Source of the DNA: Hyphomicrobiaceae bacterium UBA2767
GTDB lineage: Bacteria; Pseudomonadota; Alphaproteobacteria; Rhizobiales; Methyloligellaceae
Length of the DNA stretch: 55,141 nucleotides
Direction: 5' to 3'
NCBI GenBank assembly: GCA_002352635.1
Contig: DEIT01000193.1
Location: 11,545-66,685, forward strand
Below are positions 1 to 55,141 of this stretch, piece after piece. Positions within the stretch are counted from its first letter, which is position 1; every line of letters starts with the position of its first letter. The notes below the pieces were generated by a model. It did no database searches. It was not told where the DNA came from and saw nothing but the letters and a program-made list of their open reading frames with translations. The translations under genes were made by a program, and so were the position numbers.

Positions 1-1307
1 GCGGCGGGTCCCATCATATCGAACTGCGCGGTGGGGTAGGCAACGATGGCGTCAGGCTCCATCGTCTTGCCGGCCAGGGCCAGGTAGGCGAGACCGATCG
101 CCTTGCGAACGACAATTGTAACAATTGGCACCGTCGTTGCGATCATGGTGTTGAGAAACCGGGAGGCCAGGGAAACCATGCGCTGATTCTCTATATCCGG
201 TCCGACGATGAACCCTGGACAATCCGTCAGGAAAACGAGGGGGATGTGATATGCGTCGCACAGCTCCACAAACTTGCGCATCTTCCGGATTCCCTTGTCA
301 TCAAGCGCTCCGGCCAAATGCTTCGGCTGGTTGGCGATAATACCGACGGACTCGCCATCGACCCGCGCCCATGTGGTGATGACGTTGCGGCCATAAAATT
401 CCTTGTAATGAAAGACCTCTCCGCCGTCGACGAACAATTTGATCAATTGATTCATATCGTAAGCGCGGCGCATATTTTCCGTAACGATTTCTGTAATTTT
501 TTTGCGCCCTTCCGGGGTTTCTATCGGTGCCGGTTTTGGTTCGGCCCTGAGTGGCAGTTCCCAGCAGTTGTGGGGGAAATAGGACAGGAACTCCCGGATG
601 GACCGCAGGCAGTCTTCGTCATCTTCCGCCATGTAATCGACCTGGCCGGTAACTTTGGTTGCTTTCTCGGCGCCGCCAATCTCATCCGCTGAGACATCGT
701 GGCCGATTCCAACCTTGACGACCGGCGGGCCCGACATTCCCATAAAACCCGTATTTTTTACGATGGTGACGAAGTCGGACTGCATCGCGGTAAATGACGG
801 GCCGCCAAAGCATGGCCCCATAAAACCCGCTATCACCGGAGCGCGGCCCGAAAGCCGGTAGTGTTCGCGAAATCTGTGTCCAATGCCGGCGGCCATAGCC
901 CCATTGGCTTCCTGGAAGCGTCCGGCGCCGGCCTCCATAAGCGCGATATAGGGGGCGCTGTGCTCATGTGCCAAATGGCGGATGCGTGCGGTCTTCGCCT
1001 CGGCGACCCGGCCACGTGTGCCTGCAAGAACAGTCGCATCTTCGGATGTAACATAGACAAGGCGGCCGTCTATCTTGCCCCAGCCCGCGACGAGGCCATC
1101 GGCAGGTGTGCGGCCGCGCAGGTCGGCATGCTGACTGCGCCCAAGTACGCCGATTTCAACAAATGTGGAAGGATCAAGAAGAAGTTCAATGCGCTCACGA
1201 GCCGTGAGCTTGTTCTTCGCATGGAGCTGATTGATTTTTTCCTCCCCCCCCATCGCCTGACCTTTGCGGCGATAACGCTCCAGTTTCTTTATCGTTTGTT
1301 CTTCCAT
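1..1307 (-). CDS. Acyl-CoA carboxylase carboxyltransferase subunit (PccB / transcarboxylase 12S-like); C-terminus cut by the window edge
   Basis: Absent from the ORF track because it runs off the window. My minus-strand translation from ATG 1307 reads MEEQTIKKLERYRRKGQAMGGEEKINQLHAKNKLTARERIELLLDPSTFVEIGVLG...LVAGWGKIDGRLVYVTSEDATVLAGTRG. This is the typical N-terminus of single-chain biotin-dependent carboxyltransferases. The + strand ORFs 246-692 and 861-1364 are its antisense shadows. Confidence 0.85.
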   Translation of the reverse strand, partial: MEEQTIKKLERYRRKGQAMGGEEKINQLHAKNKLTARERIELLLDPSTFVEIGVLGRSQHADLRGRTPADGLVAGWGKIDGRLVYVTSEDATVLAGTRGRVAEAKTARIRHLAHEHSAPYIALMEAGAGRFQEANGAMAAGIGHRFREHYRLSGRAPVIAGFMGPCFGGPSFTAMQSDFVTIVKNTGFMGMSGPPVVKVGIGHDVSADEIGGAEKATKVTGQVDYMAEDDEDCLRSIREFLSYFPHNCWELPLRAEPKPAPIETPEGRKKITEIVTENMRRAYDMNQLIKLFVDGGEVFHYKEFYGRNVITTWARVDGESVGIIANQPKHLAGALDDKGIRKMRKFVELCDAYHIPLVFLTDCPGFIVGPDIENQRMVSLASRFLNTMIATTVPIVTIVVRKAIGLAYLALAGKTMEPDAIVAYPTAQFDMMGPA

Positions 1308-1393
1308 ATTTCAGATACCTTTTTATCTCGAAACCCTGTTCCCAAGAATGGGCTATGCGGTTAGGGGCGAATCGTAATTTACCTTCCGGACGA

Positions 1394-1414
1394 TGGATAT
1401 TACTTTGGATATTA
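1394..1414. repeat. 9-bp direct repeat TGGATATTA (1394-1402 and 1406-1414), 12-bp period
   Basis: Read directly. It is a candidate regulator binding site. Confidence 0.5.
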
Positions 1415-1442
1415 TCTTATCCCATAATGTTATATGCAATCT

Positions 1443-1463
1443 CAATACATTTTGCCTGTATTG
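1443..1463. promoter_or_regulatory. Perfect inverted repeat CAATACA-N7-TGTATTG (candidate operator)
   Basis: Read directly. It lies 67 nt upstream of the BCCP ATG. Confidence 0.45.
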
Positions 1464-1529
1464 AATCGTAATGATAGTAGCGCAAGCCTCGAATTGGGGT
1501 AATAATGAAAAGCTAGGAGGACTGATCAT

Positions 1530-1757
1530 ATGGAGAACGTTGATACGGTATCATCCGTGACTGGAGTAGTTTGGAAGATCGAAAAAAAGATCGGAGATTC
1601 CGTCGACGAAGGCGAGCAGATCATGATCTTGGAATCTATGAAAATGGAAATCCCTGTGGAGGCTCCAGCCGGAGGAAAGATTATCAGCATCAATGTCAAC
1701 GAAGGCGATGGAGTTGAAGAGAATCAGATTATCGCCGTGATCGAGGCGGCGGGCTGA
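1530..1757 (+). CDS. Stand-alone biotin carboxyl carrier protein (biotinyl domain only, 75 aa)
   Basis: AGGAGG at 1515-1520 lies 9 nt before the ATG. The biotinylation motif is E-S-M-K-M-E (Lys38, nt 1641-1643). The flanking segment VEAPAGGKIISINVNEGDGVEENQ is typical of biotinyl/lipoyl hammerhead domains. Confidence 0.85.
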   Translation: MENVDTVSSVTGVVWKIEKKIGDSVDEGEQIMILESMKMEIPVEAPAGGKIISINVNEGDGVEENQIIAVIEAAG

Positions 1758-1807
1758 ATGCGGCCGCACAGCTCCAACGTCGCGTGACGGAATTCTCAGG
1801 TTCTTTC

Positions 1808-2323
1808 TCAGGAACTCAGGTCGGGAGTCACTTCTTTCAGACCGGCGTAATTGCCATCGTGATAAACAAGCGGCAGCCCCCTGTCAGATAACCGCAACTC
1901 CACGATTCGACCCAGAAATATGGTGTGTGTTCCTACGTCGATCCGAGAATCCACTTCGGCGTCAAAGTTCACGAGGGCGTTACGGATGGCGGGGGCGCCA
2001 GTTGCAAGCGTATCCCAGTCGCAGAGTTTGAAACGCGCGTCCCTGTCCAGGGTCATGAAGTTTGTCGCAGTTTCAAACTGCTGCTCGTCAAGAACGCTTA
2101 CGCAAAACCGACTGCCCTCGGCTATCGTTTTGTGCATCTGCGCAGCCCGGTTGATGCAAATCAGCAATGTCGGTGGATCGGCGCATACAGAACATACAGC
2201 CGTAGCCAGCATTCCTCTTGGTTTGCCATCGACCATCGCCGAGATGACGTTCACCGCCGCCGCAAGATGACGCATTCCATTTTTGAAATCTTCTGAGGTG
2301 ATACCTGACATTTCCTTATCCAC
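1808..2323 (-). CDS. NAD(P)H-flavin reductase #1 (HpaC/NtaB-type flavin_reduct domain)
   Basis: 171 aa. FKNGMRHLAAAVNVISA...GMLATAVCSVCADPPTLLICI...THTIFLGRIVEL...PLVYHDGNY resembles small reductase components of two-component monooxygenases. The track start is GTG and overlaps the upstream stop by 8 nt. ATG at 2311 is an alternative start. Confidence 0.8.
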   Translation of the reverse strand: MDKEMSGITSEDFKNGMRHLAAAVNVISAMVDGKPRGMLATAVCSVCADPPTLLICINRAAQMHKTIAEGSRFCVSVLDEQQFETATNFMTLDRDARFKLCDWDTLATGAPAIRNALVNFDAEVDSRIDVGTHTIFLGRIVELRLSDRGLPLVYHDGNYAGLKEVTPDLSS

Positions 2324-3524
2324 TTGCCGCTTGAGTTTTAGGTGTTTTATTGGTCTTTGTCAGCGCATCCGATAAGACGCCCTCGTCCAGCAGGCGGCGA
2401 ACGAGTTCTGAATCGCATCCCCAGTCGCTAAGCGCCGAGGTCGTATCGGCGCCTGATTCACGAGGCGGCCCCTGAACGGCACCAGGAGTGCGGGAAAACC
2501 GCGGCGCCGGTGCAGGTTGCCGAACTCCGCAAACATCGACAAACATTTCGCGGGCGCGATTGTGAGTATCCTCAATTGCCTCGCTCATGGACAAGACCGG
2601 CGCAAGACACGCTTCGCCATCACCGGCGAGATGGATCCATTCGTCGCGTGTTTTCTGCCGGATTGAGTCAGCGATTGCGTGGCTAATTGCCGGCCATTTT
2701 GTGCGGTCGTTCTGCTTATCAATGAACGATTGCGGAAGTTTCAAAAGGCGCACCAGCTCAGAAAAAAACTTGGGTTCAATTGCACCGATAGCGACATATT
2801 CATTGTCAGCAGTTTCATAGCACCCATAAAATGGCGCGCCACCATCGATAACATTTGCGCCCCGTTCCTCTGACCATTGACCCGTTGCGAGCATTTCGAA
2901 AATCATCGTCATCATATTGGCAGTGGCGTCGACCATTGCGGTGTCAACTATTTGTCCTTTCCCGGACTTCGACGCTTCGAACGCCGCCGCGACGAGACCA
3001 AATGCCAAGAACAGGGCGCCGCCAAAATCTCCCACGAGATTGAGTGGCGGCACTGGCGGCCCGTCGGCTTGCCCGATTCCCGCAAGGACGCCGGTCGTGG
3101 CGATATAGTTGATGTCATGTCCGGGAAGGGTGGCGCGCGGACCGCTCTGGCCCCACCCGGTCATGCGGCCATAAACAATATGGGGACTTTTCGTTAAAAC
3201 GTCGCCTGGCCCCAGACCAAGACGCTCCATTACGCCGGGGCGCATGCCCTCGATCAATATATCGGCCTCGGCAGTGAGATTCAAAATCAATTCGCTTGCG
3301 CCTGGCTTTTTAAGATCAATTGCAACAGAAGGCCGGCCCCTGTGCATAAAACTGGAGCGGCTGCTTGCAGGGCTCGATGATGTTTCAATGCGGTCGAAAC
3401 GCAGGACTTCGGCTCCAAGATCCGAGAGCAACATGCTGCAATAAGGGCCAGGACCGATGCTTGCGATTTCGAGCACTCGAATGCCCGACAGTGGTCCTGC
3501 AGCATTGCTTTTTGGTGACGACAT
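2316..3524 (-). CDS. Family III CoA-transferase / alpha-methylacyl-CoA racemase-like protein (CaiB/BaiF fold) #1
   Basis: 402 aa. GIRVLEIASIGPGPYCSMLLSDLGAEVLRFDR and the Asp loop LNLVGDFGGALF are typical of CaiB/BaiF/AMACR proteins. A GAGGA SD precedes ATG 3524. Confidence 0.8.
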   Translation of the reverse strand: MSSPKSNAAGPLSGIRVLEIASIGPGPYCSMLLSDLGAEVLRFDRIETSSSPASSRSSFMHRGRPSVAIDLKKPGASELILNLTAEADILIEGMRPGVMERLGLGPGDVLTKSPHIVYGRMTGWGQSGPRATLPGHDINYIATTGVLAGIGQADGPPVPPLNLVGDFGGALFLAFGLVAAAFEASKSGKGQIVDTAMVDATANMMTMIFEMLATGQWSEERGANVIDGGAPFYGCYETADNEYVAIGAIEPKFFSELVRLLKLPQSFIDKQNDRTKWPAISHAIADSIRQKTRDEWIHLAGDGEACLAPVLSMSEAIEDTHNRAREMFVDVCGVRQPAPAPRFSRTPGAVQGPPRESGADTTSALSDWGCDSELVRRLLDEGVLSDALTKTNKTPKTQAASG

Positions 3525-3705
3525 GCTTTCCTCGATTTGTGCAGTACTCAGGAAATTGTGTGGACTTTGAAGCTATTAACATTGCCCTCCGCAATGTATC
3601 ATATTTCATGTTGACAATGAAAGCACATTTAAGCGTTATTTATGGGTACAATTTACCCGTCAGGATTAGGTAATCTTTTCAACGCAGCCCAATCAGGGAA
3701 ATAGC

Positions 3706-4860
3706 ATGAATTTTGAAATGACACCGAGGCAATTGGAACTTATTGAGACCGCACGTGAAGCATACGCGAGAAAACTAGAGCCCCTCGCGGGCGATAGGAG
3801 TGTTGAAGGCACTTGGAAGCTCCGTAAGGCAATGGCAGAGCAGGGCTTTTTAGGCCTCAACATGCCGACAGATCTGGGTGGTGTGGGTTTGCCACTGCTG
3901 GATACGCTTATGGTCATACAAACTCTTCACGCCTGTTCGTCGGCCGTCGGCAGCCTGGCGCATCGGACATCCACAGGTGCTTGCGGTGCGATTGAGGCTT
4001 ATGGCACGCCGGAACAGCGCGAGAAATACATTCGTGGAATTTGTTCTGGCGAGTTAGGAATTTCGATCGGTATTACGGAGCCGGAGGCAGGCTCGGCAGC
4101 GACAGCAATGCGGACCAGAGCCGAGATAGACGGTGATGAAGTCGTAATCAATGGCAGCAAACAGTTCGTCAGCAGCATTAACACCAATGATTATACGGTG
4201 GTTTACTGCCGTTTCGGAACCACGGGTCGGTCTTCGGACATCGGAGCGGTTATCGTTCCCCATGATGCGCCGGGTTTCAGTCGCTCGAACGGTACCATTA
4301 ACATGGCCGACGAGCTGCTGTTCGAGCTCTATTTTGATGAGTGCCGTGTGCCCAAATCCAACATCCTGCTCGACGGCAGCGCGTTTGGAAAACTAATCAG
4401 CGTTTATAACGCTGAGCGACTGGGGAGCATCTCGCGTTTACTCGGCGCTGCGCAGGCCGCATACGAATATGCGCTTGCCTATTCCAAGGAACGGCATCAG
4501 TTCAATCGCCCAATTAGCGATTTCCAGGGCATTCAATGGATGCTTGCGGAAATGCGGATCAAACTCGATGCGGCACAGTTGCTCGTATACCGGGCAGCCG
4601 CTACGGCCGGGGCGACGGGTCTGCCGGAACCGCTTGAGACCTCGATTGCCAAGGTTTTCACTGCCAAAGCCGCAAAAGAGATCTGTGACGATGCGATCCA
4701 GATTCTAGGCGCAAACGGCTACACGAAGGAATATCCGCTGGTGCACCGCTACGCCGAGGTGCGTGGCGGGTCAATCTATGGCGGTACGCTTCAGATACAC
4801 AAGAACATGATCGCGGCAAAGATTCTCGATCGCCCAATAAGCCAATGGAAGAAGGATTAG
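3706..4860 (+). CDS. Acyl-CoA dehydrogenase with IVD/LCAD-type catalytic base
   Basis: 384 aa. ITEPEAGSAATAM matches the ACAD fold. Glu sits at the helix-G position (VYNAERLGS) and Gly at the MCAD-Glu376 position (SIYGGTLQIHKN), as in isovaleryl-CoA dehydrogenase. Confidence 0.85.
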   Translation: MNFEMTPRQLELIETAREAYARKLEPLAGDRSVEGTWKLRKAMAEQGFLGLNMPTDLGGVGLPLLDTLMVIQTLHACSSAVGSLAHRTSTGACGAIEAYGTPEQREKYIRGICSGELGISIGITEPEAGSAATAMRTRAEIDGDEVVINGSKQFVSSINTNDYTVVYCRFGTTGRSSDIGAVIVPHDAPGFSRSNGTINMADELLFELYFDECRVPKSNILLDGSAFGKLISVYNAERLGSISRLLGAAQAAYEYALAYSKERHQFNRPISDFQGIQWMLAEMRIKLDAAQLLVYRAAATAGATGLPEPLETSIAKVFTAKAAKEICDDAIQILGANGYTKEYPLVHRYAEVRGGSIYGGTLQIHKNMIAAKILDRPISQWKKD

Positions 4861-4872
4861 GGGAGGCATTTC

Positions 4873-5334
4873 GTGTCGGAAATTGATCGCTCGCTGATTG
4901 GCTCGCAGTCCGAGCTGTTTGTAGTTGAGGTTGAAAAAGGCGCTATTCGCAAGTTAGCCGAGGCCATCGGTGACCCGAATCCCGTTTACAGGGATGCGGA
5001 TGAAGCGATGGCTCAAGGGTATGCTGGCATTATCGCGCCGCCGACCTTTCCCGTGACATTCTTTCCGCCTGAAGAGCCCGAATGGACGCGTGATCTCGAT
5101 CGGCGCAGGATTCTGGCCGGCGAGCAGCGGTTTCTGTACTCGCGCCCGATCATAGCAGGGGACGTATTGACGTGCCGCGTGATCTTCCTCGGTGTCGATG
5201 ACAAGCAAGGGAAGTCAGGCAAAATGGAGCTGTTGTACCAGGAGATCGTCGGAGAGGGCGCGGATGGCAATCACGTCTTTTCCAATACGAAGACGACTGT
5301 TTACAAGGAAGCGGTAGGTTTGCTTAAGAAGTGA
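4873..5334 (+). CDS. MaoC_dehydrat_N-type hotdog protein (HadA/ChsH-like partner half of an (R)-specific enoyl-CoA hydratase)
   Basis: 153 aa with a GTG start 6 nt after GGGGAGG. GAIRKLAEAIGDPNPVYRDADEAMAQGYAGIIAPPTFPV is the usual N-terminal-type MaoC signature. Confidence 0.7.
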   Translation: MSEIDRSLIGSQSELFVVEVEKGAIRKLAEAIGDPNPVYRDADEAMAQGYAGIIAPPTFPVTFFPPEEPEWTRDLDRRRILAGEQRFLYSRPIIAGDVLTCRVIFLGVDDKQGKSGKMELLYQEIVGEGADGNHVFSNTKTTVYKEAVGLLKK

Positions 5335-5382
5335 ATACCGCTTAGTTCCACATAGCTCCTCACCAAACCGGATTAACATGTC

Positions 5383-7002
5383 ATGAAAACCATAAACGCT
5401 ACAAAACTAGATGAGATGCTGGGATCGTCGGAAGGCGCCTGGCCGGTCCGAAAATGGGCGTTTTTCGATGTCCGCGAAGTTGGCGAGAGCCAAAAGGGCC
5501 ATATCTCAACCGCGACATTCTTACCCCGGCGCATGATCGAGTACCGGCTATCCGAGCTCGTGTCGGCGCCGGCTACGCCTATAATCCTCTATGATGATGG
5601 CGAAGGGGATATACGGGCCAGCTGTGCCGCAAAAACAATGGCCGACCTGGGCTACACGGATGTTACGTGCCTGGTAGGCGGCTATGCGGGATGGAAACAG
5701 GCGGGATTTGAAGAGGTTACCGGCTGGAATGTTCCGAGCAAGGATTTCGGCGAACAAGTCCTGGTTACCAGCAATGTACCTTACCTGAACTCAAACGAGC
5801 TTGCGGGGCGGCTTGAAGCGGGTGAAAATATCGGCATTTTTGACGTCCGCACACCGGGCGAATTTCGAGAAGCATCGTTGCCGGCCAGCGTATGCGCTCC
5901 TTCATTCGAATGGGCGCTGCACGCCAAAGACCTCAACGATAATTTTGACACCATTGTCATTCACTGCGCCGGCCGAACGAGATCGATCATCGGCGCGGCA
6001 ACGGCCAGCCTCCTTGGATTGAAGAACCTGTGGTCCCTTGAAAACGGGACGATGGGTTGGATCCTCTCCGACCATGAACTTGCATCGAACCAGACGCGCG
6101 TACTTGGCGCGCCGAGTGAAGAGAGCCTTTCCGATTCGGCTGAGCGGGCTCAAGAACTCGCGGAGTCGCTGGGTGTAAAATATATGAGCCCGAAGGAGTT
6201 GAAGACACGTCTCGATGATCGCTCGAGGAATTCGCTTTATATTTTTGACGCGCGCGATGGCGACGGCTACCAACAGGAGCATATCTCCAGCAGTATCTGG
6301 TTGCCTGGGGGGCAGGCCTGTCAACGCACAGACGATTTTGCGGCTGTGCCGGGATCTCCGATTGTTTTCGTCGACGATGACGATGCACGGGCCCTCGTTA
6401 CCGCATATTGGTTCCTCCGTATGGGTTTCCCGGATGTCTCTATTTTGAAGGGGGGCATTAAAGCCTGGCAGGACGAGGGATATATCGTAAAAACGGGGCG
6501 TGACCGGCCGGAGCCGCTTGGGCTCGAGGACGCAAAGGCCCGCAGCGTGGCGTTAGATTGTGCGGACTTGCAAAAGGCCGTGGGCTCAGACAATCCACCC
6601 ATTGTGATCGACGTTGGAGCCAGCAAACGAGTTGCCGCCTGTCACATACAGGACGCCAAGTGGATTCCACGCGGTTATCTCGAAGCGCAAATAGGCAATT
6701 TCGCTGACAAGTCAAAACCCGTTGCGGTCACCGCATGGGAACCTCAGCAGGCGGCGTTCGCCGCTGCTGCGTTGGCAGATGCTGGATACCAGCACGTGAC
6801 GTGGCTTACCGCTCCAGGCAAGGAATGGAAAGAGGCGCTGCCAACCACAACAGGCTTGCCCGAAGATGCAACTGAGGTTGCTGATACTCTGGCCATTCCC
6901 TACCGCGAGAGCAAGGAGCGGATGCTCGAATATCTCGAATGGGAAGAGGAACTTGGAAAAAAACACATGAGCTCAGCGGCCAAGCAGGAAACGGTGAAAT
7001 AA
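5383..7002 (+). CDS. Four-domain rhodanese protein #1 (one catalytic Cys)
   Basis: 539 aa with four rhodanese-like repeats. The active-site loops read LYDDGEGD (Asp), IHCAGRTRS (Cys195, nt 5965-5967), FVDDDDAR (Asp) and VTAWEPQQ (Ala). The C-terminal motif is YLEWEEELGKK. It aligns along its whole length with ORF 32466-34094. Confidence 0.85.
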   Translation: MKTINATKLDEMLGSSEGAWPVRKWAFFDVREVGESQKGHISTATFLPRRMIEYRLSELVSAPATPIILYDDGEGDIRASCAAKTMADLGYTDVTCLVGGYAGWKQAGFEEVTGWNVPSKDFGEQVLVTSNVPYLNSNELAGRLEAGENIGIFDVRTPGEFREASLPASVCAPSFEWALHAKDLNDNFDTIVIHCAGRTRSIIGAATASLLGLKNLWSLENGTMGWILSDHELASNQTRVLGAPSEESLSDSAERAQELAESLGVKYMSPKELKTRLDDRSRNSLYIFDARDGDGYQQEHISSSIWLPGGQACQRTDDFAAVPGSPIVFVDDDDARALVTAYWFLRMGFPDVSILKGGIKAWQDEGYIVKTGRDRPEPLGLEDAKARSVALDCADLQKAVGSDNPPIVIDVGASKRVAACHIQDAKWIPRGYLEAQIGNFADKSKPVAVTAWEPQQAAFAAAALADAGYQHVTWLTAPGKEWKEALPTTTGLPEDATEVADTLAIPYRESKERMLEYLEWEEELGKKHMSSAAKQETVK

Positions 7003-7850
7003 TGAGCGTTCGGTCGTGTGTTGGCCCTGCCGATATCGAGTGGCTCGAGAACGAGGCAATTCTCCACCGCACGCCTTGCGGGACTGGAAATCTCACATGG
7101 CGTCAGTGGGGCAAAGGACCACCGCTCATATTGTTGCATGGCGGGTTCGGCTCCTGGAAGCACTGGGTGCGCAACGTCGGGGAGCTCTCGAAGAGCTTCA
7201 CCGTATACGCTGCTGATCTGCCGGGACTTGGCGACTCCGATCCTGGACCCGAGCCTATCACAGCGCGGACGCTGGCAGCTATTTTCAGCGAAGGCATTGA
7301 TCGTTTGGTTGGCAAGGACGAGCGGATGTACGTCGGTGCATTCTCGCTTGGTGCGGCCATTTCCGCACCTCTGATTTGTATGTTAGGCGATCGTGTCCGT
7401 CATGCGATCCTCATCGGTCCAGGTGGACTTGGTTCGCTATGGCATAATTCTATTGAGAAACTGCGCCGCCGCTCCTCGACCATGACGGAGGAGGAACAGC
7501 GGGAAGTCATTCACTACAATCTGGCTTTTTCAATGATTGCCAACCGTGAACTGATCGACGAAGACACGATATCGCTTCAATTCGAGTTGTTGGCTCAGAA
7601 GCGACGATTGATCGGATTGCCAATCTCGAAATCGTCCATTGTCTTCGACTGCCTGCCGGAAATAGGTAATCGAACGACATTTGTATGGGGCGAACACGAT
7701 CCATACCCCACTCCAGATTTGAAGGCAGTCATTAAAAAATTCCATGGCGATGTTCCTGGAGTGGACATTCGTATCATAGACGGCGTTGGTCATTGGGCGA
7801 ATTTTGAAGCGGATGAAATCGTTTCGGACATGTTTCGTGACATGCTTTGA
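7002..7850 (+). CDS. Alpha/beta-fold hydrolase #1
   Basis: ATG 7002 shares one base with the rhodanese TAA (TAATG). Motifs present are LILLHGGFGSWKHW, the nucleophile elbow GAFSLG and the C-terminal GVGHW histidine. The track start at 6939 would overlap the rhodanese by 64 nt, so I reject it. Confidence 0.8.
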   Translation: MSVRSCVGPADIEWLENEAILHRTPCGTGNLTWRQWGKGPPLILLHGGFGSWKHWVRNVGELSKSFTVYAADLPGLGDSDPGPEPITARTLAAIFSEGIDRLVGKDERMYVGAFSLGAAISAPLICMLGDRVRHAILIGPGGLGSLWHNSIEKLRRRSSTMTEEEQREVIHYNLAFSMIANRELIDEDTISLQFELLAQKRRLIGLPISKSSIVFDCLPEIGNRTTFVWGEHDPYPTPDLKAVIKKFHGDVPGVDIRIIDGVGHWANFEADEIVSDMFRDML

Positions 7851-8025
7851 ATCGATTCATTTAAATGATATTGTATCTATCAATAGCGCCACATTAAGGT
7901 GGCAATTCATTAAATGCCCGTGACGGATGGTTTAAAAAGCAAACACTTGAGGAGCTGATGCGTGTCGGCTCCAACCGGCACATGCCACGTGTTGAGCGCC
8001 AGAAGTTTCGGATTAGGGGAAGAGA

Positions 8026-9486
8026 ATGATCGGACTGAGCGGATTTGGCGGATATATTCCGCGATTGAGATTATCGAGAAAGAGCATTGCCGAGGTCAAT
8101 GGATGGATTCAGCCCGGCATCAAGCGGTTGGGCAAGGGCGAGCGCAGCATCTGCAATTGGGATGAGGACAGTGTGACAATGGCAGTTGAGGCTGCACGCG
8201 ATTGTCTCGACAACCAGAACGGTAAGCAGTTGCGCGCCATCTATCTTGGATCCACGACTTTACCGTTCCAGGACCGCCAGAATTCGGGCGTCGTTGCCGC
8301 AGCACTCAATCTCGATGAGGCCTTGTCCACCATTGACATCACCGCCGCACAAACGGCAGGCACTTCAGCGCTGGTTGCGGCACTTGATGCAGCGGACGGC
8401 GCCAAAGGGGGGGATATTCTCGTGCTGGCAAGTGACGCGCGGCGAACTCGTTCAGCCGCCCAGCAGGAAATGACCTTCGGCGATGGCGCAGCGGCGTTTA
8501 CTGTCGGTAGCAAAGATGTCGTCGCCGAGCTTCTCGGGTATCATTCGGTATCCATTGATTTCGTTGACCATTATCGTGGTGACAATCGCGAATATGATTA
8601 TAACTGGGAAGAACGCTGGATACGCGATGAAGGGCTTCTCAAGATTATTCCGAACGCGATCTCCGAAGCATTCGGCAAGGCAGGCATCGCGGCAGAAGAT
8701 GTCGACGTTTTGATCGCGCCATCCACGTTACGGGGTGTTTCGGCAAAGATCGCCAAAATGGTTGGTGTTTCAGAGGAAAGCTTGGCCGAGTCGCTCGATG
8801 GCGTTGTCGGTGAGACTGGCTGCGCGCACCCGCTGGTCATGCTGTCGCACAGTCTGGAAAGTGCATTACCAGGACAGGTGATCGTTGTCGCATCGTTTGG
8901 ACAGGGCTGCGATGTATTGGTCTTCAAGACCACTGATGCAATCGCCTCATTCAAGCCGTCCTTAGGAATATCAGGTTACATTTCGCGACGTTGCGAGGAA
9001 ACCAACTACAACAAGTTCATGGCCTTCAACGACCTCGTCCTTCAGGAGAAAGGCATGCGCGCCGAACTGGACAATCAAACGGCGCTAACCCAACTCTATC
9101 GCCGCCGCGACATGCTGCTTGGTCTTGTCGGCGGGGAGTGTGATGTATGTGGAACGCACCAGTTCCCGCGCTCGCGTATCTGCGTAAACCCGAACTGCAA
9201 TGCGATGAATACGCAAAAGCCTTTCCAGTTTGCCGATATTCCTTCGAAAATCATGACATGGTCGGCGGACCACCTGACGTACTGCCCCGATCCGCCATTG
9301 CATTATGGCATAATTCAATTCGAGGGCGGGGGCCGCTTTCTCGCCAATTTCACCGACGTTGATGTCGGGAATGTCGAGGTCGGCCAAGATATGAGAATGA
9401 TGTTTCGCATTAAGGATTATGACGATCTGCGCGGCTTTCGCCGTTACTTCTGGAAAGCTGCCCCATCCAATCAAACGAGGAATTGA
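8026..9486 (+). CDS. HMG-CoA-synthase-like (thiolase-superfamily) domain fused to a DUF35 OB-fold/zinc-ribbon domain
   Basis: 486 aa. The N-terminal ~340 aa align by eye to HMGCS/MvaS (NWDEDSVTMA Glu motif; QEMTFGDGAAAFTV). The nucleophile position reads A-A108-Q (nt 8347-8349) instead of A-C-Y. The C-terminal part has the Zn ribbon CDVCGTHQFPRSRICVNPNC (about nt 9130-9200) and an OB-like tail, as in DUF35. Confidence 0.75.
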   Translation: MIGLSGFGGYIPRLRLSRKSIAEVNGWIQPGIKRLGKGERSICNWDEDSVTMAVEAARDCLDNQNGKQLRAIYLGSTTLPFQDRQNSGVVAAALNLDEALSTIDITAAQTAGTSALVAALDAADGAKGGDILVLASDARRTRSAAQQEMTFGDGAAAFTVGSKDVVAELLGYHSVSIDFVDHYRGDNREYDYNWEERWIRDEGLLKIIPNAISEAFGKAGIAAEDVDVLIAPSTLRGVSAKIAKMVGVSEESLAESLDGVVGETGCAHPLVMLSHSLESALPGQVIVVASFGQGCDVLVFKTTDAIASFKPSLGISGYISRRCEETNYNKFMAFNDLVLQEKGMRAELDNQTALTQLYRRRDMLLGLVGGECDVCGTHQFPRSRICVNPNCNAMNTQKPFQFADIPSKIMTWSADHLTYCPDPPLHYGIIQFEGGGRFLANFTDVDVGNVEVGQDMRMMFRIKDYDDLRGFRRYFWKAAPSNQTRN

Positions 9487-9489
9487 ACT

Positions 9490-10692
9490 ATGGCAAGTGG
9501 AATCAGGGACAAAGTTGCAATAGTCGGCATGGGGTGCTCCAAATTCGGCGAACGCTGGGATTGCGATACCGAAGACCTCATTGTCGAGGCGTTTGAGGAA
9601 TGCATCCTGGACGCCGGGATCGATATCAAGGAGATTCAGGCCGCCTGGCTTGCTACCGCTATCGAGGAAGTCCATTCCGGGAAAGGCGGCATTCCTCTCG
9701 CTTTTGCTCTGCGTCTCCCCTACATCCCTGTGACTCGTGTCGAAAACTTCTGCGCCAGCGGCTCTGAGGCGTTGCGTGGCGCCGTCTATGCGGTCGCTTC
9801 AGGAGCATGTGATATTGCACTTGCCCTGGGGGTTGAGAAACTCAAAGACACGGGCTATGGCGGCTTGCCGCAGCGCAGCCGCGGGGTCCTGAATTCCATG
9901 TGGTGGGCCAACTATTCCGCCCCGGGATCCTTTGCCCAACTTGCCTCCGCTTATCAAGCCAAGCACGGAATCAATGCTGACGAACTCAAACGAGCGATGG
10001 CTCATATTTCGGTCAAGAGCCACGCCAATGGCTCCAAGAATCCGAAGGCGCATCTCCGGAACAAAATCACCGAAGATCAAGTGCTCTCCGCGCCAATCAT
10101 CGCAGAGCCGCTCGGTCTTTTCGATTGTTGTGGCGTGAGCGATGGCGCCGCCTGCGCGATTGTCACCACGCCCGAAATTGCGAGGAACCTTGGAAAGAAG
10201 GATCTCATTACGGTCAAGGCGCTGCAACTCTCGGTCTCGAATGGAACCGAGTCGGGGCACAATTCCTGGGACGGCAGTCATTTCATGACGGCCCGGATTG
10301 CCAGCACTCGGGCTTACGAGGAAGCAGGAATACGCGACCCCCGGAAGGAGATAGATCTTGCCGAAGTGCACGACTGCTTTTCGATCACGGAACTCGTGAC
10401 AATGGAAGATTTACACTTGTCGCCCGAGGGAGGTGCGGTCAAGGATGTGCTGGACGGTTTCTACGATTCAGATGGCGGTCTGCCTTGCCAAATCGACGGC
10501 GGGCTTAAGTGTTTCGGCCACCCGATCGGTTCGTCCGGTCTGAGGATGATCTACGAGCTTTATCTGCAGATGCAAGGTCGAGCCTCCGAACGCCAGGTCG
10601 AAAATCCCAAATTGGGGCTTACCCACAATTTGGGCGGCGCGCCACATCAGAATGTGTGTTCGGTAGCCATCATTGGGCAGTTGGGGGCATAG
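9490..10692 (+). CDS. SCP-x / nonspecific lipid-transfer-type thiolase
   Basis: 400 aa. It starts 3 nt after the upstream stop. The nucleophile motif is VENFCASGSEAL and the C-terminal motif is KCFGHPIGSSGLRM. The N-terminus VAIVGMGCSKFGE is typical of DUF35-associated thiolases. Confidence 0.85.
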   Translation: MASGIRDKVAIVGMGCSKFGERWDCDTEDLIVEAFEECILDAGIDIKEIQAAWLATAIEEVHSGKGGIPLAFALRLPYIPVTRVENFCASGSEALRGAVYAVASGACDIALALGVEKLKDTGYGGLPQRSRGVLNSMWWANYSAPGSFAQLASAYQAKHGINADELKRAMAHISVKSHANGSKNPKAHLRNKITEDQVLSAPIIAEPLGLFDCCGVSDGAACAIVTTPEIARNLGKKDLITVKALQLSVSNGTESGHNSWDGSHFMTARIASTRAYEEAGIRDPRKEIDLAEVHDCFSITELVTMEDLHLSPEGGAVKDVLDGFYDSDGGLPCQIDGGLKCFGHPIGSSGLRMIYELYLQMQGRASERQVENPKLGLTHNLGGAPHQNVCSVAIIGQLGA

Positions 10693-10765
10693 TCCGGGAA
10701 ATAATGACTACCGCAGCAGTGTGGCTGCTTCCGCCAGATGCTAGCAGAGAGGGAATATCAAAGAG

Positions 10766-11680
10766 ATGAGCAAATTATTGGAAGGCAAAGTCGCTATTGT
10801 TACCGGTGCAGGGCGCGGTATCGGGCGAGGAATTGCAGAGTCAATGGCTGCCCACGGCGTCAAGGTGGTTGTCAATGATCTTGGTGCGACTGCCGATGGC
10901 GAAGGCGAGGATACCGGACCCGCCAATGAAACCGTCGAAGCGATCAAGAAGGCCGGCGGCATAGCCATTGTCAACGGCGATAGTGTTGCGAGCTGGGATG
11001 GCGCACACGCCATGGTCGAAACCGCGCTTTCGACGTGGGGCCGTATCGATTGTGTAATCAACAACGCCGGTATCCTTCGCGACGTAATCTTCCACAAGCT
11101 TGAGGAAGCGGATTTTGACGCTGTCGTCGCCGTCCACCTCAAAGGCAGCTTTAACGTATCGCGCGCCGCGGCTCCGCATTTCCGCAAACAGGAAAGCGGC
11201 GCATACGTGCACATGACGTCAAATTCGGGGCTGATCGGCAATTTCGGACAAGCCAATTATGCCGCTGCCAAGATGGCTATTGTTGGCCTCTCAAAGTCGA
11301 TTGCACTCGATATGTCGCGTTTCAACGTAAGGTCCAACTGTATCTCGCCGACGGCATGGAGCCGCCTTACAGGCACTATCCCGGCCTCAACCGATGCCGA
11401 GAAAGAACGCGTCAGCAAGATCATGGCCATGACGCCGGACAAGATTGCGCCGCTCGCAACTTATCTCTGCAGTGACGCGGCAAAAGACGTCACCGGACAG
11501 ATATTTGCGGTCCGTAACAACGAGATTTTCCTGATGTCGCAAAATCGTCCGCTCCGCTCGGTTCACGATTCCGATGGCTGGACGCCGGAAAAAATCGCCA
11601 ACCATGCCATGCCTGTGCTGAAGGCAACGTTCTATGACCTCGAGCGGTCTGGCGATGTCTTTTGCTGGGATCCGATTTGA
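10766..11680 (+). CDS. SDR, MFE-2-type (R)-3-hydroxyacyl-CoA dehydrogenase-like
   Basis: 304 aa. VAIVTGAGRGIGRGIA...VVVNDLG...GRIDCVINNAGILRD...GNFGQANYAAAKMAIVGL closely parallels the dehydrogenase domain of peroxisomal multifunctional enzyme 2. Confidence 0.8.
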   Translation: MSKLLEGKVAIVTGAGRGIGRGIAESMAAHGVKVVVNDLGATADGEGEDTGPANETVEAIKKAGGIAIVNGDSVASWDGAHAMVETALSTWGRIDCVINNAGILRDVIFHKLEEADFDAVVAVHLKGSFNVSRAAAPHFRKQESGAYVHMTSNSGLIGNFGQANYAAAKMAIVGLSKSIALDMSRFNVRSNCISPTAWSRLTGTIPASTDAEKERVSKIMAMTPDKIAPLATYLCSDAAKDVTGQIFAVRNNEIFLMSQNRPLRSVHDSDGWTPEKIANHAMPVLKATFYDLERSGDVFCWDPI

Positions 11681-11718
11681 TCCGCTTGCGCCCATCCTGG
11701 AGGTTCGCTGAAAACCTG

Positions 11719-13227
11719 CTATACGACAGTAAGCTGCGGGCTTGGCCGTTGGTTGACGATCTTTTTCAGAATTCGCATCCCTTCCACCAGCCCGAGCTTG
11801 TTAGAGTCCGGGTTCAGTGTGAATCTCACTGCCCGCGGCGGCTCTATTTGTCCGATGGAGAAGCTTTCTGATTTGACGACCGAGACACCGGCCTTCTGTG
11901 CGGAGTTTAAGAATTCACTGGATGACCAGTGATCGGGCAGACAGAGCCATGAGAAAAACGCCGACGGATGGCTGCGCAACTTGATGCCCTTGAGCTCTTC
12001 CGCTGCAATCTTGTGACGCCGTGCAAGCTCCTCATTGTTGCGTTGCGCTATTTTTTCAGCGGTACCGTACATAATCATCAGCGAGGCCGCGTCGTGTATC
12101 AGCGGTGATGTCGCCAAGGTAAGCGAGTGAATCGTGTTGGTGAATTCATCGACAAACCCAGGCGGAACCGCCATGAAGCCAACACGGAGTGCCGGGCTTA
12201 CGCATTTGGAGAGACTGGTGAAGTATATGGTGCGTTCTGGAGCGTAAACCGCCAGCGGGGGAGGGCGGTCGACTGTGCCGGCGGCAACCACATCGTCTTC
12301 GACAAAAATGAGATCGTGAGTGCGTCCGATTTCGGCAATTTTCTTTCGCCGTGTCTCGGACATGACGCAACCAAGGGGATTTTGCGCTGTCGGTTGAAGA
12401 AAGACGATTCGCCCGCCAGTCCTCTTGTGGGCGGCTAGCAGTGCATCGGGCATCATGCCCTCCGCATCCATTTCGACTCCCTCCAGATCAATCTCGCGTA
12501 GCGCGGCAATCGACTTTAACCCCGAATAAGTCAACTGCTCGGTGAGAAAAGGTCCACCGAAGTGAGCCAGGCCCATTGTGGCGGTCAGGATCGCTTGCTG
12601 TCCGCCGCCGCACGCGATTATCTGCTCCGGCGGAACTTCGAAGCCGAGGCGCCTAATCCAGGCGGAGCCCGCCGCGCGATGCGCGATGTAACCCGCGGCG
12701 GGCGGATAAGAGACGAGCGGTAACAACATAGTGTGGTCCGCCACCTCCGAAAGAACATTCCGCGTCACGTCGATCAAGTCGTCGATTGGGAAGCGGAAGC
12801 ACGCAAGATCGATGGTGCCGGGTTTAGATTCCGGCAGGAAGCGGGTGTATTTATCCATATCTTCATGGTTCTTGACGAATGTTCCGCGCCCGACCTCTCC
12901 AGATACCAAATCGCGCATCTTGACGACCATATAAGCGCGACCCACAGTGCCAACAGTGATCCCCAACTTCAACGCCAGATCACGCTGCGGTGGCAATTGA
13001 GCGCCCGCCGGAAGAACGCCACTGTTAATTGCGTTCGCAATCGCACCAGCGAGCGCAAGATATCGCGGTCCACCGATCCCGGAAATGTCCGGTACCCAAA
13101 ATTCTTTATCGGGTTCCAATGGATTATCCTCTGTTTTGTGCAGCATTTCAGGAATAACAATATATGATAATAATACCCATTCAATTTGGGACATTGCACT
13201 AAAATTGAAGCGTCTGTATAGTGCCAT
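11719..13227 (-). CDS. MocR/PdxR-type regulator (GntR wHTH fused to a class-I aminotransferase-like domain)
   Basis: 502 aa. The wHTH is LPPQRDLALKLGITVGTVGRAYMVV...GEVGRGTFV, followed by about 350 aa of aminotransferase-fold sequence. The start is uncertain, since in-frame Met codons lie further in. Confidence 0.75.
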   Translation of the reverse strand: MALYRRFNFSAMSQIEWVLLSYIVIPEMLHKTEDNPLEPDKEFWVPDISGIGGPRYLALAGAIANAINSGVLPAGAQLPPQRDLALKLGITVGTVGRAYMVVKMRDLVSGEVGRGTFVKNHEDMDKYTRFLPESKPGTIDLACFRFPIDDLIDVTRNVLSEVADHTMLLPLVSYPPAAGYIAHRAAGSAWIRRLGFEVPPEQIIACGGGQQAILTATMGLAHFGGPFLTEQLTYSGLKSIAALREIDLEGVEMDAEGMMPDALLAAHKRTGGRIVFLQPTAQNPLGCVMSETRRKKIAEIGRTHDLIFVEDDVVAAGTVDRPPPLAVYAPERTIYFTSLSKCVSPALRVGFMAVPPGFVDEFTNTIHSLTLATSPLIHDAASLMIMYGTAEKIAQRNNEELARRHKIAAEELKGIKLRSHPSAFFSWLCLPDHWSSSEFLNSAQKAGVSVVKSESFSIGQIEPPRAVRFTLNPDSNKLGLVEGMRILKKIVNQRPSPQLTVV

Positions 13228-13257
13228 TCGCCTCCGAAGTTTGAAGTTATCATAGCA

Positions 13258-13272
13258 GGAATTTCGGAATTT
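13258..13272. promoter_or_regulatory. Direct repeat GGAATTT-C-GGAATTT next to the MocR gene start
   Basis: Read directly. MocR-type regulators commonly bind short direct repeats. Confidence 0.3.
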
Positions 13273-13448
13273 TTATAATCATTCTCAGAAACTATTCTCT
13301 CGAGCCCACAATCCTTTTACAGGACAGGGGCATTGCGGAAAGACCGAAAGATTGAGGCGCTGACTGGATAAGTACAATTAGCTGATCTAGGTTTCTGTCA
13401 TGCGCGTTATTCGATTGCCGAATTTAGTGAAAACCCCCAGGTGGGAAC

Positions 13449-15107
13449 ATGCCAAGCTCAGAGTCTGAGGAGTACAATCGCGGCGCAAAGGTGAATCCGT
13501 TCGCGAACAAGACATATTCTGAATCAATCCAGTTGCTGGTTGAAAACTATGGTGACCGGATTGCACTCATATACGGTGATCAGAAATACACATTTCGTCA
13601 GATTAAGAATGAAATTGACGATGCATCGCGCAAACTCAGAGCCATTGGACTGAACCGCGGCGACAAAGTGGCGATATGGTTGCCCAACCAGGCCGAATTC
13701 CTCTTTACCTGGCTCGGAGCCGGTCAAATCGGACTGACTGCCGTTATTTTGAACACGCGCCTGATGGCCGAGGAGGTGAGCTACCAATTAAGGCAGTCGG
13801 ATAGTCGGGCAGTGATAGTACCAGGTGACGGCGCATTCCGTGATTTTCTCGGCGACATCGCTTCGCTATGTCCGGATATTCGCGATGCCGCGCCTGGCGA
13901 AAAATTCGGCGGAGAGAATGTGCCAACGCTGGAATTTGTTATTTCTCTCGGTCAGACAGGGCACGGGTTTCGCGGCGTGCTTCAGTGGGATGATGTTGAG
14001 ACTGATGACGATACGCCACTCGCCTACGAGACCGATCCGAATAGCGCCGCCCTCATTGCATACAGTTCCGGCACGACAGCACTGCCAAAAGGCGCGATGC
14101 TGACCCATGCAATTTGGCGCAAGGCGGCAGATCACGGCGAACGCTTCTTTCAAAAACCCGACGACAGGCTCTACCTCTGTGTGCCTCTGTTTTCGATCCT
14201 TTCAACCGTAAACGGTGTTATCACCTTCTGGACCGGAGGCTCGGCCGTCGTACTCGAAGATCGCTATGAGCCGGAGAAGATGCTGGCGGCAATCGAGCGT
14301 GAACGCTGCACGGCGGCTTACCTCTTGCCGCTTATGATCTGCAAATCGGTGGAACTGCCAAATTTTAAGGACTTCGATCTATCCAGCCTGCGAACCGGGA
14401 TTCTCGTGACGACCGATCGAGACGCCTTCATGGCGGCCTACGAAAAACTCGGCATGACAGATTTTGTCACTAGCTACGGGATGACCGAGACGTCGAGCGC
14501 GTGTACGCGGACCTGGTCCAGCGATCCGCTTGAAGTGCGCCTTAGATCGCACGGCAAACCTCTTCCTGACATCGACGTGCGAATTGCCGATCCAGATTCC
14601 AATGAGGAGGTTCCGCGCGGCAAGGTCGGCGAAATTCAGGTTCGCGGCTACAATATTATGCTCGGCTACTACAACAAACCGGAGGAGACGCAGCGCGCTT
14701 TCAGCGGGGACGGCTGGTACAAGTCCGGTGATGCTGGTGAAATGTTCGAGGATGGTTCCATACGGTTCCTTCACCGTCTGTCGGACGGCTACAAGCACAA
14801 GGGATTCAATGTCTCGACCGCCGAGGTCGAGGCAGTTCTCGAACGCCATCCTGACGTGAAGCAGGCGGCCGTCGTCGGCATTCCCGATAAGGAAGTGGGC
14901 GAAGTCGGTACGGCCTTCGTTATCCCGAATGAAGAATCCAGTGTCGACGATGAAACGCTGATTGCCTTTGCGAATGAGCATCTCGCGTCCTTCAAAGTGC
15001 CGGCGCATCTGTTCCTTGCCGACGGGTTCCCGATGACGGCTGGCACCGAGAAAATTCAAAAATTCAAGCTCCGGGAGCGCGCACTCAAGCAGCTTGAACG
15101 GACCTGA
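13449..15107 (+). CDS. Acyl-CoA synthetase (ANL superfamily), tandem copy 1
   Basis: 552 aa. Motifs are AYSSGTTALPKGAM, GYGMTETS and a C-terminal GTEKIQKFKLRE. It is collinear with the next two ORFs. Confidence 0.9.
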   Translation: MPSSESEEYNRGAKVNPFANKTYSESIQLLVENYGDRIALIYGDQKYTFRQIKNEIDDASRKLRAIGLNRGDKVAIWLPNQAEFLFTWLGAGQIGLTAVILNTRLMAEEVSYQLRQSDSRAVIVPGDGAFRDFLGDIASLCPDIRDAAPGEKFGGENVPTLEFVISLGQTGHGFRGVLQWDDVETDDDTPLAYETDPNSAALIAYSSGTTALPKGAMLTHAIWRKAADHGERFFQKPDDRLYLCVPLFSILSTVNGVITFWTGGSAVVLEDRYEPEKMLAAIERERCTAAYLLPLMICKSVELPNFKDFDLSSLRTGILVTTDRDAFMAAYEKLGMTDFVTSYGMTETSSACTRTWSSDPLEVRLRSHGKPLPDIDVRIADPDSNEEVPRGKVGEIQVRGYNIMLGYYNKPEETQRAFSGDGWYKSGDAGEMFEDGSIRFLHRLSDGYKHKGFNVSTAEVEAVLERHPDVKQAAVVGIPDKEVGEVGTAFVIPNEESSVDDETLIAFANEHLASFKVPAHLFLADGFPMTAGTEKIQKFKLRERALKQLERT

Positions 15108-15129
15108 TTAACAGTGAAGGAATAGAAGT

Positions 15130-16740
15130 GTGAACGCGTTCCGCGACCTTACTTACGCAGAAAGCATTAGTCGGATTGCGCATGCGCACGGGACACGCGA
15201 GGCCATCATCTATCGCGATCAGCGCTATACATTTGCAGATCTCAAAAAACATGTGGACGAGGCTTCGGCACGGCTGGCGTCAATAGGACTTAAAGCGGGA
15301 GACAAAGTCGCTATCCTGCTTCCGAACCGTCCGGAATTCATCTGGTATTGGTTTGGCGCGTCTCAGATTGGACTTGTCGCGGTGATGCTGAACACTCGGT
15401 TGCGCCGCGACGAGTTGGCTTATCAGCTAGCGCAGTCCGACAGTCGCGCGATTATCGTTCCTGGTAGCGGGGCCTTTCGCGATTTTCTTGCTGAATTGAG
15501 TGATCTGGCCCCGGCCATCGCAGAAGGCGAGCCAGGCAAGCTGGCCAGCGAGCAACTTACCGAACTCAACCACGTTATCGCGGTAGATACATTCAGCGCC
15601 GAGTACAGTGGTGTCCTGGACTGGTCATCGCCTCCGACGGAGAACCTTGAAGTGCCGCCGATGGAGACGGACCCAGCGAAACCAGGCATCATCGGCTACA
15701 GCTCCGGAACCACCGCGCTTCCAAAAGGCGCGATGATTTCTCATTGCGTCTGGCGCAAGGCCTGGGACCTTGGAGAGCGAACCGAACTGACCGAGAACGA
15801 CTGTCTTTACATGGCATTACCGCTGTTCGGGACGATGGCGAACCTGAACGGCGTCCTGCCCTATCTTGTACGAGGCGCCAAGCTGGTGATCGGCGAGCAA
15901 TTCGATGCCGGCGTGTGCCTTCGGGCGATCGAAAACGAGCGGGTCACCAGTATCCATCTTCTGCCAGCGACTATCAAACAACTTGTCGAGCATTCAGACT
16001 TTGAAAAATACGACCGTTCGTCGTTGCGCTTATCTTACACGTTATCGATTGACCCCGCGGTCCTTGATGTTGTCGCGGATGTTATCGGCATTCCTGGTGT
16101 CATGACAGGCTACGGCCTGACCGAGACAACCGCCGTTGCGACCCGCAATCACTGGACCGATTCACGGGAACATCGACACGGCACTCAAGGCTGGGCGTTG
16201 CCGGACGTCGAGGTCAAGATCGTCGATCCCGAAACGCTGGCGGATATTTCCCCGAATCAGAGAGGTGAAATCTGGGTGCGGGGTTATTGCACAATGCTGG
16301 GCTATTACAAAAAGCCGAAGGAGACGGCGGATATGCTGCTGCCCGACGGGTGGCTCAGAACCGGCGACATTGGGCAGGAAGATGAGACAGGCCGGATCAA
16401 GTTTCAAGGACGTCTGGGCGACGGCTACAAGTCGCGCGGATTCAACGTATCGCCAGAAGAGATCGAGCACGTAATCAACAAGCATCCGGCTGTTGAGTCG
16501 TCGTCTGTTGTCGGCGTGCCGGATTCATTCGCGGAGAAAGTTGGGGTCGCGTTTGTGATCAAGAAGAAAGACGCTTCCCTAACGGAGAATGGGCTGCTCG
16601 ATTATCTTCAGCCCAAATTGGCCGGCTACAAGATGCCGCTTCACGTGTTTTTCACGGATCAGTTCCCGCTAACAACCGGGACTGGCAAAGTACGCAAAGT
16701 CAGACTACGTGAGATGGCAACCGAACATCTCGGTCTCTAA
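15130..16740 (+). CDS. Acyl-CoA synthetase (ANL superfamily), tandem copy 2
   Basis: 536 aa with a GTG start 22 nt after copy 1. Motifs are GYSSGTTALPKGAM, GYGLTETT and GTGKVRKVRLRE. Confidence 0.9.
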   Translation: MNAFRDLTYAESISRIAHAHGTREAIIYRDQRYTFADLKKHVDEASARLASIGLKAGDKVAILLPNRPEFIWYWFGASQIGLVAVMLNTRLRRDELAYQLAQSDSRAIIVPGSGAFRDFLAELSDLAPAIAEGEPGKLASEQLTELNHVIAVDTFSAEYSGVLDWSSPPTENLEVPPMETDPAKPGIIGYSSGTTALPKGAMISHCVWRKAWDLGERTELTENDCLYMALPLFGTMANLNGVLPYLVRGAKLVIGEQFDAGVCLRAIENERVTSIHLLPATIKQLVEHSDFEKYDRSSLRLSYTLSIDPAVLDVVADVIGIPGVMTGYGLTETTAVATRNHWTDSREHRHGTQGWALPDVEVKIVDPETLADISPNQRGEIWVRGYCTMLGYYKKPKETADMLLPDGWLRTGDIGQEDETGRIKFQGRLGDGYKSRGFNVSPEEIEHVINKHPAVESSSVVGVPDSFAEKVGVAFVIKKKDASLTENGLLDYLQPKLAGYKMPLHVFFTDQFPLTTGTGKVRKVRLREMATEHLGL

Positions 16741-16780
16741 GCCATCTCACCTCTCCAAATATGCTAAGAGGCACTCGGTT

Positions 16781-18391
16781 ATGACCACGAATCCCTTCAT
16801 CAACAAAACATATGCGCAATCGATTTCTTACGTTGCCGAAACCTATGGCGATGCAACTGCGCTAACCTTCGAAGGCAGAGACTACAGTTACAAAGATATC
16901 AAGAGGGAAGTAGATCGTGCATCGGGGCGATTGGCAGCGCTCGGCGTGAAGCGCGGCGAAACCGTCGGTATTTGGCTCCCCAACTGTCCGGAGTTCGCAT
17001 GGCTTTGGTTCGGAGCGGCGCAAATTGGTGCGATTCCTGTTATCATGAATACATGGCTCCGCCGCGCCGAATTCGAATACCAGATTGCTCAGTCTGAGAG
17101 TGTGGTCGTTTGTGTGCGCGGTCCAGGAGCGTTCCGCGACTTCCTGGGAGAACTGGCAGAAGTCTGCCCGGCGATTCGAGATGGAGAATTGCCGGCCGCG
17201 CCTTTCCCGAAGTTGAGGCAGGTCGTGACACTGGACCCGCTGGAAGAGGGGTGGGGACATATCGTCGATTGGGATTCCCTGGGGGATGATCATCCTGTGC
17301 CCCCTTATAGTGACGACCCAAACTCACCGGCTCTCATCGCATATAGTTCCGGAACGACATCGTTGCCCAAGGGTGCCATGCTGTCACACTGCATCTGGCG
17401 CAAGGCTTGGGATGGATCACGTTTTCTCGATATGACTCCCGAGGATTGCCTCTATCTGACTGTGCCACTGTTTGGTGTTCTCGGCTGCATCAACGGTCTT
17501 TTGATGCTCTGGGCTAATGGCGGCAGAGTTATCCTGCGTGAGCGCTTCGATCCGACTGACCTGATCAAGACCATCAGCAGTGAAAAGTGTACGCTTGCCC
17601 ATCTGCTGCCGACAATGGTCGACCGCATTGCCGAACACCCGGACTACAACAAGGAAGCGTTCGAGACGCTTCGCGGCGGTGTATTGCTGAGTAGTCAAAA
17701 GGAGCATTTTTTACGGGCGATGGAAGTAATGTGCGCATCTGGTTACACGTCGGGTTATGGACTGACTGAATCAACGGGCTTGGTTACGCGCTGTCGCTGG
17801 GACGATTCACTCGAAGTACGTCTATCCCACCAGGGCTGGCCGTTACCGGATTGCCCCATTCGTATCATCGATTTGAAGACCGGCGAGGACTTATCGCCCG
17901 GTGAAGAAGGCGAAATTCTTGTCGGGGGGTATTCCGTGATGCTTGGCTACTTTAACAAACCCGAGGAGACAGCGCAAAGTATCACTGAAGATGGGTGGCT
18001 GCGTTCCGGCGATCTTGGGCGATTGGACGCTGACGGGGCATTAAAGTTCTTGCGGCGTATCAAAGACGGATACAAGCATAAGGGCTTCAACGTTTCCACT
18101 CCTGAGGTGGAAGCGTCAGTAATAAAATTCCCAGGCGTCGTGGCCGCAGCGGTCGTTGGCGTTCCTGACTCGCAACATGGCGAACGCGGCGTGGCCTTCA
18201 TCATCTCCGAGGGGGGTGCTTCTCCAGAACCTGCTGAACTTTTGGCGTTTCTTAAGACCCAGCTTTCTTCGTTCAAGGTCCCTGAGACGATATTTGTGGT
18301 TGATGAATTTCCGCTAACATCGGGAACGGATAAAGTTCGAAAGTTTAAATTGCGTGAAATGGCAATGGAGAACCTCGGAATAGAAGCCTGA
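16781..18391 (+). CDS. Acyl-CoA synthetase (ANL superfamily), tandem copy 3
   Basis: I start it at ATG 16781 (MTTNPFINKTYAQSI), which aligns with the N-termini of copies 1 and 2. The track start at 16709 overlaps copy 2. Motifs are AYSSGTTSLPKGAM and GTDKVRKFKLRE. Confidence 0.9.
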   Translation: MTTNPFINKTYAQSISYVAETYGDATALTFEGRDYSYKDIKREVDRASGRLAALGVKRGETVGIWLPNCPEFAWLWFGAAQIGAIPVIMNTWLRRAEFEYQIAQSESVVVCVRGPGAFRDFLGELAEVCPAIRDGELPAAPFPKLRQVVTLDPLEEGWGHIVDWDSLGDDHPVPPYSDDPNSPALIAYSSGTTSLPKGAMLSHCIWRKAWDGSRFLDMTPEDCLYLTVPLFGVLGCINGLLMLWANGGRVILRERFDPTDLIKTISSEKCTLAHLLPTMVDRIAEHPDYNKEAFETLRGGVLLSSQKEHFLRAMEVMCASGYTSGYGLTESTGLVTRCRWDDSLEVRLSHQGWPLPDCPIRIIDLKTGEDLSPGEEGEILVGGYSVMLGYFNKPEETAQSITEDGWLRSGDLGRLDADGALKFLRRIKDGYKHKGFNVSTPEVEASVIKFPGVVAAAVVGVPDSQHGERGVAFIISEGGASPEPAELLAFLKTQLSSFKVPETIFVVDEFPLTSGTDKVRKFKLREMAMENLGIEA

Positions 18392-18470
18392 ACCCAACAC
18401 TGATTTGGTGCGGTATTTCCATCGCCTTATGCTTTCCCAGCAACGCCGGTACCGGCGAAAAGCAATTTTC

Positions 18471-19490
18471 ATGACAGATATGAACCAAACTCCAGAGATC
18501 GATTGCTCCAAATCTTCCGTATGTCGATTGCTCGGCATTCGGTTTCCGATTTTACAGGGCGGCATGACGCTTGTTGGCACAGCTAAGCTTGCTTCGGCGG
18601 TATCGGAGGGCGGCGGGCTTGGCGTCGTTTCGGCGGGGCGTATGGATGTGGAAACATTTGAGCGGGAATTAGAAGATGCCATTGCCATGACGGACAAGCC
18701 GCTCGGCGTAAATATTCCCGTCGGCCGGAATATTGAATGGATGAAGGCCATTTTCGACATGGCCCTGCAACGGAATGTCAAAATAGTTCTCATTGGTGGC
18801 GGTGATCCGAAGCCGTGGAGCCCGCTGGTGAAGGCCGCTGGAAAGTTGCTTGGCATCGTCGTCGCATCGCCTCAGCAGGCCGCTAAAGCTGAGGCCACGG
18901 GGGCGGATCTGGTGATCGCCGAAAGTATCGAGGCGGGCGGGCGGACAAGCCGCGATGAAATTTCCGGCGTGACCTTGATACCCGCGACCGCAGACAGGAT
19001 TTCCGTTCCATTGGTCGCGGCCGGTGGCATCGTGGATGGGCGTGGCCTGGCCGCTGCGCTGGCTCTTGGCGCGGACGCGGTTCAAATGGGCACTCGCTTC
19101 ATGCTGGCCAAGGAATCTCCTCTGCACCAGAATGCCTGGGAGGCGATGCTGGCGTCCGATATCACCGATACTTTAGTGGTGGGAAACCACCACCGGATGG
19201 GACGGCGTGTACTGCACAGCGCCGCGTCTGAAAAGGTTAGGCAGCGGGAGGACGACGCCTCGCCCGAAGAGATGATCGAGATGCTGTCCGGCGAGTGGAG
19301 CCGGCAGGGGCTGCATCTCGGCAACCTCCAGCAAGGCCTGATTGCCTGCGGCCAGGGTGTCGGCTTGATCCACGAGGTTCTACCCGCTGCCGACATTATC
19401 GCCAATGCTGTTCGGCAGGCGGAACAGCATTTGCAGCGAGCTTTTTCGATCGTCCGAAACCCCAAACGTTCATCAACTCGTTGTGAATGA
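18471..19490 (+). CDS. FMN-dependent nitronate monooxygenase / FabK-like enoyl reductase family protein
   Basis: ATG 18471. LLGIRFPILQGGMTLVGTAKLASAVSEGGGLGVV...VAAGGIVDGRGLAAALALGADAVQMGTRF is the NMO/2-nitropropane-dioxygenase TIM-barrel signature. Confidence 0.8.
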   Translation: MTDMNQTPEIDCSKSSVCRLLGIRFPILQGGMTLVGTAKLASAVSEGGGLGVVSAGRMDVETFERELEDAIAMTDKPLGVNIPVGRNIEWMKAIFDMALQRNVKIVLIGGGDPKPWSPLVKAAGKLLGIVVASPQQAAKAEATGADLVIAESIEAGGRTSRDEISGVTLIPATADRISVPLVAAGGIVDGRGLAAALALGADAVQMGTRFMLAKESPLHQNAWEAMLASDITDTLVVGNHHRMGRRVLHSAASEKVRQREDDASPEEMIEMLSGEWSRQGLHLGNLQQGLIACGQGVGLIHEVLPAADIIANAVRQAEQHLQRAFSIVRNPKRSSTRCE

Positions 19491-20901
19491 GCAGACTGCA
19501 CTTGGCGACACCGCGGCGGCGGACAAAACGATCCGGACGGTTGAACTGATCGGGGCCGGTCTATTGTTAACTTGCGCCGTCCTTGCCGCGGCTGGAGGTT
19601 TGGCAAACCTATATCTGTTTACAGCGGCGGCAATGATCGTGCTTGGCCTGTTCCTGGTATGGGAAATTTCCCGCGTGCCGATGCAGCAACTGATAATGGC
19701 TGGCGCACTCTTTGTCCTGGGATGTTTGGCAGTGCTGCCTTCGCACGAATTTCTGGATGTTCTGCTGCAGGCTTTCGAGGGTACGTTTATCTTCGTCGCC
19801 TTATTCGTTGGTATCGCTTTCCTCCAATATCCCGCACTTAACAGCCCGTCCTTTCATGCGACGCGCGAATTCATCACTAGCCAGCCAGCGGGGCGTCGTT
19901 ACCTGATCCTGAGCGTTTCGGCACACCTGCTGGGCGCGCTCACCAACTTCTCCGCCCTCGGCCTGTTGACCACGTTCCTGCACGGCAAGCTTGAGAAACA
20001 CGCCCGGCAAAGGATGGCTTGCGCAATGATGCGGGGGTTTGGTCTTACAGCCATCTGGTCACCCTTCTTCATTTCGATCGCCGTCATCCTGCATGTGAAA
20101 CCGGAACTGAAGTGGCTGGATATTGCGATACCCGGGTTCCCGCTCGCCGCGCTCATGCTCATTTACTCCTGGGCGTATGACCGGCTCAGTAATCGCCCTG
20201 CCCCGCACGCGCGCGCAAGCGCTGCATCGGTCAACACGACGCCCAAGCTGTCGGGGCAGGTGATTACGAAAATCGCCTTCCTCGCATTCGTACTCGTTCT
20301 AATGCTTGTGATGTCATCGGAAATGTTGGTGGTTTCGATCCCGATCGCGATTATTCTCGTGATCCCTGCATTTTCCATCGGCTGGCAATTGTTGCTGGTC
20401 CGTTCTGGCGCGGACGGCAATATATCCGGCATGCTGCCGAGAGTTGCTGACGAAATTGCAAAGCTTAGAGCCCAGGTCTTCATTTTCCTGGCCGCGAATT
20501 TTCTTGGTTACGGCGCGGCGCGGGCCATCGATCCAGATTTAATTTCTTCGACACTTCTTGGCGCGGGAATTGAGGGCTGGGCCGCGATATATGTGCTGCT
20601 GGCAACAATGCTGATCTGCACTCTTCTCATGTTTCACCCCTTGGCGCTGGTCGTCTTGGTCGGTCAGGTTTTCCCCGGTGAAGATCTCGGTGTGCATAAC
20701 GTCAGCGTGGCGCTGTGTATGGCTTTGGTTTGGGCAGTCGGGACGACCAGCTCACCTGCCTCCGGGCTCACATTGTACATGATGCGCGTGTTGAACGAAT
20801 CTCCCTGGCGTATTGCGTGGGGATGGAACGGTGTTTATGCGATTGGCGGGTTTATTGTTGGAGGGCTCTATATTTCCCTGGTCAACAAGTGGTTGCTGTG
20901 A
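19483..20901 (+). CDS. Polytopic inner-membrane protein of unrecognised family (putative permease)
   Basis: About 470 aa and highly hydrophobic, with roughly a dozen predicted helices by eye. The start is uncertain. GTG 19483 overlaps the NMO stop by 8 nt, while the track start at 19405 would overlap by 86 nt. Confidence 0.6.
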   Translation: MNEQTALGDTAAADKTIRTVELIGAGLLLTCAVLAAAGGLANLYLFTAAAMIVLGLFLVWEISRVPMQQLIMAGALFVLGCLAVLPSHEFLDVLLQAFEGTFIFVALFVGIAFLQYPALNSPSFHATREFITSQPAGRRYLILSVSAHLLGALTNFSALGLLTTFLHGKLEKHARQRMACAMMRGFGLTAIWSPFFISIAVILHVKPELKWLDIAIPGFPLAALMLIYSWAYDRLSNRPAPHARASAASVNTTPKLSGQVITKIAFLAFVLVLMLVMSSEMLVVSIPIAIILVIPAFSIGWQLLLVRSGADGNISGMLPRVADEIAKLRAQVFIFLAANFLGYGAARAIDPDLISSTLLGAGIEGWAAIYVLLATMLICTLLMFHPLALVVLVGQVFPGEDLGVHNVSVALCMALVWAVGTTSSPASGLTLYMMRVLNESPWRIAWGWNGVYAIGGFIVGGLYISLVNKWLL

Positions 20902-20972
20902 CTGCCGGGACGAAAGTCATCCAGATTAATGAAGTGAATTCAATAGATATTCTCAAGGAGAGGAAACGGAAT

Positions 20973-21746
20973 ATGTGCAGTAAAGAACTCGTCACACTCG
21001 ATAGGCCCGAGAAACGGATTTCTCGCGTGACGCTCAATCGTCCAGAAAAGCGCAATGCTCTTAGCCCGGAACTGCGCGAGGCACTCCTCGCCCGGCTCCT
21101 TGAGGCGGTAGCGGACGAGACTACCCGGGCGGTTATCGTGACCGCTAACGGGGGACATTTTTCAGCTGGCGGCGATCTGGCCAGCCTCGCCGGGATAGAT
21201 GCGGTCGCGGGCCGGCGCCGGATCAAGCGCGGCCACGAGATCGTTCAGCTCATCCTTACAAGCGACAAACCGATCATCAGCGCCGTCGAGGGTTACGCTA
21301 TGGGGGCTGGCGCCGGACTGGCGATCGCGTGCGATACAGTCGTTGTCGACAAAGGGACGACCGTTGGGTTTCCATTTCTTAAGGTCGGGCTCGGGCCGGA
21401 TTATGGCGTTTCATATACGTTGATGCGGCGGATGACACCGGGGTCCGCGCGCCACGCTTTTCTTCACGCTAAAAACTTTAGCGGTGAGGAGGCGGTCGCA
21501 TGCGGCCTTGCCGACGAACTTGCGGAGGCCGGTAATGTGCAAAACCGTGCGCTCGAGCTCGCCGCAAACCTTGCGTCCTTGCCTCCACACGCACTGGCGC
21601 TCGCCAAGCGGCAATTTGTGCTGGCGCCGGCAGATTTCGATGGTGCGGCTGAGATGGAGGCTATGACCCAGGCGATTTGCTTTGAAGGCAAGGAATTTCT
21701 CGAAGGGGTAGCCGCATTCACGCAGAAGCGCCGGCCAAAATTTTAG
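20973..21746 (+). CDS. Enoyl-CoA hydratase/isomerase (crotonase) #1
   Basis: ATG 20973 follows AGGAGAGG. The crotonase oxyanion-hole region is VTLNRPEKRNALS...GGHFSAGGDL...EGYAMGAGAGLAIACD. Confidence 0.85.
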   Translation: MCSKELVTLDRPEKRISRVTLNRPEKRNALSPELREALLARLLEAVADETTRAVIVTANGGHFSAGGDLASLAGIDAVAGRRRIKRGHEIVQLILTSDKPIISAVEGYAMGAGAGLAIACDTVVVDKGTTVGFPFLKVGLGPDYGVSYTLMRRMTPGSARHAFLHAKNFSGEEAVACGLADELAEAGNVQNRALELAANLASLPPHALALAKRQFVLAPADFDGAAEMEAMTQAICFEGKEFLEGVAAFTQKRRPKF

Positions 21747-23034
21747 CTCGTGGAGGTATGTCGCTCATGCGGCTGTAAATCGCCGTTACAATGACAAAAG
21801 TAACGGTCATCATTCCGAAGACCAGTCGATAGCCCAGCACCGAGCCCGTCACGTTCGGATCAACCGTGACGGCGCCAATAATAAACCCTGTGACATACTG
21901 CACGACGAAAATGCCAGTGACGGCGAACAAATTGAAGAGCGACACGACGCGGCCCGCATATTCGGGGGGGAAAAGAGCCTGACCATGGGCAAGGACAACG
22001 ATAAAAAATGGCGATAACAGAGAAATCAGAGTGAACAGCGGTACGGCGAGCCAGAGATGCGCATAACCGAAAGCGGCAAGGGCCAGGAATGTAGCTGCTA
22101 TCAACGATGTGCTGACTAGTATTACAGTGCGCCGCGTGTTGAAAAAACGCTCTATTGGGCCGAATATCAGCATGCCAATAACCATCCCGATAGCCACGAC
22201 GAGCAGCATATAGCTTCGATCAATTGCCGAGATATGGTGGACGTCTTTCAAGAATGGGCCGGCCCACAACCCGATCGTTATCTGCAAGGGGCTGTACATA
22301 AACAACGCAATTGCAAGGGCGGGCCATATTCGGTGGTCTTTTAGAACCATACCAAGACCTTTGATGCTGCCGCGCAGCGTCTTCTTGCTTCTTACGGCGT
22401 CTTCGCCAGGTTCTTTAGTGCCTGTGTCGGGAAAATCTCGCGTGACGATGTATGTTGGCAAGGCCACAACGATTGTAGCGACTCCCAGCATGCTGAATAC
22501 AGACCGCAAATCCGAAAGTTCGATCAGGTAGGCGAGAGGAAGCGTAGCGCAAAGTGCGCCAATCCCTCCAACGAAGAGATAGCGCCCGGTCAGGGTTGCA
22601 ATGAGCTCAATGCTTCCCCAGTTGACGAATATCGTGTTGGTGCCCAAGAGGGTTGCCGCGAATCCAAGGCCGAGCAGTGCGCGGCCGATGAAAATGCCGC
22701 TCCAGCTATCAGCGACAGCGATGACAAAACAGCCAGCCACCGAAAGCAGAGTCATAGTCGATATTATGATGCGAGGACCATACCGATCGATGAGAATGGC
22801 CGACGGGAGTTGTATGAACCCCTGAGCCAGGAACATAGCCCCCATGGCCAGACCAATCTGCTTGGCATTGAGCATGAGTTCCTCGACGAATATAGGCGCG
22901 AGAACGCCTCCGGAACTCCGATGAAACTGCCCCAGCGCGAACAGCATACTAAGGGCGAGAAACATCACGATGAAGCGGGGGCTACGTAACCGTGAGCGGA
23001 CAGGCTGAAGTGCCGAGTTGGGCGTCGAAGACAC
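21718..23034 (-). CDS. MFS transporter
   Basis: 438 aa with about 12 hydrophobic segments. An MFS-like DRYGPR loop follows TM2. Its 3' end overlaps the convergent crotonase by 29 nt. Confidence 0.8.
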   Translation of the reverse strand: MSSTPNSALQPVRSRLRSPRFIVMFLALSMLFALGQFHRSSGGVLAPIFVEELMLNAKQIGLAMGAMFLAQGFIQLPSAILIDRYGPRIIISTMTLLSVAGCFVIAVADSWSGIFIGRALLGLGFAATLLGTNTIFVNWGSIELIATLTGRYLFVGGIGALCATLPLAYLIELSDLRSVFSMLGVATIVVALPTYIVTRDFPDTGTKEPGEDAVRSKKTLRGSIKGLGMVLKDHRIWPALAIALFMYSPLQITIGLWAGPFLKDVHHISAIDRSYMLLVVAIGMVIGMLIFGPIERFFNTRRTVILVSTSLIAATFLALAAFGYAHLWLAVPLFTLISLLSPFFIVVLAHGQALFPPEYAGRVVSLFNLFAVTGIFVVQYVTGFIIGAVTVDPNVTGSVLGYRLVFGMMTVTFVIVTAIYSRMSDIPPRAKILAGASA

Positions 23035-23176
23035 GAACTCGCCTTTCGTTGGGGTGGGAGGAAGAGTACAATATAGAGGTCAATATGATATATTAATGAG
23101 TCATTCAGGATGAATCGAATCCTAATTGCAGTTATGCTCAGGATTTGATCGTGATTGTTGGGCAGGTAAATACGTT

Positions 23177-24310
23177 ATGAAACAAGACTCTAGGCTGGTT
23201 CCGGACCGTGATGACAATGCGTCTTTGTCATCGTTTGAGGACGTCATCGCTGATATCCGTCAGGGCCGCATGGTTATACTGATCGATGATGAACGCCGTG
23301 AAAACGAGGGCGATTTCGTCATCGCCGCTCAGTTTGCAGATGTCGAAGCGATAAACTTCATGGCTCGTTTCGGGCGTGGATTGATCTGCCTCTCCCTGAC
23401 CAGTGAACGCGTCAAGGAACTTGGCCTTCCGCCTATGTCTCACCGCGATAGTGGGAAGCTTGGCACCGCGTTTACTGTTTCGATCGAGGCCCGCGATGGC
23501 ATCACCACCGGCATCTCGGCTGGCGACCGGGCTCGAACCATCGCTGTCGCGATAGACTCTGCAATGGACCACAACGACCTTGTGTCTCCTGGCCACATTT
23601 TCCCGCTTATGGCTCGCGACGGCGGGGTTCTCGTCAGGGCGGGGCACACAGAGGGTGTGGTCGATCTTGCCCGTCTGGCGGGGCTTACCCCTGCCGGGGT
23701 CATTTGCGAAATCATGAACGATGACGGGACCATGGCGCGGCTGCCCGACTTATTGAAGGTCGCGGCCCAGCACGATGTAAAAATCGCGTCTATCGCCAGC
23801 ATTATCAACTATCGCCGGCGGAACGAAAAACTGATCGAGCGTATACTGGAGCGCGAACTGGAGAGCCGCCATGGCGGGAAATTCAAACTTATCGTTTACC
23901 GAAACCGGGTGGACGGCGTCGAGCATGTTGCGCTCGTTAAGGGCGAAGTGCCAGGCAAGACGCCGATTTTCGTTCGCGTCCATGCCGTCAATCTGCTGGA
24001 TGATATTGTCGGTGATTTGTCCTATGAAAACGGCGGAGAAATCTACCGTGCAATGGAACGGATCGGCAAAATCGGCGCCGGTGTGATCGTTTTGATACGG
24101 GAAGCGCACAATGCAAGTCCTTCGGAAGTACTAAAACAGCGCGAGGGACAGGCGCAAAAAAGCGGCAGCAACCTTCGGGACTATGGGATCGGCGCACAAA
24201 TTCTCGCCGATCTAAATTTAACAGACATGATCCTCCTCACAAATAGCAAGAGGCCGATAGCGGGCCTTGAAGGGTACGGGCTGCGAATAGCTGGACGTGA
24301 GCCAATATAG
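23177..24310 (+). CDS. ribB: 3,4-dihydroxy-2-butanone-4-phosphate synthase (RibB) fused to a degenerate GTP-cyclohydrolase-II-like domain
   Basis: The DHBPS motifs IDDERRENEGDFVIAA and LVRAGHTEGVVDLARLAG are intact. The C-terminal domain aligns to RibA, but the Zn-ligand cysteines are replaced (RVHAVNLLDDIVGDLSYENGG versus [21 protein letters not shown] in ORF 30935). Confidence 0.8.
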   Translation: MKQDSRLVPDRDDNASLSSFEDVIADIRQGRMVILIDDERRENEGDFVIAAQFADVEAINFMARFGRGLICLSLTSERVKELGLPPMSHRDSGKLGTAFTVSIEARDGITTGISAGDRARTIAVAIDSAMDHNDLVSPGHIFPLMARDGGVLVRAGHTEGVVDLARLAGLTPAGVICEIMNDDGTMARLPDLLKVAAQHDVKIASIASIINYRRRNEKLIERILERELESRHGGKFKLIVYRNRVDGVEHVALVKGEVPGKTPIFVRVHAVNLLDDIVGDLSYENGGEIYRAMERIGKIGAGVIVLIREAHNASPSEVLKQREGQAQKSGSNLRDYGIGAQILADLNLTDMILLTNSKRPIAGLEGYGLRIAGREPI

Positions 24311-24425
24311 ATTCTTACTGCGACAAATTCACTTGTAAGCGCTCACTGCAAAAAAAACGTGAGATTTGCAGGAAAAATCACTGAATCTTACGGTGTACAA
24401 TCAGGCTATTACGTAAAAAAAGGTT

Positions 24426-24454
24426 TTGCATATTATGTCACATTTCAGTAAAAT
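24426..24454 (+). promoter_or_regulatory. Sigma70-like promoter TTGCAT-N17-TAAAAT upstream of the FabG-ligase-DszC-like-MaoC-hydrolase-BC-RibA operon
   Basis: I counted the hexamers and the 17-nt spacer directly. It lies about 110 nt upstream of ATG 24564 in an AT-rich 253-nt gap. Confidence 0.35.
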
Positions 24455-24563
24455 CGTATTAATATAAATTGGTACATTTTGCGATTGTGATCGTCGCGCC
24501 AATTAAAGTGTTCTGGCGCATATTGACGCCAATAGTGAACAGGGGGGTTCGTTTAGAAAAATC

Positions 24564-25337
24564 ATGACAAAAAGATTTTCTGGCCGTAAGGCCGTTGTCA
24601 CCGGAGGCGCCGGAGGGTTGGGCCGGGCAACTGCGGAATTGTTTGCCCGCGATGGCGCGGATGTGGCGATTTGCGAGATCGATATCGAGACTGCCGCCAA
24701 GACTGCGAATGAGATCTCTTCGGCGCATGGAGTCAAATGCATCGCCTCCGAGTGCGATGTCTCAAATTTCGAAAGCGTCGAGACCGCGTTCGGCGGCATC
24801 GCCGAGGATTTGGGTGGGCTCGATATTCTTGTCAACAATGCAGGCGTTACCCGCGACAATCTTATCTTCAAGATGTCAGATACAGACTGGGATACAGTCA
24901 TGGGAGTCCATTTGCGTGGCGCCTTTGCATGTTCTCGCGCAGCGCAGCGCATCATGGTCGATCAGAAGTTCGGAAAAATCGTCAATATCTCGTCGACCTC
25001 CGCACTCGGCAACCGCGGCCAAGTGAATTACTCAACCGCCAAGGCGGGTTTGCAGGGTTTTACGCGGACCCTCGCGCTGGAGCTTGGTCGCTTCAACATC
25101 AATGTGAATTGCGTTGCGCCGGGTTTCATTGACACGGAAATGACGCGCTCCACGGCACAGCGCCTGGGCATCGATCCAGAGGAATATAAACAGCAACGCG
25201 CCAAGAACATTGCGGTTCAGCGGGTTGGCGTGCCGCAAGATGTCGCCAATGTTGTCGCGTTCTTGTGCAGCGACGATGCGGGCTTTGTCAGCGGTCAGGT
25301 AATTTACGTGAGTGGCGGTCCGGAAACCCGCCGGTAG
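24564..25337 (+). CDS. SDR, FabG-like 3-oxoacyl reductase
   Basis: 257 aa. Motifs are VVTGGAGGLGRA, NNAGVTRD, and S..NYSTAKAG for the catalytic Tyr/Lys. Confidence 0.85.
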   Translation: MTKRFSGRKAVVTGGAGGLGRATAELFARDGADVAICEIDIETAAKTANEISSAHGVKCIASECDVSNFESVETAFGGIAEDLGGLDILVNNAGVTRDNLIFKMSDTDWDTVMGVHLRGAFACSRAAQRIMVDQKFGKIVNISSTSALGNRGQVNYSTAKAGLQGFTRTLALELGRFNINVNCVAPGFIDTEMTRSTAQRLGIDPEEYKQQRAKNIAVQRVGVPQDVANVVAFLCSDDAGFVSGQVIYVSGGPETRR

Positions 25338-25372
25338 ATTTCACTGTATTGAGTAACGGGAGGCATTGGAAA

Positions 25373-27079
25373 TTGACGGACGACTGGCGTACCAAGACAT
25401 TCTGGGATGCGCTCCAATGGGGTACTCGTGAACATGGTGACAGAGTCGCGATCATCGCGGGGACTCAGCGGACAAGCTTTAGTGAGCTTGCCCAGCGTGC
25501 ACGCGCTCTCGCCAGAGGTTTAATCGAACACGGAGTTCAGCCCGGCGACAATGTCGCATTGTGGTCGCCGGATTGCATCGAGTGGCTTGTAGCCCGGTGG
25601 GCGGTGCCGGCAATGGGTGCCGTCCTCGTGCCCATCAATACGCGGTTTCGCGATGAGGAAATCGGCTTCTTACTTTCACAAAGCCAATCCAAGGCGCTTA
25701 TCGTGTCGACCGGCGCCAAGGGCATCAATTATTTCGATATTCTTGAACAAATAGATCCTGAATTCCGGGGCTACCGTCCGGGTGACTGGGAGAGCGAGGT
25801 GTTTTCGAACCTTTCGCTTGTTGTTGGGATTGGTGATGACCTGCCGACAAGCGTCGTGCGGTTCGCCGATCTCGAGTCCGAAGGACGCACGCTGGCCGAT
25901 TGCGATGGCCTATTCGATGACTGCGCGCAAAAGATCACCGCGACCGATATCGCTCAGATAATGTACACTTCAGGCACAACATCTTTCCCCAAAGGCGCTC
26001 AGGTGCGCCATGGAGCGCTTCTCCAGAATAACTTCAACACGATTGCACGGATGAATCTTGGTCCAGAAGATCGTTATTTGGCGTCTGTGGCGCTTTTTAG
26101 CGCGACGGGTACATCGTTCACATTGTCTCCCTTTCTCGCAGGCGGTGCCATTGTTTTGATGGAAGACGGTTTCAGTGCCCAAAGGTTTTGTGAACTCGTT
26201 GAATCCGAACGCATTACAATGAGTTTTTATGTAGAGCCGATTGTCCGTGACTTGAAAAATTACGCAGGCCTTGCCGACCATGATCTGTCCACGTTGAGAA
26301 CAGGTACGGGGGCACCATTACAAAGTGAAACTTTCCGCTGGCTGGTCGAAGATCTGGGAGTCTCGGACCTGACGAACGTCTATGGTCTTTCGGAAACCTC
26401 CAATGCGACTTGTCGCAGCTTCTGGAACGACCAACTGGAAGACCGCATTGTGACGTGTGGTCATCCAATGCCGAACATTAAAATTCGGATTGCTGATCCC
26501 GAAACAGACAGAGAAATCAGTGGTGACGAAATGGGAGAGATCCAAGTGAACTCATATACGGTCATGCCTGGCTATTACAATATGCCCGATGAGACGGCAG
26601 CGACTATGACGGCGGACGGCTGGCTCAAGACCGGAGATCTCGGCACGATACGCAGCGATGGCCAGCTTATTTTCCGCGGACGCCTCAAGGAAATGATCAA
26701 GCCTGGCGGGTTCAACGTGGCGACGCTCGAAGTCGAGAGTTTCATCAAGAACATTCCCGGTGTGATTGAGGTTGCGATCGTTGGCGTTCCCGACGAACGA
26801 ATGGGCGAAATCGGCTACGCATATGTGGAAACAGCTACCAGCGCCAAGGTAGATGCGGACACCATTGTCAATTACTGCCGTTCGCATATCGCGAGCTACA
26901 AAGTGCCGCGCTACGTGGAGTTCGTGAAAGAGTGGCCGCTCACCGGCAGTGGAAAAATAAAAAAATTATCGCTTAGCGAACAGGCGAGACAACAGATCAG
27001 CGACGGCCAATCCAAGGATACTCACTCGATGGTCGCTGAAAACAGACAATCAACCTTAAAGGAGAAGACAAATGATTGA
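25373..27079 (+). CDS. Acyl-CoA synthetase (ANL superfamily) #4
   Basis: The likely start is TTG 25373, 9 nt after GGGAGG, since no in-frame ATG lies near the N-terminus. Motifs are MYTSGTTSFPKGAQ, VYGLSETS and GSGKIKK. Its stop overlaps the next ATG (27072) by 8 nt. Confidence 0.85.
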   Translation: MTDDWRTKTFWDALQWGTREHGDRVAIIAGTQRTSFSELAQRARALARGLIEHGVQPGDNVALWSPDCIEWLVARWAVPAMGAVLVPINTRFRDEEIGFLLSQSQSKALIVSTGAKGINYFDILEQIDPEFRGYRPGDWESEVFSNLSLVVGIGDDLPTSVVRFADLESEGRTLADCDGLFDDCAQKITATDIAQIMYTSGTTSFPKGAQVRHGALLQNNFNTIARMNLGPEDRYLASVALFSATGTSFTLSPFLAGGAIVLMEDGFSAQRFCELVESERITMSFYVEPIVRDLKNYAGLADHDLSTLRTGTGAPLQSETFRWLVEDLGVSDLTNVYGLSETSNATCRSFWNDQLEDRIVTCGHPMPNIKIRIADPETDREISGDEMGEIQVNSYTVMPGYYNMPDETAATMTADGWLKTGDLGTIRSDGQLIFRGRLKEMIKPGGFNVATLEVESFIKNIPGVIEVAIVGVPDERMGEIGYAYVETATSAKVDADTIVNYCRSHIASYKVPRYVEFVKEWPLTGSGKIKKLSLSEQARQQISDGQSKDTHSMVAENRQSTLKEKTND

Positions 27080-28235
27080 CCCAGTAGAGGCGTTGGAATC
27101 CAAGGAAATTAAAAAGCTTCACGAAATAGCCATTGAGGAGTTCCGCCCGCGCGGTCGCAAATACGATGAAAACGCGGATATGCCTGAGGAGAACATCAAG
27201 TATCTTTTTGAAAATGGCTGGCTCTCGACGACCCTACCGAAGGAAATGGGCGGCAAAGGCAGCAATCTCGATACAGACGATCCCTCAACCTATCTGCAGG
27301 CTTTGCGGGTACTTGCCCGCGGGTGCAGTGGCACAGCGCATTGCTATCAGGTACACAACCATACGGCCTGGGCGTTGCACGACATGGGAACCGAGGATCA
27401 GATCGAGCGCTACATCAAACCGATGTTCGATCGCCCGTTTTTGGCAGCTTTCGTTGGCTCTGAAGCAAAGCGCCGTCATATGTACATGATGAATACGACG
27501 GCAACCAAGACTGATGGCGGCTATATAGTGCGCGGAGAAAAGAACTACGCGACAAACGGTCCGATGATGGGCTTCGCCATTATCTTCACCGCCATAAAGG
27601 GTATAGAGGACTATATGGATAATCATCTCATGGTCATCATCGAGCCCGATATGAAGGGTGTGAGTATGGATCTCGACTGGTACCGGCCAGCGGGTATGCG
27701 TTGTGCCTCAAGTCCAGTAATTACGCTTAACGATGTCCACATCGAAGACCGGAATGTTCTGGGAGAGCCGGGCACATATCCCAAGAGCCGCCTCCAGGGC
27801 AAATATCACCTTGGCTTTACCGCCAACTATCTGGGCACCGCAGAAGGAATGTACGATTGGTACGTGGACTATGTCGGCAAAAGGGGAAAAAGCTCAGATG
27901 GCATTGTACAAATGCGCACTGGCGAAATGAAGATACAACTTCGCGCCGCAGAAGCACTGTTTCACGATGCCATACGCGCCTGGAAGACGAAGAGTGTGGT
28001 TGAAGCTGAGTTGATATCCATAGCCGCCAAATCGGTGGCTGCCCAGGTAGCTTTCGAGTTATCGCACAAGATCATCCACTGTGCGGGCTCAACCGCAATG
28101 TTCGATGAGTTTCCGCTTAACCGGTACATTCGCGATCTTGAGACGCACGTACTGCATGCTGGCCACGACCGCTCGGCACAAATCATTGGCCAGTCGGAGT
28201 TCAGCGAAGATTTCGATTCCACCTTGCAACGGTAA
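27072..28235 (+). CDS. ACAD-fold protein, DszC/SfnB-like (putative flavin-dependent monooxygenase component), paralog 1
   Basis: 387 aa. With ORFs 36121 and 45264 it shares H-C-x-x-[VI]-H-x-H (AHCYQVHNH), KNYATNG, W..AGMRCASSP and a C-terminal R-D-L-E-T-H-V-L-H-A. It has no Y-E-G-T catalytic motif. Confidence 0.6.
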   Translation: MIDPVEALESKEIKKLHEIAIEEFRPRGRKYDENADMPEENIKYLFENGWLSTTLPKEMGGKGSNLDTDDPSTYLQALRVLARGCSGTAHCYQVHNHTAWALHDMGTEDQIERYIKPMFDRPFLAAFVGSEAKRRHMYMMNTTATKTDGGYIVRGEKNYATNGPMMGFAIIFTAIKGIEDYMDNHLMVIIEPDMKGVSMDLDWYRPAGMRCASSPVITLNDVHIEDRNVLGEPGTYPKSRLQGKYHLGFTANYLGTAEGMYDWYVDYVGKRGKSSDGIVQMRTGEMKIQLRAAEALFHDAIRAWKTKSVVEAELISIAAKSVAAQVAFELSHKIIHCAGSTAMFDEFPLNRYIRDLETHVLHAGHDRSAQIIGQSEFSEDFDSTLQR

Positions 28236-28252
28236 GTCGGAGGAATGTCACA

Positions 28253-28690
28253 ATGACACCTTATCCTGCCAGTCCGCGCCGGCTCGAAACAGTCAATGTG
28301 GGGAGCGATTTCAGCTTTGCGAAGCCGCCTGTAACCACTAAGCAGCTTGTTATGTATGCTGGTGCCTCCGGTGACTTCAATCGCATTCATTACGATCATC
28401 ATTTCGCGATTAAGTCAGGGCTTGGCGGGGTTATCCAGCACGGTATGCTGACCATGGGTTTTCTTGCTCAAGCAGTCACCGATTGGGCCGGACCCAAATC
28501 CCTTGTGAAAGACGTTCGGAGCCGGTTTGTCTCACCCGTAAAACCTGGTGACGTCGTAACCATCAAGGGCTCGGTCCAGTCAAAGGGCGACGCCGAAGGT
28601 GAAAAGACATGCTCGCTTTCTCTCGAGGGTTTTGTCGAGGATCGCCGCGTCATAGTAGGTAGTGCAATTGTTGCGTTTGCGGATGCCTGA
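28253..28690 (+). CDS. MaoC-type (R)-specific enoyl-CoA hydratase hotdog domain (catalytic C-terminal type)
   Basis: 145 aa. YAGASGDFNRIHYDHHFAIKSGLGGVIQHGMLTMG contains the hydratase-2 D-x(4)-H motif. Confidence 0.8.
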   Translation: MTPYPASPRRLETVNVGSDFSFAKPPVTTKQLVMYAGASGDFNRIHYDHHFAIKSGLGGVIQHGMLTMGFLAQAVTDWAGPKSLVKDVRSRFVSPVKPGDVVTIKGSVQSKGDAEGEKTCSLSLEGFVEDRRVIVGSAIVAFADA

Positions 28691-29555
28691 AACGCCGGAT
28701 CAAGGGGCAAACGTATACTCGACGGTCAATGACGTCGCAGCCAATGGCAAGGTACAGCGTACCTGCTGGCGGCGCGGCGTTACGGTCTGGCGCGATTGGG
28801 GAGCTGGAAGGCCGGTCATCCTGCTGCATGGGGGCTTCGGCTCATGGACTCATTGGGTGCGAACCGTGCCCGCCATATCTACCGACCGCCGTGTACTGGT
28901 TCCCGACATGCCCGGTTTCGGCGATTCCGACGATCCGGTTATGGAGAATGCCCTGGAAGCCATCTCCCGCGCTCTACTGGCAGGGCTTGAGAAGCTAATA
29001 GACATCGAAGCGGGTATAGATATCGTCAGTTTTTCTTTCGGGACTGTTGTGGGAGGTGCGCTCGCGCAGCTTGTGAATGAGCGATATCCGGCGGCCGTGA
29101 AGAATTTTGTTCTTGTTGCGCCGGCAGGGCTTGGCATTACGACAAGGGTCTTTGATGATCTCGCGTTCATAAGGCCAGGCATGACTCAAGTGGAATTGCG
29201 CAACCTTCACCGCAATAACCTCGGCATTGTCATGTTGGCGGACAAATCGAAGATTGCCGATGAGACGATTGATATCCAGATCGCGAATACGCAGCGGAAT
29301 AGGATATCCGCTAAGCCCTACACCCGCGGTGACGTGGTTCTGGCTGCGTGCCGCAGCGTTCCAATGGAAAACCTGGATGTAATCCTGGGAGCACGGGACG
29401 AGTATGTGGCACGCAACGAACCGGAATACAGCGCGGCGCTTGCCAAGCTGCATCCAAAGGCTCGAATACATTGCATCGAAGGTGGCGGCCATTGGGTGCA
29501 GTATGAAAAAGCCGACGCATTCAATGCTCTTCTTCGTCAATGTCTGGATAATTGA
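28683..29555 (+). CDS. Alpha/beta-fold hydrolase #2 (paralog of 7002-7850)
   Basis: ATG 28683 overlaps the MaoC stop by 8 nt. VILLHGGFGSWTHWVRTV...PDMPGFGDSD, the elbow VSFSFG and the C-terminal GGGHW are collinear with hydrolase #1. Confidence 0.8.
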   Translation: MPETPDQGANVYSTVNDVAANGKVQRTCWRRGVTVWRDWGAGRPVILLHGGFGSWTHWVRTVPAISTDRRVLVPDMPGFGDSDDPVMENALEAISRALLAGLEKLIDIEAGIDIVSFSFGTVVGGALAQLVNERYPAAVKNFVLVAPAGLGITTRVFDDLAFIRPGMTQVELRNLHRNNLGIVMLADKSKIADETIDIQIANTQRNRISAKPYTRGDVVLAACRSVPMENLDVILGARDEYVARNEPEYSAALAKLHPKARIHCIEGGGHWVQYEKADAFNALLRQCLDN

Positions 29556-29557
29556 TT

Positions 29558-30922
29558 ATGATAAAAAAAGTCCTGATCGCAAATCGCGGTGAAATTGCCT
29601 ACCGTATCATGAAGACCTGCCGTGCCATGGGAATTGCCACAGTGGCGGTATATTCCGAGGCCGATGCTTCCGCCCTGCACGTGTCGGAAGCCGACGAAGC
29701 TGTCGAAATTGGACCCGCGCCAGCGGTTCAAAGCTACCTCAAAACTGAAGCGATCCTGGCTGCAGCCCAGAGCACTGGCGCGGAGGGTATCCATCCTGGC
29801 TACGGTTTTCTTTCTGAAAATGCGGCATTTGCTGCTGCAGTTGAAGATGCCGGACTGATCTGGATTGGACCCAAGGCGGAATCTATCCGGGACATGGGCG
29901 ACAAGCAGCGCGCGCGGTCTTTGGCGGAGGCGGCCGGCGTTCCGGTGTTGCCGGGGAGTCAGGGTTTCAAACCGGGTGATGTCGAGGCTTTGCTCGGCAC
30001 TGGCAACAAGGTTGGCTTCCCACTGCTGGTCAAGGCAGCGGGGGGAGGGGGCGGTATCGGTATGCGCCAGGTCCTGGCGTCGTCTGATTTGGCGGAAGCG
30101 GTCATGGCAGCTCAAAGCCAGGCCTCCAGAAGCTTTGGCGACGATGCTGTTTATCTTGAACGCTTTGTGTCGCGCGCACGCCACGTAGAAGTGCAGATTT
30201 TTGGATTTGGTGATGGTGAAGTTATCGCCTTTCCAGAGAGGGATTGTTCAATTCAACGGCGTTTTCAGAAGATTATTGAAGAAACACCGGCGCCTAATCT
30301 GGAAGATGATGTTCGCAGCGCCATGGCGGACGCGGCACTCACTCTTGCGCGCCAGGAAAAGTTTCGCAGCGCGGGAACGGTCGAGTTCATTCTCGATATG
30401 GAAACTTCCGAATTCTATTTTCTTGAAATGAACACGCGCATCCAGGTTGAGCATCCCGTGACAGAACTTGTCACCGGTCTCGATCTGGTTTCGCTGCAAT
30501 TGCAGCTCGCTTCGGGGGAGCCGCTGGACGATCTTCTTTCATGCTCCAACGATGCTCAGGGGCACGCGATCGAAGCACGCATCTATGCTGAAGACCCGCA
30601 AAAGAAATTTCTGCCCCGTCCGGGCACACTGACACGGCTGGTGCTACCCGAAGAGAGAGACGGGATTCGGGTTGATTCCGGAGTGCGTGAAGGCGACAAG
30701 ATAACCCCATTCTATGACCCGATGATTGCAAAGATCTGTGCCCATGGCGCCGATCGGGAGACAGCGACAAGCAAGATTATTTCTGCCCTGGAATCTACGA
30801 AGATCGAGGGCGTGCCGACAAATACGCAATTCCTGGCCGCGATATTCTCCCATGAGGCCAACAGGCGCGGTGCAGTTTCCACCAACTTTATTTCCGATTA
30901 TTCTGATGAGCTAACGGCTTGA
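29558..30922 (+). CDS. Biotin carboxylase (AccC-like, ATP-grasp), no BCCP or CT domain
   Basis: MIKKVLIANRGEIAYRIMKTCRAMGI...HPGYGFLSEN...KAAGGGGGIGM...EMNTRIQVEHPVTE. The protein ends after the BC C-domain (454 aa). It starts 2 nt after the hydrolase stop. Confidence 0.9.
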   Translation: MIKKVLIANRGEIAYRIMKTCRAMGIATVAVYSEADASALHVSEADEAVEIGPAPAVQSYLKTEAILAAAQSTGAEGIHPGYGFLSENAAFAAAVEDAGLIWIGPKAESIRDMGDKQRARSLAEAAGVPVLPGSQGFKPGDVEALLGTGNKVGFPLLVKAAGGGGGIGMRQVLASSDLAEAVMAAQSQASRSFGDDAVYLERFVSRARHVEVQIFGFGDGEVIAFPERDCSIQRRFQKIIEETPAPNLEDDVRSAMADAALTLARQEKFRSAGTVEFILDMETSEFYFLEMNTRIQVEHPVTELVTGLDLVSLQLQLASGEPLDDLLSCSNDAQGHAIEARIYAEDPQKKFLPRPGTLTRLVLPEERDGIRVDSGVREGDKITPFYDPMIAKICAHGADRETATSKIISALESTKIEGVPTNTQFLAAIFSHEANRRGAVSTNFISDYSDELTA

Positions 30923-30934
30923 AGGCGTGCATTG

Positions 30935-31573
30935 ATGCCAGTTTTACAGAAGGTGAAAATTAGAGCGAAGGTCGATATACCAATCGGGCGGGCGCCCGTT
31001 ATCGGTACATTCGTTACTTTCGATGGCCTGCTGGGCAATATTCCGCATTTCGCCGTGGCGTTCGGCTCCACCCCGAGCAATATCGCACCACTTGTTCGAA
31101 TTCATTCCGAATGCATCACCGGAGATGTTTTTGGGTCCCTGCGCTGCGATTGCGGACAGCAGCTGCAAGAAGCAATAAAGCAGATGTCCGAAGATTCAGG
31201 TTACATCATCTATCTGAGGCAAGAAGGGCGCGGCATCGGGTTAACTGCGAAGCTGGACGCATACCTCTTGCAGGAGCAGGGCCTTGACACCTATGCCGCT
31301 AACCGCCATCTGCAGATGCCAGAGGACAACCGTGAATATTTGGAGGCAGGCCTTATGCTTGACGCACTCGGAGTTTCCAAGGTGCGACTCGCGACGAACA
31401 ATTTAGACAAAGTATCTCAACTGAATCTCGCCGGAGTCGAGGTTGTCGAACGTGTGCCGACCAAAATCTTCGTGACAGAGCACAACAAGCGTTACCTGGC
31501 GGCTAAATCGCAATCTGGTCGCCACGCCTTTACTCTAAGCGACACCTCATCGAGCCCGCGAAAAAATAATTAA
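30935..31573 (+). CDS. ribA: GTP cyclohydrolase II
   Basis: [23 protein letters not shown] (Zn-ligand Cys triad), [11 protein letters not shown] and NNLDKV match RibA throughout. It starts 12 nt after the biotin carboxylase stop. Confidence 0.9.
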   Translation: [212 protein letters not shown]

Positions 31574-31619
31574 TCCGTTCAAACTGTACTGATGAACGAG
31601 CTGGACGCGAGATTTACAG

Positions 31620-32465
31620 CTATAGTCTGTTGTAAGGACTGCTCCCGCATCGCTTGAGAATTTCAATGGGGGTTTCGAGGACGATCGCTTTGTAGAGGTC
31701 CTCGCTCAAACCCAACTCGCCAAGTTCGCTGAATTGCGCCGCAAGGTCGAAGAAAGGTGCTGTCGAGCCCCAGACTATCTTTTTTTTCAGCGGGCCCTGC
31801 GCGTATTTAAGCAGCACTTCCCAGCCTGACCCTTGAACCCCGTAGTATTTTGTGCGCTGGCCGGAGAGTTCAATGAACACGTTAGCGTGGCGCATTGCGA
31901 TTGACGTCATGTCGCCCACCCAGGGCCACCCTCCGTGACTCGCTACAATCACCAGCTGGGGAAAATCGATGGCCACTTGATCAAGATGGCAAGGGTGTCC
32001 AAGATTCATTGGACAATTGGAACTGAGCTGCGTGGAGGCATGGATAATGACGCCAAGGCCAAGCTCGCAACATTTCCCATATACCGGATAGTACTGACGG
32101 TCGCTCGCGGGCAGGCCCTCGCGGTATGGCGTCAGGCCGATCAAGCGCAAACCCATGTCGCACGCCTGATGCACTGTCTCAACCGCGTCCATGCAGGGCG
32201 ATGGTGAAATGTCTGCTATGCCAATGAAACGATCCGACTCACTGACAAGCGCTGCCAACTCCTCAAGCGGAGCGCCCGCACCCGTGACAACCTGCTGAGA
32301 TATCCCAAGCTCATCCAGGAGTTCGATATGTCCTTGGACAGAGGAACTCTTTCCATCGGACGTGAACGAGCGGAAATGCTTCGCGTAGGCACCGCGCTCT
32401 GCCAGCTTTTCCCGCGTGGCTTCGAGTGGCGCGAAGGCTCTGAAATCAATGCTCGTATGGTTCAT
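31620..32465 (-). CDS. Amidohydrolase-2 family (ACMSD-like metal-dependent hydrolase/decarboxylase TIM barrel)
   Basis: 281 aa. GVIIHAS...LGHPCHLDQVAIDFPQLVIVASHGGWPW...IVWGSTAPF fits the PF04909-type pattern. Its ATG directly abuts the rhodanese stop. Confidence 0.7.
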   Translation of the reverse strand: MNHTSIDFRAFAPLEATREKLAERGAYAKHFRSFTSDGKSSSVQGHIELLDELGISQQVVTGAGAPLEELAALVSESDRFIGIADISPSPCMDAVETVHQACDMGLRLIGLTPYREGLPASDRQYYPVYGKCCELGLGVIIHASTQLSSNCPMNLGHPCHLDQVAIDFPQLVIVASHGGWPWVGDMTSIAMRHANVFIELSGQRTKYYGVQGSGWEVLLKYAQGPLKKKIVWGSTAPFFDLAAQFSELGELGLSEDLYKAIVLETPIEILKRCGSSPYNRL

Positions 32466-34094
32466 TTAATCGTGACCATCTTTCTTGACGAGCTTTTCCT
32501 CCCAATCCAGATACTGCTGCATACCTTCTTGCCCCCTGGCGAAGGGTGGCAACACGAGGTCATCCGCTTCGGTCGGTCGAACGACACCTGTCTCGACAGA
32601 CAGTCCAGATTTTCTCCATGCTGTTAGTCCACCCTCCAGGAGGAAAGTGTTCGAGTATCCCAGTCCGACCAGGGTCGCATTCGCGAGGCAGGATTGACTC
32701 CCGCTGCGGCAGGTCACGAGGATAGCCGTAGTTTTACTGGCCGCTACGTTGCCGATGCGCTGCTCCAATGATCCGCGCGGCAGCCAGGTAGAGCCGGCGA
32801 TATGTCCAGATGAGAAGTTCTTGCTGTGGTCGACGTTGATGACGGTCATCTCTGGAGTTTCCGCCAATTGTTGTTGTGCCTTCTCCGGGGTCAAATGACG
32901 GCTGGTAGCCTTGGCCTCGTCCAGCCCCAGTGGGGCGGGGCGGCCGCGGCCTTTGTCAAGGCAGTTACCCGCTTCAACCCAGCCGTTCACACCTCCGCTC
33001 AGGATATGAACGTTCGGATACCCCATCCGGAGGAAATAGGAAGCCGTAACTATGGCGCGGCCTTCCCGGTCATCGATAAATACGATTGGCGCCATTTTGA
33101 CGGCGACGAAATCATCGGCCCGCTGTACCGCCTGACCGCCCGGTAAAGCCATGGTTCCGGGAATGTGGCCGGCCTGATAGTCCGCGAGAGGTCGTATGTC
33201 GAACACATAGGCATTGCTGTCGCCTCGTTTTCGCGCTTCGATTGCATCCATCAGAGCTTGCCTATCCATTGACGGAATGTTGGCATTTGCCGCGATTTTG
33301 GCGGCACGGTCCTCAAATACTTTGATGCTTTCACCTGACGGGTTGAAAGGTTCCGCCGAACCGAATTCGTCCAACTTATGTCCAGCCAGGATCCAGCCCA
33401 TTGTCCCGTTTTTCAGGGCGTAGACATTTTCGAGCCCAAGTTCACGAAGCGCTTGGCAGGCGATGATTGAGCGCGTCCGCCCGGCGCAATGGACAATAAT
33501 TGGCACATCGGCTTTCTCGAAGTCGCCGAGCGAGCGAGCTACATCGAAGCTGGGGGCCGGTCGTGAGTCTGGAATATGAGCGGCCTCATGTTCTTCCGGT
33601 GTCCGGATGTCACAGATCAGCATCGCTTTGCCCGAGTCACGCCAGGAGGCCAACTCTTCCGCTGTCAAATCCGGCACATTTTTTGAAGCGTGGAGGTTCT
33701 CGCCAAATAGTTTGCATGGCACGTTGGAGCCTTCGACCAGCGTATGCCCGGCCTCGCGCCATGCTGCGGCGCCACCGGACAGTACAAGCACATTCTTGTA
33801 TCCGAAGCCTCTTAGTGTCTGCAGGGCTAATCCCGCACGGTCGTCATCAGTGCCATTGTCGTACAGAACGATCAGGGTGCTTGGGTCCGGCACCAGTTCC
33901 GCGATGCGAAATTCGACAAGTCGCCGCGGCAGAAAAGTGGTCCCGCTTACATGTCCCTTTTCGGCCTCGCCAGCCTCGCGCACGTCAAACAAGGCATATT
34001 CGCTGTTCGACGACCTCAGCTTTTCCAGCTCAGGCACGGAAATAGCGTCGTTTGTGCTCGCAGGCCCTGCTTTCGAATCTGGTTGCCCCGTCAT
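32466..34094 (-). CDS. Four-domain rhodanese protein #2 (two catalytic Cys)
   Basis: 542 aa. The active-site loops read LYDNGTDD (Asp), VHCAGRTRS (Cys), FIDDREGR (Asp) and VTCRSGSQS (Cys). The C-terminal motif is YLDWEEKLVKK. The ATG shares a base with the upstream ligase TAA. Confidence 0.85.
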   Translation of the reverse strand: MTGQPDSKAGPASTNDAISVPELEKLRSSNSEYALFDVREAGEAEKGHVSGTTFLPRRLVEFRIAELVPDPSTLIVLYDNGTDDDRAGLALQTLRGFGYKNVLVLSGGAAAWREAGHTLVEGSNVPCKLFGENLHASKNVPDLTAEELASWRDSGKAMLICDIRTPEEHEAAHIPDSRPAPSFDVARSLGDFEKADVPIIVHCAGRTRSIIACQALRELGLENVYALKNGTMGWILAGHKLDEFGSAEPFNPSGESIKVFEDRAAKIAANANIPSMDRQALMDAIEARKRGDSNAYVFDIRPLADYQAGHIPGTMALPGGQAVQRADDFVAVKMAPIVFIDDREGRAIVTASYFLRMGYPNVHILSGGVNGWVEAGNCLDKGRGRPAPLGLDEAKATSRHLTPEKAQQQLAETPEMTVINVDHSKNFSSGHIAGSTWLPRGSLEQRIGNVAASKTTAILVTCRSGSQSCLANATLVGLGYSNTFLLEGGLTAWRKSGLSVETGVVRPTEADDLVLPPFARGQEGMQQYLDWEEKLVKKDGHD

Positions 34095-35479
34095 TAATCC
34101 GCTCCCCTAATCACGACAATTTTTGACTTTCCCGTCGTTCGTTCAAGGCCGCCATAGGCGAGCAACGAAACGTCCGTTCTCACGCTGAGTTTTTCGCGCA
34201 ATGTCAGATCAAGTTGTTCCTTGAGAGCGGGCCACGCGCTTTGCTCCACGCTTTGGGCGCATTCGACCTCCAGGTTCAAAGGTGGTTCAGCGACAGGGCC
34301 AGGACAATCCAGAATTATGCGTATCTTGCCCGTCGTCCTGGGCGCAAATGAGGAAATGACCGATTGTACGGCTGACGGGAAGACATTCATCCCGCGCACC
34401 AATAGCATATCGTCGGACCGGCCGATCAAATCGATGCGGAATCCTGTGCGGCCACATTCACACGACGAGGTGTGGACGCGTACGATGTCATTTGTACGGT
34501 AACGCAAGAGCGGACACGCCTCACGGTCGAGATGTGTAAATACATACTCTCCCACGGCGCCATCGCGTATCTCAATTGACTTGCCTGTGTCGGAATTGAT
34601 CAACTGAACCAGAACCAGATCACCTGTAACATGGTGTTTGCCGGAGCGAACGTAACAGTTTGTGAATGAATTCGGGTGCGCATCTGACGATGATGCAAGG
34701 TCAAAGATACCCTTTGTGCCAAAAGTTTCTTCAAGCTGTTCCCGCATTCCGGGCAGCTCAAAACCGGGCTCTCCGCCTCCGCACACAATGCGAAATCCCA
34801 GTTCGCTTGCCGGGATTCCGAGAACATCCTCACAACGTTCAGACAGATAGCTTGCAAATGAAGGCGTGGAGACGAGCACGGTTGCATCAAGCTCTTTGGC
34901 AATACGAAGCAGACCCTCAGCTTTCCTCTCCGTTCCGACAGGAATATTGACCGCACCCAGTCGTTCAATGGCCGTGCAGTATGGAACGCCGGCGTTGAAC
35001 ATACTGAGATTGAATCCATTGATTACCCGGTCTCCCGGGCGAACACCGAAACCCCACAGGACACGGCATACGCTTTCATCACGAAGTAAGACGTCTCGTC
35101 GTGTGTAAGTCTGCACAACAGCCCGGCCAGTTGTGCCAGCGGTGGTCGTCACGCGGATGAGCCTGTTGAACGGTGCTGCAACATGCCGGCCAAACGGCGG
35201 GGCCTCTTCCTGGCTTTCCCTCAGCTCGACCTTTTTGGTGAATGGCAATGACTCCAAATCAGATAATTCGCGAAAATCCCCGGGATTGAAGCCAGCTTCC
35301 TTGAAGCGCTTTTGATAGAACTTGGAATTTGCCTGCAGGTACGGAATTTGACGTTTGAGTTTCTCGATCTGGAGCTCCTGCAACTGATCCAACGGCATCG
35401 TCTCAGCTTCAGGATTCCAGTAAACCTCGTCAGGATCGTGCGCTTCACCGCACTCCATAACACCAGGGACCTGTTCCAT
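34094..35479 (-). CDS. PaaK / coenzyme-F390-synthetase-like adenylate-forming ligase
   Basis: 461 aa. QLQELQIEKLKRQIPYLQANSKFYQKRFKEAGFNPGDF...LPFTKK...TTTAGTTGRAV is the phenylacetate-CoA-ligase family layout. A GGAGGAAA SD precedes the ATG. Confidence 0.8.
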   Translation of the reverse strand: MEQVPGVMECGEAHDPDEVYWNPEAETMPLDQLQELQIEKLKRQIPYLQANSKFYQKRFKEAGFNPGDFRELSDLESLPFTKKVELRESQEEAPPFGRHVAAPFNRLIRVTTTAGTTGRAVVQTYTRRDVLLRDESVCRVLWGFGVRPGDRVINGFNLSMFNAGVPYCTAIERLGAVNIPVGTERKAEGLLRIAKELDATVLVSTPSFASYLSERCEDVLGIPASELGFRIVCGGGEPGFELPGMREQLEETFGTKGIFDLASSSDAHPNSFTNCYVRSGKHHVTGDLVLVQLINSDTGKSIEIRDGAVGEYVFTHLDREACPLLRYRTNDIVRVHTSSCECGRTGFRIDLIGRSDDMLLVRGMNVFPSAVQSVISSFAPRTTGKIRIILDCPGPVAEPPLNLEVECAQSVEQSAWPALKEQLDLTLREKLSVRTDVSLLAYGGLERTTGKSKIVVIRGAD

Positions 35480-35576
35480 TTTCCTCCGATCTACCTGTTT
35501 TCACTCATGCCCTCTCAACGAAGCGCGAATGCGAATTCAGGTGCTTATCATATTTGCTGTAATTCGTTGTTGTTGC

Positions 35577-36089
35577 CTATATCCAGGGTGCCGAACCCTC
35601 CCTGGCAATAAAGCAAAAAAGCGGGTCATCAGTGTGGTTAAATTTAGTGATTGCACCTATGACAATGAGATGATCACCCGCAATGTGCTCGGACACCGTT
35701 TTGCATTGGAACGAGGCGATAGTCTCAGGAAGTAGGGGCACCTTAAGTTCGCCCAATTCGTAGTCGATTCCCGCAAATCGATCACTAATTTTCGCACAAA
35801 AACGCGTAGCCAGATCGCGCTGGTGCGTTGAGAGCACGTTTACTGCAAATCGCCCCGCTTTGCGGAATTCTTCGAGGCTTCGCGACATGTGATTTATGCT
35901 CCAAAGCACCAGAGGCGGATCAAGTGATACGGAACTGAACGAGTTGACGGTGAGGCCGATCGCACCTCCAGTCCGGTCACAAGTAGTGATGACTGTTACG
36001 CCTGTGGCAAACCGGCCAAGCGCCTGCCGAAGTTGAATCATATTGTTTTTGGCAGAGGGCAAATCACCCGAGTGCCCGTTCTTTTTCAA
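35577..36089 (-). CDS. NAD(P)H-flavin reductase #2 (HpaC-type)
   Basis: LRQALGRFATGVTVITT...GLTVNSFSSVSLDPPLVLWSI...GDHLIVIGAI. The track start is TTG 36089, and ATG 36041 is an alternative. Confidence 0.8.
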   Translation of the reverse strand: MKKNGHSGDLPSAKNNMIQLRQALGRFATGVTVITTCDRTGGAIGLTVNSFSSVSLDPPLVLWSINHMSRSLEEFRKAGRFAVNVLSTHQRDLATRFCAKISDRFAGIDYELGELKVPLLPETIASFQCKTVSEHIAGDHLIVIGAITKFNHTDDPLFCFIAREGSAPWI

Positions 36090-36120
36090 GTGACCTATGG
36101 CGGGATTCCTCTTTCAAAAT

Positions 36121-37287
36121 CTAGAGTCGGGCCGTGGTGTCGAATTGGAGCCCCAGGGCTGCTTGCCCTACCGTGGCTGCTGTACGATCCATGTTTTCGT
36201 GAAGTGTATGAATACGTAGATCCCGGAAAAATCGGCTGAGAGGTGCGTCAGCGAGGAATGCACTAGAGCCAGCGATTTGCGCTGCTTTGTTCATGATGAT
36301 GACAGCATTCTCGATAGCCCGGTGTTTGGATTTCATCGAATATAGCTCGGCTTCCTGTAAGTCGCCCTGGGACCAGAGCCATGCGGCGCGATAAATCATC
36401 CAACGCACTGAATCTATACCGATACAGATTTCTCCCAGCCGCAGCTGCGTGTATGAATCTCCGCTGGTTCCCCGTTTGGGCAAATATTCAATCAGCGTAT
36501 TGTACACGCCTTCCGCGCCACCAAGATATTGCGCCGCAAATCCCAAGTGGAATCTGGCCTGCCAGCGATCATTGGGATACACACCGGGTTCCCCAAGAAC
36601 GTAATCGTCGGATACGAAACAATTATCAAGCTCCAGGTTAGGGCTTGTTGCTCCGCGCATCCCCATCGGATCCCACGATCCGTCAATGACCCTAAAACCC
36701 TTTGTATTTTTTGGAATTGCGACACCGATATGCCCTTCAGGTGGCGGAATATCCTTCCGTCCCGCGAACACGATGTTGAACTCGGCCTCAGCGCCGAGGG
36801 TCGCGTAATTCTTCACCCCATTGAGGCGATAACCACCCTCCACGCGTTCCGCTTCCGTAATAAGTTTGTATAGACCCCGTGATGTTCTGCCCGGTTCGCT
36901 ACCCGTTGCGTTTAGCAGGGCGCCACGCTCGATAACCGGCGTGAGGATGTTCTTGCGTTGTTCGGGCGTGCAGACCTGATCGACATAGTGACAACCATGC
37001 GCGTGAATATGCAGGCATTGGGCCGTCGACATGCAGGCCGATGCTGTCTGTTCCACGGCGAGCAGATACAGGAGGGGGTCTTTCCCCATGGCGCCGCTTC
37101 CGGCGCCACCCAGATCCTCGGAAATCGTCAATGCCAGATGGCCGCCTTCAAACAAATCCTGAAGGTTTTCGATCGGTGTGGACGCATCGCGATCATACTT
37201 GGCCGCCCGCTTGGCAAATTTCTCTTTCGCAAGCGCGCCTACTTCTTCGTAGACTTTTTCTTGCTGCGGTGACAGGCGAAAATCCAT
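36121..37287 (-). CDS. ACAD-fold protein, DszC/SfnB-like, paralog 2
   Basis: I start it at ATG 37287 (MDFRLSPQQEKVYEE), which aligns with paralog 3 (MDFELDKHHQEFQEK). Motifs are AQCLHIHAH, KNYATLG, WDPMGMRGATSP and a C-terminal RDLRIHTLHENMDR, which resembles the R-x-H-[ST]-L-H-[DE] tail I associate with DszC-type enzymes. Confidence 0.65.
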   Translation of the reverse strand: MDFRLSPQQEKVYEEVGALAKEKFAKRAAKYDRDASTPIENLQDLFEGGHLALTISEDLGGAGSGAMGKDPLLYLLAVEQTASACMSTAQCLHIHAHGCHYVDQVCTPEQRKNILTPVIERGALLNATGSEPGRTSRGLYKLITEAERVEGGYRLNGVKNYATLGAEAEFNIVFAGRKDIPPPEGHIGVAIPKNTKGFRVIDGSWDPMGMRGATSPNLELDNCFVSDDYVLGEPGVYPNDRWQARFHLGFAAQYLGGAEGVYNTLIEYLPKRGTSGDSYTQLRLGEICIGIDSVRWMIYRAAWLWSQGDLQEAELYSMKSKHRAIENAVIIMNKAAQIAGSSAFLADAPLSRFFRDLRIHTLHENMDRTAATVGQAALGLQFDTTARL

Positions 37288-37338
37288 ACGTGACCCCTTG
37301 TAAAAAAACGACTTCGTGGTGGTAGGCAAGCGCCGAGC

Positions 37339-37366
37339 TTGATTTTGGTAGAGCTTAAGATATAAT
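37339..37366 (+). promoter_or_regulatory. Sigma70-like promoter TTGATT-N16-TATAAT for the LysR gene
   Basis: I counted the hexamers and the spacer directly. It lies in the 146-nt divergent region between 37287 and 37434. Confidence 0.4.
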
Positions 37367-37433
37367 ACAAATATCCAAATTTTATCAATTCGATGCCTTT
37401 TTGGCATGCGTTGCGATCGTCACGGGTGAGAAG

Positions 37434-38360
37434 ATGCTTGATCTGCGAGCGTTGCGCTATTTTGTGCGTGTGGCGGAAATGAAGAGCGTTTCAAAGGCGG
37501 CAACCTCACTCTATATCGCTCAGCCGGCCATCAGCCGGCAGATCAAGAAGTTGGAGGATCAGATCGGTGTACAGTTGCTCATCAGGTCGGGCCGCGGGAT
37601 CGATCTTACGGATGCCGGAGCGTTACTGGAGATTCACGCGAGAGAGGTTCTCGAAAGACTGTCCGTAATCCACAACGATGTCTCGGCTTGCGTGGACGAG
37701 GCCAGGGGGTTGGTCAGGCTGGCCGTATCGCCTGCTGCGGGCCGCATTCTCGCTCCACCACTTGTCATGCAAATGGCTTCATGTTTTCCTGAAGTCTCCT
37801 TGAGAGTATTGGAGAGCTTTACGAGCGTAATCCATGATGGGCTGAGATCGAAACGGTTTGATCTCGGTGTGCTTCACGATCCGGGTGATGCTCTTCACCT
37901 GAAGACCGAAACTCTCCTGAATGAATTGCTTTTTGTGATTGGCCCCGGAAACCGGAACTCCAATGCTGACCCACTCCCTCGAGAGTATCGCCTGAAGCAG
38001 CTGGAGAAGCTCCCGCTAATTATGCCGGTCGCTCCAAACCAGCTGCGTGTTGTTGCCGATAGCATTGCGGCAACAAACAAAATTACATTCAATATCGTTG
38101 CTGAGGTCGACAGTATCCCCATCATGAAAGCGCTCGTGGAGGAGGGCTTTGGCTACACACTTCTCAGTTTCGGTTCCGTCCATGAAGAAGTGGCGCGCGG
38201 TGTCCTCACTGCTGTACCGATTCCAGAGGTAGAGCGGAAGTTGGTGGTTGCCTGGAACATTGAGCAGCGTCTGACCAACGCGGCAAGGGAGACCATAAAG
38301 ATTCTACACGAAAACGCATCGTCAATGGTGCGGAAGGGGAAATGGCGCGGTTCGCTCTAG
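37434..38360 (+). CDS. LysR-family transcriptional regulator
   Basis: MLDLRALRYFVRVAEMKSVSKAATSLYIAQPAISRQIKKLEDQIGVQLL is a canonical LysR HTH. It is divergent from the DszC-like/flavin reductase/ligase/rhodanese operon. Confidence 0.9.
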   Translation: MLDLRALRYFVRVAEMKSVSKAATSLYIAQPAISRQIKKLEDQIGVQLLIRSGRGIDLTDAGALLEIHAREVLERLSVIHNDVSACVDEARGLVRLAVSPAAGRILAPPLVMQMASCFPEVSLRVLESFTSVIHDGLRSKRFDLGVLHDPGDALHLKTETLLNELLFVIGPGNRNSNADPLPREYRLKQLEKLPLIMPVAPNQLRVVADSIAATNKITFNIVAEVDSIPIMKALVEEGFGYTLLSFGSVHEEVARGVLTAVPIPEVERKLVVAWNIEQRLTNAARETIKILHENASSMVRKGKWRGSL

Positions 38361-38433
38361 GGTCTGATTGCCATATGGTAAATCCGATTGCGGTGGTCGG
38401 TGTATCAGGAACAGACTTGCAGTAGAAACCTGA

Positions 38434-39840
38434 TTAACCCGCAAATTTATAAGCCTTATCTCCTTGCAGGATCCGCGGGAACAGAGCCTGTACATTATCC
38501 AGGCTTTCCAGCGTGGCAATCATTTGCATCATGCGCGAGTGCTGGTCCGATGACAGGGCAAAATGCCCACGCGATATGCATTTAGCTATCTTGTTCTCGA
38601 ATTTCGCGTCCGATAAGGGCGTTTTGGGAGAACCGGGAACGCCATCAATGCGCCGGCTGTGTGTCTTGCCGTCCTGCATAGTGACTGAAACCTCCGCAGG
38701 CGTTAGCCTGCCTGTTTCATCGGTATAAGTCGTCACCTCGACCCGGTTCGCCAGCGACCCTACATCTGGCGCCGTGACCATTTCGGGAAGAATATCTGCA
38801 ACACCGAACTCTCCACGCAACAAGACGGCCGCCACAGCATAGCGGACGCTGAATTGTCCGCTTACTGTCGGATTTTCAGAAGGATCGAACGGCTCGCCGA
38901 CAAGCCGGTACATATACGGTGTAATGGATACATTAATCTTGCTGATCTCATCGGCTTTGAATTGTTCATTCTCAACCAACGCGAGCGTGGCCTCAATAGC
39001 CGCGTGGCTGCACGCGCAACATGGATATTCTTTGAAACTCGTCCTGGTTATCAGATAGTTTTCGCCAAAACCATCGAGTACAATTTCGGAAACCCCGTGC
39101 TCATACATTGAGAAAAGGCCGAATTTTCCATCGATAGCTCCTACTGGACCGCGAAGTCCGGCGGATGCCAGCAAGGCAGCTTCCACGCCCGCCTGCGCTG
39201 CGAATGCCGACTGCATTCGTTTGGTTGAGGCGCGCTCTATATTTGGCTGCTGTGTGCCCGCCACCCTGCTCATGACTATGGATATGGCATCGCGGATACC
39301 ATCCTCACCCAGACCCAGCAGCTTCGCCGCCGCGACTGCAGCGCCAAAACATCCGAATATAGAAGTATAGAACCAGCCCGTGTGGTCTTGTGCCGACAAG
39401 CCCAGCCGGCTGGCTATCTCAGTGCCCAGAGCAGCCGCCGCGAGTAATTCCTTGCCACTGCTGCCTTGGCGTTCTGCTATCGCGAAAGCAGCAGGCAAAA
39501 CACAAATGTCCGCATGCACCAAAGCGTCACCCTGAAGGCTATCAAAGTCCAGTGCGGCAGCTAAGATGCCGTTGGCAAGTGCTGCATAACCCGCTGGCGC
39601 TTTGCCGCCAACAGCCCACACCGTACTGTCCTCTCCTGCCGCAAAATTGACAACAAACGGGACAAGCTGGGCGACGTCGGCATGTTCAGTCGCCGCCCAG
39701 GACACCGCCAAGGTGTCCAAGACGGATTTCTTCGTGGTCTTTATGACCTCTTCAGGGAGATCATCAAAGTTTACGCGCGCAACCAGTTTGGACAGTGAAA
39801 CTGAGAGCGGGTCCTGATGGGCTTGTGTGCTGCCGGTCAC
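38434..39840 (-). CDS. MmgE/PrpD-family protein (2-methylcitrate dehydratase / cis-aconitate decarboxylase superfamily)
   Basis: 468 aa. LSKLVARVNFDDLPEEVIKTTKKSVLDTLAV and the overall length fit the PrpD family. The GTG start shares a base with the upstream ACAD TAG. Confidence 0.75.
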   Translation of the reverse strand: MTGSTQAHQDPLSVSLSKLVARVNFDDLPEEVIKTTKKSVLDTLAVSWAATEHADVAQLVPFVVNFAAGEDSTVWAVGGKAPAGYAALANGILAAALDFDSLQGDALVHADICVLPAAFAIAERQGSSGKELLAAAALGTEIASRLGLSAQDHTGWFYTSIFGCFGAAVAAAKLLGLGEDGIRDAISIVMSRVAGTQQPNIERASTKRMQSAFAAQAGVEAALLASAGLRGPVGAIDGKFGLFSMYEHGVSEIVLDGFGENYLITRTSFKEYPCCACSHAAIEATLALVENEQFKADEISKINVSITPYMYRLVGEPFDPSENPTVSGQFSVRYAVAAVLLRGEFGVADILPEMVTAPDVGSLANRVEVTTYTDETGRLTPAEVSVTMQDGKTHSRRIDGVPGSPKTPLSDAKFENKIAKCISRGHFALSSDQHSRMMQMIATLESLDNVQALFPRILQGDKAYKFAG

Positions 39841-41003
39841 TATTTTCTGCTGAGCCCCATGAATTCTTTGCCCAGAAGTTCCCGGACGACGACCAATTTC
39901 ATCACATTGATCGTGCCGCCGGTGAATGCGAGACCCATGACATCTCGGAGGCGGCGCTCAACGTCAAGATCTTTCAGGTATCCGCTGGCGCCATACATCT
40001 GCAGGCAGCTCCCGACCGCCTCAATTGCCGCTGTTACACCATGCCATTTTGACATGGTCGCTTCGCGCGCCGCATCTTCACCCCGGACATTTTTCCAAAG
40101 ACCCTTGTAGGCTAACAGCTTGCATGCTTCCATTTTTGTATAGTGCTCGATTAGAGGGAATGAAACGGCTTGGTTCATCCCGATCTTCCGGCCGTAGACT
40201 TCTTTTTTCTTCACGAACTCGATTGTCTCGTCCAGGACCGCCAGGGCGGTGCCAATAGCATTGAGAGCACTTAGGCAGCGGGTTACATTCCAGCGCGCAT
40301 ACATCAGCGCCTTGCCATCCTTGATGTTATCTCTGTCTTTACCCAGGGCGCTGTCCAGCGGCACGCGGACATCCTTGAACCCGACGCGTCCAAGTTGATG
40401 GGACCGCATGCCCATTTCGGGCATGATTTCACAACTCACGCCTGGCGCGTCTGAAGGCACTTTAAGAAACTCCATTCGAGTCTTGCCATCATCAGTGGGT
40501 ACCATCACGCTGACACCCATTACCGAAGCACCAGGCATTAGGCTCACGTGGATTTTCTCCCCGTTAATGACATAGTCGCCATTGTCGATGGTTGCCGCCG
40601 TAGAAATATTGGAAACATCAGACCCGGCATTCTCCTCGGACGTGGCGATACATACGAGCTTGTTGCCTTTATAGACTTCGCGGATATCATCCTCGTCCCA
40701 ACCTGGCGTCAATGTGGTCAAGGTGTTCTGCATGGAACAGATCATGGCGCAGCTGGAATCCGTGCGAGCAAGCGTTTCAATAACTATGCCAAGTGAGATG
40801 TAATCCAGGCCCTTGCCTCCGAGTTTCTCCAGACCGATCATGCCCAACAAGCCAGCCTCTCCAAGCCCCTTGATCGCTGACCAAGGCATCTCTTCCTTTT
40901 CGTCCCATTCTTTTAGACCCTGTTTAACCTTGCTTTCCGCCACTTTCTGGACAAATTCACGCAATTCCTCCTGTTTATCCGTAAACCCAAAATCCAATGC
41001 CAT
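39840..41003 (-). CDS. Acyl-CoA-dehydrogenase-fold protein lacking both canonical catalytic Glu positions
   Basis: 387 aa and clearly ACAD-like (SEENAGSDVSN; GMRSHQLG; VSFPLIEH). The MCAD-Glu376 position reads F-T-G-G-T, and the IVD-Glu254/MCAD-Thr255 position reads N-V-T-R. Confidence 0.8.
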   Translation of the reverse strand: MALDFGFTDKQEELREFVQKVAESKVKQGLKEWDEKEEMPWSAIKGLGEAGLLGMIGLEKLGGKGLDYISLGIVIETLARTDSSCAMICSMQNTLTTLTPGWDEDDIREVYKGNKLVCIATSEENAGSDVSNISTAATIDNGDYVINGEKIHVSLMPGASVMGVSVMVPTDDGKTRMEFLKVPSDAPGVSCEIMPEMGMRSHQLGRVGFKDVRVPLDSALGKDRDNIKDGKALMYARWNVTRCLSALNAIGTALAVLDETIEFVKKKEVYGRKIGMNQAVSFPLIEHYTKMEACKLLAYKGLWKNVRGEDAAREATMSKWHGVTAAIEAVGSCLQMYGASGYLKDLDVERRLRDVMGLAFTGGTINVMKLVVVRELLGKEFMGLSRK

Positions 41004-41050
41004 TGCTCAAACCCCTTCTTAAAGTCGAAATACTTGAAACGAATTCCCCG

Positions 41051-42928
41051 TCAGGCGGTCACGAGTTTTTTGGATAGAAATACCTGATTCACAAGACAGG
41101 GGATCAAAAGTCCAAAGCCAACGAGCCAGAAACGCCAATCGGGCAAGATAATTAGAACACCCGCTATGAACATCGCCGTGCGAACGAGGGGTGAAGCCGA
41201 CGCCATCCAATATCCGGCCATAGATGCTGCCACAGCCGAAATTCCGATTAGTGCAAAAGTGAAAGGAAGGATGAAATCATAAGCATCCCCCTGAAGGAGC
41301 AGGGCCGGATGATAAACGAACGCGAATGGAATAATAAAGCCAGCGATAGATAGCTTGAATGCTTCGATGCTTGTAGCCGCAGGGGACGCCTTGGCCACGC
41401 CGGCGGCGGCATATGAAGTAATAGCCACCGGAGGCGTGACCCCGGAGATGATCGCAAAATAGAATACAAACATATGCGCCGCGAGCGGGATAACGCCCAA
41501 ATCGATAAGGGCAGGGGCCGCAACGGTCACCGAAAGGATGTAGGCCGGCGTCGTCGGCATGCCCATGCCCAAGAGAATAGACGTAAGCGCCACCATGGCC
41601 AGACTTAGGAAAAGCATGCCATTTGCGGAACTGACAATCATGCTCGAAAAAGCGAGGCTGAGACCGGTGGCGGTCAGAGCACTCACGACAAGACCAGCCG
41701 CCGCGCAGGCAATTGCAATCAGAATCGCAGACCGCGTTCCGGCCGCCAGGACATCACACAACCTGCGCGGCGTCATTCTGGTATCTTTGCGCGCAAAGCT
41801 AACTATGAACGCTGCAATGGTCCCGGCAAGAGCCGCTTTAACCGGCGTGTAACCCAGCGACAACACCAACAGCATGGATAGGATAGGAAGGAGATAGTAG
41901 GAGCGCATCAAAGCCTTTGACCGGCTCGGCAATTTGCTCTTCTCTACCGGGTCTATCCCGAGCCTCCGCGCTTCCAGATGCACGACCATTCCCACAGCCA
42001 AAAAGAACAGGATGGCAGCGGGAAGCGCCGCGGTGATCAGCTCGATATACGTCATGCCGAGCAACGCCATCATGATGAAGACAGACGCGCCCATAACCGG
42101 AGGCATGATTTGACCGCCGGTCGAGGCGGCCGCCTCCACCGCGCCAGCAAAGGCCGGCTTGTAACCCATGTTTTTCATCAACGGAATTGTGTAAACGCCG
42201 GTGCCATAGACATTTGCAGTCGGGCTCCCGCTGATGGAGCCGAACATGGCACTGTTGATGACAGCGATTTTGGCGGGTCCTCCGACCTTATGGCCGACCA
42301 GTGCTTGCGAAATCTCCGCGAACCACTCGCCAACTCCGCAACGCTCCACAAATGTGCCAAACATGACAAACAGAAACAGGTAAGTAACGGAAATCCCCGT
42401 CAGTGAGCCGAAAATCCCCTGGTTCTCAAGCACGTACATTCGCTCAATTGCCCGGCTCAGAAAAAATCCTCGATGACCTAAAGGGCTTGGCAGGAAATGT
42501 CCAACAAGCAGATAGACAACGGATGCAGCGACGACAATTGCCATGCCGATACCGATGACCCGCCGGGCTGCTTCCCACACCAGGACGGTAGCGAATACGC
42601 CAAAAATCACCTCGATGTTCTGTATATCCGAAACGAGTTCGAGCCTGTTGTTCAGCTCTTCGTAATGCAAAGCCACATAGCTGGTAACGATGAATGCGGT
42701 CGCCGCGAGAATAAAATCCAGAACCGATGGCCATTCCTTCGGAGACAGCGTCTTGGTGGCCGGAAACAGAATAAAAACCATCGGCAGTAGTAAGGTAAGA
42801 TGCAGTGCCCGCGCCAATCGCAAATCAAGAACGCCGACACTGCCGAGCCAAAAGTGAAACAGAGCAGTGCCTACGAGGGCGACAGTTACAGCAATGCCAA
42901 ACGGACCTTTGAAAGTGCGCATCTTCAT
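41051..42928 (-). CDS. TRAP transporter, fused 4TM/12TM permease (TAXI-associated type)
   Basis: About 625 aa and very hydrophobic. It lies immediately downstream of the TAXI receptor gene. I start it at Met 42928 or 42922 rather than the track start at 43018. Confidence 0.8.
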   Translation of the reverse strand: MKMRTFKGPFGIAVTVALVGTALFHFWLGSVGVLDLRLARALHLTLLLPMVFILFPATKTLSPKEWPSVLDFILAATAFIVTSYVALHYEELNNRLELVSDIQNIEVIFGVFATVLVWEAARRVIGIGMAIVVAASVVYLLVGHFLPSPLGHRGFFLSRAIERMYVLENQGIFGSLTGISVTYLFLFVMFGTFVERCGVGEWFAEISQALVGHKVGGPAKIAVINSAMFGSISGSPTANVYGTGVYTIPLMKNMGYKPAFAGAVEAAASTGGQIMPPVMGASVFIMMALLGMTYIELITAALPAAILFFLAVGMVVHLEARRLGIDPVEKSKLPSRSKALMRSYYLLPILSMLLVLSLGYTPVKAALAGTIAAFIVSFARKDTRMTPRRLCDVLAAGTRSAILIAIACAAAGLVVSALTATGLSLAFSSMIVSSANGMLFLSLAMVALTSILLGMGMPTTPAYILSVTVAAPALIDLGVIPLAAHMFVFYFAIISGVTPPVAITSYAAAGVAKASPAATSIEAFKLSIAGFIIPFAFVYHPALLLQGDAYDFILPFTFALIGISAVAASMAGYWMASASPLVRTAMFIAGVLIILPDWRFWLVGFGLLIPCLVNQVFLSKKLVTA

Positions 42929-43045
42929 CCACCAAGTTTTTAAGGTGAGGCAGTCGCGCTGCTTGGCCGACCGGGAAGGGGTGGAGTAAGGGGGCTGCAG
43001 TCGGCGGGAGAGGAGCAAACATCTCCACTCCCGCGCTGCCGTCGA

Positions 43046-44059
43046 CTATTTGTAGTCGTAACCCTTTTCCTTGAAATACCGCTCGGCGCCCGGGTGCAGC
43101 TTGATGTTGCCGCGGTGCTTGGCCTTGACGATATTCTCCGGAATGAATGTCTTCATACTCGGATGGATCTTCCGCACTTTGTCCGCATTTTCGAACAAGG
43201 TTTTGGTGAAGTTGTAGACCACTTCTTCGGGAACGTCCTTGTTAACAATAAGCCCCGATGCCATGGTGAGTGTCGGAAGATCCTTTTCCAGCGGGATGTT
43301 TTTGTAAGTATCCTTGGAAATAACACCGCGCCCGTACCCATACGCCTTGACGACTTTGTCAATCGTCTCTTTCGACAAGGGTAGGAATTTCAGATCACGC
43401 ACCGTAGAAACTTCAAGAAGCGTGGGGGCTGGGAGTTGCAGAAGCGTCATGATCATATCGGCCTGACCGTCGCGGACCAGATCAGCTTGCTTCGAGTGAT
43501 TGGCCTGATAGTGGGCGCCACCGTTTGCCTTCAGCTTGTCGACTGAACTGCCAACGGACTCGATCAGCTTTTTGACGGTAAACCCACCCATGGTTTGCAG
43601 ACCGGGGGTCGCTATTTTGGCAGGGTAATTCTTCTCAAAGATCTCCTCGAAGGTATTCAGCGGAAAATCCTTTTTCGCGACGACCTGATAGAAAGTTTCG
43701 TTGAAGCCAAAAGCGATGGCGCGTATGTCCTCATATTTCTTCTTGTAGGGATCATCGCCTATCATCGCCATTTCGGCCGGCACCGTAAGAGACATTCCTA
43801 TATCGGCGTCCTTTGAAGCGACGCGCGGAGGATTTACCAGGCCGCCGCCAGGGATCACCTTGATATTGAGGTCCGAGCCCTGTTTCTTCACGATATCGGC
43901 GATGCCGCCTGAAATCAGATACCAACCCCCCCCAACAGGGCCACCCATCATGGTCAACTCCGCTGCCATCGCGGACGTTGAGAGTCCGGCAGCAAACAGG
44001 CCCGCGGCAATTGCCGTTCTCAATGCACTGAATTTCCTTGGATTTTTCAATTTTTCCAC
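43046..44059 (-). CDS. TRAP transporter solute receptor, TAXI family
   Basis: 337 aa. The signal peptide is ...AAGLSTSAMA/AE. MMGGPVGGGWYLISGGIADIV and VIPGGGLVNP are typical TAXI motifs. Confidence 0.8.
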   Translation of the reverse strand: MEKLKNPRKFSALRTAIAAGLFAAGLSTSAMAAELTMMGGPVGGGWYLISGGIADIVKKQGSDLNIKVIPGGGLVNPPRVASKDADIGMSLTVPAEMAMIGDDPYKKKYEDIRAIAFGFNETFYQVVAKKDFPLNTFEEIFEKNYPAKIATPGLQTMGGFTVKKLIESVGSSVDKLKANGGAHYQANHSKQADLVRDGQADMIMTLLQLPAPTLLEVSTVRDLKFLPLSKETIDKVVKAYGYGRGVISKDTYKNIPLEKDLPTLTMASGLIVNKDVPEEVVYNFTKTLFENADKVRKIHPSMKTFIPENIVKAKHRGNIKLHPGAERYFKEKGYDYK

Positions 44060-44609
44060 CCTTTATTATTAGCTACAATACAGCGCAGCTAAATCTATTT
44101 TTCTATTTTTATAGTGTTATTAAAACCCGATACTTACTAAGTGTAATTAAATTAAATATATTTGTGTTATTGTTCTCTATTTAATTATTACTTAGAATCA
44201 AATTTCTATAAGCTAAACCATCTGGATATTAGCAGCTGGGAGCTATAACGTCATATAAATAAAAACGATTATTTCAATGCTATTTTGGCATGGCGAAAAT
44301 GGAGTGCAAATCACGGACCGGGATCTATCGCGAGCGATCTGTGGTCAGGTCTCCGGGCCCCGGGATGCAGGTGTGTTCTCCAGCATCAATCGCACCGCAG
44401 GATTCAGCTTCAACCCTTGATAGTCCTCGCTTGAGCTAGCCCGCCCTGTTCTTGTCGCAGAAGCAAACGTTCGTCCCTGGTTCGTTCGCAGTTTTGTGTG
44501 TCTTGGCCGAATGCTCCGGCGATAGCTAATGGTGAGGGATTGCGCCTTCTGTGGGGCATAAAGAATGTAATTGTAACAGTGACAATCCGTACATTAATTC
44601 ATAAGAATA

Positions 44610-44638
44610 TTGACAGATTTGGCGTTTCAACGCATAAT
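44610..44638 (+). promoter_or_regulatory. Near-consensus sigma70-like promoter TTGACA-N17-CATAAT with no annotated gene within about 600 nt downstream
   Basis: I counted the hexamers and the 17-nt spacer directly. It is followed by GAGGGGG (44651-44657). Confidence 0.45.
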
Positions 44639-44676
44639 TGGCCTAGTTTAGAGGGGGAATTTCATTGCGGATTGAG

Positions 44677-44728
44677 AAACAGAACAATGCGCTCATTAAT
44701 ACAAACAGAACAATGCGCTCATTAATAC
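44677..44728. repeat. Perfect tandem duplication of the 26-mer AAACAGAACAATGCGCTCATTAATAC (44677-44702 and 44703-44728)
   Basis: Read directly. The two copies are identical and contiguous. Confidence 0.95.
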
Positions 44729-45162
44729 GGTGATTAGGGGAGCTACTGAACCTACACCAAAATTGTATCAATTTTTCACAGCAATTCAGCGACATTGATT
44801 TTTGCAAAAACTGAGATATCGGATTGGTAAAAAGGGGTGTGTAGGTGGAAATAGTCCCGGTCGGCACAAACTAGATGCACGTAACCGTCATATTGAGCGG
44901 GAGTGGGGATGTCGCGGGAGTTGGAGTCCAGGCTGCTGACGCGACCGAGGGCAAGAAACAGCTCGAAAAAATTCAAGAATACGGCGGAGATCCACACCTA
45001 GCGCTTGAGGATCTCAGCACGGGCGTGGTCGATGTTAGCGCCTTTCGTCACCGCGTGCTCAGCAAACGGCGATCGAGGATAGCTGCGCTAGCATAATGAT
45101 CGAATTTACCGATCACATCATAAAGGCTTTGTAAAAGAAATTGCTCCCTGAGAAATAGCACG

Positions 45163-45180
45163 AATACGCTGGGGCGTATT
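45163..45180. promoter_or_regulatory. Inverted repeat AATACGC-N4-GCGTATT about 85 nt upstream of DszC-like paralog 3
   Basis: Read directly. It has perfect 7-bp arms. Confidence 0.35.
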
Positions 45181-45263
45181 TGCGCACGTCCACATCAACC
45201 TTGCGAATTCTATCAGGCATGATCCACATGAACTTTTAACTCAGTAGTCAGGAAGAGAAAATA

Positions 45264-46463
45264 ATGGATTTTGAACTCGACAAACACCACCAGGAATTCC
45301 AGGAAAAGTTCCGTGCTATCGCGGACACGGCCGTCGCTAAAAATGCCCGTCGTCATGATGAGAATGCCTCGGTCCCCGTCGAGATGATGGAGACCCTTCA
45401 CAAAGCTGGTTTGATGGAGATCTGCGTTCCCAAAGATTTCGGTGGCCACGGCTCCAGTTTCGTAACTGGGCATGACCCCTTATCCTTTATAATTGGAATT
45501 GAAGAAATCGCACGTGTCGACATGGGGGCGGCGCATTGTTTTCAGGTTCATGGCCACTCATGCATGCTCCTCGAACATGCATGCAACGACGACCAGAAAA
45601 AGCGTTATTTCGGACCGGTTGTGGATAAGGGGACACCAATTTCCTGGACTGGCAGCGAATTCGGTAGGACCGCGCGTGGCCAATATAATCTGCAGAGCGA
45701 CGCTATCAAAAAGGATGGCGGCTTCCTGCTCAACGGTGTCAAGAACTATGGCACCAATGCCTCGGTAGCTGACTGGAACATTGTTGCCCTGAGCAGCGAT
45801 CAGGGAGAAATGCCCGAAAATTTCTTGTTGGTTATGATCCCCGCTGGCGCGGAAGGCTTCGAAGTCGACGCCTCTTGGTGGGACCCGACCGGCATGCGCT
45901 CCGCGGTCAGCCCTAAACTGACTCTCAAGGACGTCTTTGTCTCGGATGAGGATATCCTCGTCGGACCGGGTTACTATCCGCGCGAACAACTGGGGTCTCG
46001 CTGGCACCTTGGCTTTGGCGCCTCTCATCTTGGTGCGGCGCAAGGCATGTTCGATTTCATCCTTGAGTATCTGCCCAAGCGCGGGACCACGGGCGATCCG
46101 CATTCGCAGCGGGCAATTGGTGAAATGAAGATGCGTCTTACAGCAGCCCGAGACATACTTTATCACGCCGGACTTCTCTGGTCGGGGGACGATCTTGCCA
46201 AGGCCGAGGAATATTCCTTGATGGCGAAGCTTTACTGCATCATGACAGCCGAGTGGATGATAAGCGAAACCATACGTGTCGTGGGGTCAAGCGCGCTGCT
46301 CAAGACTTACGACCTTGAGCGTCCGGTCCGTGACATCCATATCCACAGTACGCACGCCAACCTCTACAGCACGGCGCAGTTGATTGGTCGTTCGGCGTTG
46401 GGGATGGAGTTTGATTCAACTCAGCAGCAGATAGCGGTCGAGACAAAGAAGGCCAATGCGTAA
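45264..46463 (+). CDS. ACAD-fold protein, DszC/SfnB-like, paralog 3
   Basis: 399 aa. Motifs are AHCFQVHGH, KNYGTNA, WDPTGMRSAVSP and a C-terminal RDIHIHSTHANLYS. AGGAAGAG lies upstream of the ATG. Confidence 0.65.
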   Translation: MDFELDKHHQEFQEKFRAIADTAVAKNARRHDENASVPVEMMETLHKAGLMEICVPKDFGGHGSSFVTGHDPLSFIIGIEEIARVDMGAAHCFQVHGHSCMLLEHACNDDQKKRYFGPVVDKGTPISWTGSEFGRTARGQYNLQSDAIKKDGGFLLNGVKNYGTNASVADWNIVALSSDQGEMPENFLLVMIPAGAEGFEVDASWWDPTGMRSAVSPKLTLKDVFVSDEDILVGPGYYPREQLGSRWHLGFGASHLGAAQGMFDFILEYLPKRGTTGDPHSQRAIGEMKMRLTAARDILYHAGLLWSGDDLAKAEEYSLMAKLYCIMTAEWMISETIRVVGSSALLKTYDLERPVRDIHIHSTHANLYSTAQLIGRSALGMEFDSTQQQIAVETKKANA

Positions 46464-46638
46464 TCGAAGCGGAAACACATATACGGATCAATTCGCCCAA
46501 ATTTGAAAATTCTGATGAGCGAACAGGCATTTATCACGGTGGCTGAAAGATGAACTTTTGAAATAGCTGGCGCAAGGCCAATCAAGTCTCCCATAAACTG
46601 CGGTGTTGAGGTGACGAAACAAAAATATCACCGCTTTT

Positions 46639-47784
46639 GTGCAGAAGATGGAGGAAGCTGTGAAATTATCAACTGTAAAGGTAGCGTTTTTAGCATTGGC
46701 TGGTTTGTTCATTGCCAACATCGCGATCGCCGCGGAGCCGGTAAAAATCATTTATGCCAACTACATAAGTCCCAAACACCCGACAAATGCCGCTCTCGTG
46801 AAGTTTTTCGAAAAGATCGAGAAAGAGTCGAAAGGCGGTATTGATTTTCAATGGCATTTCGGCTCGTCCCTGTTAGGGGCGAAAGATATTCCTGCCGGTG
46901 TTCGTGACGGCCTCGCAGATTCTGGTTATATGCTGGGCATTTTCGTCCCCTCAGAAATGCCGGTCGACAATTATATTGGCGACTTTATTATGCTCAACGA
47001 TGATGCAATGGCGATAACCGGAGCTATCAACGAACTTATCATTCTTGATTGCCCCCAATGCAAGAAAGAATACGAACAAGACCTCAAGGTAAAATATCTG
47101 GGCAGCTATTCGCTGACACCATATGTTATGCAATGCAAGAAGGAGTTCCGCAGCCTGAAAGACTTAAAGGGTGCCAAGATTCGCGGTTTTTCAAGTGTCG
47201 CAGAAATGATCAAGGGCATGGGTGCGGTTCCTGTTGGGGTGACCACGAGTGAAATGTATGAGGCATTGGATCGCGGTATTCTCGACTGTACCGCCCACAT
47301 GCTGGCCAGTCAGCGTAATTTTTCGCTGGGCGAAGTTGCAAAAAATGTTATCACTACCTCGCTTGGCGGCTTCATGGGTGGCTCTATGCTGAACATTCGA
47401 TTGGATAAGTGGGCAGAACTTTCCTCGGAACAAAAATCCATTGTCATCAAAAATCTGCCAGCCGTGATATCCGAAACAACTTTCAATTATCTCAAGCTGG
47501 ACAAGGAAGTTCGCACGGAAATGGAGGCAAAAGGCAATAAGTTCTACGAAGCTGACAAAAATCTTGCCGAGTTTATCGCCAAGTTCCGCAAGGATTATGT
47601 TGAAAACCGCGCTGTGAACAAAGGCAAAGAGCGTGGTGTGAAAAATCCCGAGGAAATCAAGAAGAAGATTGTTGCCCTTAAGAAAAAATGGCAGAAGCTT
47701 TTTGACGAGCACGGACGTGATCAAGCGACATTTGAAAAGCTTTTGTGGGAACACATATACAGCAAGATGGGTGCGCAAGGTTAA
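46639..47784 (+). CDS. DctP-type TRAP periplasmic solute-binding protein (orphan: no DctQ/DctM nearby)
   Basis: It has a signal peptide (KVAFLALAGLFIANIAIAAEP) and a DctP-like body (KIRGFSSVAEMIKGMGAVPVGVTTSEMYEALDRGILD). The start is ambiguous among GTG 46639, ATG 46648, or GTG 46660 following GGAGGA. Confidence 0.75.
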   Translation: MQKMEEAVKLSTVKVAFLALAGLFIANIAIAAEPVKIIYANYISPKHPTNAALVKFFEKIEKESKGGIDFQWHFGSSLLGAKDIPAGVRDGLADSGYMLGIFVPSEMPVDNYIGDFIMLNDDAMAITGAINELIILDCPQCKKEYEQDLKVKYLGSYSLTPYVMQCKKEFRSLKDLKGAKIRGFSSVAEMIKGMGAVPVGVTTSEMYEALDRGILDCTAHMLASQRNFSLGEVAKNVITTSLGGFMGGSMLNIRLDKWAELSSEQKSIVIKNLPAVISETTFNYLKLDKEVRTEMEAKGNKFYEADKNLAEFIAKFRKDYVENRAVNKGKERGVKNPEEIKKKIVALKKKWQKLFDEHGRDQATFEKLLWEHIYSKMGAQG

Positions 47785-47818
47785 ATACGAACTTTATCGC
47801 AACATCCGCTGATTAGTG

Positions 47819-47850
47819 GGACATGGGTCTTCGAAGGGAGGCCCATGTCC
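47819..47850. terminator. Hairpin GGACATGGG-N14-CCCATGTCC between convergent genes (possible bidirectional terminator)
   Basis: It has a 9-bp perfect stem, read directly. It lies 35 nt after the SBP stop and 22 nt before the CoA-transferase stop. There is no clear U-tract on either strand. Confidence 0.4.
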
Positions 47851-47871
47851 ATCTGCAAAAACCGTTTCTTC

Positions 47872-49092
47872 TTAATCCGCTGGCGTGCCGGCGACAATTC
47901 CGGCGTCAAACAGTTTTCCGATCTCATTCGCCGACAGTCCCAACACATCTGACAGTACGGCTTCGGAATGCTCGCCAGGCAAGGGTGCTGCCGGCACGTC
48001 TCCACGTGGGAACGCCTCGAAATCAAGAGGTATGTGCGGGGCCAGATGCGGGCCGATACCAGGTTGGTCAAGCCGGCCGAATAACGGGTTATCCAACGAG
48101 CAGCGTGAATCCTCGGTGGCCAGTTGTTTGAATGTCTGGAATGGGCCCCACAGCACACCCGTGCCGGAAAATACACTGCGGATTTCGTCCAGGGTGCGGG
48201 CCTCAAACCACGGTTCGAGAACAGTCGAGATTGCATCGCGTGCATGGTAGCGGCCGGCCTCATCCGACAAGTCGGCGCCGGTGTTATCCTGCAACGCTTG
48301 CATCTGCTCGTTCGTTTCCGTCGCGTCGCACATCGCCCGCCATTGTTTGTTGGAGATGCCCGTCACCATGACACGCCGTCCATCGGCTGTTGCAAAATCC
48401 CGGCCGAAGGCACCGAAGACCTGGTTCCCGAGTGTCGGGCGGGGCTCGTCATTTATCTGTGCTTCACTCAGATAGCTGAGGTTTCCGACCGTTGCCAGCA
48501 TGACATCAGCGAGCGTGATGGTGATGGTCTGGCCCTCGCCCGTGAGGCGGCGATGGCGTTCAGCGGCAAGGAGGCCCGTCGCCAGGTAGAGCGACGTGGA
48601 TATATCCCAAATAGGGGCAACGTGATTAGTGGGTTGTGCGCTATTGCCGGTAATGTCGGGAAAACCACTCGCACAGTTAATCGTATAGTCGACGGCCGTC
48701 GAGCCATCGGGGTTTCCAAAAACCTGCAAGGCAATCAGGTCGGGGCGCAATTTCTTGACCTCCTCCGTCGCCATTGGTCCTTTCAGCGGCAGGTTACTGA
48801 GAACAATTCCACCACCATCACCGGGGCTTCCGGCCATCAATTGCGCCGCAAGGTCACGTCCCTCCGGCTGCTTTAAATCGATGCGGATTGACCGTTTGGC
48901 CTTGTTGATGGCGGGATAATAAAGGCTGTTCCCGTCCTTCGTGTGCGGCCAGCGGTTTTCGTCCATGCGTCCGGAGATGGGATTAATCTGCACGATGTCC
49001 GCGCCCAGCTGTCCCAGCGTCATCCCACATAAGGGCGCGGCAATGTATGCGGATATCTCAGCCACGCGCAGACCGTCAAGGATGCCTTTCAT
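47872..49092 (-). CDS. Family III CoA-transferase (CaiB/BaiF) #2
   Basis: 406 aa. LDGLRVAEISAYIAAPLCGMTLGQLGADIV has the CaiB/BaiF N-terminal layout. The general look is that of the 2-methylfumaryl-CoA isomerase / mesaconyl-CoA transferase-like subgroup (low certainty). Confidence 0.75.
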   Translation of the reverse strand: MKGILDGLRVAEISAYIAAPLCGMTLGQLGADIVQINPISGRMDENRWPHTKDGNSLYYPAINKAKRSIRIDLKQPEGRDLAAQLMAGSPGDGGGIVLSNLPLKGPMATEEVKKLRPDLIALQVFGNPDGSTAVDYTINCASGFPDITGNSAQPTNHVAPIWDISTSLYLATGLLAAERHRRLTGEGQTITITLADVMLATVGNLSYLSEAQINDEPRPTLGNQVFGAFGRDFATADGRRVMVTGISNKQWRAMCDATETNEQMQALQDNTGADLSDEAGRYHARDAISTVLEPWFEARTLDEIRSVFSGTGVLWGPFQTFKQLATEDSRCSLDNPLFGRLDQPGIGPHLAPHIPLDFEAFPRGDVPAAPLPGEHSEAVLSDVLGLSANEIGKLFDAGIVAGTPAD

Positions 49093-49345
49093 GAAACTAC
49101 ACCGCCATTTCGTAGACCGGTGCCGGGCATGGACTTTCTCCTTTTGCTTTCTGTTTTGCGGGTCTTCTTGTGGCTGTAAATCGGCTCGATTTCGCCATGT
49201 TTTTGATGCCGGCGCGAGGCGGGAAACAGCTCAAATATCTACCATTTCGATCTGCTGCTGGGGGTGGTCGGAACTCTGGGCAATTACAGCAAGGAAAAAA
49301 GACCGGACCGCACTGAAAATAGAAATATTTTTGATGACCAACCCC

Positions 49346-49358
49346 AAGACAATGTCTT
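49346..49358. promoter_or_regulatory. Palindrome AAGACA-A-TGTCTT in the divergent region between CoA-transferase #2 and the DinB-like gene
   Basis: Read directly. It has 6-bp arms. Confidence 0.3.
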
Positions 49359-49442
49359 AATATCAGCTAGTTAGAAATTTTCCAACAACAATGACACTGC
49401 TGCTTAATCTGATTTTTCTGCGTCGCTAGGGGGTGCTACGAA

Positions 49443-50246
49443 ATGCTGGAACAGGCCCTTGACTTCAAGGACGAAAGCGATGCGGTCCACGCCCTTATCG
49501 ATCCCTTTGATGAGGGTGATTACGATAAGCCGACGCAGTTCAAGAAATGGACGGCAAACCACATTCTCCAGCACCTGCATTTTTATAATGTGCTCGCAGA
49601 TCTGTCGCTGACCAACGAAGACGAGTTCATCCGCCGGTACGATGAAATGAAGCAATTGCGCGAAGCCGGTGGAGATATTCTTTCGGCCACTGACGAGCTT
49701 TTGAACGGACTCAAGGGTCGCCTCCTGAAAAATGCGTGGCGCGATTATTATCGCGATATGGGAGACAGGTGGATCAAGGCCGACCCGAAGCAGCGTTTGA
49801 AGTGGGCCGGGCCCACCATGAGTGCGCGATCCTCGATCAGTGCGCGCCTGATGGAAACCTGGTCGCATGCGCAGGCGCTCTACGATAATCTCGGCGTTGT
49901 GCGGCAGAACACTGACCGGATCAAGAGTGTCGCGGTCCTTGGCGTCAATACATTCGGCTGGACATTTTCCAATCGCGATGAAGATGTGCCGGCGGAGCGA
50001 CCCTATGTTCGGCTGGAGGCGCCGTCCGGCATGACCTGGGAGTGGGGCGATAAATCGGACCAGAACTATGTCATGGGGCCTGCCGAGGCATTCTGCATGG
50101 TTGTAACCCAAACGCGCAATATCGGCGACGTGACGCTGGATGTGGGGGGTGATGTGGCCACGGAATGGATGTCGAAAGCGCAGTGTTTTGCCGGTGTCCC
50201 AAGGGATGCGCCGAAACCGGGGGCACGGTTTGTCTGTGTGACGTAA
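49443..50246 (+). CDS. DinB/MDMPI-like metal-binding protein (resembles the TIGR03084 family found beside acyl-CoA carboxylases)
   Basis: 267 aa. It has a His-rich N-terminal helix (WTANHILQHLHFYN) and ARLMETWSHAQALYDNLG, as in the mycothiol-maleylpyruvate-isomerase N-terminal fold. Confidence 0.55.
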   Translation: MLEQALDFKDESDAVHALIDPFDEGDYDKPTQFKKWTANHILQHLHFYNVLADLSLTNEDEFIRRYDEMKQLREAGGDILSATDELLNGLKGRLLKNAWRDYYRDMGDRWIKADPKQRLKWAGPTMSARSSISARLMETWSHAQALYDNLGVVRQNTDRIKSVAVLGVNTFGWTFSNRDEDVPAERPYVRLEAPSGMTWEWGDKSDQNYVMGPAEAFCMVVTQTRNIGDVTLDVGGDVATEWMSKAQCFAGVPRDAPKPGARFVCVT

Positions 50247-50294
50247 GCGATGTAAGCGCACCTCAATCAATAGAGTATTCAAGGAATATTGCAG

Positions 50295-51110
50295 ATGGCA
50301 GAACTCCCTAAATGCGAAATGCTGCTGGTCGAGAAATCCGGCACGCGATTGGACGTCACGTTCAACCGTCCCAACCAGAGAAATGCGATCAATCAACAGA
50401 TGTCTGATGAGATCGTCTCCCTGGTCGACTGGCTTGAAGACAATTCGTCGGTGCGTCTTGTCGTATTGCGCGGTGCGGGCGGACACTTTTGCGCGGGGGG
50501 CGACATTAAGGAGCGAAAAGCGCATGCCGATGTTGCGCTGGATGGGCGCGACCCCATTCTGGTGCGCAATGAGCGGACTGGCCTGACGTTTTGCCGCTTC
50601 GAACGGTTGCCGCAGACGACGATCGCCCTTGTGGAGGGGTCCGCCTTTGGCGGAGGGTTTGGCTATGCCTGCCTGGCCGACATTACGATCCTCACCAAAG
50701 GCGCCCGCATGGGCATGCCCGAGACAACGCTTGGCGTGGCGCCCGCGCAGATCGCGCCGCTCGTAGTCAAGCGTGTTGGTTTGACGCGGGCCCGGCAACT
50801 GGCTCTGACGGCGGAACGTTTTGATGGAGCAAGCGCCTATGAATACGGAGTTGGGCAGTATCTCTGCGAGGACGCGGAAGCCGATGCAACCCTGGAGGAA
50901 GTGGTCGCCAAGGTGATGAAATGCGGTCCGATCGCCTGTGCTGCAACCAAAGACATCATGCTGCGGGTTGGAACAATGTCGCCGGAGGAGCAAGCGCGCT
51001 ATGCCGCTGAACGGTTTGCCGAGATGAACAGGTCCGGTGAAGGTAAGGAGGGGCAGACCGCTTTCACGGAAAAGCGCAAACCCAGATGGGATCAAGTGCA
51101 AGAGGGCTGA
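50295..51110 (+). CDS. Enoyl-CoA hydratase (crotonase) #2, AtuE/LiuC-like by context
   Basis: ATG 50295. Motifs are VTFNRPNQRNAI...GGHFCAGGDI...EGSAFGGGFGYACLAD. Confidence 0.8.
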   Translation: MAELPKCEMLLVEKSGTRLDVTFNRPNQRNAINQQMSDEIVSLVDWLEDNSSVRLVVLRGAGGHFCAGGDIKERKAHADVALDGRDPILVRNERTGLTFCRFERLPQTTIALVEGSAFGGGFGYACLADITILTKGARMGMPETTLGVAPAQIAPLVVKRVGLTRARQLALTAERFDGASAYEYGVGQYLCEDAEADATLEEVVAKVMKCGPIACAATKDIMLRVGTMSPEEQARYAAERFAEMNRSGEGKEGQTAFTEKRKPRWDQVQEG

Positions 51111-51140
51111 GAGTACGGGTGCAGCGCAGGATTGCCGCCG

Positions 51141-53153
51141 TCAATCCGGTTCGATCTCGATCAGCAACTCATCGGCAACGACGTGATTGCCTGCGGTGGT
51201 GCAGACCTCGCTTACAGTACCATCGGTTTCCGCCACGATGATATGTTGCATCTTCATCGCCTCTAAAACCATCAACCGGGTGCCGGTCGACACTTTATCG
51301 CTTTGCGCCACGAAAATCTCCAGCACCGTGCCGTGCATGGGTGCCAGAACACGGCTGCTGCTGGCGGTGTCATTGGTGACGTCGGGGAATGCGATGCAGT
51401 TGCGGAACACCGATCTGCGGCCATCCATAGAGAGCTCGACTATACCTGGAAGGGGAGCCGAATAGAGGACGTGATGCCGTCTCTCTCCATTGATTTCCAT
51501 ACACGCGCTGGTGCTGTCAAAACTGATGACGTGAAGCATGCTCTCGCCATCGCCAAGGCGCACGATATAGCGATCATCGCCACGCGGTGTGACGATGATA
51601 TCAAGCTCGCCGTCCTCAAATGGATAGATATAGCGGGTGAGAAGATGTCCGGCACTTGACCAGTTGAGCAGCTCGGCGCTGACGTTCAGCGTGTTCTCAA
51701 AAGCACTCTGGCGCTCTATCAGATATTGCAAGACCGCTGCTATCTTCGCACCCGTCAGGGAGGCCTTTGCTCCAGCAAGAGCGTCTTTGCTGAATTCTTC
51801 ATCTATGAAAGCGGTGGTCGCTTCGCCTGAGCAGAATGTCTCCTGCTTCAGGATCTGGATTAAAAACCCCTGATTGCTGGTGATGCCGAACAGAGCTGTC
51901 TCTTTCAGGGCGCGCAATAATCTGCGCCGGGCCGTGTCACGGGTATCCCCCCAGGCGATAATTTTTGCCAACATCGGATCATAGAATGGCGAGAGTTGGA
52001 GGCCGGTTTCGATGCCTGTATCAGTACGGATACCCTCGCCATTGGCGGGCTGCCACAGATCAATCGAGCCGGTTACCGGCAAAAAATCCTGTCCAGGGTC
52101 CTCCGCATAAAGGCGCACCTCTATCGCATGCCCGTTCAGGGTGATTTCGCTTTGCATGAACCCGAGGGGGCGGCCCTGCGCCACCTCGATCTGCAGCGCG
52201 ACCAGATCGAGGCCGGTAATCATCTCGGTCACTGGATGTTCCACCTGCAGGCGGGTGTTCATTTCAAGGAAGTAAAATTCACCGCTTGCGTCCAATAGAA
52301 ATTCGACAGTTCCGGCGCCCAGATAGCCGATGCTGCGGGCAGCTTCAGCTGCGGTTTCGCCCATGCGCGCGCGCAAATCTTGGGTCATAACGGGGCAGGG
52401 TGCTTCCTCCACGACCTTTTGGTGACGGCGCTGTACCGAGCAGTCGCGTTCTCCCAGATGAACGACATTGCCATGTGCGTCAGCGAAAACCTGCACTTCC
52501 ACGTGGCGGGGGCGAAGGATGGCCTTTTCCAGGATCAACTCATCAGATGCAAAAGTGTTTAATGCTTCCGATCGCGCTGCGCTTAATGCCTCGACGAGTT
52601 CGTTTTTTTTGCCGACCAGCCGTATCCCGCGTCCGCCGCCACCAGCAGCGGCCTTGACCATCAGCGGAAATCCAATCTCCTGAGCGGCTTTCAGCAAGGC
52701 TTCGTTCGACTGATTCTCACCATCGTAGCCCGGCACGCAACGGACTCCGGCCTCGACCATGCGCTGGCGCGCCTGAGCCTTGTTTCCCATCAGGGCAATG
52801 GCGTCTGTACCCGGTCCAATGAAGGTCAGCCCTGTGTTGAGGCAGGTGCTGGCGAAATCGGCGTTTTCCGACAAGAAGCCATACCCGGGATGGATGGCTT
52901 CGGCGCCCATAGTCCGGGCGGCCTGGAGTATCCGCTCGCCATTAAGATAGGAGTCCGCGACGGGTGCGGCTCCAATCAGGACAGCTTCATCGGCGATCCG
53001 GACGTGCAGCGCCGCCGCATCCGCTTCAGAATAGACTGCTATGGTGCGATAGCCGAGCGCTTTTGCCGTTCGTATCACGCGGACGGCAATTTCGCCGCGG
53101 TTGGCGACAAGAATACTGTTGAACGTATTGAGGTGACGTTGTTCTATGCTCAT
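51141..53153 (-). CDS. Acyl-CoA carboxylase alpha subunit (biotin carboxylase + BT + BCCP domains; MccA/AtuF-like)
   Basis: 670 aa. ILVANRGEIAVRVIRTAKALG...EMNTRLQVEHPVTE is followed by a C-terminal biotinyl domain with LMVLEAMKMQH. Confidence 0.9.
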   Translation of the reverse strand: MSIEQRHLNTFNSILVANRGEIAVRVIRTAKALGYRTIAVYSEADAAALHVRIADEAVLIGAAPVADSYLNGERILQAARTMGAEAIHPGYGFLSENADFASTCLNTGLTFIGPGTDAIALMGNKAQARQRMVEAGVRCVPGYDGENQSNEALLKAAQEIGFPLMVKAAAGGGGRGIRLVGKKNELVEALSAARSEALNTFASDELILEKAILRPRHVEVQVFADAHGNVVHLGERDCSVQRRHQKVVEEAPCPVMTQDLRARMGETAAEAARSIGYLGAGTVEFLLDASGEFYFLEMNTRLQVEHPVTEMITGLDLVALQIEVAQGRPLGFMQSEITLNGHAIEVRLYAEDPGQDFLPVTGSIDLWQPANGEGIRTDTGIETGLQLSPFYDPMLAKIIAWGDTRDTARRRLLRALKETALFGITSNQGFLIQILKQETFCSGEATTAFIDEEFSKDALAGAKASLTGAKIAAVLQYLIERQSAFENTLNVSAELLNWSSAGHLLTRYIYPFEDGELDIIVTPRGDDRYIVRLGDGESMLHVISFDSTSACMEINGERRHHVLYSAPLPGIVELSMDGRRSVFRNCIAFPDVTNDTASSSRVLAPMHGTVLEIFVAQSDKVSTGTRLMVLEAMKMQHIIVAETDGTVSEVCTTAGNHVVADELLIEIEPD

Positions 53154-53192
53154 CTCGCGCAGCTCAAACCCGATCGTCCCGCCGTGAGGCCT

Positions 53193-54815
53193 TTACAGCC
53201 TGGCAATGCCAAAGCTGTTTGGGTTGACCTGGCGATTGCGGCCCTCCCGGCATGTCTCCAGAGCGAAGCCCAGGACCCGGCGTGTATCCCGGGGATCGAT
53301 AACTCCCTGGTCGAGCATTCGTCCCGAGGTATAAAAAGCGTCAGCCTGGTTTCTGAAATGCTCGATGATCCGCTGCTTCTGCGCTTCCAGCGCAGGCTCG
53401 TCGACGTCATTGCCGCGACGCTCCGCCGAACGCCGCGCCACCAGATCCATGGTCATGGCCGCCTGTTCGCCGCCCATTACGCCGGTCGTCGCATTCGGCC
53501 ATGTGAACAGAAAATCCGGGTCGTATCCCATGCCGGCCATGCCGTAGTTCCCGGCTCCGAAACTGGCGCCGACATAAAGGGTAATCTTCGGTACGCGAAT
53601 ATTGGAGACGGCCTGGATCATCTTGGCACCGTGCTTAATCATACCCTCATGCTCGTACACCTTACCAACAAGATAACCTGTCGTGTTCGAGAGAAAGATC
53701 ACCGGCATGTCCGCCTGATCGCAAAGCTGCATGAACTGCGCCGCCTTGGTTGCGCCGGCGGGGTCGAATGGTCCGTTGTTTCCGATAATGCCGCAGGCGT
53801 TTGCGTAGATGCTTCCCTGCAGACAGACGGTCGAGATGCCATAGCGTGGTTTGAAGTCCTCAAATTCCGAACCATCAACAAAGCGGGCAACTAATTCCCG
53901 CACGTCGTATGGTTTTTTGTAATCGATAGGCACGAGGCCAGCGATTTCGTCGGGTTCATAACGCGGTTCCTGGAAGGGCTGGAGGTCGAGCTTCGGGCAG
54001 TTTTTGTTCCAGTCCAGCTTTTTGACAAGGCTGCGCGCAATCAACAAAGCATGTGAATCATCTTCAGCCGTATACTCAACCAGGCCTGACACCGAGGCAT
54101 GCATGTCGGTGCCGGCCAGTTCCTCCTCGTCCGAGATCTCGCCCGTCGCTGCCTGGACCAGGGCAGCGCCGCCTAGCGAAGCCCGCCCGCGACCCCTGAC
54201 GCTGATAACATAGTCGCTCATGCCCGGTATGTAGGCGCCACCGGCGGTCGCCGGGCCGTGCAGAACCGTAATGGATGGGATGCCGGCCGCACTCAGAAGC
54301 GCCAGACGATAAAAGTTTCCGCCGCCATTGGCCCATTGCTCGACCCGGTATTGCATCAGATTGGCGCCGGCGCTTTCGACCAGATGAATGAAAGGCAACT
54401 TGTGGCGCCGCGCTAAATCCAGGCAGTTGCGTAATTTCGGACCCGACATGAAGGTGGAAGCGCCGGCGTTGATGCCGCTGTCGTTGGCATAAATCAGACA
54501 GCGAACGCTGCTGATGAAACCTATTCCAGCCAGAGAGCTGGCGCCTGGAACAGAGGTTTCGCGATCTTCGTCCTGGACCATGAAATTGGCGAGGCCATAG
54601 AGTTCCAGAAACGGCATTCCAGGGTCCAGCAATCGCAGCAGCCGCTCGCGCGGAGTCAGTTGGCCGCGTTCTTCAAAGCGGGCGCGGCGCTTTTCCGAGT
54701 GTGCCTCGGCCCGGCGCTTGAGTTCAAGGTATTCATCCATCAACGCCAGCATATCGCCGCGATTCGTGGAAAATTCCTCTGTGGTTGCGCTAAGTCTGGA
54801 AGCAAAAACACTCAC
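53193..54815 (-). CDS. Acyl-CoA carboxylase beta subunit (carboxyltransferase; MccB/AtuC-like)
   Basis: I start it at GTG 54815 (VSVFASRLSATTEEF...), 7 nt after GGAGA and overlapping the upstream stop as GTGA, giving 540 aa. ERGQLTPRERLLRLLDPGMPFLEL and GPATAGGAYIPGMSD are typical. The track start at 54980 adds an Arg/Pro-rich extension that overlaps the upstream gene. Confidence 0.85.
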   Translation of the reverse strand: MSVFASRLSATTEEFSTNRGDMLALMDEYLELKRRAEAHSEKRRARFEERGQLTPRERLLRLLDPGMPFLELYGLANFMVQDEDRETSVPGASSLAGIGFISSVRCLIYANDSGINAGASTFMSGPKLRNCLDLARRHKLPFIHLVESAGANLMQYRVEQWANGGGNFYRLALLSAAGIPSITVLHGPATAGGAYIPGMSDYVISVRGRGRASLGGAALVQAATGEISDEEELAGTDMHASVSGLVEYTAEDDSHALLIARSLVKKLDWNKNCPKLDLQPFQEPRYEPDEIAGLVPIDYKKPYDVRELVARFVDGSEFEDFKPRYGISTVCLQGSIYANACGIIGNNGPFDPAGATKAAQFMQLCDQADMPVIFLSNTTGYLVGKVYEHEGMIKHGAKMIQAVSNIRVPKITLYVGASFGAGNYGMAGMGYDPDFLFTWPNATTGVMGGEQAAMTMDLVARRSAERRGNDVDEPALEAQKQRIIEHFRNQADAFYTSGRMLDQGVIDPRDTRRVLGFALETCREGRNRQVNPNSFGIARL

Positions 54816-55141
54816 GCTAGGGTCTCCGCCAATGAGTTTGGAATTTCGACGGGGTGATCGAGCAGGATCTGGGCAAAGCCCTTGCCTTGGGGGTCGTTGC
54901 GCAAACTGGCGATCCCACCTCCGCCCAGCACGTCGTGCAGGAGGAAGTTGATGGCGTTTGGTCCCGGCATCAGAAAACACTCAACATCGCCCTTGAGGAA
55001 ATGCGCGAACCGGGCGGCCACGACCTCGGCGCTCAGGGCTGCCCATATATAAGGCAGGTACGCCGGTCTGCGCGCGACAATTCCGATATTGGCCTTGTCG
55101 CCCTTGTCGCCGCTCCGGCCCCAGGCGAGATCTATCAGGCG
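54812..55141 (-). CDS. C-terminal part of an AtuA-like (DUF1446) protein; N-terminus beyond the window
   Basis: The open minus-strand frame from the window edge reads RLIDLAWGRSGDKGDKANIGIVARRPAYLPYIWAALSAEVVAARFAHFLKGDVECFLMPGPNAINFLLHDVLGGGGIASLRNDPQGKGFAQILL... The G-R-S-G-D-K-G-D-x-A-N-I-G segment and the position directly upstream of the carboxylase beta gene recall AtuA. Confidence 0.55.
   Translation of the reverse strand, partial: RLIDLAWGRSGDKGDKANIGIVARRPAYLPYIWAALSAEVVAARFAHFLKGDVECFLMPGPNAINFLLHDVLGGGGIASLRNDPQGKGFAQILLDHPVEIPNSLAETLA

Follow-up and report, generated by a model that had tools for sequence, protein, structure and literature searches.

The four-domain rhodaneses of the PA2603 family (PDB 1YT8) are very widespread and have a solved structure, and no function is known for them; we found no published measurement of enzyme activity for any family member. 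A published description has PA2603 and 3mdo apparently sharing a transcript (PMC12947264), and gene clusters for mercaptosuccinate dioxygenase include a rhodanese together with a cystathionine beta-lyase (PMC5373536). In the persulfide dioxygenase-rhodanese fusions CstB and BpPRF, an Fe dioxygenase is coupled to the rhodanese persulfide and thiosulfate is made; CoA persulfide is recognised as toxic, and the CoA persulfide reductases are known cases of rhodanese domains acting on it (PMC12934615). Proteins of this type occur alongside 3-mercaptopropionate and mercaptosuccinate dioxygenases, in some cases as fusions with them. In the stretch of 55,141 nucleotides analysed here (the window) the operons that carry family members contain CoA enzymes.

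The window encodes two members of the PA2603/1YT8 family, Rhd1 (539 aa, 5383..7002, forward strand) and Rhd2 (542 aa, 32466..34094, reverse strand), each with four Pfam Rhodanese stretches. Rhd1 matches the 1YT8 sequence over its full length (E 1e-64), and the AlphaFold check suggested in the earlier note agreed with this, the AF2 model (pLDDT 93.7) superposing on 1YT8 in Foldseek with a TM of 0.85-0.87. The domains of Rhd1 extend over approximately aa 1-114, 125-240, 262-372 and 385-492 and are followed by a C-terminal helix (aa 511-538). The two proteins share 219 of 508 residues in BLASTP (43% identity, E 8e-135) and a C-terminal motif, which reads YLEWEEELGKK and YLDWEEKLVKK in the two paralogues.

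In a domain-by-domain alignment of all eight domains with GlpE, the catalytic-Cys column reads D71/C195/D331/A451 in Rhd1 and D/C203/D/C462 in Rhd2. The Asp residues of domains 1 and 3 are as in inactive rhodanese domains, while domain 2 carries HCAGRTRS in both proteins (Rhd1 loop HCAGRTRSI, Cys195 codon TGC at 5965..5967, forward strand; Rhd2 Cys203 codon 33486-33488, reverse strand). The paralogues differ in domain 4, where Rhd1 has Ala451 (codon GCA, 6733..6735, forward strand, loop VTAWEPQQA) and Rhd2 has Cys462 (codon 32709-32711, reverse strand). Since the domain-4 loops VAVTAWEPQQAAF of Rhd1 and ILVTCRSGSQSCL of Rhd2 were aligned gap-free by BLASTP, this difference is not an alignment artefact. 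The four-domain architecture, the common C-terminal motif and the patterns D/C/D/A and D/C/D/C, as read in the earlier note, all hold.

The domain-2 Cys is invariant in 188 of 188 family members and in all 138 diverse representatives, among which the loop is C[AGS]GRTR[SGA], mostly CAGRTRS. A Cys in domain 4 is not obligatory: a single Cys at the catalytic positions was found in 63% of these representatives (87/138), always in domain 2; 25% have two and 12% three, the third, where present, being that of domain 3. Rhd1 falls into one coherent clade, about 48 sequences in size, whose members have Ala or Ser in place of the domain-4 Cys (motif T-A-x-D/E-P-x-Q-A), and Rhd2 groups among the Cys forms (motif T-C-R-x-G-x-Q-S). 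One-Cys and two-Cys forms are conserved lineages, a point that the earlier note had raised; however, the one-Cys state is the family norm and not a special loss in Rhd1, and gene context did not correspond to Cys complement across the family contexts compared. The two-persulfide relay suggested in the earlier note is a conjecture. The domain-2 Cys would represent the one obligatory catalytic centre, placed in a six-residue, arginine-rich loop of sulfurtransferase type, CAGRTR(S). Domain 4 could be a facultative second site, catalytic in Rhd2 and, in Rhd1, remodelled to a Cys-less but still conserved pocket. Each rhodanese may be viewed as two tandem classical units, in each of which an inactive domain precedes a catalytic one.

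Operon 1 begins, on the forward strand, with an acyl-CoA dehydrogenase (ACAD; 3706..4860) in which the full set of four ACAD Pfam domains was matched. Its IVD-type base position is occupied by Glu (YNAERLG) and its MCAD-type position by Gly (YGGT). The top PDB match is the 3-sulfinopropionyl-CoA desulfinase 5AF7 (AcdDPN7, E 2e-63), but its candidacy as such a desulfinase was rejected, as Arg84 is replaced by Ser and Gln246 by Glu. After a gap of 12 nt follows a 153-aa hotdog protein of HadA/MaoC_N type (4873..5334; PF13452, FAS1_DH_region, formerly MaoC_N, E 9e-27; HadA-like in NCBIfam), then Rhd1 and an alpha/beta hydrolase (7002..7850; PF00561 and PF12697). At the junction gaaaTAATGagc the Rhd1 stop TAA (7000-7002) overlaps the hydrolase ATG (7002-7004) as TAATG; with this start the hydrolase has 282 aa, and its homologues have 282-292 aa. 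ORF reading, Pfam and the junction agree in the order for 3706-7850 that the earlier note had given. Further genes on the same strand encode a fusion of an HMG-CoA-synthase/KAS-III-like domain with DUF35 (zinc ribbon plus OB; 8026..9486; Pfam, NCBIfam), an SCP-x-type thiolase (9490..10692; NCBIfam NF004810, 702 bits, above cut-off) and, as the last gene of the operon, a short-chain dehydrogenase (10766..11680; PF00106). Identities to the orthologues in contig L001 are 82% for the ACAD, 74% for the HMGCS/DUF35 fusion, 90% for the thiolase and 80% for the dehydrogenase (74-90% for all but two proteins), and are lowest for Rhd1 (56%) and the hydrolase (52%).

Around operon 1, the reverse strand carries an acyl-CoA carboxyltransferase whose 5' part is cut by the window edge (3..1307; tblastn identity 77% to L001 and 66% to L085), a flavin reductase divergent from the operon (1808..2323; PF01613, E 1e-37), kept in position in L001, L002, L085 and L087, and a Family III (CaiB/BaiF) CoA-transferase (2316..3524; PF02515, E 4e-82), absent from the corresponding position in L001 and L002. 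A small BCCP gene with the biotinylation motif ESMKME lies on the forward strand (matched part 1530..1694, the ORF being slightly longer; 58% identity to the L001 BCCP). A MocR-type GntR/aminotransferase regulator (11719..13227, reverse strand; Pfam) is syntenic in L001, L002, L086 and L087; its real start is probably near 13101, where the alignment of homologues stops.

Operon 2 is on the reverse strand. Its ACAD-fold protein lacks both catalytic-base glutamates, has DszC among its PDB matches and is presumed to be a flavin-dependent oxygenase (36121..37287, Pfam; the ORF reaches 37407, and homologues begin at 37287). It is followed by a flavin reductase (35577..36089; PF01613, E 6e-40), a PaaK-like acyl-CoA ligase (34094..35479; PF14535), Rhd2 and an Amidohydrolase_2 family protein (31620..32465; PF04909). 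The ligase stop overlaps the Rhd2 start (TAATG), and the Rhd2 stop directly abuts the amidohydrolase ATG (TAAATG). A LysR regulator (37401..38360, forward strand; Pfam) diverges from the operon; L004 has both a LysR regulator and an amidohydrolase in the same positions. A third module (27072-29555) consists of an ACAD-like protein, a MaoC protein and a hydrolase, without a rhodanese.

Both neighbourhoods, including the overlaps of stop and start codons, persist where the identity between the rhodaneses is as low as 39-47%. The order ACAD, hotdog, Rhd, hydrolase, HMGCS/DUF35, thiolase is retained in L001, L002, L085, L087 and partly L086 (Rhd identity 40-58%), the Rhd-hydrolase pair occurring in L001, L002, L085 and L086. 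The order ACAD-like oxygenase, flavin reductase, PaaK-like ligase, Rhd is retained in L004, L088 and L089, where the ligase-to-Rhd overlap is also found, and is rearranged in L090, L092, L047 and Variovorax SRS16. The recurrence of these orders, together with start/stop overlaps read on both sides of Rhd genes, argues for co-transcription of the rhodaneses with their CoA-enzyme neighbours. The placement of both copies in CoA-thioester operons, pointed out before, recurs in contigs that are unrelated to the window and whose rhodaneses are 39-62% identical. That a rhodanese is paired with genes of beta-oxidation type, which had been called unexplained, is indeed unusual, but it has precedents in the thiol dioxygenase neighbours and fusions of the family and in rhodanese domains acting on persulfides, CoA persulfide among them.

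Elsewhere the family is linked to thiol and sulfite chemistry. A cupin CDO_I gene lies at most four genes away in 23 of 71 genomic loci, in 14 of them immediately upstream on the same strand, and sulfite-oxidase-like Mo enzymes occur in nine loci. A CDO-like domain is fused to the four-rhodanese protein in six cluster representatives and a Cys/Met PLP lyase (C-S lyase) in one case; in Ralstonia the gene order is CDO followed by Rhd-MetC. We tentatively favour, as a possibility still short of probable, that the rhodaneses of the window are sulfurtransferases that carry a persulfide on domain 2 and handle sulfane sulfur or sulfite while sulfur-bearing acids are broken down by CoA-dependent catabolism. 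The donor, the acceptor and the sulfur content of the catabolic substrate are here what we infer. The domain-2 Cys would take sulfane sulfur from a low-molecular-weight persulfide, a thiosulfonate or thiosulfate, giving Cys-S-SH, from which the sulfur would pass to sulfite (yielding thiosulfate), a sulfinate or a thiol. As an accessory subunit co-produced with a CoA ligase, an ACAD-fold flavoenzyme and a hydrolase, each rhodanese might dispose of the sulfane sulfur or sulfite that sulfur-bearing acyl-CoA intermediates set free, or remove it from CoA or thiol intermediates, and would thereby fill the place that the family holds beside cupin thiol dioxygenases elsewhere.

Several results count against such a sulfur-disposal role. 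No CDO gene was present in the contexts examined for the Rhd1 clade (eight) or for the Cys forms nearest to Rhd2 (seven), and tblastn revealed no CDO or sulfite-oxidase homologue in the window. The operon-1 ACAD looks, by its sequence, like an ordinary dehydrogenase, and the other genes of cluster 1 (biotin carboxylase, carboxyltransferase, BCCP, enoyl-CoA hydratase, HMGCS/DUF35, thiolase) resemble a pathway for branched acyl-CoAs that contain no sulfur. The low conservation of Rhd1 and the hydrolase within operon 1 points in the same direction, as does the sole genetic test of the family, in which tst deletion in P. protegens had no significant 3-MPA phenotype. Apart from the two rhodaneses, none of the 34 window proteins scanned matched a sulfur-metabolism Pfam, the other ORFs being classed by eye.

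Alternatively, the substrates may be sulfur-free and the rhodanese may serve the CoA pool, stripping sulfane sulfur from CoA persulfide or other persulfides and regenerating CoA-SH; if left in place, such persulfides would inhibit the ligase and the ACAD-fold flavoenzymes encoded in the same operon. Short-chain ACADs bind CoA persulfide tightly. CoA ligases, ACADs and CoA-transferases dominate every context of both lineages, the window holds no other sulfur gene, and CoA persulfide reductases are a known case of rhodanese domains acting on this toxic species (PMC12934615). We nevertheless regard this explanation as unlikely: of the many CoA-dependent operons that the window holds, just two have a rhodanese, the module at 27072-29555 doing without, and a generic repair role leaves unexplained why the family is elsewhere fused to a C-S lyase and to thiol dioxygenases. 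The coupling to ligases could also indicate sulfur insertion instead of disposal. Here the adenylate-forming ligase would activate a carboxylate, and the resulting acyl-adenylate or thioester would be open to attack by the rhodanese persulfide, giving a thiocarboxylate or another C-S product. Such a reaction would correspond to ThiI/MOCS3-type chemistry applied to a small molecule, and the second Cys of Rhd2 would serve to resolve the acyl-disulfide. Ligase stop and Rhd start codons overlap in the window, L004, L088 and L089 (PaaK-like) and in L090 (classical AMP-binding), and the ligase-coupled proteins of these five contexts are two-Cys forms; in L005 and L006 the Rhd gene is followed by two AMP ligases. 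An AMP ligase directly precedes Rhd in Variovorax SRS16 as well, but that rhodanese has no domain-4 Cys. The neighbours are catabolic (transporters, thiolases, hydratases, LysR or GntR regulators), no sulfur-carrier protein, cysteine desulfurase or known thioacid gene lies nearby, and the PaaK-like protein resembles true CoA ligases (PDB matches to PaaK and 2-hydroxyisobutyryl-CoA synthetase, E 1e-55), which makes insertion quite improbable.

A role without sulfur transfer, as a structural or regulatory subunit of an enzyme complex or as a phosphatase or arsenate reductase-like enzyme of the rhodanese/Cdc25 superfamily, would fit the place of Rhd1 among the least conserved proteins of its operon, the lack of phenotype of the tst mutant and the missing Cys in three of the four Rhd1 domains. 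We consider it very improbable, because the domain-2 Cys is retained without exception in the 138 diverse members, which speaks for catalysis, and stands in a six-residue C-A-G-R-T-R loop, as opposed to the seven-residue C-X5-R loop of Cdc25/Acr2. According to a rule reportedly due to Bordo & Bork in 2002, six residues mark sulfurtransferases and seven (C-X5-R) Cdc25/Acr2. The existence of a paralogous ACAD-like, MaoC and hydrolase module without a rhodanese might even suggest that the gene was inserted into a catabolic operon by chance, without functional meaning; with the same Rhd positions recurring, at 39-62% identity, in no fewer than five independent contigs for each lineage, and translational coupling on both sides, we give this hardly any credence.

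Sulfur handling during CoA-dependent catabolism thus remains our preferred, tentative reading. That these rhodaneses are conserved members of two distinct operons for acyl-CoA breakdown points to a so far undescribed connection of such catabolism with the handling of sulfur.

The first of the two rhodaneses, Rhd#1 (5383-7002, +; 539 aa), carries four Pfam rhodanese domains (PF00581 stretches) and lies in operon 1 behind the genes of an acyl-CoA dehydrogenase (ACAD; 3706-4860, +) and a 153-aa HadA/MaoC_N-type hotdog protein (4873-5334, +), and ahead of an alpha/beta hydrolase gene (7002-7850, +). Further along operon 1 come genes for a fusion of an HMG-CoA-synthase/KAS-III-like protein with DUF35 (HMGCS/DUF35; 8026-9486, +), for an SCP-x-type thiolase (9490-10692, +) and for an SDR (10766-11680, +). 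The ACAD and hotdog genes are separated by 12 nt and the hotdog and Rhd#1 genes by 48 nt, and the Rhd#1 and hydrolase genes overlap by 1 nt, the Rhd#1 stop and the hydrolase ATG forming a TAATG junction (7000-7004). The second rhodanese, Rhd#2 (32466-34094, -; 542 aa; also four domains recognised as PF00581 stretches), has its start codon in another TAATG overlap, here with the stop of a PaaK-like ligase gene, and its own stop is abutted by the ATG of an Amidohydrolase_2 gene (TAAATG). Genes for a flavin reductase and an ACAD-fold protein lie 5ʹ of this ligase/rhodanese pair, with a LysR gene in divergent orientation. Rhd#1 and Rhd#2 are 43% identical over 508 residues (E 8e-135). An earlier note, made by reading the sequence, was right in all details as to the gene order, the TAATG overlap and the four-domain paralogs, and the C-terminal motif that it described as shared, YL[ED]WEExLxKK, is indeed present in both proteins.

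A promoter consensus scan of 3400-8200 gave promoter-like sites no more often than shuffled sequences. Terminator-like sites in the same region numbered 11, against a shuffle mean of 4.8 (sd 2.2); none fell in an intergenic gap and none came between the four genes from the ACAD to the hydrolase. The window as a whole gave no hit in Rfam or tRNA scans. At the level of sequence, co-transcription of the rhodaneses with their operon neighbours is strongly suggested.

Rhd#1 matched PDB 1YT8 over its full length (residues 23-524; phmmer E 1.3e-64). This structural-genomics entry is a 539-aa 'thiosulfate sulfurtransferase' of Pseudomonas aeruginosa, which we take to be PA2603. The AlphaFold2 model of Rhd#1 (pLDDT 93.7, pTM 0.90) superposed on 1YT8 in Foldseek with TM 0.85/0.87 and an rmsd of 3.1 A, and two-domain rhodaneses followed far behind as structural matches (E 1e-6 to 1e-7). 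With four rhodanese domains in tandem, both window proteins fit the expected chain length of about 520-550 aa (511-550 aa in the family), and they carry the signature formed by the invariant columns of the family alignment: CAGRTRSI in domain 2, the NVP[SC]KxFGE linker, NGTMGW, LPGGQxxQR and the C-terminal YxxWExxL. Judged by these motifs and by fold, Rhd#1 and Rhd#2 are full members of the PA2603/1YT8-type family, with a domain-2 sulfurtransferase site that is predicted to be intact. The likeness to PA2603/1YT8 covers length (539 aa), four-domain architecture, NCAGRTRSIIG in domain 2, the NVPSKxFGE linker and the C-terminal YLxWE helix, at an identity of only 31-35%. PA2603, unlike Rhd#1, has a domain-4 Cys (LTCGSSLLA), as does Rhd#2; it lies downstream of a 3-mercaptopropionate dioxygenase gene, whereas the window copies lie in acyl-CoA operons without a dioxygenase. 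In P. protegens, deletion of tst, the PA2603 orthologue, did not significantly change 3-MPA levels (PMC12947264).

The protein kind itself is already known, with a crystal structure since 2005. Among 8000 candidates scored, 6170 proteins reached E <= 1e-20. Grouped at 50% identity, members with E <= 1e-30 fell into 514 clusters, and species-representative genomes gave over 600 matches. Its range includes Dehalococcoidia/SAR202, Rokubacteria, Binatia and Alpha-, Beta- and Gammaproteobacteria, as well as Klebsiella, Erwinia and Ralstonia. In the searchable literature we found no function assigned to the 1YT8-type family and no mention of 1YT8 as a structure or of 'four rhodanese domains'; PA2603 appeared there only as a neighbour of 3mdo.

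Domain-wise alignment with GlpE placed D71, C195, D331 and A451 in the catalytic column of Rhd#1, and Asp, C203, Asp and C462 in that of Rhd#2. GlpE Cys65 aligned with the domain-2 Cys of both proteins and with the domain-4 Cys of Rhd#2; Rhd#2 has a catalytic-position Cys in more than one domain (Cys203, Cys462) and Rhd#1 does not (Ala451). The earlier reading of HCAGRTRS in domain 2 and of Asp at the Cys position of domains 1 and 3, in both proteins, was thereby borne out. The domain-4 difference that it pointed to is real and not an alignment artefact, as the Rhd#1/Rhd#2 alignment is ungapped across this loop. Each Cys opens a six-residue cationic loop, CAGRTR in domain 2 and CRSGSQ in domain 4 of Rhd#2. 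The domain-2 loop, C-A-G-R-T-R-S, has Arg at +5, Ser at +6 and the loop length of GlpE; the seven-residue C-X5-R loop of a Cdc25/Acr2-type phosphatase or arsenate reductase is absent. Each half of the protein follows the plan of bovine rhodanese, A. vinelandii RhdA and E. coli SseA, an inactive domain (Asp) plus a catalytic one, and the catalytic Cys sits in a six-residue loop as in the classical two-domain sulfurtransferases. Unlike in these, the unit is duplicated in one chain with a C-terminal helix, CAGRTR is family-specific and the second unit often has no Cys.

The domain-2 Cys was invariant in 188 family members and present in 138/138 of a less redundant representative set, within C[AGS]GRTR[SGA]; domain 2 is the predicted universal catalytic centre of the family. 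The domain-4 position of the 188 members was occupied by Cys (101), Ala (48), Ser (29) or Asp (9), and the domain-3 position by Asp (128), Cys (35) or Ser (23). In the 138 representatives, one catalytic-position Cys was found in 87, two in 35 and three in 16. In a neighbour-joining tree the Ala forms made up one coherent clade of about 48 sequences including Rhd#1, with the domain-4 loop motif T-A-x-D/E-P-x-Q-A and an eroded GG motif after the loop; Ser at domain 4 defined a second clade, and Rhd#2 was placed among T-C-R-x-G-x-Q-S forms. The one-Cys and two-Cys forms, proposed earlier as specialised copies, are thus conserved lineages on the tree, but the one-Cys form is no special state, being the family norm (87/138). 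Many members have an extra Cys at the domain-3 catalytic position (loop FCCDGRARA), giving three-Cys proteins; domain-3-Cys loci in Dehalococcoidia include L012, L016, L017, L019, L026, L031, L037, L040, L041 and others. A few members combine Cys in domain 3 with Asp in domain 4.

Two explanations of the domain-4 variation were rejected. Relaxed selection on domain 4 of the Ala clade had no special decay signal: the Ala, Ser and Cys groups all have their lowest conservation in domain 4, with a mean pairwise identity of about 40-42% in each, which points to remodelling rather than decay in the Ala clade. The domain-4 residue also showed no correlation with gene context. Neighbouring cupin thiol dioxygenases (CDO) accompany Cys, Ser, Ala and Asp forms, and ligase-coupled rhodaneses have Cys and also Gly forms in domain 4.

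Operon 1 is syntenic with several unrelated contigs (Rhd identity 40-58%), namely a 4.26-Mb metagenomic chromosome (L001), Sneathiella sp. (L002), a JGI contig (L085), a Rhodobacteraceae genome (L087) and, in part, Oceanibacterium hippocampi (L086). The common order runs from carboxyltransferase (-), BCCP and flavin reductase (-) to the core of ACAD, hotdog, Rhd, (hydrolase), HMGCS/DUF35, thiolase and (SDR), and ends with a GntR-aminotransferase regulator (-) followed by AMP ligases. Of the operon proteins, the Rhd (56% identity to L001) and the hydrolase (52%) diverge most; the values are 82% for the ACAD, 74% for the hotdog protein, 74% for HMGCS/DUF35, 90% for the thiolase and 80% for the SDR. 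Operon 2 is syntenic with the L004 locus, where the Rhd is 62% identical. L088 and L089 share the operon-2 core (ACAD-like protein, flavin reductase, PaaK-like ligase, Rhd), and there too the ligase and Rhd genes overlap in their codons. Rearranged versions were found in L090 (AMP ligase, Rhd, ACAD-like, flavin reductase), in L092 (ACAD, PaaK, ACAD, TAXI transporter, Rhd) and on the Variovorax SRS16 plasmid (ACAD, AMP ligase, Rhd, ACAD). On the evidence of gene order, Rhd#1 and Rhd#2 are fixed components of two predicted CoA-dependent catabolic modules.

A truncated acyl-CoA carboxyltransferase gene (3-1307, -), 77% identical to the L001 gene, stands at the window start, and a small BCCP gene (1530-~1740, +) has an ESMKME biotinylation motif and an AGGAGG ribosome-binding site; the ORF tool missed the first, which runs off the end, and the second, which is short. 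Three tandem paralogs of AMP-dependent acyl-CoA ligases occupy 13449-18391 (+), a fourth lies at 25265-27079, and the tandem is kept in L001 and L002. The 428-aa ACAD-fold ORF at 36121-37407 (-) has its probable start at 37287 (MDFRLSPQQ..., 388 aa), as in L004 and L088; the 40 codons ahead of this start reach into the region of the divergent LysR gene.

In both PDB and NCBIfam the operon-1 ACAD (3706-4860) best matches the 3-sulfinopropionyl-CoA desulfinase AcdDPN7 (PDB 5AF7), whose key residues are Arg84 and Gln246, the latter replacing the catalytic Glu. With the numbering checked on the 5AF7 sequence, the window protein has Ser in place of Arg84 and Glu in place of Gln246, and it scores 284 bits against the desulfinase model, far below the cut-off of 600. 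Its identification as a 3-sulfinopropionyl-CoA desulfinase was rejected on these residues and this score. Gly at the MCAD-type base position is common to both enzymes, and the operon-1 ACAD keeps Glu at the IVD-type base position. The desulfinase residue signature was found in 0/12 other rhodanese-adjacent ACADs examined. The carboxylase genes of cluster 1 (biotin carboxylase, carboxyltransferase and BCCP), the IVD-type ACAD, enoyl-CoA hydratase, HMGCS/DUF35 and thiolase suggest a Liu/Atu-like route for beta-branched acyl-CoAs.

The HMGCS/DUF35 and SCP-x-type thiolase trio (8026-10692, +) resembles the archaeal thiolase/HMGCS/DUF35 complex or PhlABC. A third module, without rhodanese (27072-29555, +), encodes an ACAD-fold oxygenase-like protein, a MaoC dehydratase and an alpha/beta hydrolase 31% identical to the hydrolase at 7002-7850; its HadB-like MaoC could form a heteromeric hydratase with the HadA-like hotdog protein of operon 1. 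Between a nitronate-monooxygenase-like gene and an enoyl-CoA hydratase gene lies a 498-aa multi-pass membrane protein (19405-20901, +) with no Pfam match, which may serve the cluster as a transporter not yet characterised. The CoA and flavoenzyme island also encodes a RibBA-type protein and, separately, a second GTP cyclohydrolase II that stands alone (23126-24310 and 30932-31573, +), a hint that its many flavoenzymes have a flavin supply of their own; in L085, too, a RibBA gene lies close to the rhodanese cluster. A DinB/MDMPI_N-family protein (49443-50246, +; thiol-dependent isomerase/transferase fold) adjoins an enoyl-CoA hydratase, beside an MCC/GCC-type carboxylase pair (51141-54980, -).

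Of 71 genomic loci from the family at large, 23 had the commonest neighbour, a thiol dioxygenase of the cupin CDO_I type, which lay directly upstream on the same strand in 14. Other neighbours were ACADs (10), sulfite-oxidase-like molybdoenzymes (9), MFS transporters and DHDPS-type and Amidohydrolase_2 proteins. The arrangement in Ralstonia solanacearum, CDO (-) next to Rhd-MetC with overlapping genes, matches the Advenella and Variovorax cluster of mercaptosuccinate dioxygenase, cystathionine beta-lyase and rhodanese (PMC5373536). Six cluster representatives were Rosetta-stone-type fusions of a CDO-like cupin to the four-domain rhodanese (five N-terminal, one C-terminal), all of them single-Cys forms with Ser in domain 4, and one carried the rhodanese fused to a Cys/Met-metabolism PLP lyase (P0167, P0194, P0224, P0262, P0263, P0249 and P0218 together). 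Through these fusions the family is functionally linked to the chemistry of thiols, persulfides and sulfite. The CDO neighbourhood is frequent in the family but not universal, and the window has no CDO homologue: a tblastn search for a hidden thiol dioxygenase or sulfite oxidase, run with 12 CDO and sulfite-oxidase queries taken from related loci, gave 0 matches.

The reading we prefer, although we give it slightly less than even weight, is that the rhodaneses of both operons act as domain-2 persulfide sulfurtransferases dealing with the sulfur of acyl-CoA intermediates. The domain-2 Cys would carry a persulfide and shuttle sulfane sulfur, with small persulfides or thiosulfonates on one side and acceptors such as sulfite on the other; in the window operons the rhodanese would handle sulfur freed from, or attached to, acyl-CoA intermediates, with an ACAD-fold oxygenase and a flavin reductase in place of the cupin dioxygenase used elsewhere. 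The closest worked-out analogy is the persulfide dioxygenase-rhodanese fusion, exemplified by CstB (S. aureus) and BpPRF (B. phytofirmans), where thiosulfate is produced jointly by an iron dioxygenase and a rhodanese persulfide (PMC12934615). In these fusions a non-haem-iron sulfur dioxygenase is coupled to the rhodanese persulfide, and the 1YT8 family shows an analogous link to thiol dioxygenases by adjacency and fusion, but its partners are of the cupin type, whereas the dioxygenase of CstB/PRF has the metallo-beta-lactamase fold; the window proteins, unlike CstB/PRF, have ACAD-fold flavoproteins and flavin reductases where the dioxygenase partner would be. Against the preferred reading stand the lack of any sulfur gene in the window besides the rhodaneses, the operon-1 ACAD without the desulfinase Arg84/Gln246, and the resemblance of the rest of cluster 1 to a Liu/Atu-style route for branched acyl-CoAs.

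CoA-persulfide repair that shields the flavoenzymes of the operon seems unlikely to us. It has a known precedent in the CoA-disulfide/persulfide reductases, since in CoADR-RHD, CoAPR and Npsr a rhodanese Cys acts on CoA-bound sulfane sulfur (PMC12934615); however, the CoADR-RHD type is a single rhodanese domain fused to a pyridine-nucleotide disulfide reductase, and the window operons contain no such reductase. Sulfur insertion by ligase and rhodanese in the manner of ThiI or MOCS3 is very unlikely. As with MOCS3/MoeZ and ThiI, an adenylate-forming enzyme is made together with a rhodanese, the PaaK-like ligase stop overlapping the Rhd#2 start, but those systems adenylate a protein C-terminus or a tRNA by E1-like or PP-loop chemistry, whereas the operon-2 ligase is a PaaK-type acyl-CoA ligase in a catabolic context. 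A role without sulfur is highly improbable in view of the six-residue loop and the absolute Cys conservation, and we give almost no credence to a meaningless adjacency to CoA genes, as the gene orders recur in several unrelated contigs. It is a long shot, and quite unlikely, that the coupled ligase/rhodanese with the ACAD-fold flavin oxygenase and flavin reductase forms an undescribed system for sulfur chemistry on an activated small-molecule carboxylate. Possibly, persulfide attack on an acyl-adenylate or acyl-CoA would yield a thiocarboxylate or acyl-persulfide, the second Cys of Rhd#2 then being the resolving cysteine; alternatively, a mercapto- or sulfino-acyl-CoA would lose its sulfur, the ACAD-fold oxygenase then taking the place of the cupin thiol dioxygenase used elsewhere.

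The searchable literature held nothing on a fixed place of the rhodanese in ligase/ACAD-fold/flavin reductase or ACAD/hotdog/hydrolase operons, nor on the mosaic of one, two or three catalytic Cys or on the dioxygenase and lyase fusions. Two lineages of the family are fixed and translationally coupled in acyl-CoA catabolic operons, and others are fused to thiol dioxygenases or a C-S lyase. Operon placement and fusions together lead to concrete role hypotheses, namely sulfane sulfur or sulfite disposal, CoA-persulfide repair and sulfur insertion, and the Cys map shows which residue to mutate, with the Cys of domain 2 obligatory and those of domains 3 and 4 optional. The finding is a solid lead on an orphan family that includes proteins of plant pathogens such as Ralstonia, with a mechanism proposed from sequence, and a 1YT8-type rhodanese may flag gene clusters that degrade organosulfur carboxylic acids in marine and soil bacteria.

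Follow-up and report, generated by a model that had tools for sequence, protein, structure and literature searches.

Two adjacent genes in the window (the whole 55,141-nucleotide stretch of DNA that was analysed) raise the question of what a synthase-like protein joined to a DUF35 domain does beside a thiolase, and which of the two proteins would carry out the chemistry. The first gene (8026..9486, + strand; ATG start) encodes a fusion protein of 486 amino acids. Its TGA stop codon (9484-9486) is followed 3 nt on by the ATG, at 9490, of a second gene (9490..10692, + strand), identified from NCBIfam and PDB matches as an SCP2-type thiolase of 400 amino acids. Because the GAGGAA Shine-Dalgarno sequence of the thiolase gene (9477..9482, + strand) lies within the 3' end of the fusion gene, with the stop codon close to the ATG, the sequence suggests that the two genes are translationally coupled. 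Both reading frames, the 3-nt gap and the motif strings quoted in a first-pass annotation were all found: NWDEDSVTMA (aa 44), QEMTFGDGAAAFTV (aa 147) and CDVCG...CVNPNC (aa 372-391) in the fusion protein, and NFCASGS (aa 86) in the thiolase.

Searches against Pfam, NCBIfam and the PDB, together with an AF2 model, divided the fusion protein into a dead HMGS/PhlA-like domain, a linker and a DUF35 domain. The HMGS/PhlA-like domain, of thiolase fold, covers aa 1-338 (8026..9039, + strand) according to profile and Foldseek matches; positions 2-338 of the family profile align with residues 4-347 of the 349 residues of archaeal HMGS 6esq_I. The linker (aa 339-358; 9040..9099, + strand) runs from profile position 338, where the 6esq_I alignment stops, to position 359, where that of the DUF35 protein 6esq_E begins, and its pLDDT is below 50 at aa 341-357. 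The DUF35 domain (aa 359-486; 9100..9483, + strand), delimited by Pfam and profile matches, is a Zn ribbon followed by an OB fold. The Zn-ribbon residues Cys372, Cys375, Cys386 and Cys391 (nt 9139-9198) are invariant in 120/120 close homologues.

In Pfam, the fusion protein scored 26.6 bits for ACP_syn_III_C, 27.8 bits for OB_ChsH2_C and 18 bits for zf-ChsH2, the last being under the cut-off of that model; the NCBIfam HMGS model PRK04262 gave 177.9 bits (cut-off 244). PDB matches were PhlA (1e-30), archaeal HMGS 6esq_I (1.5e-24) and DUF35 6esq_E (2e-5) for the single sequence, and the same three at 1.6e-48, 3e-38 and 1.8e-10 for the family profile, with the DUF35 part also matching PhlB (2.6e-7). 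The AF2 model (pLDDT 82, pTM 0.88) matched PhlA, archaeal HMGS and MucA in Foldseek at target-normalised TM values of 0.82-0.88, the HMGS-like domain being only 20-27% identical to its structural homologues. Thus, the Pfam, PDB and fold matches bear out the initial description of an HMGS/KAS-III-like domain joined to DUF35.

In archaeal HMGS, the E-C-H-N tetrad consists of E82, C114, H238 and N270, and HMG-CoA synthesis is lost when it is mutated (PMC12960953). The equivalent residues were read from phmmer and profile alignments to 6esq_I, PhlA, MucA and FabH. All four are replaced in the fusion protein (T77/Q109/P232/E263). The catalytic Glu position (archaeal E82) is occupied by Thr77 (codon ACG, 8254..8256, + strand; GSTTLPF vs GSESHPY), a threonine found in 119/120 close homologues and 115/150 representatives. 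At the position of the nucleophilic Cys of HMGS and FabH (archaeal C114), the alignments place Gln109 (codon CAA, 8350..8352, + strand), DITAAQTAGT of the fusion protein aligning with DLEFACKAGT in HMGS and DVQF[SA]GKSGT in PhlA. Pro232 (8719..8721, + strand; LIAPSTL vs CVFHQPN) takes the catalytic His position (archaeal H238) and is Pro in 116 of the 120 close homologues. Finally, the catalytic Asn position (archaeal N270) is Glu263 (8812..8814, + strand; VGETG vs LGNTY), where 93 of these 120 homologues have Glu and 22 have Asp.

The nucleophile column contains Q (113), L (6) or M (1) in the 120 close homologues, and L (59), Q (28), R (13), M (7), A (6), P (4) and others including T in 150 diverse representatives. 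Cys was found in neither set, nor among plasmid-borne homologues from Actinobacteria and haloarchaea, which have L, R, P, G or T. The first-pass annotation had assigned the acyl-Cys position to Ala108 (codon 8347-8349). This is one residue off: HMGS Cys114 and the M. tuberculosis FabH Cys align with Gln109, and Ala108 aligns with the small residue just before the nucleophile. As no Cys or other nucleophile occupies the active-site position, the observation of a dead synthase nevertheless survives, and is strengthened by the loss of the whole tetrad. The alignment with HMGS, PhlA and FabH therefore upholds the replacement of the Cys, which it moves to Gln109, and reveals that Glu and His are lost as well.

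The HMGS-like domain might instead be active in another way, either as a KS-Q-like decarboxylase through Gln109 or as a hydrolase or lyase through His268, Asp181 and His182. KS-Q/CLF decarboxylases are characterised by a Gln in place of the ketosynthase nucleophile, and a FabH C112Q structure is among the fold matches of the domain. Moreover, 59 of the 338 domain positions are invariant in close homologues, including many charged residues and His268, and this conservation exceeds the strict need of a bare scaffold. However, the spectrum of residues at its column in the representatives and plasmid-borne homologues indicates that Gln109 is clade-specific, the His and Asn needed by decarboxylating ketosynthases are Pro232 and Glu263 here, and His268 is kept in only 81/150 diverse representatives. 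Such an activity is therefore very unlikely. The conserved positions include a loop at aa 178-198 (DFVDHYRGDNREYDYNWEERW; 8557..8619, + strand), singled out by its conservation and low model confidence: 14 of the 29 positions across aa 176-204 are invariant, and pLDDT is below 50 at aa 180-196 of the monomer AF2 model. This loop may form an interface or gate CoA.

The thiolase retains its catalytic motifs, located by motif position on the + strand: Cys88 (nt 9751-9753), HDCF 294-297 (nt 10369-10380) and Gly342-His343 (nt 10513-10518). In alignment, they are identical residue by residue to those of archaeal 6esq_A, as expected for the SCP-x-type thiolase with an intact nucleophile described initially. 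The protein scored 701.9 bits against NCBIfam PRK06157 (cut-off 403) and matched 7yvy_A (1.1e-57), 6esq_A (3e-57), BbsB (1.8e-40) and PhlC (~2e-18) in the PDB. The lost tetrad, these intact motifs and the experiments on the Pseudomonas fluorescens complex described below all support the earlier proposal that the synthase-like module is non-catalytic and that catalysis falls to the thiolase. Thiolysis, retro-Claisen cleavage and acyl transfer had been proposed side by side. Thiolysis is now favoured, because HDxF, lost in the PhlC and MucB acyltransferases, is intact in the window thiolase.

The same motif bears on whether the pair could be a Friedel-Crafts C-acyltransferase of the PhlACB/MucABC type, CoA-independent or acetyl-CoA-dependent, acting on a small-molecule acceptor. 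PhlA is indeed the best PDB match for the HMGS-like domain, and PhlA and MucA likewise lack the E-C-H-N tetrad (PMC12960953). However, besides the loss of HDxF in PhlC/MucB (PMC12960953), the window thiolase resembles the archaeal ACAT far more than it does PhlC (3e-57 vs ~2e-18), scanning ORFs across the window revealed no PKS or NRPS gene, and the P. fluorescens complex, in contrast to PpATase and SmaATase, shows thiolase behaviour (PMC12960953). Acyl transfer of this type is thus extremely improbable.

Steroid side-chain aldolases with DUF35 partners are well documented (PMC11321319), and the cluster contains a MaoC-type hydratase gene; the thiolase-like subunit might then be an Ltp2/Sal-type retro-aldolase docked on DUF35, cleaving a 3-hydroxyacyl-CoA and not a 3-oxoacyl-CoA. 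There is hardly any likelihood of this, given that Cys88, HDCF and GH are intact and aligned with those of a proven thiolase, that an SDR that would produce the 3-oxo substrate is encoded next to the pair, and that lipid-transfer-protein NCBIfam models score far under their cut-offs. Ltp2-type aldolases are not known to have the thiolase Cys.

The surrounding genes were also analysed. The SDR (10766..11680, + strand; Pfam adh_short and PDB matches) is of MFE-2 type, matching the (3R)-hydroxyacyl-CoA dehydrogenase 2et6_A at 1.5e-99 and HSD17B4 at ~1e-57, and is probably the (3R)-hydroxyacyl-CoA dehydrogenase that supplies 3-oxoacyl-CoA. On the other side of the pair are a single hot-dog MaoC-like (R)-hydratase subunit (4873..5334, + strand; Pfam FAS1_DH_region 9e-27), with weak PDB matches to HadA and ChsH1, an acyl-CoA dehydrogenase (3706..4860, + strand; Pfam Acyl-CoA_dh N, M and C domains) and a family III CoA-transferase (2316..3524, - strand; Pfam CoA_transf_3 4e-82), the probable activation step. 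The window also encodes several AMP-ligases, transporters and catabolic-type regulators.

The same fusion, when sought in other genomes, proved widespread. More than 6,000 homologues were found, the top 120 all of identical architecture, and at E<=1e-30 the architecture forms about 1,040 clusters when grouped at 50% identity. Immediately downstream of the fusion, a thiolase gene is present in 69-70 of 80 loci, and in 40 of the 42 that are fully flanked; across loci, the thiolase has a median identity of 74% and its fusion partner one of 53%. Arrays of SDR, MaoC, fusion, thiolase, ACAD and CoA-transferase genes occur in Variovorax, Sphingomonas and Sphingopyxis, MaoC genes flanking the pair in all three and a CoA-transferase gene also adjoining it in Variovorax; in Rhodococcus, Streptomyces and Haladaptatus the fusion gene has thiolase, SDR or hydratase neighbours. 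At least one beta-oxidation partner is near the pair in 26/42 loci. Gene content beyond the pair varies (SDR hits in 25-28 of 80 loci, MaoC in 13, ACAD in 12), and at some loci the pair lies in a housekeeping region containing glmS, glmU and recG; the connection to beta-oxidation therefore recurs without being universal. Given the size of the SDR family, SDR similarity easily arises by chance. Rosetta-stone fusions were also found: in P0124, P0163 and P0125 the dead HMGS-DUF35 protein is fused to SDR and/or SCP2 domains, the SDR part of P0124 being 46% identical to the window SDR. Together, the neighbouring genes and these fusions of relatives point to a role in R-specific beta-oxidation, and the window pair most likely carries out C-C cleavage within such a beta-oxidation-type pathway.

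The opposite direction, in which the pair would condense as the ketothiolase/DUF35 unit of a CoA-dependent chain elongation with SDR, MaoC and enoyl reductase, is unlikely. The fatty-acid synthase proposed for S. acidocaldarius combines a ketothiolase/DUF35, an (R)-specific SDR reductase and a MaoC dehydratase (bioRxiv 10.1101/2024.07.05.601840), the window has matching enzyme types, and an NMO/FabK-like flavoenzyme is encoded at 18405-19490. Nevertheless, the cluster has an acyl-CoA dehydrogenase, a CoA-transferase, AMP-ligases, transporters and catabolic-type regulators, and the P. fluorescens complex cleaved acetoacetyl-CoA and formed none from acetyl-CoA (PMC12960953). Moreover, a dead synthase could not pull the unfavourable condensation as archaeal HMGS does.

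Altogether, the coupled genes probably encode a two-subunit thiolase complex with a pseudo-enzyme partner, performing thiolysis in an R-specific beta-oxidation set. The acid to be degraded, likely branched or bulky, would be activated by the CoA-transferase or the AMP-ligases and then pass through the acyl-CoA dehydrogenase, the MaoC hydratase and the (3R)-hydroxyacyl-CoA dehydrogenase, giving the 3-oxoacyl-CoA that the complex would cleave with CoA. The thiolase would be the sole catalyst, with Cys88 as nucleophile, HDCF as acid/base motif and GH as oxyanion motif. The 486-residue partner, an HMGS-like thiolase fold joined end to end with DUF35, would be a pseudo-enzyme. The proposed assembly follows the solved archaeal thiolase/HMGS/DUF35, PhlACB and MucABC complexes. 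By this analogy, the DUF35 part would clamp a thiolase dimer onto a dead-synthase dimer, and the dead synthase may maintain the solubility and correct shape of the thiolase and probably forms part of an interfacial CoA-binding chamber. We infer the physical complex, its stoichiometry, the scaffold or CoA-binding role, the physiological substrate and the direction of the reaction, the first two and the CoA-binding role from homologous structures.

Among the closest known systems is PfACAT/HMGS-DUF35 of P. fluorescens (Liao et al., Nat Commun 2026;17:2196; PMC12960953). This complex formed neither HMG-CoA nor acetoacetyl-CoA but cleaved acetoacetyl-CoA through its ACAT subunit, whose H294Y variant was nearly inactive, and the authors of the study assign it no defined pathway, regarding it as an evolutionary intermediate (PMC12960953). 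Both systems have an HMGS-like domain fused to DUF35 with the tetrad lost, an adjacent ACAT with the catalytic Cys, HDxF (its His being residue 294 in both) and GHx, and no PKS or NRPS genes nearby. Orthology was judged from architecture, motif states and the identical His294 numbering. The published name gives ACAT before HMGS-DUF35, whereas in the window the fusion gene comes first. The window pair is thus a member of a widespread bacterial complex already described and assayed in 2026 (PMC12960953), and this publication supports the interpretation of a non-catalytic module, which was therefore already known. In the window, the pair lies within a complete set of R-specific beta-oxidation genes. 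The present analysis adds this setting beside an MFE-2-type SDR, MaoC, ACAD and CoA-transferase, and the fusion of relatives to SDR/SCP2.

All three modules are homologous to those of the archaeal complex (6esq), and the thiolase motifs are identical. In the window, however, the synthase is dead, so that it would neither make HMG-CoA nor pull condensation forward thermodynamically, and DUF35 is covalently fused to this synthase-like domain; the archaeal complex serves the mevalonate pathway, whereas the window context is catabolic. PhlACB (PpATase 5M3K/5MG5; CsATase 9SKH) and MucABC (9VBO/9VBT) share the three-module architecture with DUF35. PhlA, the best match of the HMGS-like domain in sequence and fold, has Gly at the Cys position and no tetrad. 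In these acyltransferases, DUF35 is a separate protein, the thiolase-like subunits PhlC and MucB act on aromatic or tetramate acceptors, and PKS or NRPS genes adjoin.

The benzoylsuccinyl-CoA thiolase BbsAB (7PXP) likewise combines a DUF35 protein with an SCP2-type thiolase containing HDxF, within a beta-oxidation module of family III CoA-transferase, ACAD, hydratase and SDR, as in the window (BbsD vs window SDR, 3.7e-28). However, BbsA is a free DUF35 protein without an HMGS-like domain, and the window thiolase scores 145 bits against the NCBIfam BbsB equivalog (cut-off 750). Finally, peroxisomal MFE-2 (HSD17B4) and SCPx provide an R-specific hydratase, a (3R)-hydroxyacyl-CoA dehydrogenase and an SCP2-type thiolase, as in the window. 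The window SDR belongs to the SDR subfamily of the MFE-2 enzyme (1e-57 to 1.5e-99), and the SCP2 domains fused to some dead-HMGS-DUF35 relatives recall SCPx. Neither a DUF35 nor an HMGS-like partner accompanies the eukaryotic enzymes, and the likeness lies in pathway logic rather than in membership.

The fusion gene (8026-9486, + strand; 486 aa, with TGA at 9484-9486) and the thiolase gene (9490-10692, + strand; 400 aa, with ATG at 9490) were both present in the sequence as the first-pass annotation had described them, and all the peptide strings it quoted were found in the translations. The GAGGAA ribosome-binding site of the thiolase gene (9477-9482) lies inside the fusion gene. Given this position and the tight spacing, the two genes look translationally coupled.

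The domain content of the fusion protein was analyzed with family models, solved structures and a predicted structure. Two domains reached their Pfam thresholds, the KAS-III C-terminal one and the ChsH2-type OB fold, and the ChsH2 zinc ribbon fell slightly under its own. Archaeal-type HMGS models (NCBIfam) matched residues 1-331 end to end, well under the curated cut-offs; equivalog scores were 177.9 for PRK04262 (cut-off 244), 135 for TIGR00748 (353) and 48.9 for TIGR01835 (360). Among solved structures, the N-terminal 310-340 residues matched PhlA (1e-30), 6esq_I (1.5e-24), which is the archaeal HMG-CoA synthase of the thiolase/HMGS/DUF35 complex, and also MucA, while the C-terminal 120 residues matched the DUF35 subunits of those same complexes. 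A profile built from 25 family members improved these matches to 1.6e-48 for PhlA, 3e-38 for the archaeal HMGS and 1.8e-10 for DUF35. Along this profile, HMGS covered positions 2-338 and DUF35 positions 359-481, both within a single ORF. The two modules are thus simply joined end to end, with about 20 residues linking them. The AlphaFold2 monomer model (pLDDT 82, pTM 0.88) has the HMGS/KAS-III-type thiolase fold, with target-normalised TM scores of 0.85-0.88 against 6esq_I/6et9_I, 0.82-0.84 against PhlA, and 0.82-0.88 over PhlA, HMGS and MucA together. Few segments of the family are as conserved as the loop at residues 178-198 (DFVDHYR...DYNWEERW), but in the monomer model its pLDDT is below 50. 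This loop probably becomes ordered only within a complex, at an interface or at the CoA site.

The first-pass annotation had proposed looking for the same fusion in other genomes, where it turned out to be common. More than 6,000 database proteins matched the fusion protein; the best 120 of these all had the same fused architecture, measured about 485 aa and came mainly from Alphaproteobacteria. When 1.84 billion representative proteins were searched with the profile, 1,040 clusters (50% identity) matched at E<=1e-30, and a genome collection of species representatives contained over 600 matching stretches. All four zinc-ribbon cysteines were invariant in the best 120 homologues. Most or all of the four were lost in two other fused homologues, from Sphingomonas paeninsulae (locus L083, 8001-9446; CTKTGT...ISVNPND) and Sphingopyxis macrogoltabida (locus L087, 4968-6398), so the DUF35 zinc site is dispensable in some lineages. 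A haloarchaeal fusion was observed on a megaplasmid of Haladaptatus caseinilyticus (2829-5416). It is Cys-less, with Thr at the nucleophile column, and is nevertheless annotated as '3-hydroxy-3-methylglutaryl CoA synthase'. The gene order there is reversed, the thiolase gene coming first, and the pair adjoins ACAD (acyl-CoA dehydrogenase), enoyl-CoA hydratase and two UbiD-family decarboxylase genes.

The catalytic set of HMGS is an E-C-H-N tetrad (E82, C114, H238 and N270 in the archaeal enzyme), and replacing it abolishes HMG-CoA synthesis (PMC12960953). Pairwise and profile alignments gave these counterparts in the fusion protein: Thr77 for E82 (GSTTLPF opposite GSESHPY), Gln109 for C114 (DITAAQTAGT opposite DLEFACKAGT), Pro232 for H238 (LIAPSTL opposite CVFHQPN) and Glu263 for N270 (VGETG opposite LGNTY). 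The acyl-Cys had initially been placed opposite Ala108. Every alignment sets the Cys opposite Gln109, one residue further on, and the Cys of M. tuberculosis FabH falls in the same column. Ala108 was therefore dropped as the pseudo-nucleophile: position 108 is the small residue preceding the nucleophile. AlphaFold2 secondary structure did not distinguish residues 108 and 109 as helix N-cap. The loss of the Cys thus stands, its position is corrected, and the Glu and His, which the first-pass annotation had left to be checked, are replaced as well. Since the whole tetrad is gone and not the Cys alone, the conclusion that the synthase-like module is non-catalytic is stronger than originally stated. 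With respect to HMG-CoA synthase (EC 2.3.3.10), the protein has the fold and lacks both the tetrad and an equivalog-level score. The window protein also departs from its own family on either side of Gln109. Ala108 (8347-8349) is Ser in 114 of the 120 homologues, Thr110 (8353-8355) is Arg in 109 of 120, and the closest relative (85% identical) reads Ser-Gln-Thr at 108-110.

The replaced positions were well conserved in the best 120 homologues (Thr77 in 119, Gln109 in 113 with Leu or Met in the others, Pro232 in 116, Glu or Asp at 263 in 115). In the best 150 representatives, which are far more diverse, the nucleophile column held Leu in 59, Gln in 28, Arg in 13, Met in 7 and other residues, and never Cys. 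In plasmid-borne fused homologues (Azoarcus, Sphingopyxis, Rhodococcus, Mycobacterium, Streptomyces, Haladaptatus) it held Leu, Arg, Pro, Gly, a gap and Thr. No active, Cys-bearing HMGS-DUF35 fusion was found among the 120 close homologues, the 150 representatives and the plasmid copies of Actinobacteria and haloarchaea. The column drifts freely while its neighbours (Ser108, Arg110 and Ala-Gly-Thr) are conserved, and therefore looks like a non-catalytic position. Gln109, together with a fold match to FabH C112Q, had raised the possibility of a KS-Q-like decarboxylase; the same free drift argues against that role, and the His and Asn partners are gone. The variable nucleophile column and the loss of the His and Asn partners make a new catalytic function of the dead domain unlikely, although the high conservation of this domain leaves such a reading some weight.

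The thiolase scored 701.9 bits on NCBIfam PRK06157 (cut-off 403) and matched Pfam Thiolase_C_1 at 1.9e-32. Its matches in the PDB were the archaeal complex thiolase (3e-57), SCP2-thiolases at about 1e-45 (6hsj_A, 1.3e-45) and BbsB (1.8e-40). Cys88, HDCF 294-297 and Gly342-His343 are each matched by identical residues in 6esq_A. An SCP2-type (SCPx-like) thiolase is recognized by the Cys in CxS, HDCF and GH, the second catalytic Cys of the CxG loop not being needed. The protein has all of these and is an SCP2-type thiolase. Among 80 loci taken from different species, 69-70 have a thiolase gene of the same type immediately downstream of the fusion gene; of the 42 with enough flanking DNA, 40 have it. 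The thiolases had a median identity to the window of 74%, the fusion partners one of 53%, a contrast which fits a catalytic subunit with a faster-evolving, still constrained accessory subunit.

A homologous system has been assayed. In a survey by Liao et al. (Nat Commun 2026; PMC12960953), HMGS, ACAT and DUF35 were co-localised in 1,030 bacterial clusters. Secondary-metabolism neighbours were missing from 1,001 of these, and one representative, from Pseudomonas fluorescens, was characterised. The E-C-H-N tetrad is absent from that system, and its ACAT retains the catalytic Cys, HDxF and GHx (PMC12960953). From acetyl-CoA the complex formed neither HMG-CoA nor acetoacetyl-CoA; acetoacetyl-CoA was cleaved, and ACAT H294Y nearly abolished this activity (PMC12960953). 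The HDxF His is residue 294 in both the P. fluorescens ACAT and the window thiolase. Here too, the thiolase carries a complete catalytic set, its partner carries none, and the genes are almost always adjacent. Both lines of evidence bear out the earlier proposal that catalysis falls to the thiolase.

Three reactions had been suggested for it: thiolysis, retro-Claisen cleavage and acyl transfer. Thiolysis is favoured, because HDxF is intact here and lost in the Friedel-Crafts systems PhlACB and MucABC, whose thiolase-like subunit also has a remodelled acceptor pocket (PMC12960953). A Friedel-Crafts acyl transfer is further disfavoured by the gene content: Pfam scans of 50 main ORFs across the 55-kb window detected no PKS or NRPS, and the AMP-binding proteins, about 540-600 aa long, are ligases that stand alone. 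An Ltp2-type aldolase is also disfavoured, as the thiolase triad is intact and a dehydrogenase gene is adjacent.

The pair is surrounded in the window by genes for a family III CoA-transferase (2316-3524), an ACAD (3706-4860) and a single-hot-dog MaoC hydratase (4873-5334), and an SDR gene (10766-11680) directly follows the thiolase gene. The region is also rich in AMP-ligases, further ACADs, enoyl-CoA hydratase and TRAP/MFS transporters. The SDR belongs to the MFE-2 subfamily, matching the (3R)-hydroxyacyl-CoA dehydrogenase 2et6_A at 1.5e-99 and HSD17B4 at about 1e-57. Similar neighbours were seen in annotated records: SDR, MaoC, fusion, thiolase, ACAD and CoA-transferase in Variovorax; SDR, MaoC, fusion and thiolase in Sphingomonas; SDR and ACAD upstream, and MaoC, lyase, ACAD and SDR downstream, in Sphingopyxis; a second thiolase, SDR and crotonase in Rhodococcus; SDR and AMP-ligase in Streptomyces; ACAD and enoyl-CoA hydratase in Haladaptatus. 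At least one such partner was near the pair in 26 of the 42 fully flanked loci. The others include housekeeping contexts, so the association with beta-oxidation is recurrent and not universal. These neighbourhood data come from tblastn and the annotated plasmid records, de novo ORF clustering of the 80 loci being confounded by long antisense ORFs in GC-rich DNA.

The most telling evidence for where the pair works is provided by domain fusions among the representative proteins. The dead-HMGS-DUF35 unit is extended by an SDR in P0163 (800 aa), by an MFE-2-type SDR and an SCP2 domain in P0124 (911 aa), and by two SCP2 domains in P0125 (722 aa); the window SDR and its counterpart in P0124 share 46% identity. 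No mention of these architectures was found in the literature examined. By analogy, the context and fusions match the enzyme logic of the peroxisomal MFE-2/SCPx system: R-specific hydratase, (3R)-dehydrogenase, SCP2-type thiolase and SCP2 carrier. In eukaryotes, this system handles branched and bulky acyl-CoAs. A biosynthetic role in chain elongation, like that of an archaeal FAS, would use the same enzyme types. It is disfavoured, since the cluster carries ACAD, CoA-transferase and ligases, and the P. fluorescens complex failed to condense acetyl-CoA (PMC12960953).

By analogy with 6ESQ, 5M3K and 9VBO as described in PMC12960953, the DUF35 part would bridge a thiolase dimer and a synthase-like dimer, and the thiolase catalytic pocket would lie at that interface, beside a shared CoA chamber. 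When isolated, the thiolase subunits of complexes of this kind are either insoluble or inactive (PMC12960953). The assembly would perform thiolysis without synthesis, as shown for the same architecture in P. fluorescens (PMC12960953), and would carry out the last step of R-specific beta-oxidation of an acid. The P. fluorescens complex was suggested to be an evolutionary intermediate with no pathway recruitment yet (PMC12960953); the window context points to a role both more ordinary and more specific. Quite tentatively, the pair might not be a leftover. It might instead form the core of an R-specific beta-oxidation metabolon widespread among bacteria and shared by haloarchaea. In it, the pseudo-HMGS would be a platform for docking and CoA handling: it would hold the SCP2-type thiolase and recruit MFE-2-type dehydrogenase and SCP2 lipid-binding modules, with bulky or branched 3-oxoacyl-CoAs being channelled as a result. 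The SDR/SCP2 fusions and the conserved disordered loop 178-198 are compatible with such a metabolon without proving it. If it exists, it would be a prokaryotic counterpart of the peroxisomal MFE-2/SCPx system.

Several other genes of the window were examined. Two paralogues of about 540 aa (5383-7002, + strand; 32466-34094, - strand), 43% identical over 508 aa, have four rhodanese domains each and sit among acyl-CoA metabolism genes. One of them lies between the MaoC gene and a hydrolase gene just upstream of the fusion gene. Only 3 of 80 related loci have a rhodanese homologue alongside the fusion; the putative role of these proteins in this acyl-CoA island is sulfur transfer. The alpha/beta-hydrolase ORF (6939-7850, + strand) overlaps the end of the first rhodanese ORF by 64 nt. 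Its Pfam match begins only at residue 61, so translation probably starts further downstream than listed. A tandem of three AMP-dependent ligase genes occupies 13449-18391 (+ strand), with two further ligase-like genes at 25265-27079 (+ strand) and 34094-35479 (- strand); their number suggests activation of several related acids. At 51141-54980 (- strand) and 29552-30922 (+ strand) are genes for a biotin carboxylase/BCCP protein (670 aa), a carboxyltransferase (595 aa) and a separate stand-alone biotin carboxylase. The 670-aa and 595-aa proteins pair up as an acyl-CoA carboxylase of methylcrotonyl-/geranyl-CoA carboxylase type, compatible with catabolism of branched-chain or isoprenoid acids in the same island. 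Two long ORFs, 19405-20901 (+ strand, 498 aa) and 49404-51101 (- strand, 565 aa), had no Pfam match; the former runs into the adjacent ORFs on either side and is perhaps not a genuine gene.

The family is named 'HMG-CoA synthase family protein' at NCBI, which invites wrong mevalonate-pathway calls in metabolic reconstructions. Annotation pipelines should not take these fused dead-synthase genes as evidence of that pathway. A literature search combining 'HMG-CoA synthase-like' and DUF35 returned no matches, a sphingomonad bile-salt preprint does not mention this gene type, and no natural substrate is assigned to the fused family in the literature searched. The residual value of the finding is in physiology: context and domain fusions give a testable hypothesis, that the pair is the thiolase step of MFE-2-type beta-oxidation.

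Compared with known systems, the window pair differs from the archaeal thiolase/HMGS/DUF35 channelling complex, where an active HMGS consumes the acetoacetyl-CoA of the thiolase; here the tetrad is absent. The archaeal complex has a shared CoA-binding site at the thiolase-HMGS interface, a putative feature of the window pair. Like PhlACB and MucABC, the window system has an HMGS-like part without the tetrad; unlike them, it keeps HDxF, its HDCF aligning with the archaeal HDCF. BbsAB is also distinct: the window thiolase scores 145 bits on equivalog NF053628 (cut-off 750), and BbsA is a free DUF35 subunit whereas DUF35 is fused here. The P. fluorescens type shares with the window pair an HMGS-like domain covalently fused to DUF35, a lost tetrad next to an ACAT bearing Cys, HDxF and GHx, and no PKS/NRPS neighbours, which in the window holds for the 50 ORFs scanned. 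The putative orthology of the window pair to this complex is supported by architecture, motif states and numbering rather than by direct alignment. The earlier view of a dead synthase acting as a scaffold for a catalytic thiolase is likewise supported, and is already in the literature. Thus, the finding repeats a published result and is not a discovery: the window pair is a system of a kind already described and assayed, in January 2026, through its P. fluorescens homologue.

What the first reader, a model, noticed from the sequence alone, without database searches (positions are those of the whole stretch)
31620..38360. LysR-linked operon coupling a PaaK-type adenylating enzyme to a four-domain rhodanese, with a DszC-like oxygenase, a flavin reductase and an amidohydrolase
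Seen: on the minus strand from 37287 to 31620 the gene order is DszC-like ACAD-fold protein, HpaC-type flavin reductase, PaaK-like ligase, 542-aa rhodanese, amidohydrolase-2. The ligase TAA shares a base with the rhodanese ATG (34094). The rhodanese stop (32466-32468) abuts the amidohydrolase ATG (32465). This is tight translational coupling. A LysR gene is divergent, behind a TTGATT-N16-TATAAT box.

Known: rhodanese domains carry a cysteine persulfide. Adenylation followed by rhodanese-persulfide attack is how MoeB/ThiF-rhodanese proteins (MOCS3/Uba4 type) make thiocarboxylates, but those use E1-type adenylating domains, not ANL/PaaK-type ones. DszC-family enzymes with a separate flavin reductase oxygenate sulfides, among other substrates.

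Inference: the operon either installs sulfur on an activated carboxylate (thioacid or acyl persulfide), or traps sulfane sulfur released when a sulfur-containing acid is oxygenated and hydrolysed. I cannot name a characterised pathway with this composition.
Basis: partly seen in the sequence, partly recalled or inferred. Interest (0 to 1): 0.8.

Follow-up and report, generated by a model that had tools for sequence, protein, structure and literature searches.

The report
Rhodanese-linked acyl-CoA gene cluster, probably organosulfur catabolism
A real, widely conserved but uncharacterised operon joins a CoA-ligase-type enzyme, a flavin oxygenase pair and a four-domain sulfur-carrier protein, and most likely breaks down a sulfur-containing organic acid rather than making a thioacid.

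Summary

The linkage is not chance:
- All 11 members of the rhodanese's inner subclade carry the PaaK-like ligase within 5 kb.
- All 15 ligase orthologues on contigs with enough flanking sequence carry the rhodanese. None of 45 generic PaaK-family loci does.
- All 4 loci sampled from the ACAD1 side carry it.

The conserved unit is larger than reported. It runs to 44059 and adds a PrpD-like protein, an ACAD that lacks a catalytic base, and a TAXI-TRAP importer.

The rhodanese belongs to the PDB 1yt8 family. Elsewhere, members of this family sit beside, or are fused to, 3-mercaptopropionate-type and mercaptosuccinate-type thiol dioxygenases. In the window's clade that dioxygenase is absent, and ACAD1 plus a flavin reductase are present instead.

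Best reading: CoA-dependent catabolism of a sulfur-bearing acid, with Cys203 of the rhodanese handling the released sulfur. The thioacid-synthesis idea is not supported. The substrate and the individual steps remain inferred. No published description was found. A second paralogous rhodanese cluster lies at 1808-18391.

The parts
31620..32465 (-). Amidohydrolase_2 protein (281 aa). An accessory member, present only in the closest loci.
   Evidence: PF04909 at 80 bits. The closest structure is the uncharacterised BB4693, 3irs. Orthologues are found in L001, L002/3 and L006 only.
32466..34094 (-). Four-domain rhodanese RHD1 (542 aa). Cys203 (HCAGRTRS, domain 2) is the invariant catalytic residue. 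Cys462 (domain 4) is facultative. There is a conserved C-terminal tail, D512...Y528-L-x-W-E-x-x-L535.
   Evidence: Four PF00581 stretches. Full-length match to PDB 1yt8, E 1.4e-70. Residue conservation.
34094..35479 (-). PaaK-family (ANL) adenylating enzyme, presumed acyl-CoA ligase (461 aa). It belongs to a distinct subfamily and is not a PaaK orthologue.
   Evidence: NCBIfam PaaK 239 bits against a cutoff of 700. PDB PaaK and 2-hydroxyisobutyryl-CoA synthetase at E 1e-55. Orthologues at >=53% identity always occur with the rhodanese.
35577..36089 (-). HpaC/HsaB-type NAD(P)H:flavin reductase (about 155-170 aa).
   Evidence: PF01613 at 137 bits. Found within 5 kb of the rhodanese in 9/16 members of the acyl-CoA-linked clade and in 0/70 other family members.
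36121..37287 (-). ACAD-fold protein ACAD1 (388 aa), the most conserved member and the rhodanese's constant neighbour. Presumed oxygenase component working with the flavin reductase.
   Evidence: Orthologues are 65-88% identical and uniformly 388 aa. All 4 ACAD1-side loci carry a rhodanese. The HTLHEN Glu is invariant.
37393..37407 (.). LysR-type box ATGCC-N5-GGCAT (T-N11-A) in the divergent intergenic region. It overlaps the -35-like hexamer of the minus-strand ACAD1 promoter. The LysR promoter TTGATT-N16-TATAAT lies at 37339-37366(+).
   Evidence: Sequence, promoter scan, conservation in L001/L002.
37435..38360 (+). LysR-family regulator, divergent from the ACAD1 operon.
   Evidence: PF00126 plus PF03466. 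The same divergent position is seen in L001, L002/3 and L004/5.
38434..39840 (-). MmgE/PrpD-family protein, closest to IDS-epimerase and cis-aconitate decarboxylase. It is not a PrpD orthologue.
   Evidence: It co-occurs in 11 of 17 ligase-rhodanese loci and in L157-L159.
39840..41003 (-). ACAD2, an ACAD-fold protein that lacks a Glu at both canonical catalytic-base positions (FTGGT; WNV[T/S]R).
   Evidence: Alignment to canonical ACADs. 7/7 orthologues share this feature.
41051..43018 (-). TAXI-TRAP fused membrane component (DctM-type), an importer.
   Evidence: PF06808 at 276 bits. Syntenic in L001, L002 and L004. Replaced by TctC/TTT systems in Burkholderiales loci.
43046..44059 (-). TAXI-family solute-binding protein.
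   Evidence: PF16868. PDB TAXI solute-binding proteins at E 1e-21, ligand not inferable.

Best explanation
The region 31620-44059 is a LysR-controlled catabolic unit for a carboxylic acid that carries reduced sulfur (a thiol, thioether or sulfinate).

Every step below is inferred.
1. The TAXI-TRAP system imports the acid.
2. The PaaK-like enzyme converts it to a CoA thioester.
3. ACAD1, supplied with reduced flavin by the reductase, oxygenates the sulfur. This is the job done by an iron thiol dioxygenase (3MDO or Msdo type) in the other branches of this rhodanese family.
4. The four-domain rhodanese uses its single invariant Cys203 to accept or pass on the sulfur that is released, as a persulfide or in sulfite/thiosulfate exchange.
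5. The base-less ACAD2, the PrpD-like protein and the amidohydrolase process the remaining carbon skeleton. ACAD2 may act as a desulfinase, like 3-sulfinopropionyl-CoA desulfinase.

What is shown: the gene content, the conservation and mutual dependence of the genes, and the homology and fusion links of the rhodanese family to thiol dioxygenases.

What is inferred: the substrate, every catalytic step, and the direction of sulfur flow.
For: **Conservation of the linkage.**
- All 11 members of the inner rhodanese subclade have the ligase within 5 kb.
- All 15 ligase orthologues on contigs with enough flanking sequence have the rhodanese and ACAD1. None of 45 generic PaaK-family loci does.
- All 4 loci found from the ACAD1 side have a rhodanese.
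- A Rokubacteria locus carries the same set.

**Sulfur link of the rhodanese family.**
- Full-length homology to 1yt8.
- A 3MDO orthologue sits next to it in Pseudomonas locus L084 (E 5.6e-92 to 3uss/4tlf; rhodanese alignment).
- A CDO-type cupin lies within 5 kb in 37/70 non-clade loci, and sulfite-oxidase-type genes in 5.
- Ten representative clusters are fusions with an Msdo-type cupin (8vni, E 6e-30), and one is a fusion with a PLP C-S lyase.
- Literature: the 3mdo-tst transcription unit (PMC12947264) and the Msdo / cystathionine-beta-lyase / rhodanese cluster (PMC5373536).

**Displacement pattern.** In the acyl-CoA-linked clade, CDO-like genes occur in 0/16 loci against 37/70 elsewhere (p = 4e-5). 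ACAD1-type genes occur in 11/16 against 1/70, and the flavin reductase in 9/16 against 0/70. The window has no CDO-like cupin.

**Organosulfur context.** L158 and L159 place ACAD1, the rhodanese and the PrpD-like protein among luciferase-like monooxygenases, an SsuA-type ABC transporter and an SfnB-type gene.

**Catabolic character.** The cluster has a TRAP or TTT importer and a LysR box. Related loci add CoA-transferases, MaoC hydratases and thiolases.

**ACAD2.** It lacks both catalytic-base positions in 7/7 orthologues. By my recollection of Schurmann et al. 2015, the 3-sulfinopropionyl-CoA desulfinase likewise has Gln and Gly at those positions.
Against: - No substrate is identified and no experiment exists.
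- ACAD1 is no closer to the known S-oxygenases (DszC 73 bits, SfnB 85 bits) than to true acyl-CoA dehydrogenases. It also keeps a Glu at the dehydrogenase base position, so it could be an ordinary dehydrogenase.
- ACAD2 is not an orthologue of the desulfinase (156 bits against a cutoff of 600).
- No sulfite exporter or sulfite dehydrogenase was found in the window.
- The rhodanese partnered with 3MDO has no demonstrated function. A tst deletion gave no significant 3-mercaptopropionate phenotype (PMC12947264).
- The Fisher tests treat related loci as independent, and two pairs of loci are near-duplicates.
Confidence: 0.5

Rival explanations
1. Thioacid or acyl-persulfide synthesis. The PaaK-like enzyme makes an acyl-adenylate, and this is attacked by the persulfide on rhodanese Cys203. 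That would install sulfur on the carboxylate in an E1-independent counterpart of MOCS3/Uba4 chemistry.
For: - The ligase and rhodanese genes overlap stop/start in gene order I.
- The same overlap occurs with an unrelated classical AMP-binding ligase in L160.
- An adenylating enzyme lies within 5 kb in 14/16 clade members.
- The adenylation motifs of the ligase are intact (direct reading of the sequence and the invariant columns).
Against: - In gene order II the rhodanese sits between ACAD2 and ACAD1, away from the ligase.
- L158 and L159 keep ACAD1, the rhodanese and the PrpD-like protein with no ligase at all.
- No ligase-rhodanese fusion appears among the 120 best ligase homologues. Fusions of the rhodanese family to thiol dioxygenases are common.
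- The cluster has an import-only transporter, and related loci carry CoA-transferases, hydratases and thiolases, so CoA esters are the pathway currency.
- There is no sulfur-donor gene, no E1 domain and no ubiquitin-like carrier.
Confidence: 0.07
2. The cluster degrades an ordinary, sulfur-free aromatic, alicyclic or branched acid through CoA esters. ACAD1 with the reductase acts as a hydroxylase of the HsaAB or HpaBC type. The rhodanese has only a protective or housekeeping role, for example removing CoA persulfide that poisons ACADs, or detoxifying sulfite or cyanide.
For: - ACAD-fold two-component enzymes are mostly C-hydroxylases. The reductase scores best against the HpaH-C1, FerA and HsaB models.
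- L160, L161 and the window's RHD2 cluster look like complete beta-oxidation sets for bulky acids.
- The window has five ACAD-fold genes.
- CoA persulfide is a known tight inhibitor of short-chain ACADs (my own knowledge).
Against: - A housekeeping rhodanese would not show strict, reciprocal, subfamily-specific co-occurrence with one ACAD1 orthologue group across phyla.
- The family's other partners are thiol dioxygenases, by adjacency and by fusion.
- L158 and L159 sit in organosulfur-assimilation contexts.
Confidence: 0.2
3. Sulfur scavenging rather than carbon catabolism. The module extracts sulfur from an organosulfur acid for assimilation under sulfate limitation, as the ssu, msu and sfn systems do.
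For: - L158 and L159 place the ACAD1/rhodanese/PrpD-like set beside luciferase-like monooxygenases, an SsuA/NMT1-type ABC transporter and an SfnB-type ACAD.
- Pseudomonas locus L084 has luciferase-like monooxygenase and ACAD genes around 3MDO and the rhodanese.
Against: The window and most ligase-containing loci carry extensive carbon-processing genes (the PrpD-like protein, ACAD2, CoA-transferases, AcnX, hydratases). They are controlled by LysR, IclR or GntR regulators next to carboxylate importers, which is typical of carbon catabolism.
Confidence: 0.13

Closest known systems
PDB 1yt8-type four-domain 'thiosulfate sulfurtransferase' (by my recollection PA2603), co-transcribed with 3-mercaptopropionate dioxygenase (PA2602) in Pseudomonas
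   Same: Same four-domain architecture, full-length homology (E 1.4e-70) and the same CAGRTRS loop and C-terminal YLxWE tail. In both cases the gene sits in an operon with a sulfur-oxidising enzyme.
   Different: About 33% identity, and a different clade. Here the partner is not a CDO-type dioxygenase but an ACAD-fold protein, a flavin reductase and a CoA ligase. The function of the Pseudomonas protein is itself unknown (PMC12947264).
Mercaptosuccinate dioxygenase (Msdo)-rhodanese clusters and fusions (Variovorax paradoxus B4, Advenella mimigardefordensis)
   Same: The same rhodanese family lies next to, or is fused with, Msdo-type cupins. These clusters also have LysR control and carboxylate transporters (PMC5373536).
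   Different: The window has no cupin dioxygenase. The Msdo route needs no CoA activation.
3,3'-dithiodipropionate / 3-mercaptopropionate pathway: Mdo, CoA activation (SucCD or Act), and the ACAD-fold 3-sulfinopropionyl-CoA desulfinase AcdDPN7
   Same: The logic matches: S-oxygenation, a CoA thioester, an ACAD-fold enzyme without a catalytic base, a LysR regulator, and TctC-type uptake in relatives (PMC5373536).
   Different: None of the proteins is orthologous. ACAD2 scores 156 bits against a cutoff of 600 for the desulfinase model. The ligase is PaaK-type. The oxygenase is presumed to be flavin-dependent. A rhodanese is integral here.
Persulfide dioxygenase-rhodanese pairs and fusions (ETHE1/TST, CstB, PRF) of sulfide oxidation (my own knowledge)
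   Same: A sulfur oxygenase is coupled to a rhodanese that shuttles sulfane sulfur or makes thiosulfate from sulfite.
   Different: The oxygenase fold differs (metallo-beta-lactamase), the substrates are low-molecular-weight persulfides, and no CoA-ester chemistry or carbon catabolism is involved.
MoeB/ThiF-rhodanese proteins (MOCS3, Uba4, MoeZ) that make protein thiocarboxylates
   Same: An adenylating activity and a rhodanese are encoded together.
   Different: There is no E1 (ThiF) domain and no ubiquitin-like carrier. The NCBIfam MoeB hits cover only the rhodanese part of those models. The context is catabolic.
Two-component ACAD-fold S-oxygenases (DszC/DszD, MsuC/MsuE, SfnB)
   Same: An ACAD fold plus a separate PF01613 or other flavin reductase. 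Organosulfur contexts are seen in some related loci.
   Different: Scores are far below the family cutoffs (DszC 73/850, SfnB 85/431). ACAD1 keeps the dehydrogenase-type Glu.
Phenylacetate-CoA ligase PaaK and 2-hydroxyisobutyryl-CoA synthetase
   Same: Same PaaK-like branch of the ANL superfamily (E 1e-55), with intact adenylation motifs.
   Different: Below the equivalog cutoffs. No PaaA/PaaC-family protein was found among the window ORFs scanned with Pfam. The orthologue group is separated from other PaaK-family proteins by an identity gap, >=53% against <=44%.

Membership tests
Four-domain rhodanese family of PDB 1yt8 (3MDO/Msdo-partnered sulfurtransferases) | Four tandem PF00581 domains in a protein of about 520-545 aa | tested here: met
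   Four stretches, 186 bits. Homologues are 485-566 aa.
Four-domain rhodanese family of PDB 1yt8 (3MDO/Msdo-partnered sulfurtransferases) | Full-length sequence homology to 1yt8, with the invariant domain-2 loop C-A-G-R-T-R-S | tested here: met
   E 1.4e-70 over residues 29-542. The loop is invariant in 86/86.
Four-domain rhodanese family of PDB 1yt8 (3MDO/Msdo-partnered sulfurtransferases) | Adjacent or fused CDO-type thiol dioxygenase | tested here: not met
   No CDO-like hit anywhere in the window. 0/16 in the acyl-CoA-linked clade against 37/70 elsewhere.
Four-domain rhodanese family of PDB 1yt8 (3MDO/Msdo-partnered sulfurtransferases) | Sulfurtransferase (persulfide-forming) activity | not testable with these tools
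   Needs an enzyme assay.
Phenylacetate-CoA ligase PaaK (equivalog) | Score above the NCBIfam PaaK cutoff | tested here: not met
   239 against 700 (NF041878) and 222.5 against 646 (TIGR02155).
Phenylacetate-CoA ligase PaaK (equivalog) | Genomic association with the paaABCDE ring-epoxidase genes | tested here: not met
   No PaaA/PaaC-family hit among the window ORFs scanned with Pfam.
PaaK-like branch of ANL adenylating enzymes | Homology to PaaK-type structures, the AMP-binding_C_2 domain, and intact adenylation motifs (TTAGTTGR, YRTND, GRSDDML..RG.NVFP, C-terminal Lys) | tested here: met
   The motifs were read directly from the sequence, and they are invariant in A2.
DszC (dibenzothiophene monooxygenase) | Score above the NF043015 cutoff | tested here: not met
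   72.8 against 850. PDB DszC scores 65-72 bits, below short-chain ACAD at 101 bits.
Group-D two-component ACAD-fold flavin monooxygenases | ACAD fold plus a separately encoded flavin reductase in the same operon | tested here: met
   The reductase lies within 5 kb in 9/16 clade loci.
Group-D two-component ACAD-fold flavin monooxygenases | Loss of the ACAD catalytic-base glutamate; reduced-flavin/O2-dependent activity | tested here: inconclusive
   ACAD1 orthologues keep a Glu at the YEG-equivalent position (HTLHEN, 8/8). The in-window paralogues have Ala there. Activity cannot be tested here.
3-Sulfinopropionyl-CoA desulfinase (AcdDPN7) | Score above the NF042439 cutoff | tested here: not met
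   ACAD2 scores 156.5 against 600, and ACAD1 102.6.
3-Sulfinopropionyl-CoA desulfinase (AcdDPN7) | No acidic catalytic base at either ACAD base position | tested here: met
   FTGGT and WNV[T/S]R in 7/7 ACAD2 orthologues. The comparison with AcdDPN7 (Gln246/Gly366) is from memory.
3-Sulfinopropionyl-CoA desulfinase (AcdDPN7) | Essential sulfinate-binding Arg84 | not tested
   I had no reference sequence. The paper PMC3624521 is not held.
MoeB/ThiF-rhodanese (MOCS3/Uba4/MoeZ) thiocarboxylation systems | E1-type (ThiF) adenylation domain | tested here: not met
   Pfam finds only rhodanese domains. The MoeB and MoeZ model hits cover only their rhodanese segments.
MoeB/ThiF-rhodanese (MOCS3/Uba4/MoeZ) thiocarboxylation systems | Ubiquitin-like sulfur carrier with a C-terminal Gly-Gly | not tested
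   Small ORFs were not screened. None appears among the called genes of related loci.

The most novel reading that the evidence does not exclude
CoA activation may exist to make the C-S bond cleavable by the rhodanese itself. The ligase would convert a mercapto-acid (for example a 2-mercaptoacyl compound) into its CoA thioester. Cys203 would then abstract the sulfur by thiophilic attack, with the thioester enolate as leaving group, as 3-mercaptopyruvate sulfurtransferase does with its alpha-keto substrate. The resulting protein persulfide would be oxidised to sulfite by ACAD1 with the flavin reductase. This would be a new CoA-dependent desulfurisation route in which an ACAD-fold flavoenzyme replaces the iron thiol dioxygenase.
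Probability: 0.12. Interest if true: 0.8.

Novelty: new variant of a known kind. Interest (0 to 1): 0.58.

Why it matters
Small sulfur-bearing acids such as 3-mercaptopropionate, mercaptosuccinate and DMSP-derived acids are abundant in soils and seas. Only a few of their degradation routes are known, and all start with an iron thiol dioxygenase.

This cluster appears to be a widespread alternative route that is CoA-dependent and flavin-dependent. It occurs in Alpha-, Beta- and Gammaproteobacteria and in Rokubacteria.

It also gives a handle on the unknown function of the four-domain rhodanese of the 1yt8 family (about 565 representative clusters at 50% identity). Its partners here are a defined ligase subfamily, ACAD1, and a base-less ACAD. 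These supply concrete proteins and cultured hosts for experiments: Sneathiella chungangensis, Allopusillimonas soli and Pusillimonas sp. SM2304.

If ACAD2 is a second ACAD-fold desulfinase, or if ACAD1 is an S-oxygenase acting on CoA esters, either result would extend known ACAD-fold chemistry.

Tried and rejected
- **Literature.** Searches for any paper joining a rhodanese with PaaK or F390-synthetase-type ligases, ACADs, PrpD or flavin reductase found nothing. A search for 'four rhodanese domains' also found nothing.
- **Thiophene-2-carboxylate.** I considered this because L020 is Xanthobacter tagetidis. No gene cluster is described in the literature. The parts of L020 that I annotated show no molybdenum hydroxylase, only the same ACAD, ligase, carboxylase and reductase families. 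The idea is left as an untested lead.
- **L047/L060 ACADs.** I tested whether the two ACADs following CDO-like plus rhodanese are the known desulfinase. They are PimC/PimD-like. Dead end.
- **TAXI solute-binding protein.** The search against solved structures gave no ligand clue.
- **PADLOC.** No defence-system hits for the rhodanese or the ligase.
- **AcdDPN7 paper.** PMC3624521 is not held, so the Gln/Gly base positions are quoted from memory and Arg84 could not be checked.
- **Structure prediction.** I did not pursue it, because fold alone would not separate dehydrogenase from oxygenase.
- **Ligase-rhodanese fusions.** None among the 120 best ligase homologues.
- **Sulfite-handling genes.** None found among the window ORFs that I scanned or inspected.

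Full report
**1. Observation**

The six genes are at the stated coordinates:
- amidohydrolase_2, 31620-32465(-)
- four-domain rhodanese RHD1, 32466-34094(-)
- PaaK-like enzyme, 34094-35479(-)
- flavin reductase, 35577-36089(-)
- ACAD-fold protein ACAD1, 36121-37287(-)
- LysR regulator on the + strand

The family assignments hold. The junctions are as described. TAATG is a one-base overlap with a GGAG upstream, and TAA|ATG is a direct abutment. TTGATT-N16-TATAAT lies at 37339-37366.

Promoter-like matches are no more frequent in this region than in shuffled sequence (12 against 11.4). However, the intergenic block is conserved in two related loci. It contains a LysR-type palindrome, ATGCC-N5-GGCAT, at 37393-37407, overlapping the -35-like hexamer of the minus-strand promoter.

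- Only Cys203 (CAGRTRS, domain 2) is invariant, in 86/86 family members. The second 'catalytic' Cys is C462 in domain 4 and is present in 44/86.
- ACAD1 is not specifically DszC-like. It scores 101 bits against short-chain ACADs and 65-72 bits against DszC. NCBIfam DszC scores 73 against a cutoff of 850.
- The ligase is a PaaK-family member but not a PaaK orthologue (239 against 700; PDB PaaK and 2-hydroxyisobutyryl-CoA synthetase at E 1e-55).

**2. The linkage is conserved, reciprocal and larger than reported**

The contigs that encode rhodanese homologues at 62%, 56% and 49% identity show the same set. LysR lies divergent from ACAD1-[reductase]-ligase-rhodanese-[amidohydrolase]. A TAXI-TRAP transporter, a second ACAD (ACAD2) and an MmgE/PrpD-family protein are also present. 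In the window these occupy 38434-44059.

Burkholderiales loci keep the set in a second gene order, ACAD2-rhodanese-ACAD1-reductase-ligase. There, TctC transporters replace TRAP, and AcnX, an SDR and CoA-transferase III are frequent additions.

I built a neighbour-joining tree of 86 family members drawn from 80 species-representative genomes plus the other loci. It has one clade embedded in acyl-CoA clusters. All 11 members of its inner subclade have the ligase within 5 kb.

In the reverse direction, I scanned metagenomes with an alignment of the ligase. An identity gap separates 22 orthologues (>=53%) from 45 generic PaaK-family loci (<=44%).
- 15 of the 22 orthologues carry the rhodanese.
- The other 7 lie on contigs with little flanking sequence, under 2 kb on the side where the rhodanese would be expected.
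- None of the 45 generic loci carries it.

From the ACAD1 side, all 4 loci sampled carry a family rhodanese. A Rokubacteria locus has the PrpD-like protein, two PaaK-like ligases, two ACADs, an SDR and the rhodanese.

**3. What the rhodanese family is**

RHD1 is a full-length homologue (E 1.4e-70) of PDB 1yt8, a 539-aa P. aeruginosa 'thiosulfate sulfurtransferase'. An exhaustive search gives about 565 representative clusters at E <= 1e-30.

Outside the acyl-CoA clade, the commonest neighbour is a CDO-type cupin, within 5 kb in 37/70 loci. In Pseudomonas locus L084 that neighbour is a near-orthologue of the crystallised 3-mercaptopropionate dioxygenases (E 5.6e-92). Its partner rhodanese aligns end to end with RHD1. 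Sulfite-oxidase-type genes accompany the pair in five Dehalococcoidia/SAR202 loci.

Fusion proteins confirm the coupling.
- Nine representative clusters carry an N-terminal cupin, and one carries a C-terminal cupin.
- That cupin is homologous to mercaptosuccinate dioxygenase 8vni (E 6e-30).
- One cluster fuses the rhodanese to a Cys/Met-metabolism PLP enzyme.

The literature agrees at gene-neighbourhood level. 3mdo and tst form one transcription unit (PMC12947264). Msdo, cystathionine-beta-lyase and a rhodanese cluster together in Advenella and Variovorax (PMC5373536). The biochemical role of this rhodanese is still unknown: a tst deletion had no significant effect on 3-mercaptopropionate levels.

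**4. Displacement pattern**

| Gene within 5 kb of the rhodanese | Acyl-CoA-linked clade | Rest of family | Fisher p |
|---|---|---|---|
| CDO-type cupin | 0/16 | 37/70 | 4e-5 |
| ACAD1-type protein | 11/16 | 1/70 | 2e-9 |
| Flavin reductase | 9/16 | 0/70 | 2.5e-8 |
| Adenylating enzyme | 14/16 | 3/70 | 1.7e-11 |

The loci are not phylogenetically independent, so the p-values are only indicative. The window has no CDO-like sequence at all.

The constant partner of the rhodanese in this clade is ACAD1, not the ligase.
- In L160/L161 the ligase is a classical AMP-binding enzyme, again with a stop/start overlap onto the rhodanese.
- In L158/L159 there is no ligase. ACAD1, the rhodanese, PrpD-like proteins, an SDR and TctABC sit among luciferase-like monooxygenases, an SsuA-type ABC transporter and an SfnB-type gene.

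I read this as non-orthologous displacement of the iron thiol dioxygenase by an ACAD-fold/flavin-reductase pair. That is an inference.

**5. Other anatomy**

ACAD2 has Gly where canonical ACADs have the YEG glutamate, and Thr or Ser at the alternative helix-G base position. This holds in 7/7 orthologues. The ACADs that precede RHD2-type rhodaneses have the isovaleryl-CoA-dehydrogenase-type Glu. The only ACAD-fold enzyme I know that lacks both bases is the 3-sulfinopropionyl-CoA desulfinase (from memory). ACAD2 is not its orthologue (156 bits against a cutoff of 600).

ACAD1 orthologues keep a Glu at the YEG-equivalent position (HTLHEN, 8/8). The two in-window paralogues have Ala there. Whether ACAD1 is an oxygenase or a dehydrogenase therefore stays open.

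The PrpD-like protein is closest to IDS-epimerase and cis-aconitate decarboxylase. The amidohydrolase is closest to an uncharacterised Bordetella protein and is confined to the nearest loci.

**6. Explanation and rivals**

*Best-supported reading (confidence about 0.5).* This is CoA-dependent catabolism of a sulfur-bearing carboxylic acid. The steps would be TRAP import, ligation to CoA, S-oxygenation by ACAD1 with the reductase, sulfur handling by Cys203 of the rhodanese, and carbon processing by ACAD2, the PrpD-like protein and the amidohydrolase. The gene associations are shown. Every catalytic step and the substrate are inferred.

*Rivals.*
- A sulfur-free acid pathway with a housekeeping rhodanese (0.2).
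- Sulfur scavenging rather than carbon catabolism (0.13).

The thioacid idea is weakened in several ways. The ligase varies in type and is sometimes absent. Gene order II separates it from the rhodanese. No ligase-rhodanese fusion was found. The transporter is import-only. Related loci carry CoA-dependent catabolic enzymes.

*A more novel variant that is not excluded (0.12).* The thioester could make an alpha C-S bond cleavable by the rhodanese itself, as 3-mercaptopyruvate sulfurtransferase does with its substrate. ACAD1 would then oxidise the resulting persulfide.

**7. Comparison and novelty**

The system works like the thiol-dioxygenase/rhodanese and Mdo/CoA/desulfinase pathways. It fails the membership tests for PaaK, DszC, the desulfinase and MOCS3-type systems. 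The rhodanese is a member of the 1yt8 family. No paper describing the ligase/ACAD/rhodanese module was found. I rate it a new variant of a known kind, namely organosulfur-acid catabolic clusters that contain a rhodanese.

**8. Wider window**

The window is a flavoenzyme-rich and CoA-rich island. It holds the following:
- A second paralogous four-domain rhodanese (5383-7002, 43% identical) sits in a different conserved acyl-CoA cluster. That cluster matches Ferruginivarius locus L087 and X. tagetidis locus L020.
- There are three ACAD1-type paralogues.
- There are two riboflavin-biosynthesis genes.
- There are acyl-CoA carboxylase subunits.

Noticed in passing
window 1808-18391: A second four-domain rhodanese, RHD2 (5383-7002, +, 539 aa), is 43% identical to RHD1 and has no domain-4 Cys. 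It lies in another conserved acyl-CoA cluster. The gene order is: flavin reductase, CoA-transferase III, ACAD with an isovaleryl-CoA-dehydrogenase-type Glu, MaoC-like, RHD2, HMGS-like/DUF35, thiolase-like, SDR, MocR regulator, and three AMP-binding ligases. The order matches Ferruginivarius sediminum L087, and the families match Xanthobacter tagetidis L020.
   Followed up: partly
window 24564-31573 (+ strand): An operon convergent on the rhodanese operon contains an SDR (24564-25337, missed at first because a longer antisense ORF was chosen), an AMP-binding ligase, an ACAD1-type paralogue (27072-28235, Ala at the base position), MaoC, an alpha/beta-hydrolase, a biotin carboxylase and RibA. RibBA lies at 23126-24310. 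Two riboflavin-biosynthesis genes are therefore embedded in a flavoenzyme-rich island.
   Followed up: partly
window 39840-41003 and orthologues in L001, L002, L004, L007, L008, L086: ACAD2 lacks a glutamate at both known ACAD catalytic-base positions (FTGGT; WNV[T/S]R) in all 7 orthologues. It is probably not a conventional dehydrogenase.
   Followed up: partly
proteins P0419, P0426, P0432, P0452, P0457, P0458, P0481, P0482, P0504 (N-terminal cupin), P0479 (C-terminal cupin), P0505 (C-terminal PLP enzyme): These are natural fusions of the four-domain rhodanese. The partner is a mercaptosuccinate-dioxygenase-type cupin, found in both domain orders, or a Cys/Met-metabolism PLP enzyme.
   Followed up: yes
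window 32466-32560 (C-terminal residues 512-535 of RHD1): The C-terminal tail after domain 4 is almost invariant across the family: D512 in 86/86, M525 in 80/86, and Y528, W531, E532 and L535 in 85/86. No function is known for it.
   Followed up: no
window 34094-35479 (ligase residues C340, C342 and others): The ligase orthologues share invariant cysteines, including a C-E-C-G-R insertion just before the GRSDDML motif, and also C168, C233, C275 and C322. This may be a metal site or a redox site. As far as I recall, E. coli PaaK has no such motif.
   Followed up: no
window 45264-54980: This stretch holds a third ACAD1-type paralogue (45264-46463), a DctP-type TRAP binding protein, CoA-transferase III, a 565-aa protein with no Pfam hit (49404-51101), and an acyl-CoA carboxylase pair (biotin carboxylase-BCCP 51141-53153; carboxyltransferase 53193-54980).
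   Followed up: no
window 19405-20901: A 498-aa multi-pass membrane protein has no Pfam match. It lies between an NMO-like oxidoreductase (18405-19490) and a crotonase (about 20980-21746). It may be an uncharacterised transporter.
   Followed up: no
L157 (Rokubacteria, GCA_016188005.1): A variant of the module includes a three-subunit 2-oxoacid:ferredoxin oxidoreductase and two PaaK-like ligases next to the PrpD-like protein, two ACADs, an SDR and the rhodanese. This hints that a 2-oxoacid intermediate feeds the pathway.
   Followed up: no
L004 17683-18687 (Sneathiella chungangensis): A PF03601 (Cons_hypoth698) membrane protein lies directly downstream of the PrpD-like gene. As far as I recall, this family has been proposed as a sulfate exporter family. 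It would fit sulfur release, but it was seen in only one lineage.
   Followed up: no

Follow-up and report, generated by a model that had tools for sequence, protein, structure and literature searches.

The window analysed here is the whole 55,141-nucleotide stretch of DNA from Hyphomicrobiaceae bacterium UBA2767 (GCA_002352635.1 DEIT01000193.1:11545-66685). On its minus strand lie a TAXI receptor, a fused TRAP permease, an acyl-CoA dehydrogenase (ACAD)-fold protein and a PrpD-family protein, in the order proposed by the first-pass annotation of the sequence; the open reading frames and the Pfam and NCBIfam matches agree on all four:

43046..44059, minus strand: TRAP solute-binding protein of the TAXI family, signal peptide present (NCBIfam TRAP_TAXI, Pfam NMT1_3)
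41051..42928, minus strand: fused DctQM-type TRAP permease (NCBIfam TRAP_fused)
39840..41003, minus strand: ACAD-fold protein of 387 aa, here called ACAD0 (three ACAD Pfam domains)
38434..39840, minus strand: MmgE/PrpD-family protein, here called PrpD-X (both MmgE/PrpD domains)

The receptor scored 138.8 bits on TRAP_TAXI (TIGR02122; cut-off 84) and the permease 606.7 bits on TRAP_fused (TIGR02123; cut-off 321), and the two form a TAXI-TRAP transporter with its TAXI solute-binding subunit and fused DctQM permease. The permease reading frame is open from a TTG at 43018 (41051-43018), its TRAP_fused match starts at residue 42, and the ATG at 42928 is the likely true start. The solved TAXI proteins are remote relatives of the receptor (E 1e-21) and therefore give no guide to its ligand. 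Downstream, the ACAD0 ATG is preceded by a good Shine-Dalgarno sequence (AAGAAGGGG), and the ACAD0 stop codon TAG (39842-39840) overlaps the PrpD-X start codon GTG (39840-39838) within ...AAA TAG TGA CCG...; the one-base overlap claimed at 39840 can be read directly in the sequence.

Beyond a regulator gene on the opposite strand, a second minus-strand module follows:

37401..38360, plus strand: LysR-type regulator between the two minus-strand modules (Pfam HTH_1 and LysR_substrate)
36121..37407, minus strand: ACAD-fold protein of the oxygenase type, here called ACADmo1 (Acyl-CoA_dh_2; DszC/SfnB/HsaA-like)
35577..36089, minus strand: flavin reductase (HpaC/C1-type)
34094..35479, minus strand: PaaK-like adenylate-forming CoA ligase (PaaK models 222-239 bits, under their cut-offs)
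32466..34094, minus strand: four-domain rhodanese (four Pfam Rhodanese domains)
31620..32465, minus strand: Amidohydrolase_2 protein, the final gene of the rhodanese module (Pfam Amidohydro_2)

A link between the ACAD sub-operon and the rhodanese genes had been suggested from the window, and conserved synteny strongly bears it out. We compared 17 loci from five orders, which we term clade A (Alcaligenaceae, Sneathiella, Pseudolabrys/Hyphomicrobiales, other Burkholderiales and one Eremiobacterota MAG). The PrpD-X gene is present in 16 of the 17, ACADmo1 (62-69% identity) together with the PaaK-like ligase in 14, and the four-domain rhodanese in 11. Two Sneathiella loci (L024 and L028) carry all of these on a single strand, headed by a LysR gene, and in the Alcaligenaceae-type loci L025-L031 a rhodanese homologue lies directly downstream of an ACAD0 copy. 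The same set is found on plasmid 4 of the cultured Variovorax sp. SRS16, where another ACAD-family gene comes after the rhodanese gene and the annotation also includes two flavin reductases and an amidohydrolase. The TAXI-TRAP transporter, ACAD0 and PrpD-X make up one module of a two-module set, and the oxygenase, reductase, ligase, rhodanese and amidohydrolase make up the other. The set is found again as a unit in distant bacteria, and the LysR gene between the modules probably controls both. In a second group of relatives, clade B, the genes alongside encode sulfatases that carry the formylglycine motif and a CoA-transferase III; an enoyl-CoA hydratase and the CoA-transferase beside the clade-B ACAD0 form a beta-oxidation-like trio. 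By guilt by association, the rhodanese points to sulfur, and the clade-B sulfatases provide a second, independent sulfur association. Sulfatase-family and rhodanese-domain proteins with non-sulfur roles exist too.

ACAD0 matched PF02771, PF02770 and PF00441, all above the Pfam cut-offs. Its AlphaFold2 model (pLDDT 87, pTM 0.89) has the standard ACAD fold and superposes on solved ACADs with a TM-score of about 0.87-0.90, which places the protein within the acyl-CoA dehydrogenase superfamily by fold, with helical N-terminal, beta middle and helical C-terminal domains. The motif ATSE...AGSD, Ser154 and Thr364, which we take to be FAD binders in ACADs, are all retained, and ACAD0 probably still binds FAD.

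Both canonical catalytic acids are missing, as had been noted by eye. In HMMER alignments to solved ACADs, FTGGT of ACAD0 stands opposite (I/L)YEGT, with Gly362 at the position of MCAD Glu376, and WNVTR stands opposite the helix-G segment, with Thr241 at the position of the IVD Glu. Gly362 does not vary in 120 homologues (50-81% identity), all of which have Ser or Thr at position 241, so the loss of the base reflects neither chance nor a sequencing error. A third base position is known in ACADs, Asp91 of Ch1DH on helix E (PMC9293079). A Glu shifted by a few residues would have undone the original reading, and none turned up around any of the three positions: residues 83-102, 236-250 and 355-372 contain no Asp or Glu, and therefore no shifted acid lies close by. 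Similarly, a search along the whole family for a conserved, family-specific acid found none, the helix-E type included. We also aligned full-length ACAD homologues from the UBA2767 genome. Its IVD-type paralogues have NAER at the helix-G position where ACAD0 has NVTR, and, among the homologues aligned and three oxygenase-type paralogues aside, only ACAD0 and a true desulfinase lack the acid at both positions.

In the phylogenetic tree, ACAD0 falls in a conserved base-less clade, in keeping with its description as a non-canonical ACAD-fold protein. Its monophyly has 99% local support, and Asp-type ACADs form its sister group. All 26 base-less rows of the tree carry Arg237 and His202, which are almost absent from the other rows; the closer family, clades A and B, additionally carries His152, Lys231 and Tyr235. 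Each of His152, His202, Lys231, Tyr235, Arg237 and Cys243 is at least 95% conserved in the ACAD0 family; the corresponding residues of general ACADs are, in this order, Ser/Phe, Ser/Leu, Phe/Leu, Met/Leu, Thr/Gly and Ile/Val. The clade derives from Asp-type ancestors (GDG, cyclohexanecarboxyl-CoA-dehydrogenase-like) through loss of the catalytic acid, Tyr-Glu becoming Thr-Gly; His202 and Arg237 were gained together with this loss, and Lys231, Tyr235 and His152 in the closer family. Judging from their sequence positions, we infer that His202, Lys231, Tyr235 and Arg237 lie near the substrate. A dicarboxylate-type, polyanionic substrate is plausible for ACAD0, because ordinary ACADs carry hydrophobic residues where it has Lys231, Tyr235 and Arg237.

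PrpD-X belongs to the MmgE/PrpD superfamily (PF03972, 181 bits; PF19305, 99.5 bits) and scored only 56 bits on the 2-methylcitrate dehydratase equivalog, against a cut-off of 950. Its best solved relatives are iminodisuccinate (IDS) epimerase (2hp0/2hp3; E 2e-39) and cis-aconitate decarboxylase (E 1e-35). In IDS-epimerase numbering, PrpD-X keeps Asp88, His99, Lys198, Lys266 and His275 but differs from the epimerase in having Ala for His85, Phe for His150 and a deletion at Tyr145, and the same three changes occur in all 14 ACAD0-linked PrpD homologues long enough to align. With the single His base and two enolate-stabilising Lys kept and the second base lost, PrpD-X would be a one-base enzyme. 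It would act on a free C4-dicarboxylate-type acid by elimination, decarboxylation or tautomerisation rather than epimerisation.

An ACAD and an MmgE/PrpD protein also occur together in the Pseudomonas itaconate-degradation cluster. The first-pass annotation called their role unknown, a statement now outdated: since 2025 the pair has been known as an (RS)-methylsuccinyl-C4-CoA dehydrogenase (PA0879) and an (S)-(R)-methylsuccinate isomerase (PA0881) (PMC12290011). The pair of ACAD0 and PrpD-X resembles this one in that the ACAD gene directly adjoins the MmgE/PrpD gene and PrpD-X retains the Asp, His and two Lys of PA0881 for carboxylate binding and enolate stabilisation; the likeness may extend to the substrates, which for the Pseudomonas pair are C4/C5-dicarboxylate-type acids. 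It differs in that its ACAD lacks the base and its operon has no Ict, Ich or Ccl genes. The proposed two-base active site of PA0881 comprises His102 and Tyr148, with His88, His152, Lys202 and Lys266 (PMC12290011). At these sites PrpD-X keeps His102, Lys202 and Lys266, Tyr148 is deleted, His152 is Phe and His88 is Ala. We rejected PrpD-X as a PA0881-type methylsuccinate isomerase on the absence of the second-base Tyr and of two His. A separate cluster of canonical type is present in the same genome (L020), with a GEG-motif ACAD and a complete PrpD active site.

Base-less ACADs have precedents in the desulfinase (AGG motif) and in IaaF (GGG motif) (PMC8360864). ACAD0 shares with AcdDPN7 (5af7/5ahs), the desulfinase of Advenella, the ACAD fold and the lack of an acid at the MCAD and IVD positions alike (AGG/GGG there). 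The gene context of AcdDPN7 in organosulfur catabolism also resembles that of ACAD0: it comprises a LysR regulator, receptors that bind carboxylates, and enzymes for CoA activation and thiol oxidation. Unlike the desulfinases, however, ACAD0 branches with Asp-type dehydrogenases. On the 3-sulfinopropanoyl-CoA desulfinase model (NF042439; equivalog cut-off 600) it scored 156.5 bits, whereas the genome's true desulfinase orthologue, encoded at C172 and about 25% identical to ACAD0, scored 641. Two true desulfinase orthologues align with TARIV and NGQR where ACAD0 has CAMIC (Met87) and NVTR (Thr241); the helix-E Arg of the desulfinases would be the active-site Arg84 of AcdDPN7 reported by Schurmann et al. 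2015. Both the Arg and the Gln are absent from ACAD0, so that any desulfinase-like mechanism must use other residues. Orthology of ACAD0 to the Advenella desulfinase was rejected on the NF042439 score, Met87 in place of the Arg and the true desulfinase elsewhere in the genome. The best NCBIfam match of ACAD0 is instead TIGR03207 (cyclohexanecarboxyl-CoA dehydrogenase type, GDG), at 206 bits against a cut-off of 575. As in GDG-type ACADs, a small residue takes the place of the Tyr that precedes the base, a feature that accompanies alpha-substituted substrates, and loss of the MCAD-type base has a precedent in Ch1DH (7p98; Thr363); unlike these enzymes, ACAD0 has neither the GDG Asp nor the helix-E acid (Asp91). 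Overall, the missing base, the non-canonical clade and the rhodanese link of the initial interpretation stand, whereas its view of the itaconate pair is superseded and a desulfinase orthology does not hold.

The best explanation, held tentatively and at somewhat less than even confidence, is base-free, leaving-group-driven chemistry by ACAD0 within a two-module sulfur-acid pathway. The TAXI-TRAP transporter would import an organic acid carrying one or more extra anionic groups and a sulfur substituent; the acid would be converted to its CoA ester, and the sulfur oxygenated by the ACAD-fold oxygenase and its reductase. ACAD0, acting after this oxygenation, would keep the thioester oxyanion hole, formed by the FAD ribityl hydroxyl and the residue-362 backbone NH. 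An anionic leaving group, such as a sulfinate, sulfonate or sulfate, would be held in its Thr-Gly-Gly cavity together with the new cationic residues. Departure of this group, not a protein base, would drive carbanion formation or elimination, and the rhodanese would take up the released sulfur species. By analogy, such a mechanism would parallel those of 3-sulfinopropionyl-CoA desulfinase and of IaaF, the decarboxylating benzylmalonyl-CoA dehydrogenase, in which a departing anionic alpha-substituent is proposed to replace the base (PMC8360864). Also against this explanation, a PaaK-like ligase would be unusual for a small polar dicarboxylate, and one locus (L032) carries ACAD0 and PrpD-X without the remaining genes of the set within 10 kb.

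ACAD0 could, though we consider it unlikely, be a true, ETF-linked alpha,beta-dehydrogenase of a di- or tricarboxylyl-CoA with an unconventional base (His202, Tyr235 or a substrate carboxylate). A His or Tyr base is not known from any ACAD, the acid loss was accompanied by cationic gains and no replacement acid, and His152 occupies the flavin-side Trp/Phe position that is important for ETF transfer in MCAD. The Asp-type sister clade likewise has no aromatic residue at position 152. The intact fold and FAD-type motifs, the new conserved His and Tyr and the beta-oxidation-like neighbours in clade B all fit a dehydrogenase, and the ACAD base has already been relocated twice, in IVD/LCAD and as Asp91 in Ch1DH (PMC9293079). 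Less probable still is an IaaF-like decarboxylating dehydrogenase acting on an alpha-carboxy (alkylmalonyl-type) acyl-CoA, with CO2 loss in place of proton abstraction. IaaF works in this way with GGG for YEG (PMC8360864), the TGG of ACAD0 would leave a similar cavity at the level of the motif, the conserved Arg242 would be free to bind an alpha-carboxylate, and acyl-CoA carboxylase genes are found elsewhere in the window. These carboxylases are not conserved beside ACAD0 in other loci, however, neither a mutase nor other iaa-type genes (such as the hydantoinase-like ones) are present nearby, and the rhodanese and sulfatase associations would be left unexplained.

It is improbable that ACAD0, instead of being a CoA-ester lyase or dehydrogenase, provides the set with another flavin-dependent oxygenase or oxidase component that uses O2, possibly with the neighbouring flavin reductase: its C-terminal domain scored 101 bits on Acyl-CoA_dh_1 versus 42 on Acyl-CoA_dh_2, it groups with CoA-ester dehydrogenases and is only 21-22% identical to the oxygenase paralogues of the window, and the neighbours recorded as recurrent in clade B include no flavin reductase. 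This holds even though the ACAD-fold monooxygenases DszC and HsaA likewise lack the Glu, His152 and His202 are new, and flavin reductases are encoded in the cluster, including the two in Variovorax. Some heterotetrameric ACADs include a subunit that lacks the Glu (mycobacterial FadE pairs, PimCD), and the Lautropia and Bordetella loci have two ACAD0 paralogues each. ACAD0 is nevertheless very unlikely to be a catalytically inert subunit, of a heteromeric ACAD for instance, with a binding, scaffolding or regulatory role: neither paralogue has the base, ACAD0 occurs singly in most loci with no base-bearing ACAD partner, and the strongly conserved new polar residues suggest an active site. A divergent methylsuccinyl-C4-CoA dehydrogenase and methylsuccinate isomerase pair is largely refuted by the residue tests and barely credible, despite the gene adjacency shared with itaconate clusters (PMC12290011) and a CoA-transferase 4 kb away that scored 444 bits on the mesaconyl-CoA isomerase model, as ACAD0 is base-less, PrpD-X lacks equivalents of Tyr148, His152 and His88, the operon has no itaconyl-CoA hydratase or lyase, the genome has its separate canonical-type cluster and the CoA-transferase is not conserved in other loci.

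Base-free, leaving-group-driven chemistry by ACAD0 remains the best explanation. The loss of the acids, together with the conserved context of rhodanese, oxygenase, ligase and PrpD, probably indicates unusual chemistry on a sulfur-bearing organic acid; most likely, ACAD0 processes a sulfur-substituted, anionic acyl-CoA in a non-canonical way.

The four minus-strand reading frames described in the first-pass annotation (TAXI receptor, fused TRAP permease, acyl-CoA dehydrogenase (ACAD)-fold protein, and PrpD-family protein) are all present, and each family assignment was confirmed. The receptor scored 138.8 on the TRAP_TAXI model (cut-off 84) and the permease 606.7 on TRAP_fused (cut-off 321). 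The ACAD-fold protein (ACAD0, 387 aa) matched all three ACAD Pfam domains, and the PrpD-family protein (PrpD-X) matched both MmgE/PrpD domains. The HMM match, together with an ATG at 42928, suggests that the permease starts there, 90 nt inside the long reading frame. The stop codon of ACAD0 and the GTG of PrpD-X do overlap by one base (TAGTG, 39842-39838), and a strong Shine-Dalgarno sequence lies 5' of ACAD0. A promoter and terminator scan returned signals no better than those in shuffled sequence, and the TAXI receptor is too distant from solved TAXI proteins for ligand inference. The genes central to the analysis are as follows:

36121-37407, minus strand, ACAD-fold oxygenase of the neighboring rhodanese module (with flavin reductase, PaaK-like ligase, four-domain rhodanese, and amidohydrolase)
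37401-38360, plus strand, LysR gene between the two modules
38434-39840, minus strand, PrpD-X
39840-41003, minus strand, ACAD0

ACAD0 had been proposed to lack a catalytic base. In HMMER alignments to solved ACADs, its FTGGT motif lies opposite YEGT, which places Gly362 at the position of MCAD Glu376, and Thr241 occupies the position of the IVD/LCAD glutamate. No acidic residue occurs in ACAD0 within residues 83-102, 236-250, or 355-372. Across 120 homologues of 50-81% identity, Gly362 was invariant, F360, T361, and G363 were nearly so, and position 241 was Ser or Thr. Comparing these homologues column by column with 128 general ACAD representatives revealed no conserved acid specific to the ACAD0 family. 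A shifted glutamate, named beforehand as the observation that would count against the proposal, was thus looked for and not found, and the search for an acid at the third known base position was equally negative. The same comparison yielded six family-specific ionizable or polar residues, His152, His202, Lys231, Tyr235, Arg237, and Cys243, where general ACADs carry Ser/Phe, Ser/Leu, Phe/Leu, Met/Leu, Thr/Gly, and Ile/Val, respectively. Among the aligned full-length ACAD homologues of this metagenome-assembled genome (MAG), both base positions are acid-free only in ACAD0, the true desulfinase, and three oxygenase-type paralogues.

The overall architecture is conventional. The AlphaFold2 model adopts the standard ACAD fold (pLDDT 87, pTM 0.89), a Foldseek search against the PDB recovered the generic ACAD fold with the desulfinase no closer than dehydrogenases, and the ESM Atlas annotation reads "acyl-CoA dehydrogenase family". 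ACAD0 retains T/S-E, AGSD, a Ser at the MCAD Thr168 position, and Thr364, which we take to be FAD-binding motifs in ACADs. These features would suit a plain dehydrogenase whose base is unconventional, an explanation that we consider unlikely given that the family conserves no acid of its own.

Searching 1.8 billion 50%-identity cluster representatives showed that the ACAD0 family drops off quickly: the next matches (P0124-P0127) share 36-42% identity and carry Gln, Asn, or Gly at the base position, and beyond them lies a cyclohexanecarboxyl-CoA-dehydrogenase-like shell of approximately 30-34% identity with Asp (xGDGT). In a FastTree phylogeny of 80 sequences, the base-less proteins formed one clade (99% local support) whose sister is the Asp-type clade, and Arg237 and His202 were present in all 26 base-less rows and almost no others. 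This single clade and its two residues indicate that the acid was lost and the cationic and histidine residues were gained together, once, and have since been maintained. The clade comprises more than 120 sequence clusters with a clear residue signature and, judged on its sequences, is a functional family rather than a decayed gene. Its distribution is wide yet patchy. No further members were found at E <= 1e-100 in 400 genomes of the window's class, with four candidates scored per genome, a pattern compatible with the cluster having spread horizontally. A weak test for ACAD0-PrpD or ACAD0-rhodanese fusions among longer proteins returned only distant double-ACADs (24-28% identity); P0090 (497 aa) seems to owe its length to a frameshift at the C terminus, not to a fusion.

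Genomic context was taken from the plasmid collection and from one scan of the family alignment against 185,579 species genomes; the scan gave 37 family-bearing loci (L022-L057 and L063) and one fragment (L081). Clade A holds 17 loci, 56-68% identical to the window's ACAD0. Its hosts include Allopusillimonas, Candidimonas, Pusillimonas, Bordetella, and Lautropia MAGs, further Burkholderiales/Betaproteobacteria MAGs, Sneathiella, Pseudolabrys, other Hyphomicrobiales, and one Eremiobacterota MAG.

Neighbors of ACAD0 at the clade-A loci
PrpD-like gene of the PrpD-X subfamily: 16 of 17 loci, directly 3' of an ACAD0 copy in 10, as in the window
PaaK-like ligase plus a homologue (62-69% identity) of the window's ACAD-fold oxygenase-type gene at 36121-37407: 14 of 17 loci
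Four-domain rhodanese: 11 of 17 loci

Flavin reductase, SDR, aconitase-X-type dehydratase, CoA-transferase III, and TAXI-TRAP or TctC receptors are often found at these loci as well. The Sneathiella genes run LysR(-), oxygenase, ligase, rhodanese, TAXI, TRAP, ACAD0, PrpD on a single strand; in the window, this set is split into two minus-strand modules with LysR between them. Lautropia and Bordetella carry two base-less paralogues, one adjoining PrpD and the other adjoining rhodanese. The gene set is also present in the cultured Variovorax sp. SRS16 (plasmid 4), a linuron degrader, and in PBL-E5. The SRS16 locus is as follows:

NZ_LR594669.1 8192-37334 (L088), Variovorax sp. SRS16 plasmid 4, whole set: ACAD-fold gene, a second AMP-binding ligase besides the annotated phenylacetate--CoA ligase, rhodanese, second ACAD-family gene, SDR, ACAD0, PaaK, PrpD, two flavin reductases, amidohydrolase, and many TctC receptors

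Owing to this recurrent synteny, the connection between the sub-operon and the rhodanese genes is the best-supported part of the initial interpretation. Clade B (approximately 20 loci, 48-52% identical, chiefly Comamonadaceae and other Burkholderiales) shows the order divergent GntR, ACAD0, CoA-transferase III, sulfatase (with a C-x-P/A-x-R formylglycine motif), TctC, aconitase X, with enoyl-CoA hydratase and a second sulfatase upstream. These cassettes (L038-L055, e.g., L041:3747-10878) occur in Polaromonas, Rhodoferax, Ramlibacter, and other Burkholderiales MAGs and carry one or two formylglycine-type sulfatases. Going by predicted gene content, the clade-B context differs from that of clade A yet is also sulfur-flavored.

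ACAD0 is not itself a 3-sulfinopropionyl-CoA desulfinase: it scores 156 bits on the equivalog model (cut-off 600), and the true orthologue sits elsewhere in the same MAG:

L007:1528-2727 (contig C172:4921-6051, not part of the window), orthologue of 3-sulfinopropanoyl-CoA desulfinase, 641 bits against the cut-off of 600

In alignment A3, the true desulfinases are marked by GGG, an IVD-position Gln, and a helix-E Arg, whereas ACAD0 has TGG, Thr at the IVD position, and Met87 in place of the helix-E Arg. The desulfinase exceeded the cut-off in 39 of 301 genomes of the sampled class, this MAG included, and is thus far commoner than the Advenella/Variovorax literature suggests.

Known Glu-less ACAD subfamilies comprise IVD (alternative Glu), the desulfinase (AGG), CaiA (SGG), Pim (YGG), and IaaF (GGG), which performs oxidative decarboxylation of an alpha-carboxy acyl-CoA (PMC8360864); Ch1DH is a further example (PMC9293079). 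In ACAD0, the backbone and ribityl oxyanion hole appear to be kept, as does the conserved Arg242. The change from Tyr-Glu to Thr-Gly would open a cavity beside C-alpha, and the normally hydrophobic stretch before helix G would now present Lys231, Tyr235, and Arg237. Most economically, the substrate would be a polyanionic acyl-CoA with its anionic substituent in the Thr-Gly cavity. In place of proton abstraction by a base, this substituent would depart, either as a sulfur oxyanion or, with lower likelihood, as CO2. A sulfur leaving group is favored because sulfatases, rhodanese, and a two-component enzyme resembling S-oxygenases recur as neighbors. We regard this mechanism as a serious candidate, at somewhat below an even chance. 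More doubtful is that ACAD0 represents a new class of ACAD-fold flavoenzyme that would need no protein base to cleave a sulfur group off an anionic acyl-CoA, or to transfer it, and would pass the sulfur to the four-domain rhodanese. The group would be sulfinate, sulfonate, sulfate, or a persulfide such as CoA persulfide, and the enzyme would rely on a His/Lys/Tyr/Arg pocket, placed from sequence position.

An IaaF-type decarboxylating dehydrogenase, likewise Glu-less, is improbable given the sulfur-related neighbors. An oxygenase or oxidase role seems more improbable still. An inert subunit would fit the missing base but sits poorly with the maintained residue signature, and we consider it very improbable.

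The remaining alternative concerns the pair. [quoted passage not shown] The window pair was rejected as their counterpart on account of residue losses in PrpD-X and a separate cluster in the MAG:

L020:2086-7160 (contig C253), canonical-looking itaconate/methylsuccinate cluster: PrpD, MaoC/mesaconyl-CoA hydratase, GEG-motif ACAD, CoA-transferase III, and ECH

This cluster has a divergent GntR gene, and the contig stops before any lyase. Aligned to IDS epimerase, PrpD-X retains Asp88, His99, Lys198, Lys266, and His275; His85 is replaced by Ala, the Tyr145 segment is deleted, and His150 is replaced by Phe. The C253 paralogue keeps every tested residue and a complete His/Tyr/His/Lys/Lys site. All 14 ACAD0-linked PrpD homologues long enough to align share the signature of PrpD-X (AAALD[FY]D, H[ST]GWFYTS). 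Lacking His85, Tyr145, and His150, PrpD-X is unlikely to be a two-base epimerase; we infer that one-base elimination, decarboxylation, or tautomerization of a C4-dicarboxylate-type acid is more likely. That ACAD0 and PrpD-X form a divergent methylsuccinate system, as their pairing might recall, is hardly credible.

The 4.1 Mb MAG contains 11 MmgE/PrpD matches and a third ACAD-PrpD neighborhood:

L021:366-11888 (contig C223): two intact PrpD paralogues, an IVD-type ACAD, an FAD_binding_2 protein, two OYE-type flavoproteins, and CoA-transferase III

One PrpD there is seemingly split into overlapping N- and C-domain reading frames (9541-10614 and 9257-9838), possibly by a frameshift. Within the window, a CoA-transferase III (47872-49092) reaches 444 bits against a cut-off of 725 on the 2-methylfumaryl(mesaconyl)-CoA isomerase model and is not conserved beside ACAD0 in other genomes. 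A second string of ACAD, hotdog, multi-domain rhodanese, and alpha-beta hydrolase genes occupies 3706-7850, so that rhodanese stands beside acyl-CoA genes twice in the island; the ACAD of this string is not base-less, since it combines YGG at the MCAD position with an IVD-type Glu (NAER). Acyl-CoA and flavin genes are very dense in the island: regions 13449-18391, 25265-27079, and 23126-24310 hold three AMP-binding ligases in tandem and a more distant fourth, along with a RibBA fusion, a thiolase/DUF35-type pair, and a nitronate-monooxygenase-like gene.

Base-less ACADs in general are already known; no paper describing the combination of ACAD0, PrpD-X, and the rhodanese set was found in the literature searched. 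Few acid-less ACAD-fold enzymes have been characterized, and each brought new chemistry: desulfination, oxidative decarboxylation, or 1,4-dehydrogenation. The partner set brings the four-domain rhodanese cluster together with the PrpD subfamily without the epimerase Tyr, both of them orphan groups, and ties both window operons into one unit. The gene set is a directly testable entry to an uncharacterized pathway, probably one for organosulfur acids, and the cultured carrier Variovorax sp. SRS16 offers a ready host in which genetics is feasible. If ACAD0 does cleave or transfer a sulfur group, then ACAD0, the ACAD-fold S-oxygenase, the PaaK-like ligase, and the one-base PrpD-like enzyme would constitute an undescribed CoA-dependent pathway whose substrate would be a sulfur-substituted di- or tricarboxylic acid.
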